Assembly (NCBI GenBank): GCA_934660865.1
Contig: CAKUIA010000024.1
Location: forward strand, 1-19,052
Reading direction: 5' to 3'
DNA length: 19,052 bases
Source: an uncultured Opitutales bacterium
GTDB lineage: Bacteria > Verrucomicrobiota > Verrucomicrobiia > Opitutales > Intestinicryptomonadaceae
The number at the start of each line of letters is the position of its first letter. The first letter of the stretch is position 1. The notes beneath the pieces are model-generated. The model was not told where the DNA came from, made no database searches, and saw only the letters and a program-made list of their open reading frames with translations. Made by a program: the position numbers and the translations under genes. Below, in pieces: positions 1-19,052 of this stretch.

Positions 1-138
1 TGGAGATTTACGAAAAACAACGGGATAACCGAAGGCTTCCATAGGAAGATGAAACTTATACAACGTCGAGCCTACGGCTATAGAAACTTTGAAAATTACA
101 GACTGAGAGTACTCGTAGAATGCGGGGTAAAACTATGA
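1..138 (+). CDS. ISL3-family (DDE_Tnp_ISL3) transposase, C-terminal 45 codons; 5'-partial at the window edge
   Basis: Frame 1 reads WRFTKNNGITEGFHRKMKLIQRRAYGYRNFENYRLRVLVECGVKL*, stop TGA at 136-138. The NGxxEGxxxKxKxIxRxAYGYRNFxNxxxRxL block is the conserved C-terminal signature of ISL3/IS204/IS1001/IS1165 transposases. Confidence 0.8.
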   Translation, partial: WRFTKNNGITEGFHRKMKLIQRRAYGYRNFENYRLRVLVECGVKL

Positions 139-189
139 AAAACAAATTACATAAAAATCGCTATTCCACAACCTTTGGGGTTGACCCCG
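1..189 (+). mobile_element. ISL3-family insertion sequence, 3' (right) end only; the element continues left of the window
   Basis: Holds the transposase C-terminus (1-138) plus 51 nt of non-coding tail ending ...ATTCCACAACCTTTGGGGTTGACCCCG at 189. Positions 26-189 are the reverse complement of 18889-19052 (156/164 identical by hand alignment, no indels). Similarity stops abruptly at 189/18889, which I take as the IS terminus. Confidence 0.8.
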
Positions 190-210
190 GTTTAGGCGGG
201 TGCGCAAAAC

Positions 211-247
211 AAAAAATGCGTTAAGAAAACTTAACGCATTTTTTTGA
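211..247 (-). terminator. Rho-independent terminator downstream of tRNA-Gly (symmetric, could act in both directions)
   Basis: AAAAAATGCGTTAAG-AAAA-CTTAACGCATTTTTTT: an 11-bp perfect stem (215-225 / 230-240) with a 4-nt loop, flanked by an A-run and a T-run. It starts 3 nt past the tRNA 3' end on the minus strand. Confidence 0.75.
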
Positions 248-250
248 AAG

Positions 251-327
251 TGGAGCGGGCAATGAGTCTCGAACTCACAACCTCGACCTTGGCAAGGTCG
301 CGCTCTAGCCAATTGAGCTATGCCCGC
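251..327 (-). tRNA. tRNA-Gly (anticodon GCC), CCA encoded
   Basis: The minus strand reads GCGGGCA TA GCTC AATTGGCTA GAGC G CGACC TTGCCAA GGTCG AGGTT GTGAG TTCGAGA CTCAT TGCCCGC T CCA. This gives a full cloverleaf with a 7-bp acceptor stem, anticodon loop TT-GCC-AA, TTCGAGA T-loop and discriminator U. Length 77 nt. Confidence 0.93.
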
Positions 328-338
328 AGGTGAAGTAA

Positions 339-378
339 ATTATTCGCCCAATACTGCACATTTATTTTATCGTGTCAA
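339..378 (-). promoter_or_regulatory. Candidate sigma70-type promoter for tRNA-Gly, embedded in the last codons of the upstream CDS
   Basis: The minus strand has a perfect TTGACA (378-373), a 16-nt spacer, then CAGTAT (356-351). An alternative, better -10 (AATAAT, 344-339) has a poor -35. Hexamer matching only. Confidence 0.3.
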
Positions 379-1228
379 GCTCGAAAATGAAATTTTTTCG
401 GAAATTTTCGGGTACGGGGTAAAATCCGTTTTTGTCTATTTCTTTTGCGGTGCTGTCGTTAAGCAATGCCTTTGCAAAAGCCTTAACTTTTTTTGCGTTT
501 TTCGCCTTAAATGCAATGTAAAAGGGCAAATTCATAACATAGTCGTTATTGTGCATGCTTTCGCACGAGGGCAAAACCGAATACAATTTGCCGCCGTCGG
601 CGTTTGTGGCCGAAACGGGGATTGTTTTTGTGCCCTCCATGGGCTTGCCTACAATGGCTATTGTGGAATTGTTGTTTTCGACAAACCTTTTAAGATCGGA
701 TTTATCGTCGATAATGTTTACCCATTCTCCCAAATTGAAGCCCGCAAAAGCCTTGTTTTTGAAAAGTTCTACAACAAGGTTGTCGTGAAGCCCCGTTGTT
801 GCCGCCTGTATGGAGTGCATATTTTTTATGCCGATATTTTGCCATTGGTCGGCCTTTAATTTTGTGCTTTTGCAGAATATGGATTTTAGCTGCTCCATGG
901 AAATCTCCCTGATTGTGTTTACGGGGTTTACAACCACAACCGCGCCCTGGTAGCACAGGGGAATAAGCTTTATGCCTTCAAGAGAGCTTTCGGTGCCGCG
1001 TATTACGGCAACAACGGCCATATCGAGATTGTCGTTCTTTAGCTCTCTAACGGCCGACATAGAGCCGCGCATATCCAACTTTAGCGGTATATTGTCGGTT
1101 TTTGCAACTTCCTGCAGGGGGGCTTGTATGGACGACGCAAGCAGGTCGGAGCCTCCAATGCTTACGCTTTCGGCCGACAGGGTAAGGGTTGCAAAAAGAT
1201 AGAAAAACGCGGTTAAATAAATTCTCAT
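362..1228 (-). CDS. Secreted PstS-family (PBP_like_2) periplasmic substrate-binding domain protein, divergent
   Basis: 288-aa ORF with N-terminal signal peptide MRIYLTAFFYLFATLTLSA/ES. Its layout parallels PstS/PhoT binding proteins: SIGGSDLL..., GAVVVVNPVNTIREISMEQLKSIF...WQNIG, ...IAIVG. The canonical phosphate-binding GGGSGTG segment is replaced by MRGSMSA. No pstCAB genes are nearby. Confidence 0.6.
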   Translation of the reverse strand: MRIYLTAFFYLFATLTLSAESVSIGGSDLLASSIQAPLQEVAKTDNIPLKLDMRGSMSAVRELKNDNLDMAVVAVIRGTESSLEGIKLIPLCYQGAVVVVNPVNTIREISMEQLKSIFCKSTKLKADQWQNIGIKNMHSIQAATTGLHDNLVVELFKNKAFAGFNLGEWVNIIDDKSDLKRFVENNNSTIAIVGKPMEGTKTIPVSATNADGGKLYSVLPSCESMHNNDYVMNLPFYIAFKAKNAKKVKAFAKALLNDSTAKEIDKNGFYPVPENFRKNFIFELDTIK

Positions 1229-1382
1229 ATCTTTGACAATATTCCATACCCGGGCAAAAGTTCAAGTTTTTTATGGCTTTACTGCAATTTGCCAACGGCG
1301 GGTTTTATTGCTTGCAAAATTGTAATTTTTACCCAAATATAGGGAATGTATTTACCTTACAAAGATTGTTAGACAACAGATT

Positions 1383-1835
1383 ATGAACGATAAAACTCTA
1401 GAATTAGTATGCGCGCAATTTGCACAAAAGCGCGAATATCTGGTTCCGGCGCTGCAAACGGTTCAGGAGAAAGACGGCTATATTTCTCCCGAAGCCGTAG
1501 AACGGCTTGCAGTGCATTTCGGAATCACCAAAAGCGACATTTATTCGGTGGCGAGTTTTTACGCCCAATTTAAATTTGTAAAGCCCGGCAAACACGTTGT
1601 TAAGGTTTGCAGGGGCACCGCCTGCCACGTTAAAGGCTCGGCAAACCTGTTGGCGGCAATAGAGCAAAGATTGGGCATAAAAGAGGGCGAAACAACCCCC
1701 GACGGCCTTGTTTCGATAGAGCGCGTTGCGTGCTTGGGCGCCTGCGCGCTGGCCCCCGCCATTGTTATAGACAACCAGGTTTACGCAAGGGTAAGCTTGC
1801 CACAACTTGAAAAGCTTTTGGGAGAGTTGAAGTAA
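1383..1835 (+). CDS. nuoE: NuoE/HydC/HndA-type thioredoxin-like [2Fe-2S] subunit (24-kDa family)
   Basis: 150 aa with the family's four-Cys pattern, VCRGTACHVKG ... VACLGACALAPAIVID. Its stop overlaps the next start (TAATG at 1833-1837). Confidence 0.85.
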   Translation: MNDKTLELVCAQFAQKREYLVPALQTVQEKDGYISPEAVERLAVHFGITKSDIYSVASFYAQFKFVKPGKHVVKVCRGTACHVKGSANLLAAIEQRLGIKEGETTPDGLVSIERVACLGACALAPAIVIDNQVYARVSLPQLEKLLGELK

Positions 1836-3688
1836 TGAAAGTTTTAAGCGATAAGATTATTGCCGAAAGCAAAAAGGCATGGGAGGATTTTTCGTCTCCC
1901 AAAAAGGCGAGGGTTATGGTGGGCGCCGCAACCTGCGGAAGAGCCGCCGGCGCGCTCGACATTATTGCGGAATTTAAAAAGCAGCTGCAAAAGGCGGGCA
2001 TTGCCGACAAGGTAGAGCTTGTGGAAACGGGCTGCATAGGCCTTTGCTATGCCGAGCCTTTAGTTGAGGTTCGCGCCGAAAATGCCGACCCAATTTTATA
2101 CGGCAAAGTTGCCGTTGCCGATGTCGAAAAGCTTGTTTTCGGGCACCTGCAAAAGGGCGAAATTTTAAAGGGCAAGGCCTTGGCCGTTATGGGCGAAAAC
2201 GCCGTAGACGGCATAGTTCCCTTTAAAGAGCACGAAATGATAAAGCTGCAAAAGCGCTTTGTACTTAGAAACACCGGGCTTATAAACCCCGAATCTTTCG
2301 AGCACTATGTGGCGCGCGGCGGGTATAGTGGGCTGCAAAACGCACTGAATTTAACCCCCGAAGACCTTATCGAGCAGATGAAAAAAAGCGGTTTGCGCGG
2401 CCGCGGCGGCGCGGGCTTTTTAACGGGGCTAAAATGGAGCTTTGCGGCGGCTTCGAAAGCCGACGAAAAATATATTATATGCAACGCCGACGAGGGCGAC
2501 CCCGGGGCCTTTATGGACAGATCCGTTTTAGAGGGCGACCCGCACTCGGTAATAGAGGGCCTTATGATAGGCGCGTATGCGATAGGCTCGCATTGCGGCT
2601 ACATATATGTGCGTTCGGAGTACCCTCTGGCGATTGAGCGCCTGCAAATTGCAATAGCCCAAGCCGAAGAGGCGGGCATTTTAAAGAATAAAGACGGCTA
2701 CTATTTTGAAGTTAGGATAAAAAAGGGCGCCGGTGCCTTCGTTTGCGGCGAAGAAACTTCGCTTATGGGCTCCATAGAGGGCGTTAGGGCAATGCCCAGG
2801 CCTAAGCCGCCTTTCCCCGCAAACAGGGGATTGTTCGGCAAGCCCACAAACATAAACAATGTCGAAACACTGGCTGCGGTATCGTCGATAATGCGCGAGG
2901 GCGCCGACTATTACGCCTCTCTTGGCACCGAAAAAAGCAAGGGCACAAAAACCTTTTCGCTTGCGGGCAAAATAGCCAGAACGGGCCTGATAGAAGTTGA
3001 AATGGGCATAAAGCTTGGCGACATTATCAACAAAATAGGAGGGGGCTGCGCCGACGGCAAAAAGTTTAAGGCCGTGCAAACCGGCGGGCCTTCGGGCGGC
3101 TGTCTTGTTCCCGAGCATTTGGATATTTCGGTAGACTACGAAAGCTTGGGAGCGGTCGGCTCCATTATGGGGTCGGGCGGCATGGTTGTAATGAACGAAG
3201 ACTCGTGCATGGTTGAGGTTGCAAAGTTCTTCCTTTCGTTTACCGAAAACGAGTCGTGCGGCAAGTGCGTTCCGTGCAGAATGGGCACGCAGCATGCCTT
3301 GAGGATTCTCGAAAAGATAACTTCGGGCGAAGCTACCATGGAGGATTTGGATACGCTCGAGAAAATCGCATTTACAATGAAACAGTCGTCGTTATGCGGC
3401 CTGGGGCAAACGGCTCCAAACCCGATTTTAACTACGCTAAGGTATTTTAAGGACGAGTACATCGCCCATATTAGAGACAAAAAATGCCCCGCAAAAGCGT
3501 GCAGAAAACTTGTGCACTTTAAGATTAATCCCGAAAAGTGCAAGAGCTGCTCGATGTGCTCGAGAGCCTGCCCGACGGGCGCAGCCCACGGCGAAAGGGG
3601 CAAGCCCTATTGCATAGACTCGGCAAAATGTATATCGTGTTCGGCATGCTATCAGGCGTGCAAATTCTCGGCGGTGGAAAGGTACTAA
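1835..3688 (+). CDS. nuoF: NuoF/HydB/HndC-type NAD(H)- and FMN-binding Fe-S subunit (51-kDa family) with extra N- and C-terminal Fe-S domains
   Basis: 617 aa. Motifs: GRGGAGFLTGLKW (FMN site), ICNADEGDPGAF (NADH site), ESCGKCVPCRMG (N3-type 4Fe-4S). The C-terminal 2x[4Fe-4S] ferredoxin has CKSCSMCSRACP and CISCSACYQACK. The N-terminal thioredoxin-like domain shows only three Cys (C34, C67, C71). Confidence 0.9.
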   Translation: MKVLSDKIIAESKKAWEDFSSPKKARVMVGAATCGRAAGALDIIAEFKKQLQKAGIADKVELVETGCIGLCYAEPLVEVRAENADPILYGKVAVADVEKLVFGHLQKGEILKGKALAVMGENAVDGIVPFKEHEMIKLQKRFVLRNTGLINPESFEHYVARGGYSGLQNALNLTPEDLIEQMKKSGLRGRGGAGFLTGLKWSFAAASKADEKYIICNADEGDPGAFMDRSVLEGDPHSVIEGLMIGAYAIGSHCGYIYVRSEYPLAIERLQIAIAQAEEAGILKNKDGYYFEVRIKKGAGAFVCGEETSLMGSIEGVRAMPRPKPPFPANRGLFGKPTNINNVETLAAVSSIMREGADYYASLGTEKSKGTKTFSLAGKIARTGLIEVEMGIKLGDIINKIGGGCADGKKFKAVQTGGPSGGCLVPEHLDISVDYESLGAVGSIMGSGGMVVMNEDSCMVEVAKFFLSFTENESCGKCVPCRMGTQHALRILEKITSGEATMEDLDTLEKIAFTMKQSSLCGLGQTAPNPILTTLRYFKDEYIAHIRDKKCPAKACRKLVHFKINPEKCKSCSMCSRACPTGAAHGERGKPYCIDSAKCISCSACYQACKFSAVERY

Positions 3689-3694
3689 TATATT

Positions 3695-6076
3695 ATGGCA
3701 AAATTTAATTTGACTATCGACGGCGTTATTGTTGAGGCCCAAACGGGCATGACCGTTTTGCAGGCGGCCAGAAACGCGGGCTTGTTCATTCCCTCGCTTT
3801 GCGCGCACGAAGAGCTTGAACCCTACGGGGCCTGCAGGCTTTGCGTTGTGGAAATAGAAAAGATGAGGGGAACTCCCACGGCATGCACAACTCCGGCCGC
3901 CGAGGGAATGGTTGTAAGGACAAACACCGAGCAGCTGCAAAAACAGCGCCAAAGAACGCTTGAGCTTTTGATGAGTGCGCACCCGTCGCCGTGTTTTTCG
4001 TGCGATTCGCGTTTGGACTGCGAAAGCGTAAAGAAAACCCCCACAAAGTCGGGCGTGTCCACAAGGTGCGGCGCGTGCTCGAACCGCCCTGTTTGCGGGC
4101 TAAGGGGCATAGCAATGGGCTCGTTTACAAGGGAAATGAATTTGCCCGTAAGCTACGACATTTCGAAAATCGACAAGCGCGACCCGTTTATAGACCGCGA
4201 CTACAACCTTTGCGTATTGTGCGGCATTTGCGTTAGAACGTGCGCAAAAATGCACAACGGCAAACCCGCAATTTCGATTTCAAGCCGCGGCAAGTTTGCA
4301 AAGGTAACAAGCGCATTCGACAACCCGTGGAGCAACGAGGAATGTGTGTTCTGCGGAGCCTGCGTAGACGAGTGCCCCACCGGTTCGCTTACCGACAGGT
4401 GGTCGAAGTGGTACGGAGCCGCCGAAAGCGAGTGCATTGGCAACTGCGAATTTTGCGGCAAAAAGTGCGAGCTTAAATTGAAGATTAAAGAGGGGCGCTT
4501 AATGGGCACTTCGGCAAAGGCCTTAAAGCCCGAAAACGCATTGTGCGTAAACGGCAAGTTTGTATATCCGCAGGTTGTAAACGCAAAGCACAGGCTTGGC
4601 CTTAGCTCGGTTTTGCGCGGGCGCGACCTTGTTCCCGCCGAAGAATTGGAACTTGTAGAATATGTTGTCGAAATTCTTAAAAACTCGCAAAACAAGCTTT
4701 TGATTTTGGCAAGCTCCATTGTTTGCGACAATGTAAAGTCGCTGCTTAAAGGCTTGGCCGAATTTAAAGGCGGGCATGTCGAATTTATAGAGTCGGGCTC
4801 GAAAGAACTGCCAAACGAGCTTGCCGAACGCATTAAAAACGGCGAGTTTAAAGACGTATTTTCGGTCGGCGACTATATCCCCGAAAATTTGGCCGACAGC
4901 TTCGAAAACATCTTTGTTGCCGACTTCCTTTCCGCCAAAATACAGAAAAAGGCAAAGGCGGTTATTGCCGCACGCGTGCTAGACGAGCGCAACGGCAAAA
5001 TAAGGCCCTTCGGCAAATCGCTTAATTTCGAGGTTGTGCTAAGCTGCATTTGCTCGTCGTTGGGCGTAAAGGGCGCCATTATCGAGAAGAAAGCGCCTCC
5101 CGCCCACAGCAGGCCCTATTCGCACGGCATTTTGCCGAGATACTTCTTCGGGCACAGCCTTGTGGAATTGGTGCCCGACTTGGAGCTTTTGGGCTTCGAA
5201 AAAGCCCCCGAAAAGGAGGACAATGTCGACAAATTCAACGCATGCCAAGTGCTTGAAAACGTTATGCTTGCCCCCAATTTCCATGCGCTAAAGATAAAGG
5301 CGCCCGAAATTGCAAAATACGCAAAGGCGGGGCAGTTTGCGGTATTGCTGGCAAACAGGCACAGCGAGCGCTCGCCCTTTACAATTATAGACTGGAACGC
5401 CCAAGAAGGGTGGATAAGGTTTATAATAGAGGAAGTCGGCCGTTCCAGCGCGGAATTGGGCGCAAAGAAGGCGGGCGACTATATTGCGCACGTAAGCGGT
5501 CCTTTGGGAACTCCCATAGACTTAAGCGAAGTAAAAAGCACCGATTCGGTTCTGCTTAGCGGCGGCTGCTACGGAATAGGGGCGGTATATCCCATAGCAA
5601 GAGAGCTTAAAAAATTGGGCGCAAAAGTTGCGGTTTCAATCGAGGCTTCAAGCTCGTACCTTCTTTATTTCGAAAACGAACTAAAATCGGTTTGCGACGA
5701 GCTTATAGTCTCTACCCGAGACGGCACAAAAGGCCTTAAGGGCGGCTGTGCCGATGTCATGAAATCGCGCAAAGACCGGTTCGATATGTTTGTTTCGATA
5801 GGCTGCGTGTTTATGATGAAACAGGCTTCGAAAGTTGCCGCCGAAATACAAAAGAAAACCCTGTGCGCGCTAAACCCGATTATGGTAGACGGCACGGGTA
5901 TGTGCGGAGCCTGCCGCGTAAGCGTGGGCGGCGAGGTAAAGTTTGCCTGTGTAGACGGGCCTTTCTTCGACCTAAAGGGCGTAGATTTCGACGAGCTTGC
6001 AAAGCGCAGAAGCGCGTATACGCTGCTGGAAGTAGACGCAATGCCGCGCCACCACAACGGAAAGTGCCACCAATAA
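3695..6076 (+). CDS. Fusion protein: NuoG/HydA-like N-terminal Fe-S module + Molybdop_Fe4S4-type domain with a truncated downstream domain + NfnA/SudB/PyrK-like FAD/NAD(P)-binding [2Fe-2S] module
   Basis: 793 aa. Plant-type 2Fe-2S: C36, C47, C50, C64. His-ligated cluster: H96-x3-C100-x2-C103-x5-C109. Two ferredoxin motifs: C173-x2-C-x2-C-x3-C and C217-x2-C-x2-C-x3-CP. Molybdop_Fe4S4-type pattern C251-x2-C254-x3-C258...C284 (LCVNGKF). About 230 aa with no recognisable cofactor motifs. From about aa 514 an NfnA-like module: LAPNFHALKIKAPEIAKYAKAGQFAVL, RSPFTI (FAD), LLSGGCYGIGA (NAD(P)), and C-terminal MVDGTGMCGACRV...FACVDGPFF (2Fe-2S). Confidence 0.8.
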   Translation: MAKFNLTIDGVIVEAQTGMTVLQAARNAGLFIPSLCAHEELEPYGACRLCVVEIEKMRGTPTACTTPAAEGMVVRTNTEQLQKQRQRTLELLMSAHPSPCFSCDSRLDCESVKKTPTKSGVSTRCGACSNRPVCGLRGIAMGSFTREMNLPVSYDISKIDKRDPFIDRDYNLCVLCGICVRTCAKMHNGKPAISISSRGKFAKVTSAFDNPWSNEECVFCGACVDECPTGSLTDRWSKWYGAAESECIGNCEFCGKKCELKLKIKEGRLMGTSAKALKPENALCVNGKFVYPQVVNAKHRLGLSSVLRGRDLVPAEELELVEYVVEILKNSQNKLLILASSIVCDNVKSLLKGLAEFKGGHVEFIESGSKELPNELAERIKNGEFKDVFSVGDYIPENLADSFENIFVADFLSAKIQKKAKAVIAARVLDERNGKIRPFGKSLNFEVVLSCICSSLGVKGAIIEKKAPPAHSRPYSHGILPRYFFGHSLVELVPDLELLGFEKAPEKEDNVDKFNACQVLENVMLAPNFHALKIKAPEIAKYAKAGQFAVLLANRHSERSPFTIIDWNAQEGWIRFIIEEVGRSSAELGAKKAGDYIAHVSGPLGTPIDLSEVKSTDSVLLSGGCYGIGAVYPIARELKKLGAKVAVSIEASSSYLLYFENELKSVCDELIVSTRDGTKGLKGGCADVMKSRKDRFDMFVSIGCVFMMKQASKVAAEIQKKTLCALNPIMVDGTGMCGACRVSVGGEVKFACVDGPFFDLKGVDFDELAKRRSAYTLLEVDAMPRHHNGKCHQ

Positions 6077-6094
6077 ACTTAAACGGAAAAGCAA

Positions 6095-7519
6095 ATGGAC
6101 AATAACCAAAATCCACAAAGAAAAATAAAGGCTTCGGGGCTTCCGAGAACGGCAATGCCCGAGCAAGATCCCAAGCGCAGGGCCACAAATTTCGAGGAAG
6201 TTCCCTACGGGTTTTCGTTTCAAGACGCCGTAAACGAGGCTACGCGCTGCCTGCAATGCCCCAAGCCCAGATGCGTTTCGGGCTGTCCGGTAAACATAAA
6301 CATACCCGCTTTCATACACGAAATCGCGCTTGAAAACCCGAAGGGCGCCGCCGAAAAGCTTAAGCTGCAAACGGCATTGCCCGCGGTATGCGGCAGGGTT
6401 TGCCCGCAGGAAAACCAGTGCGAGGGCCACTGTGTTTTGGGCATAAAGGGCAAGCCCGTGGCCATCGGCTCGCTGGAGCGCTTTGCCGCCGACTATGTGC
6501 GCGAAAACAATATAGAGGAACTGCCCCAAAAAGCGCCGTCTACGGGCAAGAAAGTTGCAATTATCGGCTGCGGGCCCGCAGGCATTACGGCTGCGGCAAC
6601 CCTTGCAATTTCGGGGCACGAGGTAGAGGTTTTCGAGGCTTTGCACCTGCCAGGCGGCGTGCTTAGCTACGGCATTCCGCAGTTTAGGCTTCCCAAAAGC
6701 ATTGTAATGTACGAGGTCGAGCAAATAAAAAAGCTGGGCGTAAAAGTGCATTTAGACTATCTTGTAGGCCGAATGAAAACCGTAGAAGAGCTTATAAAAG
6801 ACCTTAAGTTCGATGCCGTGTTTATAGGTTCGGGCGCAGGTTTGCCGCAGTTTATGCACATCGAGGGCGAAAGCAGCGTGGGCGTATTTTCGGCAAACGA
6901 ATTCCTTACAAGGTTTAACCTTATGAAGGCCTATAATTTCCCCGAATTCGGTACAACGCCCATAAGGGCAAAGCACATAGTAACCGTAGGCGGCGGCAAC
7001 GTTGCAATGGACTCGTGCAGAACGGCGCTAAGAATAGGGGCAAAGTCTACTTTGGTATACAGAAGGGCAAGAGAGCAAATGCCCGCGCGCGCCGAAGAGG
7101 TTCACCACGCCGAGCAAGAGGGCGTAAACTTCAGCCTTTTAACCAATCCCAAAAGGATTATCGCCGACGAACACGGCAGGGTAAAGGCGATAGAGTGCAT
7201 AAAAATGGAGCTTAGCGAGCCCGACGCTTCGGGCAGGCAAAAGCCCGTCGAAATTCCCGGTAGCGAGTTCCAAATAGAGTGCGACGCCGTTGTAATTTCC
7301 ATCGGCAACAAGCCAAACCCGCTTATACCGATGACATGCAAAAACCTTGCTACAACGCCAAAAGGCACCTTGCAGGTAGACCCGGAAACATTGCAGACCT
7401 CTATGGAGGGCGTATATGCGGGAGGCGACGTTGTAAGCGGAGCTGCAACCGTAATTAGCGCAATGGGGCAGGCAAAAAAGGCCTCGGCAAACATAAACGC
7501 ATATTTGGCTTCTAAATAA
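6095..7519 (+). CDS. nfnB: NfnB/SudA-type NADPH-dependent oxidoreductase (GltD / homotetrameric-'glutamate synthase' family)
   Basis: 474 aa. N-terminal Fe-S motifs CLQCPKPRCVSGCPVNINIPAFI and LPAVCGRVCPQENQCEGHCVLG. Dinucleotide folds KVAIIGCGPAGITAA and VTVGGGNVAMDSCRTA. C-terminal VYAGGDVVSGAATVI. It lies 18 nt downstream of the NfnA-containing fusion gene. Confidence 0.88.
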   Translation: MDNNQNPQRKIKASGLPRTAMPEQDPKRRATNFEEVPYGFSFQDAVNEATRCLQCPKPRCVSGCPVNINIPAFIHEIALENPKGAAEKLKLQTALPAVCGRVCPQENQCEGHCVLGIKGKPVAIGSLERFAADYVRENNIEELPQKAPSTGKKVAIIGCGPAGITAAATLAISGHEVEVFEALHLPGGVLSYGIPQFRLPKSIVMYEVEQIKKLGVKVHLDYLVGRMKTVEELIKDLKFDAVFIGSGAGLPQFMHIEGESSVGVFSANEFLTRFNLMKAYNFPEFGTTPIRAKHIVTVGGGNVAMDSCRTALRIGAKSTLVYRRAREQMPARAEEVHHAEQEGVNFSLLTNPKRIIADEHGRVKAIECIKMELSEPDASGRQKPVEIPGSEFQIECDAVVISIGNKPNPLIPMTCKNLATTPKGTLQVDPETLQTSMEGVYAGGDVVSGAATVISAMGQAKKASANINAYLASK

Positions 7520-8293
7520 ATGCGCATACTAATCAGCAACGACGACGGCATTGGTTCGCCGTTTTTAAGGAGCACGGCAGCCGCCCTTTCCGAATTGGGC
7601 GAAGTTAAAATTGTAGTTCCCTCGAAAGAGCAAAGTTGGATAGGCAGGGCGTTTTCGCGCCATGCCGAGCTTAAGCACGAAAGGGTAAGCGACTTTTACG
7701 GCTTCGACTGCCACACCATAAGCGGAACGCCGTCGGACTGCGTAAACATTGCAATAAACCACTTGTACGAGCCCAATGCCAAGCCCGATATTGTGTTTTC
7801 GGGCATAAACATAGGGCACAACATAGCGTTTCCGCTTATACTAAGCTCGGGAACATTCGCCGCGGCGGTAGAGGGTGCGGGGCATTTAATACCGTCGTTT
7901 GCGGTGTCTTTCCAGCTAAGGAGCGAGTTTTACGAAATGTGCAGAATAAGGCACCAAAGCTCGCCCGATTTAGACCGCGAACTGGGCGTAGTCTGCGAAA
8001 ATTGCGCCGAATTTGTAGGCTCGGTAATGCAGCGCAAAGACGAGATTAAAAAGGGCGACGTTTTCAATATAAACTATCCCTCCGAATACGACGGCTCGCC
8101 CGTTTGTATGTGCAAAACCGCAAACATAAAAATGGAAAGCTTCTACAAAAAGAACGAAAACGGCAACTATGTGTTTAAGTATAAGCTCGGTATGAAGCAA
8201 AAAAGCGAAAACTTCGAGCCTACCGACATAGACATGCTTTCCAATTCAAAGGCGTGCTGCTCGAGAATAAATATATTCGAATTTGCAAGATAG
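7520..8293 (+). CDS. surE: 5'/3'-nucleotidase SurE
   Basis: 257 aa starting MRILISNDDGIGSPFL (the SurE hallmark xILxSNDDG), plus SGINxGxN (FSGINIGHN). The ATG directly abuts the nfnB stop (TAAATG). Confidence 0.9.
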   Translation: MRILISNDDGIGSPFLRSTAAALSELGEVKIVVPSKEQSWIGRAFSRHAELKHERVSDFYGFDCHTISGTPSDCVNIAINHLYEPNAKPDIVFSGINIGHNIAFPLILSSGTFAAAVEGAGHLIPSFAVSFQLRSEFYEMCRIRHQSSPDLDRELGVVCENCAEFVGSVMQRKDEIKKGDVFNINYPSEYDGSPVCMCKTANIKMESFYKKNENGNYVFKYKLGMKQKSENFEPTDIDMLSNSKACCSRINIFEFAR

Positions 8294-9030
8294 TTTTTGT
8301 GAAAGCTTTACTAAAGGGCTTTTTGGATTTGTTGTTTGCCCGCAGGTGTTTGGCGTGCGGCAAACTAAACCCGAAAGGTCCTTTTTTGTATCTGTGCAAA
8401 GCCTGCGCCGAAACGCTTGATTTTAATTTAAACGCAAGGTGCCTGCGCTGTTGCGAACCTTTGATTGGTTCTGACAAAGACAGCACCGACACTTGCGCAA
8501 AATGCTTCGGCACAAAATTTTACTTTGAAGAAAGCCGATGTGCCTGCCTTTACAAAGGGGCCGTCTGCGAGTTGGTAAAAGAGCTAAAATACCGAAAAGG
8601 CCTGTATGTTTTGCCCGACATTGCAAAGATTTTCGCGCAAAATCCCCAATATTTCGATTTTGTAGACAACGCCTATTTAGTTGCAGTTCCCCTGCACGGC
8701 AAAAGGCTTAAAAAGCGCGGCTACAACCAAAGCCGCAAAATAGCCGAAATTTTGGCAAGGCAAAATCCGTCTATTAGGGGCGTTTTGGATTTGCTTGTAA
8801 GAGTAAAAGACACCACAACCCAAACAATGCTAGACCGCCAAAACAGGGTGCAAAATGTAATGAACGCATTTGCCGTAAACCCGAAAGCCGAATGCGATAA
8901 AACCGCAAAACTGGTTTTGCTGGACGATGTTATGACAACGGGAGCCACCCTTAACGAGTGCGCAAAAACTTTGAAAAAAGCGGGCTATAAAAACGTGTCG
9001 GCAATGTGCTTTGCAAAAAGGCCGCTTTAA
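8254..9030 (+). CDS. comF: ComF family protein (phosphoribosyltransferase-domain, ComFC-like)
   Basis: N-terminal double zinc-ribbon Cys pairs: CLACG...CKAC...CLRCC...CAKC. C-terminal PRTase motif VLLDDVMTTGATLNE. The ATG at 8254 overlaps surE by 40 nt. An in-frame GTG at 8299 (VKALLKGFLDLLF...) just after the surE stop is an equally plausible start. Confidence 0.8.
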   Translation: MLLENKYIRICKIVFVKALLKGFLDLLFARRCLACGKLNPKGPFLYLCKACAETLDFNLNARCLRCCEPLIGSDKDSTDTCAKCFGTKFYFEESRCACLYKGAVCELVKELKYRKGLYVLPDIAKIFAQNPQYFDFVDNAYLVAVPLHGKRLKKRGYNQSRKIAEILARQNPSIRGVLDLLVRVKDTTTQTMLDRQNRVQNVMNAFAVNPKAECDKTAKLVLLDDVMTTGATLNECAKTLKKAGYKNVSAMCFAKRPL

Positions 9031-9056
9031 TATATGCGGCAAATGGCAAAATAAAA

Positions 9057-9083
9057 CCCGCCTTAAAAAGATTTTAGGGCGGG
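9057..9083. terminator. Bidirectional rho-independent terminator between the convergent comF and TPR genes
   Basis: CCCGCCTTAAAA-AGA-TTTTAGGGCGGG: a 12-bp stem (one G-U pair) with a 3-nt loop, an A-rich left flank (AAATAAAA) and a T-rich right flank (CAATTTGTTTATTTT). Confidence 0.7.
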
Positions 9084-9091
9084 CAATTTGT

Positions 9092-9757
9092 TTATTTTAA
9101 ATGTTTTAGGTTTTCCAAGTTCAAGGCTTTTGCCTCGTCGAAAATTGCGCCTTCGCGTATTTTTGCCTTGTACAAATATTCCCTTAAAATGTTGTGGGTA
9201 AATTTGTATTCTTTTAGCCTATAAAAGGCTTTTGCGTCGTACAAATACGCGCGGCTTGCCCAATATTCCAGCTTGTAGTACAAAACATACACGCGCTCGA
9301 AATAGGGGTGCGATTTAAGGTACTCCTTTTGGTCGTAGTACGAAAGCCCCGTTTTATACAAAGCCTGCGCCTGAATTGCACCCGAATAGTGCTTGTCTAG
9401 GGCAACTTTTAGGTAGCAGTTTCTAGCTTCGTCGTATTTGCCCGCAAAACGCAGAACGTCGCCGCGCAAAATCAGAATCGCCCAGCGTTCGAAAACCTTT
9501 TCGGGGGCAAGCTTTACCGCCTGTTGCGAAAGATACAGGGCGTTTTCGTAGTCTTTTTCGTCGAGCTTGTTAAGGGCAAGCTCGTAGTTTTTGCAGGCGG
9601 CGTTCCAGCTTAAAATTTCCTCGGCGTTAAGCGAAACAGAGCCGTCGGGGGTGGAAATTTTCGGCCTGTGGCTCGGGTTGCTTAAATCGAAACTGTATTC
9701 TTGCGCCGTAAGCGAAAATGCCGCCAAAAGCATTATAAAATTTATTAAAATTTTCAT
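9092..9757 (-). CDS. Secreted tetratricopeptide-repeat (TPR) protein, function unknown
   Basis: 221 aa with signal peptide MKILINFIMLLAAFSLTA/QE. Repeated TPR-like A/Y/L helices: YENALYLSQQAVKLAP, GKYDEARNCYLKVAL, YLKSHPYFERVYVLY, ASRAYLYDAKAFYRL. The start overlaps the dus stop (ATGA at 9754-9757). Confidence 0.6.
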   Translation of the reverse strand: MKILINFIMLLAAFSLTAQEYSFDLSNPSHRPKISTPDGSVSLNAEEILSWNAACKNYELALNKLDEKDYENALYLSQQAVKLAPEKVFERWAILILRGDVLRFAGKYDEARNCYLKVALDKHYSGAIQAQALYKTGLSYYDQKEYLKSHPYFERVYVLYYKLEYWASRAYLYDAKAFYRLKEYKFTHNILREYLYKAKIREGAIFDEAKALNLENLKHLK

Positions 9758-10704
9758 AGTCTTTCGTTGTATATTAGATTTGTAATTTCTTCAAATGTTT
9801 CGCATTTAAGCAAATTTATGCGTATTTGCTTAAAGCCGCGCGCGCCCTTTAAAAATTTAACAATTTGCGCTTTTAGGTGCGATAATTTCGATTTTGTTAT
9901 TTCAAAAGAGTCTAGCTCGCATTGCCTTAGGTAGTCTTTTGCAAGTTTTAACGCCGCCTTTTCGGGCGGGGGGCAAAAGGGCAAATTGTTTATTTTTGCC
10001 TTTACCCTTTCAAAAACCCACGGGTCTATAAGGGCGGCTCTGCCAATCATAAACCCATAGCATTTAGAATGTTGCAAAAATTCTGCACTAAGTTTTTCAA
10101 CCGAGCCGTTGCCTATAAGCGGCACTTTGCAAAGTTGGGCACATTCCTCTATAATGTCCCAGTCGGCAGGGCCTGTGTAGCCCTGCTTTGCGGTTCTGCC
10201 GTGCAGGGTTATCATCTTTGCGCCCGCCTTTGCCAATTCGGGTATAACTTCTTTTGCAACAATGTGTTGCGAGTCGAACCCCGTGCGCATTTTCGCCGTA
10301 AGAGGCGTTTTTTTAAGCACCCCGGAAACGGTTTTTATTATCTGCACCATTTTTTCGGGCGTCTTTAAAAGGGCAGCTCCCGCATTTGCGCCGACTGCGT
10401 TTTGCGCCGGGCAGCCAAAATTTATGTCTATAAATGCGGGAGCAAAATTTTCCTCTATATAAAGCGCGCATTCCGCGATTTTTTCGGGCTGGCTGCCGAA
10501 AATCTGAATGCCGTTAATGCCCTCGTTTTCGGCCTGTCTTAGCCTTTCTAAAACGGGAACGGCCCCGCTTAAAACGGCGTTGCTGTGCACAAACTCGCTT
10601 ATCGAAAAGTCGGCGCCCATCGACTTTAAAAGCCTGCGGTAGGCGGCGTCGCTATAGCCCGCCATGGGCGCTAAAAACAGGCAGTTTTTAAAGAGGAAAT
10701 CCAT
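9754..10704 (-). CDS. tRNA-dihydrouridine synthase (Dus family)
   Basis: 316 aa. Dus-family motifs LAPMAGYSDAAYRRL, IDINFGCPA (catalytic Cys region), ITLHGRT and PLIGNG. Confidence 0.88.
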   Translation of the reverse strand: MDFLFKNCLFLAPMAGYSDAAYRRLLKSMGADFSISEFVHSNAVLSGAVPVLERLRQAENEGINGIQIFGSQPEKIAECALYIEENFAPAFIDINFGCPAQNAVGANAGAALLKTPEKMVQIIKTVSGVLKKTPLTAKMRTGFDSQHIVAKEVIPELAKAGAKMITLHGRTAKQGYTGPADWDIIEECAQLCKVPLIGNGSVEKLSAEFLQHSKCYGFMIGRAALIDPWVFERVKAKINNLPFCPPPEKAALKLAKDYLRQCELDSFEITKSKLSHLKAQIVKFLKGARGFKQIRINLLKCETFEEITNLIYNERL

Positions 10705-10707
10705 CGG

Positions 10708-11343
10708 CTAAAATTCCACATAGCCGCAAAGCAGTTTTATTGCAAATACGCCTATGTTGTAGCTTAGGTGCGCTATTATCGGCGGCAAAAGCGACTGCGT
10801 TTTGTTTAATTTGTTAAAGCGCATAAAGTAGAAGAAAAGCGAGTTTATAAATATAAACGAGGTTGAAAACAACGCCTTGCCCGTAAAGTTAAGCGAAAAG
10901 TTTGCAGGCGAAATTGCCGGTGCGTTTTCGGGTATGCTATAATCCCACAAAAATGGGTGCATTAAAGCGAACAAAAGCGAGAACGCGAAAATCGAGGCGT
11001 ATAGGGCAAGTTTGCCTTTGTTTTTTACAACCAAATAGCCCCTGAAAACAAGCTCTTCTATAAAGGCCGCCGACACCCACGAAAATACCGCAAAAACCCC
11101 CACTTTGCTCTGCTGGTCGGCAAAGCCGAACTTATATTCCAAAACGGTTTGGGCAAAAAGCAGCGCAACAGCCCCGGTGGCGGCAAGGCACAATGCGGCT
11201 TTCGGCGCAAACGACGCCCCCGAAAAAGCACCCTTTCTTTGAGCCTTGTTTTTTTCGAAATACTTTGCGTCGTCCAGCCACATTTTAAAAAGATATAGGC
11301 AAGCGCCGAAAAACAAGATGGAATATAGCGTGTTGTCCTGCAT
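10708..11343 (-). CDS. CPBP-family intramembrane glutamic endopeptidase (CAAX protease / Abi family)
   Basis: Motifs EELVFRGYL, FALMHP and HLSYN within a multi-TM protein. The ORF track extends it to 11901, but residues upstream of M187 (ATG at 11343-11341) are antisense to the polyprenyl synthase gene. The start is set at 11343; an alternative ATG lies at 11283. The stop lies 3 nt from the dus start. Confidence 0.7.
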   Translation of the reverse strand: MQDNTLYSILFFGACLYLFKMWLDDAKYFEKNKAQRKGAFSGASFAPKAALCLAATGAVALLFAQTVLEYKFGFADQQSKVGVFAVFSWVSAAFIEELVFRGYLVVKNKGKLALYASIFAFSLLFALMHPFLWDYSIPENAPAISPANFSLNFTGKALFSTSFIFINSLFFYFMRFNKLNKTQSLLPPIIAHLSYNIGVFAIKLLCGYVEF

Positions 11344-11404
11344 GCGACAAATAACAGCACAAGATTTTCGAAAATTCAATTTTTTAATTGCAAGAAATGC
11401 GCGT

Positions 11405-12388
11405 ATGCTAGAGTATTTACCGTATATGGAAATCGCAGCAGACGCTTTGAAAAGTTTTACGGCGACAATGTCTAAACAGTTGTCGGCATATAGGCGTACA
11501 TTGGCTTTGCAGGCAACCGCTTTCGACCGAAAGCTGAAAAAATACGCGGGCGATTCCGTTTCTTCGAAGGGCAAGTCTATCAGGCCCATGCTTGTTTTCG
11601 CCTCGTCGTGGGAAAGCGGCCTTTCAAAAACCATCTTAAACAGGGCGTGCGCGGTGGAGCTTATACACCTGGCAAGCCTTATACACGACGACATTATCGA
11701 CAACGCAATGCTCAGGCGCAACGAGCCTACAATGTTCAAAAAATACGGCGTTAAGCTGTCGCTTTTGTTGGGCGACGCGATTTTTGCGCATGCAATGTCC
11801 ATTATGGCGAACGACGACGCCGAAATACAAAAAAAGGGCGTTGCGGCGGTAAAGACATTGTGCGAGGGCGAAATAATACAAAGCATTTTCGACGCCGACA
11901 AAAAAACGTCGTTCGACGACTACTACGACATTATCGACAAAAAGACGGCCGTGCTGTTCAAGCTTGCGTGCCATTTCGGCGGTGCGGCCTGCGGCGACAA
12001 AAAGTGGGCGCTGTGCGCCGAAAAGGCGGGGCGCGAAATGGGTATGGCCTACCAGATTTTCGACGATATTTGCGACTGGATTGCCACCGAAAGCAACGGC
12101 GGCAAAACCACCGGCACCGATTTGCTTTCGGGCAAGCGCACTCTGCCGATTTTGCTGCTCGAAAAATGCGCCGCGCAAAAAGACAAAAAGCTGCTTGCCG
12201 GCTATGTTAAAAATCGCGATTCAAATTCGGTAAAATCGCTTTTTTGCGACTACAAAATTTTGGAGCAGTGCAAACTGCAATTCGACGGAAAGCTTGCCGC
12301 GGCAAAAAAAGCGGTTTTAAAGTTCGATACCGCCGCCGCCGCAAAAATGGCGGAATTTTGCGACGCGCTGTCGGGCTTGCTGGTATAG
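11405..12388 (+). CDS. Polyprenyl diphosphate synthase (trans-IPPS, long-chain IspB/HepT-like)
   Basis: Both aspartate-rich motifs are present: LIHDDIIDN (first DDxxD) and QIFDDICD (second DDxxD), plus GKSIRPML upstream. The start is uncertain. The ORF opens at 11246 but would then overlap the divergent CPBP gene. In-frame ATGs at 11405 (MLEYLPY...) or 11426 (MEIAADAL...) give the usual roughly 50-aa spacing before GKxxRP. Confidence 0.75.
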   Translation: MLEYLPYMEIAADALKSFTATMSKQLSAYRRTLALQATAFDRKLKKYAGDSVSSKGKSIRPMLVFASSWESGLSKTILNRACAVELIHLASLIHDDIIDNAMLRRNEPTMFKKYGVKLSLLLGDAIFAHAMSIMANDDAEIQKKGVAAVKTLCEGEIIQSIFDADKKTSFDDYYDIIDKKTAVLFKLACHFGGAACGDKKWALCAEKAGREMGMAYQIFDDICDWIATESNGGKTTGTDLLSGKRTLPILLLEKCAAQKDKKLLAGYVKNRDSNSVKSLFCDYKILEQCKLQFDGKLAAAKKAVLKFDTAAAAKMAEFCDALSGLLV

Positions 12389-12389
12389 T

Positions 12390-13421
12390 ATGAGAAGTTT
12401 CGGTGCAATAGGCGTTTCCTGCAAAACTGCGCCGAACGAAATTTTGGCGCAACTTTCGCTTAAGGGCGAAAGGCTTTTGTTTGCCGACAAAGCTTTCGAA
12501 AAGGCGGGAGTTTGCGAATTTGCGGTAGTTTCGACATGCAACAGGGTCGAGTTTTACTTTGCGGACGAAAGCGACGAGATATTCGAAAAGGTATGGAGCG
12601 CCATAGGCGAAATATACGTCGAAAACACGGAAGTTTTTAGGGCGCATTCCAGGGAATATTTCGGGCAGGCCGCTGTAATGCACATTTTCGAAGTTTCGTG
12701 CGGCATAGATTCCGAGCTTGCTGGCGAAACCGAAATTTTGGGGCAGATAAAATCGGCGTATTCTGTTTACCACGAAAGGGGGCACTGCAAATTTGTGCTG
12801 AACAAGGTGTTCCAAAACGCCATACATGTTGGCAAATGGATTCGCGCAAACACGCGTATAGGTGCGGGCAAAATCACCATAGGCGCCGTTGCCGCCGAGC
12901 TTGCCGCAAGGATTTTCGACGACGTAAAAAAGGCCGACATTCTCCTTTTAGGCTCTGGGCAAGTCGGGCAAGACGTAGCGCAGTCCATATCCGTAAGGGG
13001 CGGCGGCATTTTGGCGGTTGCAAGCCGCTCTTTCGAAAACGCGCTAAAAGTTTGCGTAAATTCGGGCTCGTTTGCTCTGCCGCTGGAAAACGCCCTGCAG
13101 GATTTGTCTCGGTGGGACATAATAATTTGCGCAATGGCGCTGGAAAGCCCCATACTGTTGGCCAGCTCCGTAAAAAAAGCCATGGCAAACAGAACAAAGC
13201 CGCTGTTTATAATAGATTTGGGAATGCCCAAAAACGCCGAAGACTTGTGCTCGAAAATAGACGGCGTATACCTTTACAATTTGGGCGACCTTTCGCGCAT
13301 TTCGAACGAAAACAGAATGTATCTCGAAGGCGAAATCGCCGAGGCGAAATTGGAATTGCAGGCGCGCAGCAAAAGCCTATTTACGCGCTTGTTCGGCGAG
13401 GGCGAAAATTTCGGCGCCTAG
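12390..13421 (+). CDS. hemA: Glutamyl-tRNA reductase, short form (343 aa)
   Basis: Catalytic-Cys motif VSTCNRVEFY, ETEILGQIK, and NADPH-binding ILLLGSGQVGQ. The ATG lies 1 nt after the polyprenyl synthase stop. Only about 40 residues follow the NADPH domain. Confidence 0.85.
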   Translation: MRSFGAIGVSCKTAPNEILAQLSLKGERLLFADKAFEKAGVCEFAVVSTCNRVEFYFADESDEIFEKVWSAIGEIYVENTEVFRAHSREYFGQAAVMHIFEVSCGIDSELAGETEILGQIKSAYSVYHERGHCKFVLNKVFQNAIHVGKWIRANTRIGAGKITIGAVAAELAARIFDDVKKADILLLGSGQVGQDVAQSISVRGGGILAVASRSFENALKVCVNSGSFALPLENALQDLSRWDIIICAMALESPILLASSVKKAMANRTKPLFIIDLGMPKNAEDLCSKIDGVYLYNLGDLSRISNENRMYLEGEIAEAKLELQARSKSLFTRLFGEGENFGA

Positions 13422-14123
13422 TTTTGACAGCTGCCTGTCCAGCTTTTTTGCCTGCGGGCAAAACGAGTTTAAATACAGCCAAAACGAGACGGAGTGGTCC
13501 ATAAACTTTTCGTGCGCAAGCTCGTGGCAAACAATGTAGTTTTGCAAATCTTTGTCCAAAAGCGCAACGCGCCAGTTAAACGAAAGCGTGCCGTTCGACG
13601 ATCTCGAAGCCCAGCGGCTTTTTTGCGAGCGTATTTCTATGCTTTTATAGGCAATATTCAGGGCTTTTGCCTTTTCGCACACCGCATTTTGCAGCGCCTT
13701 TTTTGCGAAAGCGGCAAAAAGTCTTTCAAGCTCGAAATCGTTTCGGTATACGAACAGAATTTCGCCTGCGGGAATGTTTTCTATTACGGTGCCGAGCGTT
13801 TCGCTTTTTTCGGTTTTTAAAATCAGGCTTTTGCCGAACGCGAAAATGCGGTTTTGCCTTTTAAGGTATTGCGCCAAAGTTTGCCGCGGGGTACATTGCG
13901 CAAGCTTTTGGGCTATCCATTTTGCGTTTTCCAAAAAAAATTCGCGCGCGTTTGCAAGCGGAACGTAGCGCGGCTTTGTAATAAAAACTTCGCCGTTTTT
14001 CGAAACCGAAATTTTTATGTGTGTGCTGTGCGCCGAATTTTTTACCGTTGCCGAAATATTTACGGGAACGCCGTCGAGCACAACTTCGGTAGAAAAAATT
14101 TTTGTGCTACTGCTTTGGGGCAT
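13377..14123 (-). CDS. YgjP/DUF45-type (M48-like) zinc metallohydrolase
   Basis: 248 aa with the family's C-terminal motif YIVCHELAHEKFMDHSVSFW (HExxH followed by H). The 3' end overlaps the hemA 3' end by 45 nt (convergent). The start overlaps the mazG 3' end by 17 nt. Confidence 0.7.
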   Translation of the reverse strand: MPQSSSTKIFSTEVVLDGVPVNISATVKNSAHSTHIKISVSKNGEVFITKPRYVPLANAREFFLENAKWIAQKLAQCTPRQTLAQYLKRQNRIFAFGKSLILKTEKSETLGTVIENIPAGEILFVYRNDFELERLFAAFAKKALQNAVCEKAKALNIAYKSIEIRSQKSRWASRSSNGTLSFNWRVALLDKDLQNYIVCHELAHEKFMDHSVSFWLYLNSFCPQAKKLDRQLSKLGAEIFALAEQARK

Positions 14124-14709
14124 TGTTCCTTAAAAGGGATATGTAGTCTCTTAGCGCGCCTTCTGGTTCTACCGAGTTTTTTACGGCTTCGAGCACGGCA
14201 CTATATATCCTTTCGCCCGCAATTTGAGAGGCAGTTTCGGGCTTTGCCGAAAGGTCGGGAAGGTTTTTTGCCACCTCCCTTGCCATTCTTAGGGCGGAAA
14301 TGTCGGGCTTAATTTTGTCGAACGGGCTTTGTTTGCGGTCGGGCTTTTCCTCTTTTTTTACCTTGTCCCAAATCTTGAGCACGTCGCTTTCGCTTTCGGC
14401 GTGTTCCGTGCCGAAAACATGGGGGTGCCTGCGCACGAGTTTTTCGGCAAGCTCGTTTGCAACGTCGTTAAAGTTAAAAAGCTTTTGCTCGTCGGCAATT
14501 TCGCAGTGCAAAAGAATGTGCATTAAAATGTCGCCGAGTTCCTCGCGCATATTCGGGTAGTCTTTTTTGTCGATGGCGTCGAGCAGTTCGGCGCATTCCT
14601 CCACAAGGTGTCCCCTTACCGATTCGTGTGTCTGTTTTCTGTCCCACGGGCAGCCGTCGGGGGCGCGCAATTTTTTTATTATTCTAACAAGTTTGTCTAC
14701 CGATTCCAT
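14107..14709 (-). CDS. mazG: Nucleoside triphosphate pyrophosphohydrolase MazG
   Basis: LRAPDGCPWDRKQTHESV, LVEECAELLDAI, EELGDILMHIL (EExxE/D metal motifs) and RHPHVFG. The ORF opens at 14748, but the conserved N-terminus matches the ATG at 14709 (MESVDKLVRIIKKLR...). Confidence 0.82.
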   Translation of the reverse strand: MESVDKLVRIIKKLRAPDGCPWDRKQTHESVRGHLVEECAELLDAIDKKDYPNMREELGDILMHILLHCEIADEQKLFNFNDVANELAEKLVRRHPHVFGTEHAESESDVLKIWDKVKKEEKPDRKQSPFDKIKPDISALRMAREVAKNLPDLSAKPETASQIAGERIYSAVLEAVKNSVEPEGALRDYISLLRNNAPKQ

Positions 14710-14808
14710 TTTTTTATAAATTTCTGCGCACAATATAAAATGCCGCAAGGCGTTTTTAAAGCAAAAATTAAATTGCTTTTGCCGTGCATATTCTTTGAAT
14801 TTTCACAG

Positions 14809-15633
14809 ATGGATTTTTTCGGACAGCTAAGCCCCTCGAAAACTACCGCACTGCTCGGGCAGCTCGGTCATGTTCCCGACAAGCGGTTGGGGCAAAATTT
14901 TTTGATAGACGCAAACATTGTGCGCAAGTCGCTTGACTTTGCCGAAATTAAAGAGGGCGACATTGTTGTAGAAGTAGGCCCCGGCTTGGGAACCCTTACG
15001 GGGGCTTTGCTTGAAAGGGGCGCTTTTGTGTATGCCGTAGAGCTCGACAAGAGGCTTTTTGCCCATTTAAGCAGGCTTTTTGCGGACGAAAAGAACGTGG
15101 ATTTGCTTAACGCCGACGCGCTTGAAAAGCCCTTCGGCAACCTGCCCGACGGTGAAAGGAATTTTAAGATTGCCGCCAACTTGCCCTATGCGATAAGCAC
15201 TCCGTGGACGGATTTTGCCGTGCAGCGCGCGCCGCAAAGAATGTCGCTTATGCTGCAAAAAGAGGCGGCAAGCCGCTTTTCGGCAAAGGGCAAAAGCGCC
15301 GATTTTTGCCCGATAAGCATTTTGGTAAACTCCGCCTACGATGTGGACAATGTCTACAAAGTTTCGGCAAGCTGTTTTTACCCGCGCCCGAATGTAGACA
15401 GCGCGCTGCTCTCGCTAAAGATAAAGGAAAATCCCTTCTTCTTTAAAAAGCGCACAAAAGACTGCATAAGGCGCATATTTTCGCAAAGGCGAAAGCAGCT
15501 GGGTTCTATTATAAAGGCAATGGGCAATTCCTATGCCGGCGTAGACGGCTGGCTTGCCCTTGTAGGCGACACGAAGCTTCGCCCCGATGTTGTTCCGCTT
15601 GAGCTTTGGCAAAAACTGGATTCGTATTTATGA
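14809..15633 (+). CDS. rsmA: 16S rRNA (adenine1518/1519-N6)-dimethyltransferase RsmA/KsgA
   Basis: KRLGQNFLID, SAM-binding VVEVGPGLGTLT, and NLPYAIST. The track ORF begins at 14608, inside the mazG upstream region. The ATG at 14809 (MDFFGQLSPSK...) gives the normal length of about 275 aa. Confidence 0.88.
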   Translation: MDFFGQLSPSKTTALLGQLGHVPDKRLGQNFLIDANIVRKSLDFAEIKEGDIVVEVGPGLGTLTGALLERGAFVYAVELDKRLFAHLSRLFADEKNVDLLNADALEKPFGNLPDGERNFKIAANLPYAISTPWTDFAVQRAPQRMSLMLQKEAASRFSAKGKSADFCPISILVNSAYDVDNVYKVSASCFYPRPNVDSALLSLKIKENPFFFKKRTKDCIRRIFSQRRKQLGSIIKAMGNSYAGVDGWLALVGDTKLRPDVVPLELWQKLDSYL

Positions 15634-16412
15634 GCTTTTTTGTTTTAGCCTTGGCGGTATGTTTTGCGGCATACGCAGCGTTGTTTTGCATTGCGTATTT
15701 TTTCGGCGAAAAAATCGCGTATCCCGCCCCTAAAAGTTTTTACAAAGAAGGCGACATAAAGGAACTGTTTTTTATAGGCGGCAAAATGGCGGCTTTGTAT
15801 TTGCCGGGCAACAACGCAAAATATACATTGCTTTACAGCCACGGCAACGGCGAAGACATAGGCGAAATATACCCTTTGCTTAAAAAATACGCCGAAAACG
15901 GCTTTAATGTTTTAGCCTACGACTATTCGGGCTACGGGCTAAGCTCGGGCAGGCCCTCCGAAAGGGCGGTATATTCCAACGCCGACGCCGTATACGAATA
16001 TGCGCAAAAGGTTTTGAAAATAAGCCCTAAAAACATCGTTTTGGCTGGCTTTTCGATGGGCAGCGCGCCCACTTCGTATTTGGCCGAAAAGCACTCGAAA
16101 GAGCTTGCGGGCGTTGTGATTATGGGAGGCTTTGCCTCCGGCATTAGAACGGTTTTGCCGTTCAACATACTGCCGTTCGATTTGCTTGAAAACATAAAAA
16201 GGGTGCCTCGCATAGACAAAAACTGCAAAGTGCTTTTTATACACGGTACAAAAGACCGCATTGTTCCCTACCGCAACGGGCTTTTAATGTTCGAAAAGTC
16301 GGGCGGCAAAAAGCGCTTTGTGTGCATAAAGGGGGCCGCCCACCTAAATTTGTTCGACTTTGACAGCCAGCTATTTTGGAATAGCATAAACGACTTTAAA
16401 AATTCACTATGA
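15630..16412 (+). CDS. Membrane-anchored alpha/beta-fold serine hydrolase
   Basis: N-terminal TM helix, HGNGEDIG oxyanion region, nucleophile elbow GFSMGS, HGTKDRIVP (Asp) and GAAHLNLF (His). The ATG at 15630 forms an ATGA overlap with the rsmA stop. An upstream ATG at 15606 is possible. Confidence 0.7.
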   Translation: MSFFVLALAVCFAAYAALFCIAYFFGEKIAYPAPKSFYKEGDIKELFFIGGKMAALYLPGNNAKYTLLYSHGNGEDIGEIYPLLKKYAENGFNVLAYDYSGYGLSSGRPSERAVYSNADAVYEYAQKVLKISPKNIVLAGFSMGSAPTSYLAEKHSKELAGVVIMGGFASGIRTVLPFNILPFDLLENIKRVPRIDKNCKVLFIHGTKDRIVPYRNGLLMFEKSGGKKRFVCIKGAAHLNLFDFDSQLFWNSINDFKNSL

Positions 16413-16966
16413 AAAAAAAGGTTTTACAGATAATTTTCCCCGACTTCGAGGAGATAGAGGCATTGACGCCCGTAGACGTCCTTAGAAGGGCGGGGCTTGT
16501 TGTAGACTTGGCGGCAGTCGGCGAATCGCGCGAGGTTGTAGGCCGAAGCAAAATCAAGGTTTTTGCCGATACATCGCTTGCAGATGTGGACATTAGCGAA
16601 TATTGCGCCGTTGTAATAAGCGGCGGCAGCGGCGTATACAAGGTGCTAGACAACCCGCTTTTGCTTGGGGCTGTAAGGCTTGCAAATTCCATGAACATTC
16701 TCGTGTGCGCCATATGCGCCGCCCCGCTAATCCTGAAACAGGCGGGCGTTTTAGACGGCAAAAAATGCACGGGCTACCCCGATACCGCCGAAAAGCTCGG
16801 CAAGTTGTATTCCGCCGAAAGCGCGTGCGTTTTCGAGCAAAACATTTTAACTTCTAAAGGCATGGGAACTGCAACCGATTTTGCCCTGAAGATTGTGGAG
16901 ATTTTGCTTGGTCTTGAAAAAAGTTCGCAAATTGCCGAAAGCATTTGCTATAAAACAAACCGCTAA
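16409..16966 (+). CDS. DJ-1/PfpI (ThiJ) family protein
   Basis: 185 aa with the nucleophile-elbow Cys context LVCAICAAPLIL and the typical N-terminal KVLxIxxxxFEEIEAL and VVISGG. ATGA overlap with the preceding stop. Confidence 0.8.
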   Translation: MKKKVLQIIFPDFEEIEALTPVDVLRRAGLVVDLAAVGESREVVGRSKIKVFADTSLADVDISEYCAVVISGGSGVYKVLDNPLLLGAVRLANSMNILVCAICAAPLILKQAGVLDGKKCTGYPDTAEKLGKLYSAESACVFEQNILTSKGMGTATDFALKIVEILLGLEKSSQIAESICYKTNR

Positions 16967-16968
16967 AG

Positions 16969-18411
16969 ATGAGAGACGAAGACGTACTTATTACCGACTT
17001 TAGATACCTAAGCGAGGTTCTGCTTTTGGTGAACGTTTCGGTAAGCTTCTTTTTGGCGTGCATGCTATATGCCGTAAACTATACCCTGGCAATGGGGGTT
17101 GTGCAAATTTCGGGCGCCTTTGCCGTTGCCAATATCTTTTACTACAGAATGTCGTGGAGCGACTCTCAAACGGGAACAAGAACAAAGTTTTTGTGCTCGT
17201 TTTTGCCGTATGTTGTGCTGCTTGTAATTGCGGGCATTGCGGCGTATTACCCAATAATTTCGGCGGGCGGCAAAAACATTTCGCAGCCCGAATTTTATAC
17301 GATAGATCTAAACAACTCCAAGTTGATTGTAAGCGCGGCAATTTCGCCCGTAATGGGGTTTTTCGGCGAAATTACAACCGCAGCCGTGGTCGCGTTGGCG
17401 TTGTCGCTATATTTTGTAACAGATTCAAGATACGTGCTAAAGCGCATTTTGGCTGCGTGCCTTTTGCCCGTTGCGCTGCTTGCCGTTTTGGGCTTTGCAA
17501 TGGCCTTTTTCGACGGCAAAAATTCGGTGATAAATTTGGGGGTTATAGGCAAAAATTCGTTCTCGGTTTTTGCCGACAGCGCACATTGGGCCGCATTTGC
17601 AATATTGTGGCTGGGCGTTTCTTTTATGGTAATGCTGTATCAGGGGCAAAGATTCGACATGGGCGGCTTTGTGCTGTCGAAAAGGTTTTTGTTCCTGGCG
17701 GTTGCAGTGCTGCTTTATGCCAGCGTAATTTATGTGAATACCGCCGTATACGGCATAATAGCTTCGCTTGTATTTAGTTGCGGAATGGTTATTTTGGCCA
17801 TAGACGCCTTTCCCGATAAAAAGACGCAGATAAAATATTGGCCGTACCCGAACGAAAGGTTTGCAATTAGCCCGAAAATAAAATGTATATTGCCGTGTGT
17901 TTTGTATGCGCTTTTGGCGGCTGCGGGGCTGTTTTTTGCGGCAAAATACGCGTTCGGCACGGCCGACTACTACTACTTTTTTAACCCGCAAAATAGCGGG
18001 GCAATTAGCGTTGCCGACAAAGACTGCATTTTTGCCGATATTTACCCCATAATAAAAAGCAGGCCGTACTTCGGCTGGGGGGTAATGTCGTTCCCGTATT
18101 TGTACGGATTTTTTCAGGGGGCGGACATGGGGCAGGCGCTGTGGGGCACAAGCGGGTCTAGCCTGCTCGACGCGCTAATGCAGCGCGGCTATGTAGGCAT
18201 TGCGCTATGCCTGATAGTTCCCATAATCTATGCGGTTTGCTTTTTCGTTAAAAACAAGATTTCGGCAAGCGTAATTGCGGCCTGTATTGGGCTTTTGGGT
18301 TTGGCCATAACGGCGCTGTTTGCAAATGTGTTGCAGTCGTCGCTGGTTTGCCTTAGCTATATGCTGGTTTTGTTTGCCGTATTTTCGTGGGGCAAGGCAA
18401 AGATACGCTAA
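16969..18411 (+). CDS. Polytopic inner-membrane protein, weakly O-antigen-ligase/Wzy-like
   Basis: 480 aa with at least 10 hydrophobic segments. The loop RPYFGWGVMSFPYLYG resembles the (P)xFGxGxGxF motif of Wzy_C/O-antigen-ligase proteins. The functional call is tentative. The start lies 2 nt after the DJ-1 stop. Confidence 0.45.
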   Translation: MRDEDVLITDFRYLSEVLLLVNVSVSFFLACMLYAVNYTLAMGVVQISGAFAVANIFYYRMSWSDSQTGTRTKFLCSFLPYVVLLVIAGIAAYYPIISAGGKNISQPEFYTIDLNNSKLIVSAAISPVMGFFGEITTAAVVALALSLYFVTDSRYVLKRILAACLLPVALLAVLGFAMAFFDGKNSVINLGVIGKNSFSVFADSAHWAAFAILWLGVSFMVMLYQGQRFDMGGFVLSKRFLFLAVAVLLYASVIYVNTAVYGIIASLVFSCGMVILAIDAFPDKKTQIKYWPYPNERFAISPKIKCILPCVLYALLAAAGLFFAAKYAFGTADYYYFFNPQNSGAISVADKDCIFADIYPIIKSRPYFGWGVMSFPYLYGFFQGADMGQALWGTSGSSLLDALMQRGYVGIALCLIVPIIYAVCFFVKNKISASVIAACIGLLGLAITALFANVLQSSLVCLSYMLVLFAVFSWGKAKIR

Positions 18412-18418
18412 AAAAAGC

Positions 18419-18446
18419 TTGACCTGCCTGTACGGTAGTCTAAATT
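18419..18446 (+). promoter_or_regulatory. Candidate sigma70-type promoter for tRNA-Gln
   Basis: TTGACC (18419-18424), a 16-nt spacer, then TAAATT (18441-18446). The tRNA 5' end lies 14 nt downstream of the -10. Confidence 0.4.
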
Positions 18447-18460
18447 TAGCACCTTTAAAT

Positions 18461-18531
18461 TCCCTGGTGGTGTAATGGTAGCACAGATGATTTTGGTTCA
18501 TCTAGTCGGGGTTCGAATCCCTGCCGGGGAA
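18461..18531 (+). tRNA. tRNA-Gln (anticodon UUG), CCA not encoded
   Basis: TCCCTGG TG GTGT AATGGTA GCAC A GATGA TTTTGGT TCATC TAGT CGGGG TTCGAAT CCCTG CCGGGGA A. Cloverleaf with anticodon loop TT-TTG-GT and a TTCGAAT T-loop. Length 71 nt. Confidence 0.9.
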
Positions 18532-18544
18532 CTTAAAGAAATTA

Positions 18545-18586
18545 AGCTTCCGCCTCTTTTCCTTTCTTCGGCGGAGGCTTTTTTTG
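18545..18586 (+). terminator. Rho-independent terminator after tRNA-Gln
   Basis: AGCTTCCGCC (18545-54) pairs with GGCGGAGGCT (18570-79), giving a 10-bp stem with one G-U pair and a 15-nt loop, followed by TTTTTTT. Confidence 0.7.
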
Positions 18587-18597
18587 TGTCCAAATTT

Positions 18598-18888
18598 GGG
18601 GGACACCAAAGAGAGTGGATATTAACGAAAGACGCCGCATAGAACCAAGACCCTCAATCTGTAATTTTGACTCGCGTTTGCATACGCAAATTGTTTGATA
18701 CGTCGGTGCCTTTCGGTGCGTTTTGCAAATGCGTTTATACGCGACTTTGGCTTGTATTCACACTTCGGGTCTTTTGCCTACGGCAAAATCTTATTCGCTC
18801 TTCGCTTAAATTAAAAGTTTCTATACTTATAGGGTTGTTATGTCAGTTCCATATTCCTATGGGAGCTTTTATTATACCGTTATTTTTT
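18598..18888 (-). pseudogene. Decayed relic of a second, diverged ISL3-family element (3' end), interrupted by a 144-bp insertion and truncated by the neighbouring IS copy
   Basis: Minus strand 18668-18622 still reads QNYRLRVLVLCGVFR* (intact copy: ENYRLRVLVECGVKL*). 18888-18813 aligns at roughly 70% to the IS segment encoding NNGITEGFHRKMKLIQRRAYGYRNF, but with stops and frameshifts. Terminal GGGGGACACCAAAGAGAGTGGATA (18598-18621) resembles the IS end GGGGTCAACCCCAAAGGTTGTGGAATA. Confidence 0.7.
18669..18812. other. 144-bp insertion of unknown nature splitting the IS relic exactly between the ...YRNF and (E/Q)NYRLRVL codons
   Basis: In the intact copies GTAATTTT and AAAGTTTCTATAC are separated by a single C. 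In the relic they are separated by 18669-18812. The insert holds two GCGTTT(GC)ATACGC-type boxes in a partial dyad (TCGCGT...ACGCA // TGCGT...ACGCGA), a tandem CGGTGC repeat, and a hairpin TTTTGCC-TAC-GGCAAAA (18772-18788). Confidence 0.55.
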
Positions 18889-19052
18889 CGGGGTCAACCC
18901 CAAAGGTTGTGGAATAAGTTTTTTTTTGTAATTTGTTTTTCATAGTTTCACTCCGCATTCTACGAGTACTCTCAGTCTGTAATTTTCAAAGTTTCTATAC
19001 CCGTAGGCTCGACGTTGTATAAGTTTCATCTTCCTATGGAAGCCTTCGGTTA
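18889..19052 (-). mobile_element. ISL3-family insertion sequence, 3' (right) end only; the element continues right of the window, in inverted orientation to the left copy
   Basis: Reverse complement of 26-189 with 8 substitutions. The terminal 28 nt are identical to the left copy. Confidence 0.8.
18940..19052 (-). CDS. ISL3-family transposase, C-terminal 37 codons; 5'-partial at the window edge
   Basis: The minus strand reads ...TEGFHRKMKLIQRRAYGYRNFENYRLRVLVECGVKL*, stop at 18942-18940. The protein is identical to the left copy. The three nucleotide differences inside the coding part are all third-position synonymous changes (GGC/GGG, GGG/GGA, GTA/GTG). Confidence 0.8.
   Translation of the reverse strand, partial: TEGFHRKMKLIQRRAYGYRNFENYRLRVLVECGVKL

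Follow-up and report, generated by a model that had tools for sequence, protein, structure and literature searches.

Does the operon at positions 1383-7519 (+) of an uncultured Opitutales bacterium encode one enzyme or two, and where would that enzyme bind its nucleotides and ferredoxin? The window, i.e. the whole stretch of DNA analysed, comprises 19,052 nt. The hybrid encoded there physically unites two kinds of NADPH/NADH/ferredoxin transhydrogenase that are kept apart in the literature: NfnSL and NfnABC are handled as two unrelated kinds (Xiao 2025), and the Nfn patterns given are A-D only (Liang 2019). The preliminary description of this DNA had not recognised the arrangement as a described enzyme, and we likewise found no description or test of such a hybrid in the searchable literature. 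It was also right that the characterised Bfu-type transhydrogenases (Stn/NfnABC) have no NfnS; their NfnL-like domain lies inside BfuA. New here are the remodelled NAD(H) pocket of the linked NfnS, an extra Cys motif in BfuA and an unchanged NfnL.

The operon consists of four ORFs (Table 1), joined by a stop/start overlap TAATG (1833-1837) between bfuC and bfuB, a gap of 6 nt (3689-3694) between bfuB and the fusion gene and a gap of 18 nt (6077-6094) between the fusion gene and nfnL. This architecture and its BfuA::NfnS fusion, first proposed from the letters alone, proved real on the basis of ORFs, Pfam, PDB matches and Foldseek. Profile-HMM searches supported the NuoE-, NuoF-, NuoG-, NfnA- and NfnB-like assignments; Molybdop_Fe4S4 fell under the Pfam cut-off in the fusion protein, yet its four Cys are all invariant.

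Table 1. Features of the operon and of its 3' flank (window positions).
Feature	Position	Strand	Basis
bfuC, NuoE/HydC-like [2Fe-2S] subunit, 150 aa	1383-1835	+	Cys 76, 81, 117, 121
bfuB, bifurcating-type NuoF/HydB subunit, 617 aa	1835-3688	+	Pfam, PDB matches, motifs
bfuA part of the fusion gene (3695-6076), residues 1-296, NuoG/FdsA-like iron-sulfur wire	3695-4582	+	Pfam, PDB matches
Extra Cys motif 'AX', T-R-C125-x2-C128-x5-C134-x-L-R	4061-4105	+	A2 motif duplicate without His
Molybdopterin-oxidoreductase domain remnant, residues 297-465 (~170 residues)	4583-5089	+	PF00384 in many homologues; Foldseek
Linker with conserved F-R-G-H-x-L-x-D-x-V-P-x-L, residues 466-517	5090-5245	+	Conservation
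nfnS-like domain, residues 518-793	5246-6076	+	PDB matches, Foldseek, signature residues
nfnL, NfnB/NfnL-type subunit, 474 aa	6095-7519	+	Pfam, PDB matches, NCBIfam
surE	7520-8293	+	Start abuts nfnL stop; Pfam SurE 7e-42
comF-like phosphoribosyltransferase gene	8254-9030	+	Pfam DZR_2 and Pribosyltran
Intrinsic-terminator-like hairpin, first strong one 3' of the operon	9057-9083	+	12-bp stem, then T-rich tail

BfuC matched Pfam 2Fe-2S_thioredx (E 2e-46) and, among PDB sequences, Csac NfnC (9n5u_C, 1e-40) and NiFe-HydC (7t2r_C, 3e-36). BfuB contains Complex1_51K (4e-45), SLBB and NADH_4Fe-4S (2e-33) domains, two C-terminal Fer4 domains and a weak N-terminal 2Fe-2S_thioredx match. Its FMN/NAD(H) site is present, as are the B1 cluster ligands (Cys 475, 478, 481, 521) and the GGPSGG loop (417-422). 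A thioredoxin-like B2 site at the N-terminus has Cys 34, 67 and 71, residues 551 and 556 form a Cys pair, and residues 569-609, at the C-terminus, make up a ferredoxin-like domain of 2x[4Fe-4S] type. Bifurcating homologues are told apart from non-bifurcating ones by this loop, the B2 domain at the N-terminus and the dicluster domain at the C-terminus (Schut 2022; Xiao 2025). Because these three elements are retained and BfuB aligns end to end with bifurcating HydB/NfnB of known structure (NiFe-HydB 7t2r_B, 6.5e-231; Csac NfnB 9n5u_B, 3e-215; 8oh5_B, 1e-201), we read BfuBC as a bifurcating-type core.

In the fusion protein, Pfam recognised Fer2_4 (2e-19), NADH-G_4Fe-4S_3, a Fer4 dicluster and DHODB_Fe-S_bind (9e-11). 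Residues 3-296 match FdsA (6tg9_A, 8e-49) and the HydA of NiFe-Bfu (7t2r_A), and the ligands of clusters A1 to A5 are invariant across 60 homologues: C36, C47, C50 and C64 for the [2Fe-2S] cluster A1, H96, C100, C103 and C109 for the His-ligated A2, C173-183 and C217-227 for A3/A4, and C251, C254, C258 and C284 for A5. The C-x2-C-x5-C motif 'AX' had escaped the preliminary description. It occurs in 28/28 NfnS-linked BfuAs, all clades included, is invariant within the fusion family and was found in 133 of 135 relatives (the top 50%-cluster relatives). The solved BfuA/FdsA/HydA chains do not contain it, the alignment being gapped or broken at its position in FdsA, HydA and StnC. We consider it a candidate additional Fe-S site. 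The AF2 model of the fusion protein has a pLDDT of 84 and a pTM of 0.81, with domain folds confirmed by Foldseek; confidence is low over residues 110-135, with pLDDT 51-58 at the 'AX' motif.

As had been stated before, the four proteins have no hydrogenase or formate-dehydrogenase catalytic domain, and the molybdopterin domain of the fusion is truncated. Residues 297-465 are a non-catalytic remnant that probably serves as scaffold. Foldseek alignments of the fusion to 6tg9_A and 7t30_A reach about 450-500 columns, and split relatives with a full-size molybdopterin domain lack the catalytic Cys/Sec-His and Arg motifs. A comparable situation is seen in NiFe-HydABCSL (Type 3 Bfu, 7t2r), which has the closest solved BfuB and in which the non-catalytic C-terminal domain of BfuA is the dock for extra subunits delivering third-substrate electrons; these are, however, a NiFe-hydrogenase pair and not NfnS/NfnL. 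In the linker, G486 is invariant and H487 is kept in at least 90% of sequences. Split BfuAs also carry a linker-like element C-terminally, in which Asn replaces His in Bacteroidales.

The NfnS domain (residues 518-781) matches P. furiosus NfnI-S (5jca_S, E 4e-64 to 3e-63) and T. maritima NfnA (4ylf_A, E 3e-58 to 2.5e-57), with a Foldseek TM of 0.89 to 5jca_S and 38-41% identity to NfnS/NfnA. The domain retains the FAD motif SERSPFT (557-563, ERxPxT type) as well as the Asp/Cys3 [2Fe-2S] site (D732/C737/C740/C752). Both are common to the canonical NfnSL/NfnAB enzymes (T. maritima 4ylf, P. furiosus NfnI 5jca), together with the NfnS fold and all NfnL motifs, but those enzymes are self-sufficient heterodimers whose NfnS binds NAD(H), whereas the NfnS of the hybrid is part of a BfuA fusion and has an NAD pocket reading GGC625YG (nt 5561-5575) and IGC704 (nt 5798-5806). 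In the FNR-type NAD(P)H-binding fold, position 625 falls within the Gly-rich motif and position 704 within the GP motif. In Bfu-linked NfnS, GGG[VIL]G is changed to GGC[YF]G and GP to GC: Cys at both positions was found in 24/24 linked NfnS and in 0/54 stand-alone ones, all 54 of which have Gly and Pro. A bulky Tyr or Phe lies beside Cys625, and another sequence stands in place of the IGAR(T/S)K strand motif. We infer that the NAD(H) pocket of linked NfnS may have been lost or put to another use.

This bears on the proposal of the preliminary description, in which the domain was a complete NfnA and NADH was bound both by the NuoF FMN and by the NfnS FAD, with one NADPH site and two bifurcation-competent flavins. 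Retention of the whole FNR-like fold with its two cofactor sites agrees with it, and the G-G-x-x-G spacing survives in the Gly-rich loop. However, since the NAD(H)-pocket motifs are changed in every Bfu-linked NfnS, and exclusively there, a second NADH site is doubtful; it would also be functionally redundant with that of BfuB, and we regard this model as improbable. P. furiosus NfnII/Xfn (5vj7) sets a precedent for divergence of the NAD domain in an NfnS: this NfnSL homologue shows no NAD+-dependent activity, which implies another high-potential partner. Xfn differs in being a stand-alone heterodimer with GAYTG/VGP, and it lacks both the added Cys and a Bfu partner.

NfnL contains Fer4_20 (1e-41) and Pyr_redox_2 (2e-36) and scores 586 bits with NCBIfam TIGR01316, over the cut-off. 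It matches T. maritima NfnB (4ylf_B, 7e-151, about 60% identity) and 5jca_L (2e-141), and more weakly the NfnL-like domain of Stn/NfnABC (1e-77 to 1e-94). It has two [4Fe-4S] motifs, RCx2Cx4Cx3CPV and GRVCPQENQCEGHC, keeps CPQExQCE (Glu-type cluster motif), is of the FAD-binding type with the N5-contacting Arg retained in FRLP (197-200), and carries the NADPH motifs GGGNVAMD and VYRR (321), the latter being the 2'-phosphate motif. No position discriminates Bfu-linked from stand-alone copies. Judged by its sequence, NfnL is a genuine NfnSL-type subunit, and the changes that go with linkage lie in NfnS and BfuA and spare NfnL. Several observations bring to mind that the module could take a third substrate instead of NADP(H), or serve another partner (of polysulfide/sulfide-dehydrogenase type, of glutamate-synthase type, or encoded elsewhere): P. 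furiosus NfnI reduces polysulfide too, NfnII/Xfn implies a high-potential partner different from NAD+, the NCBIfam label for NfnL is 'NADPH-dependent glutamate synthase', and a catalytic FdhA-type protein adjoins an NfnS/NfnL pair with this signature in Methanothrix. We give it little probability: the VYRR motif and the full NfnL sequence fit bifurcating NfnB, the molybdopterin domain is truncated, and the window contains no other redox gene, the neighbouring genes being housekeeping ones.

The synteny and fusion searches suggested with the preliminary description revealed a wide distribution that it had not noticed. The order C-B-A-S-L, with BfuA/NfnS fused or split, recurs in many anaerobic phyla (Verrucomicrobiota, Desulfobulbia, Planctomycetota, Hydrogenedentes, Nitrospirales, Bacteroidales, Aminicenantes and Eubacteriales MAGs) and is retained in split-gene loci of at least 8 phylum-level groups. 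BfuA::NfnS is a single polypeptide in more than 100 homologue clusters (98-100% query coverage). These fusions differ in their molybdopterin domain: forms of 1079 and 1023 aa show a full-length match, others are of about 800 aa, and a 636-aa form (P0122) has no molybdopterin-domain match at all. Gene order and fusions of varied molybdopterin length thus argue for one conserved complex and not for chance adjacency. Two independent enzymes side by side, a BfuABC-like module and an NfnAB, would be permitted by adjacency in an operon by itself; this possibility is effectively refuted by the covalent fusions, and conservation of the order across phyla and co-occurrence of the signature residues in BfuA and NfnS also speak against it. 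In two Bacteroidales/Bacteroidota loci (L016, L022) a normal NfnSL pair adjoins the hybrid, and in a third (L017) a stand-alone NfnL lies at the contig end. Linked NfnLs form clades of their own; from this and from the L016/L022 pairs, the hybrid is not redundant with canonical Nfn.

How electrons would travel in such a complex is read from sequence features. Tentatively, and at somewhat less than even confidence, we favour one complex in which NfnS relays to the BfuA wire and the NfnL and BfuBC sites are coupled in series. The four gene products would form one soluble complex, here named NfnSL-Bfu. Its BfuBC core would carry FMN, an NAD(H) site and the ferredoxin-binding C-terminal domain, and the NuoG-like iron-sulfur wire of BfuA would link this core to an NfnS/NfnL pair of its own. 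NADP(H) would bind at the NfnL FAD and NAD(H) at the BfuB FMN only. NfnS would act as a relay, in either direction, between NfnL-FAD, [2Fe-2S], S-FAD and the BfuA clusters, transfer from S-FAD to BfuA probably passing via the family-specific extra Cys motif; the BfuA wire would stand in for NAD+ as partner of the NfnS branch. Since NfnL is unchanged relative to stand-alone copies, ferredoxin most likely remains an electron-exchange partner of its two [4Fe-4S] clusters, and the BfuBC flavobicluster would then be coupled in series with the flavin site of NfnL. Class II benzoyl-CoA reductase (BCRII/Bam, Bfu + HdrA) offers a precedent for two coupling modules per complex: Bam[(BC)2DEFGHI]2 combines a Bfu module, BamGHI, with a second, different flavin-based bifurcation module, confurcation and bifurcation being sequential. 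Its second module is of HdrA type and drives a tungsten active site, whereas that of the hybrid is of NfnSL type and the substrates are probably pyridine nucleotides and ferredoxin only.

At physiological potentials (NAD -280, NADP -380, Fd -500 mV; Schut 2022), the downhill direction would be NADP+ reduction by NADH and reduced ferredoxin. A ferredoxin-rich stoichiometry is predicted, NADH + 6 Fd(red, 1e-) + 4 NADP+, whereas canonical Nfn has NADH + 2 Fd(red) + 2 NADP+. Two points count against the favoured reading: coupling in series would drop about 130 mV on one branch, which looks wasteful, and the signature-type NfnS and NfnL of an Aminicenantes locus (L042) have no Bfu gene closer than 7 kb.

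Alternatively, NfnS/NfnL could be only an NADPH-dehydrogenase input: one or both branches would pass the two NfnL-FAD electrons into the BfuA wire, and bifurcation would be confined to the BfuBC flavobicluster, with net reaction and stoichiometry as in canonical Nfn/Stn. The characterised Nfn-Bfu enzymes work in this way (Stn/NfnABC, Type 1 Bfu: Sporomusa ovata 8oh5, Caldicellulosiruptor saccharolyticus 9n5u, Thermococcus sibiricus). They share with the hybrid the bifurcating BfuC and BfuB core (BfuB E 1e-201 to 3e-215), a NuoG/Fdh-like BfuA with degenerate pterin domain, an NADP(H)-binding NfnL-type flavin module and the expected substrates NADP(H), NAD(H) and ferredoxin. Moreover, the NADPH couple at -380 mV fits a mid-potential BfuA input of about -390 mV (calculated here), so such an enzyme would be reversible and non-wasteful. 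Nevertheless, Stn/NfnABC have three subunits, the NfnL-like domain being inserted within BfuA, a non-bifurcating FAD and one Lys-ligated cluster, whereas the hybrid has a separate NfnL of NfnSL type with the Glu-type motif, NfnS on the BfuA C-terminus and the extra C-x2-C-x5-C. A GltD-like domain alone is enough in Stn/NfnABC, yet NfnS is kept in every clade and specifically rewired. The closeness of NfnL to bifurcating NfnB, with N5 Arg and Glu-type motif kept and no linked-specific change, does not favour a mere input role, and the occurrence of canonical NfnSL beside the hybrid (in L017, of its NfnL) argues for a different function. We therefore consider this alternative possible but somewhat unlikely.

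Downstream of the operon, the hairpin at 9057-9083 is only suggestive of a terminator because shuffled sequence yields at least as many terminator-like sites in total. No terminator lies between nfnL, surE and the comF-like gene, an arrangement also unnoticed before; these two genes are possibly co-transcribed with the operon and are not counted as parts of the enzyme.

The redox genes of the window are tightly packed; their coordinates, their Pfam domains and the homologous loci recovered in a genome scan are collected in the Table. In gene order, the first junction is an overlap (TAATG) and the next two are gaps of 6 nt and 18 nt. Genes and junctions correspond exactly to those of the preliminary description, and the Pfam search that it had proposed recovered the expected domains in all four proteins, with an additional weak 2Fe-2S_thioredx match at the N-terminus of protein 2. 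Around them the window carries genes of housekeeping type, namely surE, a comF-like gene, dus, hemA and ksgA. HemA shares 88% identity with its counterpart in an Opitutales MAG, which places the source among the metagenomic Verrucomicrobiota/Opitutales bacteria. Pfam and neighbour annotation of the window detected no gene for a hydrogenase or a formate dehydrogenase, which agrees with the absence initially noticed.

Table. Positions and content of the redox genes, of other features of the window and of homologous loci (L numbers) found in the genome scan
Feature	Position	Strand	Content
Protein 1, BfuC	1383-1835	+	NuoE-type 2Fe-2S_thioredx, 2e-46 (Pfam)
Protein 2, BfuB	1835-3688	+	Complex1_51K 4e-45, SLBB, NADH_4Fe-4S 2e-33, two C-terminal Fer4 at 563-612 (Pfam)
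Protein 3, BfuA::NfnS fusion	3695-6076	+	Fer2_4, NADH-G_4Fe-4S_3, Fer4 dicluster, Molybdop_Fe4S4, C-terminal DHODB_Fe-S_bind (Pfam)
Protein 3, BfuA wire	residues 3-296		NuoG/FdsA/HydA-type
Protein 3, middle region	residues 297-465		shortened molybdopterin-oxidoreductase remnant
Protein 3, C-terminal region	residues 518-781		NfnS/NfnA
Protein 4, NfnL	6095-7519	+	Fer4_20 and Pyr_redox_2 (Pfam)
Region 3' of nfnL	7520-9083		surE start codon immediately after nfnL stop (TAAATG)
Terminator-like hairpin	9057-9083	+	first strong hairpin 3' of the redox genes
179-aa ORF	320-859	+	no Pfam match; lies within the PBP_like_2 gene
PBP_like_2 gene	362-1228	-	
L001, L002, L003, L005, L007, L008, L012			BfuA::NfnS fused
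L009			single fused gene on a 2.8-kb contig
L004, L006 (Planctomycetota/Phycisphaerales)			BfuA and NfnS split
L014, L016, L017, L022 (Bacteroidales)			BfuA and NfnS split
L015 (Desulfocapsaceae)			BfuA and NfnS split
L018, L019, L041 (Aminicenantes)			BfuA and NfnS split
L020, L025, L035 (Eubacteriales)			BfuA and NfnS split
L010, L011 (Desulfobacteraceae)			BfuA and NfnS split; bfuB after nfnL, or missing from short contig
L016, canonical NfnS/NfnL pair	12481-14862	-	normal GGGVG and GP motifs
L022, canonical NfnS/NfnL pair	9797-12307	-	normal GGGVG and GP motifs
L017	12375-13844	-	NfnL alone visible, at contig end
L004, long BfuB	925-4059		C-terminal Fer4_20 and Pyr_redox_2 (Pfam)
L005, long BfuB	3750-6983		same module swap (BLAST)
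L006, long BfuB	3772-6906		same module swap (BLAST)
L010, BfuC	34-1068		N-terminal response-regulator receiver (Pfam Response_reg 6.5e-28)
L011, BfuC	142-1200		N-terminal extension of equal length; bfuB after nfnL
L042 (Aminicenantes)	6805-9324		signature NfnS (GGCFG) and NfnL
L063 (Methanothrix)	573-7482		NuoG-type protein and signature NfnS (CGCFG / HGC)
L040 (Methanothrix)	2-10692		NuoG-type protein and signature NfnS (CGCFG / HGC)
L013 (Methanothrix)	4594-10271		NuoG-type protein and signature NfnS (CGCFG / HGC)

BfuC matches the C subunits of the solved bifurcating enzymes and carries the four standard cysteines of the C1 [2Fe-2S] site (C76, C81, C117 and C121). BfuB was aligned end to end with the B subunits of NiFe-Hyd (7t2r_B, 6.5e-231), of the Caldicellulosiruptor saccharolyticus (Csac) NfnABC (9n5u_B, 3e-215) and of Stn (8oh5_B, 1e-201), the first two alignments spanning both the KCPAKxC motif (KCPAKAC in the window), whose pair of cysteines belongs to the B5 site, and TGGPSGGC, with the GGPSGG loop at 417. 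Its B1 [4Fe-4S] ligands are Cys 475, 478, 481 and 521, its N-terminal thioredoxin-like B2 site has 3 Cys, as does that of Csac NfnB where it binds Zn, and the C-terminal 2x[4Fe-4S] domain (B3/B4) is present. The C-terminal dicluster, B2, the B5 cysteines and the GGPSG loop distinguish bifurcating BfuB from non-bifurcating NuoF (Schut 2022, Xiao 2025). Judged from sequence, BfuA, BfuB and BfuC of this hybrid system bear the features of the Bfu family, which is also defined by a third substrate reducing NAD+ and ferredoxin in tight coupling.

Protein 4 matches the large subunits of T. maritima NfnAB (4ylf_B, 7e-151) and P. furiosus NfnI (5jca_L, 2e-141), and far more weakly the NfnL-like domain of the Bfu-type transhydrogenases Stn/NfnABC (1e-77 to 1e-94). 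Both [4Fe-4S] motifs are present (RCx2Cx4Cx3CPV and GRVCPQExQC, CPQE being at 103), together with FRLP at 197, its Arg being in contact with the bifurcating FAD at N5, and the NADPH motif VYRR at 321. The initial assignment as NfnB thus stands, and the protein has the predicted properties of an NfnL. The hybrid would then place a bifurcating-type NfnL on a bifurcating-type BfuBC core, both of them genuine.

The N-terminal part of protein 3 resembles FdsA (6tg9_A, 8e-49) and the A subunit of NiFe-Hyd (7t2r_A, 1e-39), and its A1 to A5 cluster ligands are all invariant among homologues. About 15 residues C-terminal to the His-ligated A2 motif, a second C-x2-C-x5-C motif was found in 28/28 BfuAs linked to NfnS, in every clade. 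It reads T-R-C125-G-A-C128-S-N-R-P-V-C134 in the window, with no fourth ligand within the motif, and corresponds to a gap or an alignment break in FdsA, HydA, NiFe-HydA and StnC. Since the duplicated motif also occurs in 133/135 of the closest NuoG-like 50%-identity representatives with the His-cluster motif (P0133-P0268), the BfuAs bearing it form a large and diverse family. The AF2 model of the fusion (60 homologues; mean pLDDT 84, pTM 0.81) was superimposed by Foldseek on 5jca_S for its C-terminal domain (TM 0.89) and on FdsA, NiFe-HydA and NuoG for its N-terminal half; its confidence is lowest at the extra motif, and AF2 is unable to place clusters.

The molybdopterin domain, shortened in the window, is full-size in the split relatives (PF00384 and PF01568). 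No Cys/Sec-His or Arg catalytic motifs were found in these full-size domains, the reference being the E. coli FdhF sequence. A working formate-dehydrogenase domain in full-size relatives was consequently rejected, the catalytic motifs being absent except in Methanothrix. Because these motifs are missing even in the full-size relatives, the domain is predicted to be a scaffold, as in NuoG or Csac NfnA.

The C-terminal part of protein 3 matches the small subunits 5jca_S (3e-63) and 4ylf_A (2.5e-57). We aligned 24 Bfu-linked NfnS with 54 stand-alone sequences, 5jca_S and 4ylf_A included. Residue 625 is Cys in 24/24 linked and Gly in 54/54 stand-alone sequences, and residue 704 is likewise Cys in 24/24 against Pro in 54/54. 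The Gly-rich loop GGG[VIL]G[VITA]A of the stand-alone proteins becomes GGC[YF]G[IV][GA] and the GP motif becomes GC (GGC625YG and IGC704 in the window); a different sequence stands in place of the IGAR[TS]K strand. NfnS is a member of the FNR superfamily, and the altered loops are those that grip the pyrophosphate and nicotinamide of NAD(P)H in this superfamily. The FAD motif (SERSPFT, 557-563, of the ERxPxT type) and the Asp/Cys3 [2Fe-2S] ligands (D732, C737, C740 and C752) are intact. The NfnA module, first described as complete, is therefore so for its FAD motif and [2Fe-2S] site and not for its NAD(H) motifs. The NAD(H) pocket of linked NfnS is remodelled, which makes the second NADH site proposed there the least supported reading. 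P. furiosus NfnII/Xfn offers a precedent, since its NAD domain is divergent too and no NAD+-dependent activity is seen. Since such signatures were found in both NfnS and BfuA and none in NfnL, adaptation to the Bfu partner appears to be located in the former two; a search for positions specific to linked NfnL, such as an altered ferredoxin-docking surface, detected none, relaxed thresholds included. In a neighbour-joining tree, the linked NfnLs fall in clades of their own, apart from the canonical NfnL of the Bacteroidales/Bacteroidota loci L016 and L022.

Two other candidates for the ligands that a new cluster would need were rejected: a Cys/His tail at the NfnS C-terminus, which many stand-alone sequences have and many linked ones lack, and, as fourth ligand, His487 of the conserved linker (FRGH), since split BfuAs of the Bacteroidales type have Asn there and the element is missing in clade III.

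More than 100 homologue clusters (90% identity) cover the fusion protein at 98-100% with 40-58% identity. They originate from Opitutales/Verrucomicrobia, Desulfobulbus, Desulfogranum, Desulfonatronum and Omnitrophica, and those annotated are solely named 'sulfide/dihydroorotate dehydrogenase-like FAD/NAD-binding protein' or 'NAD(P)H-flavin reductase/ferredoxin'. The scan of one genome per species yielded at least 80 loci, which do not include the closest relatives (54-58% identity). The search for conserved synteny suggested in the preliminary description found, by ORF-level BLAST, the order BfuC-BfuB-BfuA-NfnS-NfnL among the listed loci of further phyla, fused or split, the fused loci belonging to Desulfobulbus, Deltaproteobacteria, Hydrogenedentes, Opitutales and Nitrospirales. 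Fusions among the 50%-identity representatives measure 1079 aa (P0124), 1023 aa (P0126), ~800-840 aa (the size class of the window protein) and 636 aa (P0122). The molybdopterin domain seems dispensable for the BfuA-NfnS link, because it is matched over its full length in P0124 and P0126 and not at all in P0122. The varied content of the fusions and a synteny that spans phyla strongly indicate that BfuA and NfnS physically work together, and they rule out two separate adjacent enzymes. That the hybrid is a real, conserved enzyme is well supported by these comparisons.

The hybrid shares the BfuBC core and the likely substrates of Stn/NfnABC. The latter (Type 1 Nfn-Bfu) have three subunits, with an NfnL/GltD-like domain embedded in BfuA, and no NfnS, a point stated correctly at the outset according to the published descriptions; in the hybrid, NfnL is a separate gene and BfuA bears NfnS. 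NfnSL suffices by itself, as a heterodimer (or an NfnA-NfnB fusion) in which NADH is bound by the small subunit, whereas the NfnS of the hybrid has altered NAD motifs, is fused to BfuA and is encoded in an operon with BfuBC. Four Nfn patterns were listed by Liang 2019, none of which fits the hybrid. NfnSL and NfnABC, stressed as two distinct kinds (Xiao 2025), are presented as unrelated solutions to one problem and as nearly mutually exclusive in genomes (Xiao 2025, Kremp 2020), and whether a third complex exists in organisms without both was asked by Kremp 2020; Clostridium drakei and Treponema primitia are reported to have neither. In the openly searchable literature, including Schut 2022, Liang 2019, Kremp 2020, Xiao 2025 and the Csac NfnABC paper, no description of the BfuA::NfnS fusion or of a BfuCBA-NfnSL operon was found; within that scope the arrangement is new, as had been supposed. 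Schut 2022 left 17 BfuB clades without assignment and placed some 'Nfn' BfuBs in Bacteroidetes (clade 53); hybrid loci may have been silently binned as 'Nfn' or among these 17 clades. One conserved, multi-phylum enzyme would physically unite the NfnSL and Bfu types.

In the simplest reading, the NfnS branch would have the BfuA wire as its partner instead of NAD+. Electrons would pass between NfnL-FAD (NADP(H)), the NfnS [2Fe-2S], S-FAD, the BfuA clusters and B1/FMN/C1 of BfuBC, with NAD(H) at the FMN and ferredoxin at B3/B4. The three cysteines of the extra BfuA motif and the two new NfnS cysteines are candidate ligands of a new junction cluster. As NfnL is unchanged, its [4Fe-4S] pair probably still serves ferredoxin, which would couple the NfnL flavin site serially to the Bfu flavobicluster. 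From the physiological potentials of NAD (-280 mV), NADP (-380 mV) and Fd (-500 mV) given by Schut 2022, a bifurcating NfnL is computed to have its NfnS branch near -260 mV, compared with about -390 mV for the BfuA input. BfuBC would then confurcate NADH and reduced ferredoxin and electrons would flow into NfnS, NfnL joining those of the NfnS branch with those of ferredoxin to reduce NADP+. The net reaction would involve NADH + 6 Fd(red) + 4 NADP+; its donors would average -445 mV, against -390 mV for those of canonical Nfn. Such a ferredoxin-rich, strongly driven NADP+ reductase would explain why canonical NfnSL is kept beside the hybrid in some genomes. The weakness of the series scheme is the drop of ~130 mV on one branch. 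Its main rival is a Stn-like enzyme with BfuBC as the sole bifurcating site and a non-bifurcating NfnL-FAD, a thermodynamically neat scheme with direct precedent in Stn/NfnABC. This rival leaves unexplained why all lineages have retained and rewired NfnS, given that Stn/NfnABC manage with a GltD-like domain alone.

Tentatively, and with rather low confidence, we propose that the NfnS NAD(H) pocket has become an Fe-S junction (C125/C128/C134 with C625 and/or C704) between two serial coupling sites, with a stoichiometry of about NADH + 6 Fd(red) + 4 NADP+, and that a Methanothrix formate dehydrogenase is coupled likewise. Under this junction proposal, a new cluster beside S-FAD would hard-wire the NfnL-FAD bifurcation site to the Bfu flavobicluster, so that NADP+ would be reduced in a 'high-gear', ferredoxin-rich mode whose equilibrium lies near -445 mV, and the reverse direction would yield electrons well under the ferredoxin potential. 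The hybrid would be a third type of Nfn, and the same interface between BfuA insert and NfnS cysteines would also couple NfnSL to the Methanothrix enzyme. Among described complexes, only class II benzoyl-CoA reductase combines a Bfu module with another module that bifurcates. If the sites of the hybrid act in series, it would be the second natural case of hierarchically coupled bifurcation modules and a far simpler one (soluble, four subunits, only pyridine nucleotides and ferredoxin), attractive for mechanistic studies on account of that simplicity. Models of NADPH/NADH/ferredoxin balance would also be altered for Verrucomicrobiota, Desulfobulbia, Planctomycetota, Bacteroidales and other anaerobes, in whose genomes the subunits are presently annotated as NuoE, NuoF, 'sulfide/dihydroorotate dehydrogenase-like protein' and 'glutamate synthase'.

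The NuoG-type protein of the three Methanothrix loci has the same extra C-x2-C-x5-C motif. That of L040 and L063 is FdhA-like because catalytic CARxCH and RGQNNVQG are kept; NfnL is also present in these two loci and no BfuBC genes were seen on the contig. The Methanothrix loci may represent a formate-linked NfnSL system and may overlap with the F420-Bfu of Schut 2022.

Several other loci deviate from the common organisation. In the Bacteroidales/Bacteroidota loci L016 and L022 the hybrid operon is followed, 1-2 kb downstream and on the opposite strand, by genes for a canonical NfnSL pair, so that the two systems coexist. BfuB reaches ~1045-1078 aa in Planctomycetota/Phycisphaerales and in a single Hydrogenedentes locus (L004, L005 and L006), and ends there in a GltD/NfnL-like module instead of the ferredoxin-like domain; these complexes would have two NfnL-type flavin modules, possibly without a ferredoxin port on BfuB. 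The receiver domain on BfuC suggests phosphorylation control of the Desulfobacteraceae complex. At L042, the stop-to-stop ORFs of NfnS and NfnL overlap in different frames and Bfu genes are absent within 7 kb; the partners of the hybrid may sometimes be encoded elsewhere, or the signature NfnS subtype may have other partners.

In the window, the end of surE is overlapped by the comF-like phosphoribosyltransferase gene. As the first strong hairpin lies only beyond these two unrelated housekeeping genes, they may share a transcript with the redox genes. Scans of the window for sigma-70 promoters and terminators gave site counts not above those of shuffles. The 179-aa ORF is probably spurious. 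A transposase gene of the ISL3 family lies just past the gene for the periplasmic binding protein (PBP_like_2) on the sibling contig L081.

Follow-up and report, generated by a model that had tools for sequence, protein, structure and literature searches.

A BfuA–NfnS fusion gene from an uncultured Opitutales bacterium points to a hybrid complex linking NADH, ferredoxin and NADPH

The window (the whole stretch of DNA analysed, 19,052 nt of contig CAKUIA010000024.1, assembly GCA_934660865.1) comes from an uncultured Opitutales bacterium. It contains a tight operon for BfuC, BfuB, a BfuA–NfnS fusion and a canonical NfnL/NfnB, the fusion gene being third. The genes and the parts of the fusion protein are as follows:

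1383–1835, plus strand: bfuC, NuoE/HydC-like thioredoxin-like [2Fe-2S] subunit, 150 aa (PF01257, 157.9 bits; NuoE family models)
1835–3688, plus strand: bfuB, NuoF-like FMN/NADH subunit of the bifurcating type, 617 aa (PF01512, PF10589, C-terminal Fer4)
3695–6076, plus strand: bfuA~nfnS fusion ORF, 793 aa, ATG start, no internal stop
3695–3934, plus strand: aa 1–80 of the fusion, [2Fe-2S] domain (cluster A1), ligands C36/C47/C50/C64 (PF13510, 69.9 bits)
3980–4096, plus strand: His-ligated [4Fe-4S] motif H96-x3-C100-x2-C103-x5-C109, followed by the triad C125-x2-C128-x5-C134
4184–4399, plus strand: aa 164–235, two ferredoxin-type [4Fe-4S] sites, A3/A4 (PF13187, PF22117, PF00037)
4427–4576, plus strand: aa 245–294, Molybdop_Fe4S4-type [4Fe-4S] site (A5), ligands C251/C254/C258/C284
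4577–5209, plus strand: aa 295–505, vestigial molybdopterin-oxidoreductase domain, a single compact alpha/beta domain with no catalytic residues
5210–5245, plus strand: aa 506–517, linker, the gene split point in relatives
5246–6076, plus strand: aa 518–793, NfnS/NfnA module with FNR-like FAD domain, nucleotide-type domain and Asp/3Cys [2Fe-2S] site
6095–7519, plus strand: nfnL (NfnB/GltD-like), NADP(H)/FAD subunit with two [4Fe-4S] clusters, 474 aa (TIGR01316, 586 bits; PF14691, PF07992)

The stop codon of bfuC overlaps the start of bfuB. A scan of positions 1100–9300 for promoters and terminators returned no more sites than shuffled sequence did; the sole strong hairpin in that range, at 9057–9083, lies after comF.

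The first two genes encode members of the Bfu family (BfuABC) as defined by Schut et al. 2022 (PMC9304861). BfuC is NuoE-like and lies alongside BfuB, which has a NuoF-type core with extra cluster domains: an N-terminal Trx-like domain with three Cys, like that of NfnB from Caldicellulosiruptor saccharolyticus (Csac), and a C-terminal 2×[4Fe-4S] domain (Fer4 matches at residues 561–615). BfuB aligns over nearly its full length with bifurcating HydB and NfnB proteins (613–771 bits), whereas the non-bifurcating FdsB and Nqo1 score at most 405 bits and align with the core alone. Its best solved relatives are all bifurcating enzymes, led by NiFe-HydB of Acetomicrobium mobile (7t2r_B, 771 bits) and Csac NfnB (9n5u_B, 719 bits). 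By sequence, the Bfu core belongs to the bifurcating type; bifurcation or confurcation activity itself is predicted. Downstream of the fusion, NfnL matches Thermotoga maritima NfnB (4ylf_B) with 506 bits and retains eight of eight cluster cysteines. We found no residues that set Bfu-linked NfnL apart from free NfnL and, with all cluster Cys kept, rejected a specialisation of this subunit. Flanked by a bifurcating-type BfuBC pair and a canonical NfnL, the fusion represents a hybrid of two bifurcating systems and not a decorated NfnA.

The order BfuC-BfuB-BfuA-NfnS-NfnL recurs in Desulfobulbaceae, Hydrogenedentes, Phycisphaerales, Syntrophorhabdus, Bacteroidales, Aminicenantaceae, Coatesbacteria, Eubacteriales and Methanothrix, and so spans many anaerobic phyla and one archaeon. 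Across these conserved operons BfuA and NfnS form one fused protein or come from two neighbouring genes. The preliminary description of this DNA had raised the possibility of split versions in relatives, and separate BfuA and NfnS genes do exist. The splits are genuine: two loci (L003 and L004) have a true stop codon plus restart within the linker region. Selenocysteine insertion or read-through, considered at these two junctions where the ORFs are in frame and one stop apart, was rejected, the stops being TAA and TAG followed by a ribosome-binding site or restart.

The fusion itself is genuine and under selection. We regard an artefact, with two genes merged by a chimeric assembly, an overlooked stop or a frameshift, as virtually impossible. 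A 96%-identical 793-aa ORF with the same neighbouring genes was found in independent samples, and it differs from the window ORF by no indels over 2382 nt. Third codon positions account for 164 of the 208 nucleotide differences between the two, the changed codons being 156 synonymous and 35 non-synonymous, and the codon-position bias runs across the fusion junction. The full-length architecture is present in all of the best 120 of the 90%-identity clusters (759–855 aa), which gives at least 120 protein clusters that carry it. The preliminary description had called the fusion unusual; this holds against characterised Nfn enzymes, but in sequence space the architecture is widespread.

That description had also parsed the protein into an Fe-S N-terminus, a Molybdop_Fe4S4-type cluster, a molybdopterin remnant and an NfnA/NfnS module, and each of these parts was recovered here. 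The C125/C128/C134 triad, the altered NAD(H) loop of the NfnS module and the operon context had been overlooked.

The first 294 aa provide the ligands of five clusters, A1–A5 (one [2Fe-2S] and four [4Fe-4S]), and a lineage-specific Cys3 site. In an alignment of 55 full-length homologues, all ligand sets of A1–A5 are invariant, as are all seven residues of the His-ligated motif and the second triad. Two profile matches are partial or weak: PF10588 covers the His/3Cys site over profile positions 1–26 of 40 only, and PF04879 scores 21.1 bits on A5, slightly below the Pfam cut-off of 22.7, with the A5 ligands nonetheless invariant. The A5 region also profile-matches the Fe4S4 domain of Fdh, Nap and NuoG. 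The ligands of A3/A4 are C173/176/179/183 and C217/220/223/227. Those of A1 ([2Fe-2S]) and A2 (His-ligated [4Fe-4S]), which characterise BfuA within the Bfu family, are both present, and this putative BfuA would feed electrons of a third substrate to BfuBC, as BfuA does elsewhere in the family. Neither Pyr_redox nor Fer4_20 matches the fusion, NfnL is encoded by a separate gene and an NfnS is present; the fusion is therefore not a type-1 Nfn-Bfu protein, in which an NfnL-like domain lies inside BfuA and NfnS is absent.

The segment that follows, aa ~295–505, in which the preliminary description had recognised no cofactor motifs, is what is left of a Mo/W-bisPGD domain after an internal deletion, without catalytic function: a truncated PF00384 domain. 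Its profile aligns to Mo/W-bisPGD enzymes in two pieces (HDCR FdhF 7–125 and 417–501); about 290 residues are missing between them and domain IV is wholly missing. PF00384 gave no match in the window protein, and homologues exceed its cut-off only over the profile ends. A complete PF00384 domain, a PF01568 domain IV and the Sec/Cys-His dyad of Fdh are thus all wanting, and the earlier reading of a "vestigial molybdopterin-type" segment stands: this is not a complete catalytic domain. In the AF2 model the block-mean pLDDT is ~90 or higher across most of aa 300–460 of the remnant, and pLDDT falls below 50 in the linker (aa 507–510). Compared with the 96%-identical ORF, aa 295–505 has the highest non-synonymous share of the three regions (19 of 71 changed codons). 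A search with aa 290–513 alone against a representative library of 1.84 billion proteins returned three matches, a number uninformative on prevalence because the domain is too divergent for single-sequence search. One long split form (L013) retains full molybdopterin domains, but its Fdh Sec/Cys-His dyad reads Ser-Pro; a functional formate dehydrogenase is ruled out for this relative, and the domain is catalytically dead already in this long form.

The C-terminal module is an NfnS. Residues 518–792 score 292 bits against the NfnA family model NCBIfam NF004862 (cut-off 220), the module matches Pyrococcus furiosus NfnI-S (5jca_S) with E = 3e-63, and PF10418 scores 41.8 bits. Its predicted fold superimposes on both 5jca_S and 4ylf_A with a TM-score of 0.87. 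The FAD motifs are kept, and so are the [2Fe-2S] ligands (D732, C737, C740 and C752, invariant in the 55 full-length homologues). An FNR-like FAD fold, an Asp/3Cys [2Fe-2S] site and an adjoining NfnL/NfnB gene are features of an NfnS, and the FAD/NAD(P) fold expected earlier for this half of the protein is indeed present by fold and by alignment. The proposal, made at the same time, that the NfnA [2Fe-2S] cluster plugs into the NuoG-type wire is plausible.

The nucleotide pocket departs from this pattern. Instead of the canonical NAD(H) pocket, with its GG[GA]xGxAP and GP loops, the window protein has GGCYGIG (GGCYG at 623–627), GC (C704) and E650. The changes G625C, P704C and G650E/D occur in all 17 Bfu-linked NfnS sequences and in none of 61 free-standing ones, and W567 is likewise present in 17/17 as against ~5% of the 61. 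The Bfu-linked sequences form one clade in an unbootstrapped NJ tree; one member of the subfamily (L020) has no BfuA within 7 kb. On this sequence evidence the NAD(H) pocket is remodelled, an altered Gly-rich loop not being proof of lost NAD(H) binding.

Two new cysteines and one acidic residue in loops that line the nucleotide site of FNR-type folds, with a 17/17 versus 0/61 distribution, could instead mark a new catalytic site, C625 and C704 forming a redox-active dithiol or metal ligands next to S-FAD. The complex would then reduce a disulfide, a persulfide or another "X" as high-potential acceptor, much like Xfn, with Bfu and NfnL supplying the electrons. NfnII/Xfn offers a precedent for an NfnS without NAD use (PMC12221290), and a passage of PMC5736913 cites the family as having first been assayed, historically, as a sulfide dehydrogenase. 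Yet the closeness of C625 and C704 is only presumed, the operon has no conserved thiol-handling genes next to it (its neighbours in the window are housekeeping genes) and the lineage covers very different physiologies. We therefore consider a new catalytic site improbable.

The pocket changes do not occur in isolation. In every Nfn-linked locus they co-occur with the second Cys triad of BfuA, which all 16 Nfn-linked BfuA sequences carry, whether fused or split, and which is missing from the non-Nfn-linked HydA-like homologue L057 in the same alignment and from the aligned HydA, FdsA and A. mobile HydA. Together, the changes near the S-flavin and the extra BfuA triad suggest, at the level of sequence, other or additional contact points between the modules. 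This co-occurrence is at odds with the idea that BfuABC and NfnSL work independently and that the fusion is a neutral tether across which no electrons pass. Both modules do have complete cofactor sets, as that idea would predict. However, the BfuA of this operon has no catalytic domain for a third substrate, and BfuABC acting by itself would consequently be left without such a substrate; fusion and tight synteny have also been maintained across phyla. A mere tether thus seems very improbable.

The reading that we consider best, with a probability of roughly 60%, is that the locus encodes a new Bfu subtype whose third-substrate module would be the whole NfnSL pair, the S-flavin having the BfuA wire as its partner and not NAD(H). 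The fusion would be the BfuA-type wire subunit of a soluble four-gene, five-module oxidoreductase made of BfuC, BfuB, BfuA–NfnS and NfnL; we infer this complex from the fusion and the synteny alone. NfnL would dock on the fused S module as it does within NfnSL, and the dead molybdopterin domain would serve as a rigid scaffold that keeps the S module beside the chain of BfuA clusters. On the S side, S-FAD and [2Fe-2S] would exchange electrons with the BfuA wire and not with free NAD(H). By itself, the fused subunit is predicted to contain 2 [2Fe-2S] clusters, 4–5 [4Fe-4S] clusters and 1 FAD. BfuBC would supply NAD(H) and one ferredoxin site, and NfnL would supply NADP(H) and probably a second ferredoxin site; with NAD(H) and ferredoxin brought by one and NADP(H) by the other, the complex would be an Nfn-type NAD(H)/ferredoxin/NADP(H) oxidoreductase. 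With two bifurcating centres in series, thermodynamics would favour the NADPH-forming direction: in the NADPH-oxidising direction, S-side electrons entering Bfu at about the NAD(H) potential would make BfuBC bifurcation endergonic, so the series arrangement would be one-directional, or the wiring different.

An alternative explanation has the wiring run through NfnL, as in NfnABC/Stn. The Cys3 site beside A2 would bind an extra Fe-S cluster fed by the distal [4Fe-4S] cluster of NfnL, L-FAD would be a simple, non-bifurcating entry point for NADP(H) and the S module would chiefly provide a surface for docking, giving the same overall reaction as NfnABC, NADH + Fd(red) + 2 NADP+ <-> NAD+ + Fd(ox) + 2 NADPH. 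Csac NfnA (9n5u_A) aligns with the fusion over residues 11–105 (fusion 5–102) and 589–701 (fusion 124–235), and its NfnL-like domain spans 106–502; the insertion point of the NfnL-like module in type-1 Nfn-Bfu therefore coincides exactly with that of the Cys-triad insert in the fusion family. The triad is invariant and lineage-specific, and A2 in Thermococcus sibiricus (Tsi) NfnA has been described as a Y-junction of three electron-transfer branches (PMC12018979). Such wiring leaves unexplained why the fused partner is NfnS and not NfnL, and why the NAD pocket of S carries invariant, lineage-specific substitutions. The site has three Cys, with no fourth ligand identified. In addition, K212 of NfnL aligns with T. 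maritima R201 (counted by hand on the alignment), and a positively charged residue near the flavin is reported as a feature of bifurcating NfnL (PMC12018979). We consider wiring through NfnL unlikely.

A bolder arrangement is possible though on balance doubtful. The Bfu flavobicluster (FMN/B1/C1) and the L-FAD of Nfn would act in series in one complex, joined through an NfnS whose NAD(H) pocket would have given way to a Cys-ligated metal or Fe-S site with C625 and C704 taking part, perhaps together with the BfuA triad C125/C128/C134. Electrons from NADH and Fd(red), confurcated by BfuBC, would enter the "high-potential" branch of Nfn, and those of a second Fd(red) the L branch, with a new stoichiometry of approximately NADH + 3 Fd(red, 2e-) + 4 NADP+ -> 4 NADPH. 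If this were true, the NADP pool would be poised well below the Nfn equilibrium, the complex would be a second natural example of coupled bifurcation modules after BCRII, and a concrete partner could be named for the "X" of Xfn-type enzymes.

Electron bifurcation lets strict anaerobes balance NADH, NADPH and ferredoxin without ATP cost. The literature regards the Nfn and Bfu types of enzyme as unrelated and as alternative ways to carry out one reaction (PMC12018979), and a conserved lineage that fuses subunits of both would be a natural hybrid. The literature searched yielded no account of either a BfuA–NfnS fusion or a Bfu-NfnSL operon, although absence there does not prove that they are undescribed. 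If confirmed, the hybrid would add a subtype to the Bfu classification, provide a second instance of coupled bifurcation modules and show what replaces NAD(H) at the NfnS flavin, the "X" question of Xfn. Annotation would also be corrected, because these genes are now labelled dihydroorotate or sulfide dehydrogenase-like and metabolic reconstructions could mistake them for ordinary NfnAB. The lineage occurs in Verrucomicrobia-like bacteria, Desulfobulbaceae, Planctomycetes, Hydrogenedentes, syntrophs and Methanothrix, and its cultured carriers, Desulfonatronum lacustre and Desulfogranum japonicum, make experiments tractable.

Among known systems, NfnABC/Stn (type-1 Nfn-Bfu; Sporomusa ovata 8oh5, C. 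saccharolyticus 9n5u and T. sibiricus) shares with the window operon a bifurcating BfuBC core (BfuB scores 719 bits to Csac NfnB), a BfuA with A1–A5-type clusters and a non-catalytic Fdh/NuoG-like domain (for which Csac NfnA is the precedent; PMC11829005), an NfnL-type NADP(H)/FAD module and the predicted use of NAD(H), ferredoxin and NADP(H). In NfnABC/Stn, however, the NfnL-like domain is inserted within BfuA, at the position of the Cys triad of the fusion family, and there is no NfnS, whereas the window operon has a separate canonical NfnL and a full NfnS (FAD and 2Fe-2S) on the C-terminus of BfuA.

NfnSL/NfnAB (T. maritima 4ylf, P. furiosus NfnI 5jca) resembles the other half of the hybrid in the fold and cofactor ligands of S (TM-score 0.87), in NfnL (506 bits to T. 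maritima NfnB, all cluster Cys kept) and in the S-then-L gene order. It differs in that S is here fused to or adjoins BfuA, BfuBC is added to the operon and the NAD(H) loop reads GGC[YF]G in place of the GGGxGxAP of free S, with GP changed to GC and G650 to E or D. P. furiosus NfnII/Xfn (5vj7) also has an NfnS-type subunit, which aligns to aa 519–785 and whose NAD(H) site is occluded and unusable, its partner "X" being unknown (PMC12221290); Xfn is a free heterodimer with the loop GAYTG and has neither Bfu genes nor a fusion.

The NiFe-HydABCSL complex of A. mobile (type-3 Bfu, 7t2r/7t30) has the closest solved BfuB (771 bits), and its HydA aligns to fusion residues 2–315, or by fold over ~450–526 columns including the molybdopterin-like remnant. 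There, too, additional subunits docked on BfuA deal with the third substrate, but these are NiFe-hydrogenase S and L, unrelated to NfnSL, and the complex has no fusion and no second Cys triad. Finally, the class II benzoyl-CoA reductase BamB-I physically couples a HydBC-type confurcating module to a second flavin-based bifurcating module (bioRxiv 10.64898/2026.04.10.717634; PMC9304861), and BCRII is the precedent for running two such modules in series (bioRxiv 10.64898/2026.04.10.717634). Its second module is HdrA-type and its output a tungsten benzoyl-CoA reductase, whereas the module predicted here is NfnSL-type and works with NADP(H).

The fusion ORF lies third in a compact operon, and this context changes what it means:

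1383-1835: NuoE-like protein
1835-3688: NuoF-like protein, 617 aa, N-terminal Trx-like and C-terminal 2x[4Fe-4S] domains
3695-6076 (+): fusion ORF, ATG start, 793 aa, uninterrupted
6095-7519: NfnB/GltD-type protein, 474 aa

The NuoF-like protein aligned over almost its whole length with B subunits of enzymes demonstrated to bifurcate (771 bits for A. mobile NiFe-HydB, 719 for Csac NfnB and 613-715 for several HydB and StnB), whereas the non-bifurcating FdsB and Nqo1 matched over the core only, with at most 405 bits. Judged by sequence, the NuoE-/NuoF-like pair is a BfuBC core of the HydABC-like Bfu type as defined by Schut et al, 2022 (PMC9304861). The Trx-like domain of BfuB (1835-2200, aa 24-100) has three cysteines, C...C-x3-C. 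It shares this pattern with Csac NfnB, which holds Zn at its N-terminal three-Cys site, and differs from A. mobile HydB, where the pattern is C-x4-C...C-x3-C ([2Fe-2S]-type). The best matches of the NfnB/GltD-type protein (NfnL) were T. maritima NfnB, at 506 bits, and P. furiosus NfnI-L, at 475 bits; it has all eight cluster cysteines. By our own count on the alignment, its K212 aligns with T. maritima R201; the bifurcating L-FAD is reportedly marked by a residue of positive charge close to the flavin (PMC12018979). Alignment comparison found no residues that separate Bfu-linked from free NfnL.

The remainder of the window consists of housekeeping genes. Because surE begins at 7520, directly after the nfnL stop (7519), comF overlaps surE, and the sole strong terminator-like hairpin (12 pairs, 9057-9083) lies 3' of comF, transcription of the redox operon may extend through surE and comF. 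A 179-aa ORF without family match at 320-859 (+) is probably spurious; it overlaps a 288-aa ORF at 362-1228 (-), the counterpart of a called PBP_like_2 gene on two near-identical contigs (L081 and L082). For the 480-aa ORF at 16969-18411, there was no Pfam match at E <= 1e-4.

We checked the concern, raised in the preliminary description, that the fusion might reflect a chimeric join or a frameshift. Contigs of independent runs (ERR7384927 and SRR25448460) encode a 96% identical protein of 793 aa with the same architecture and neighbours, and the 2382-nt ORF has no indels relative to them. Third codon positions account for 164 of the 208 substitutions; 156 codon changes are synonymous and 35 non-synonymous, the former prevailing in all three regions of the ORF. 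In a database of 5.8 billion proteins, the best 120 clusters (90% identity) were all full length (759-855 aa, 98-100% coverage), with named sources including Opitutales/Verrucomicrobia, Desulfobulbus, Desulfonatronum, Desulfogranum and Omnitrophica. The independent copies without indels, the codon-position bias and the full-length clusters rule out an artefact.

Each element previously read from the ORF, from the Fe-S N-terminus to the NfnA module, was confirmed by Pfam and NCBIfam:

aa 3-78: Fer2_4 (69.9 bits)
aa 85-110: NuoG His-cluster domain (PF10588), profile positions 1-26 of 40 only
aa 164-233: 2x[4Fe-4S] ferredoxin domain
aa 251-294: Molybdop_Fe4S4 (21.1 bits, below the cut-off of 22.7)
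aa 518-792: NF004862, NfnA-family model (292 bits, cut-off 220)
aa 727-763: PyrK-type 2Fe-2S domain

The ligands C36/47/50/64, H96/C100/103/109, C173/176/179/183, C217/220/223/227, C251/254/258/284 and D732/C737/740/752 are invariant in an alignment of 55 full-length homologues. With a 55-sequence alignment as input, AlphaFold2 gave a model with mean pLDDT 84 and pTM 0.82, in which the NfnS part (the last ~270 residues) superposes on P. furiosus and T. maritima NfnS (TM 0.87) and the first ~500 residues align by fold with R. capsulatus and R. aestuarii FdsA, A. mobile NiFe-HydA and NuoG.

Residues about 300-460 are modelled with confidence as one compact alpha/beta domain. The profile built from aa 236-513 matched Mo/W-bisPGD enzymes in two pieces only, with positions 10-122 corresponding to HDCR FdhF 7-125 and positions 166-248 to FdhF 417-501; the gap covers ~290 residues, among them the catalytic Sec/Cys region, and domain IV is wholly absent. 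In a profile search the window protein fell below the PF00384 cut-off, which Desulfobulbus-branch homologues passed only over the profile ends. The term "vestigial molybdopterin-type domain" used in the preliminary description is thus correct. A non-catalytic "Fdh/NuoG-like" domain described in Csac NfnA provides a precedent (PMC11829005).

Relatives were surveyed in a scan of one genome per species, with loci annotated for the window's modules; the prevalence it gives is a lower bound. Among the matches listed, the order BfuC-BfuB-BfuA-NfnS-NfnL occurs in Desulfobulbaceae, Desulfocapsaceae, Desulfobacteraceae, Hydrogenedentes, Phycisphaerales, Syntrophorhabdus, Bacteroidales, Aminicenantaceae, Coatesbacteria, Eubacteriales and others. 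The archaeal methanogen Methanothrix harundinacea (L008) keeps the order, with the same signatures, only up to NfnS within the locus, NfnL not being directly downstream; a second Methanothrix sp. locus (L036) has the same cluster and signatures, with NfnS ~1.6 kb after BfuA and NfnL upstream on the opposite strand. Split versions, whose existence had been left as a question, do occur: among the loci listed, the window, L001, L002 and L005 have the fusion, and the others have BfuA and NfnS as two neighbouring genes. In L003 and L004 the split is genuine: TAA or TAG is followed by a restart. The shortest split BfuA has 555 aa and the same truncated remnant; the longest reach ~860 aa and have complete PF00384 and PF01568 (Molybdopterin and Molydop_binding) domains, as in Aminicenantaceae (L013:6992-9574), Methanothrix (L008:7001-9397) and Coatesbacteria (L009:6172-8781). 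The one long form checked, L013 BfuA, has Ser-Pro in place of the Fdh Sec/Cys-His dyad, which suggests a series in which the full-length domain died first, was then trimmed, and NfnS was finally fused on.

BfuB is 1045-1078 aa long in Hydrogenedentes, Phycisphaerales and Sedimentisphaerales (L002:3750-6983, L003:3772-6906, L006:1617-4787), where Fer4_20 and an NfnL/GltD-like Pyr_redox_2 follow the NuoF core and replace the usual C-terminal 2x[4Fe-4S] ferredoxin domain. The L006 contig stops within BfuA; the L002 and L003 operons also hold BfuA and NfnS, fused or split, and a separate NfnL, which predicts complexes with two NfnL-type modules.

Fifteen residues after its His-cluster motif, BfuA has a second triad, C-x2-C-x5-C (C125/C128/C134), and this duplication explains why the PF10588 match is partial. 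All seven residues of motif and triad are invariant in the 55 homologues. The duplication is present in 16/16 Nfn-linked BfuA, fused or split, and absent from L057, a non-Nfn-linked HydA-like homologue in the same alignment, and from HydA, FdsA and A. mobile HydA in the alignments compared. AlphaFold2 was unconfident here (pLDDT <50, aa 117-130). Combined alignments equate Csac NfnA 11-105 with fusion residues 5-102 and 589-701 with 124-235, with an NfnL-like domain at 106-502 between them, so the triad insert lies at the exact site of that domain in type-1 Nfn-Bfu enzymes. A link through the NfnL clusters and this triad, as in NfnABC, is an alternative that we consider unlikely.

The NfnS module is specialised in its former NAD(H) pocket:

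5567-5581: C625 region, aa 625-629
5642-5644: E650
5804-5806: C704

G-C-[YF]-G is found in 17/17 Bfu-linked NfnS, whereas 61 free-standing NfnS have G-G-x-G-x-A. All 17 also have Cys for the Pro of the "GP" loop, Glu or Asp for Gly or Ala at position 650, and W567. They keep the 2Fe-2S ligands and, for FAD, the motifs R-x-P-[FYL]-T and G-[RK]-x-[ST]. The set of C625, C704 and acidic E650 (17/17 Bfu-linked, 0/61 free) co-occurs perfectly with the BfuA triad. An unbootstrapped NJ tree puts the Bfu-linked NfnS in one clade, with the fused forms and L003 as a subclade. The three residues may form a dithiol, a metal site or an Fe-S site; we regard such a new thiol or metal site as an improbable alternative. 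One Aminicenantes locus (L020:6805-9324) encodes NfnS of this subfamily (GGCFG) and NfnL with no BfuA within 7 kb, so the subfamily is not always encoded beside Bfu genes; the S and L frames overlap there and may represent an S~L fusion or a frameshift.

The operon has a core of Bfu type; its BfuA has no catalytic domain for a third substrate, the NfnS attached to BfuA is specialised, and NfnL is not. We infer a single complex of all four proteins, with NfnSL as the putative third-substrate (NADP(H)) module of the Bfu enzyme. The dead molybdopterin domain would serve as scaffold, and the S-side cofactors would have the BfuA wire as partner instead of NAD(H); a precedent is P. furiosus NfnII/Xfn, whose NfnS has an unusable NAD site and whose partner is termed "X" (PMC12221290). 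In a series model, BfuBC confurcation would feed the S branch and ferredoxin the L branch. If so, by our simple potential balance, net flow would be towards NADPH, at about 3 Fd(red) : 1 NADH : 4 NADPH, and running the model backwards would be endergonic at the BfuBC step.

We rate the system, from its genes, as a putative new Bfu subtype, a hybrid of two bifurcating families. Databases label the fusion proteins [quoted passage not shown], and the literature searched contained no description of a BfuA~NfnS fusion or a Bfu-NfnSL operon. Liang et al catalogued four patterns of Nfn fusion, and BfuA~NfnS is not one of them (PMC6405883). Unlike the window system, the known Nfn-Bfu enzymes NfnABC and Stn have an NfnL-like domain embedded in BfuA and lack NfnS (PMC9304861, PMC11829005, PMC12018979). 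The sole described precedent that we found for coupled bifurcation modules is class II benzoyl-CoA reductase (bioRxiv 10.64898/2026.04.10.717634).
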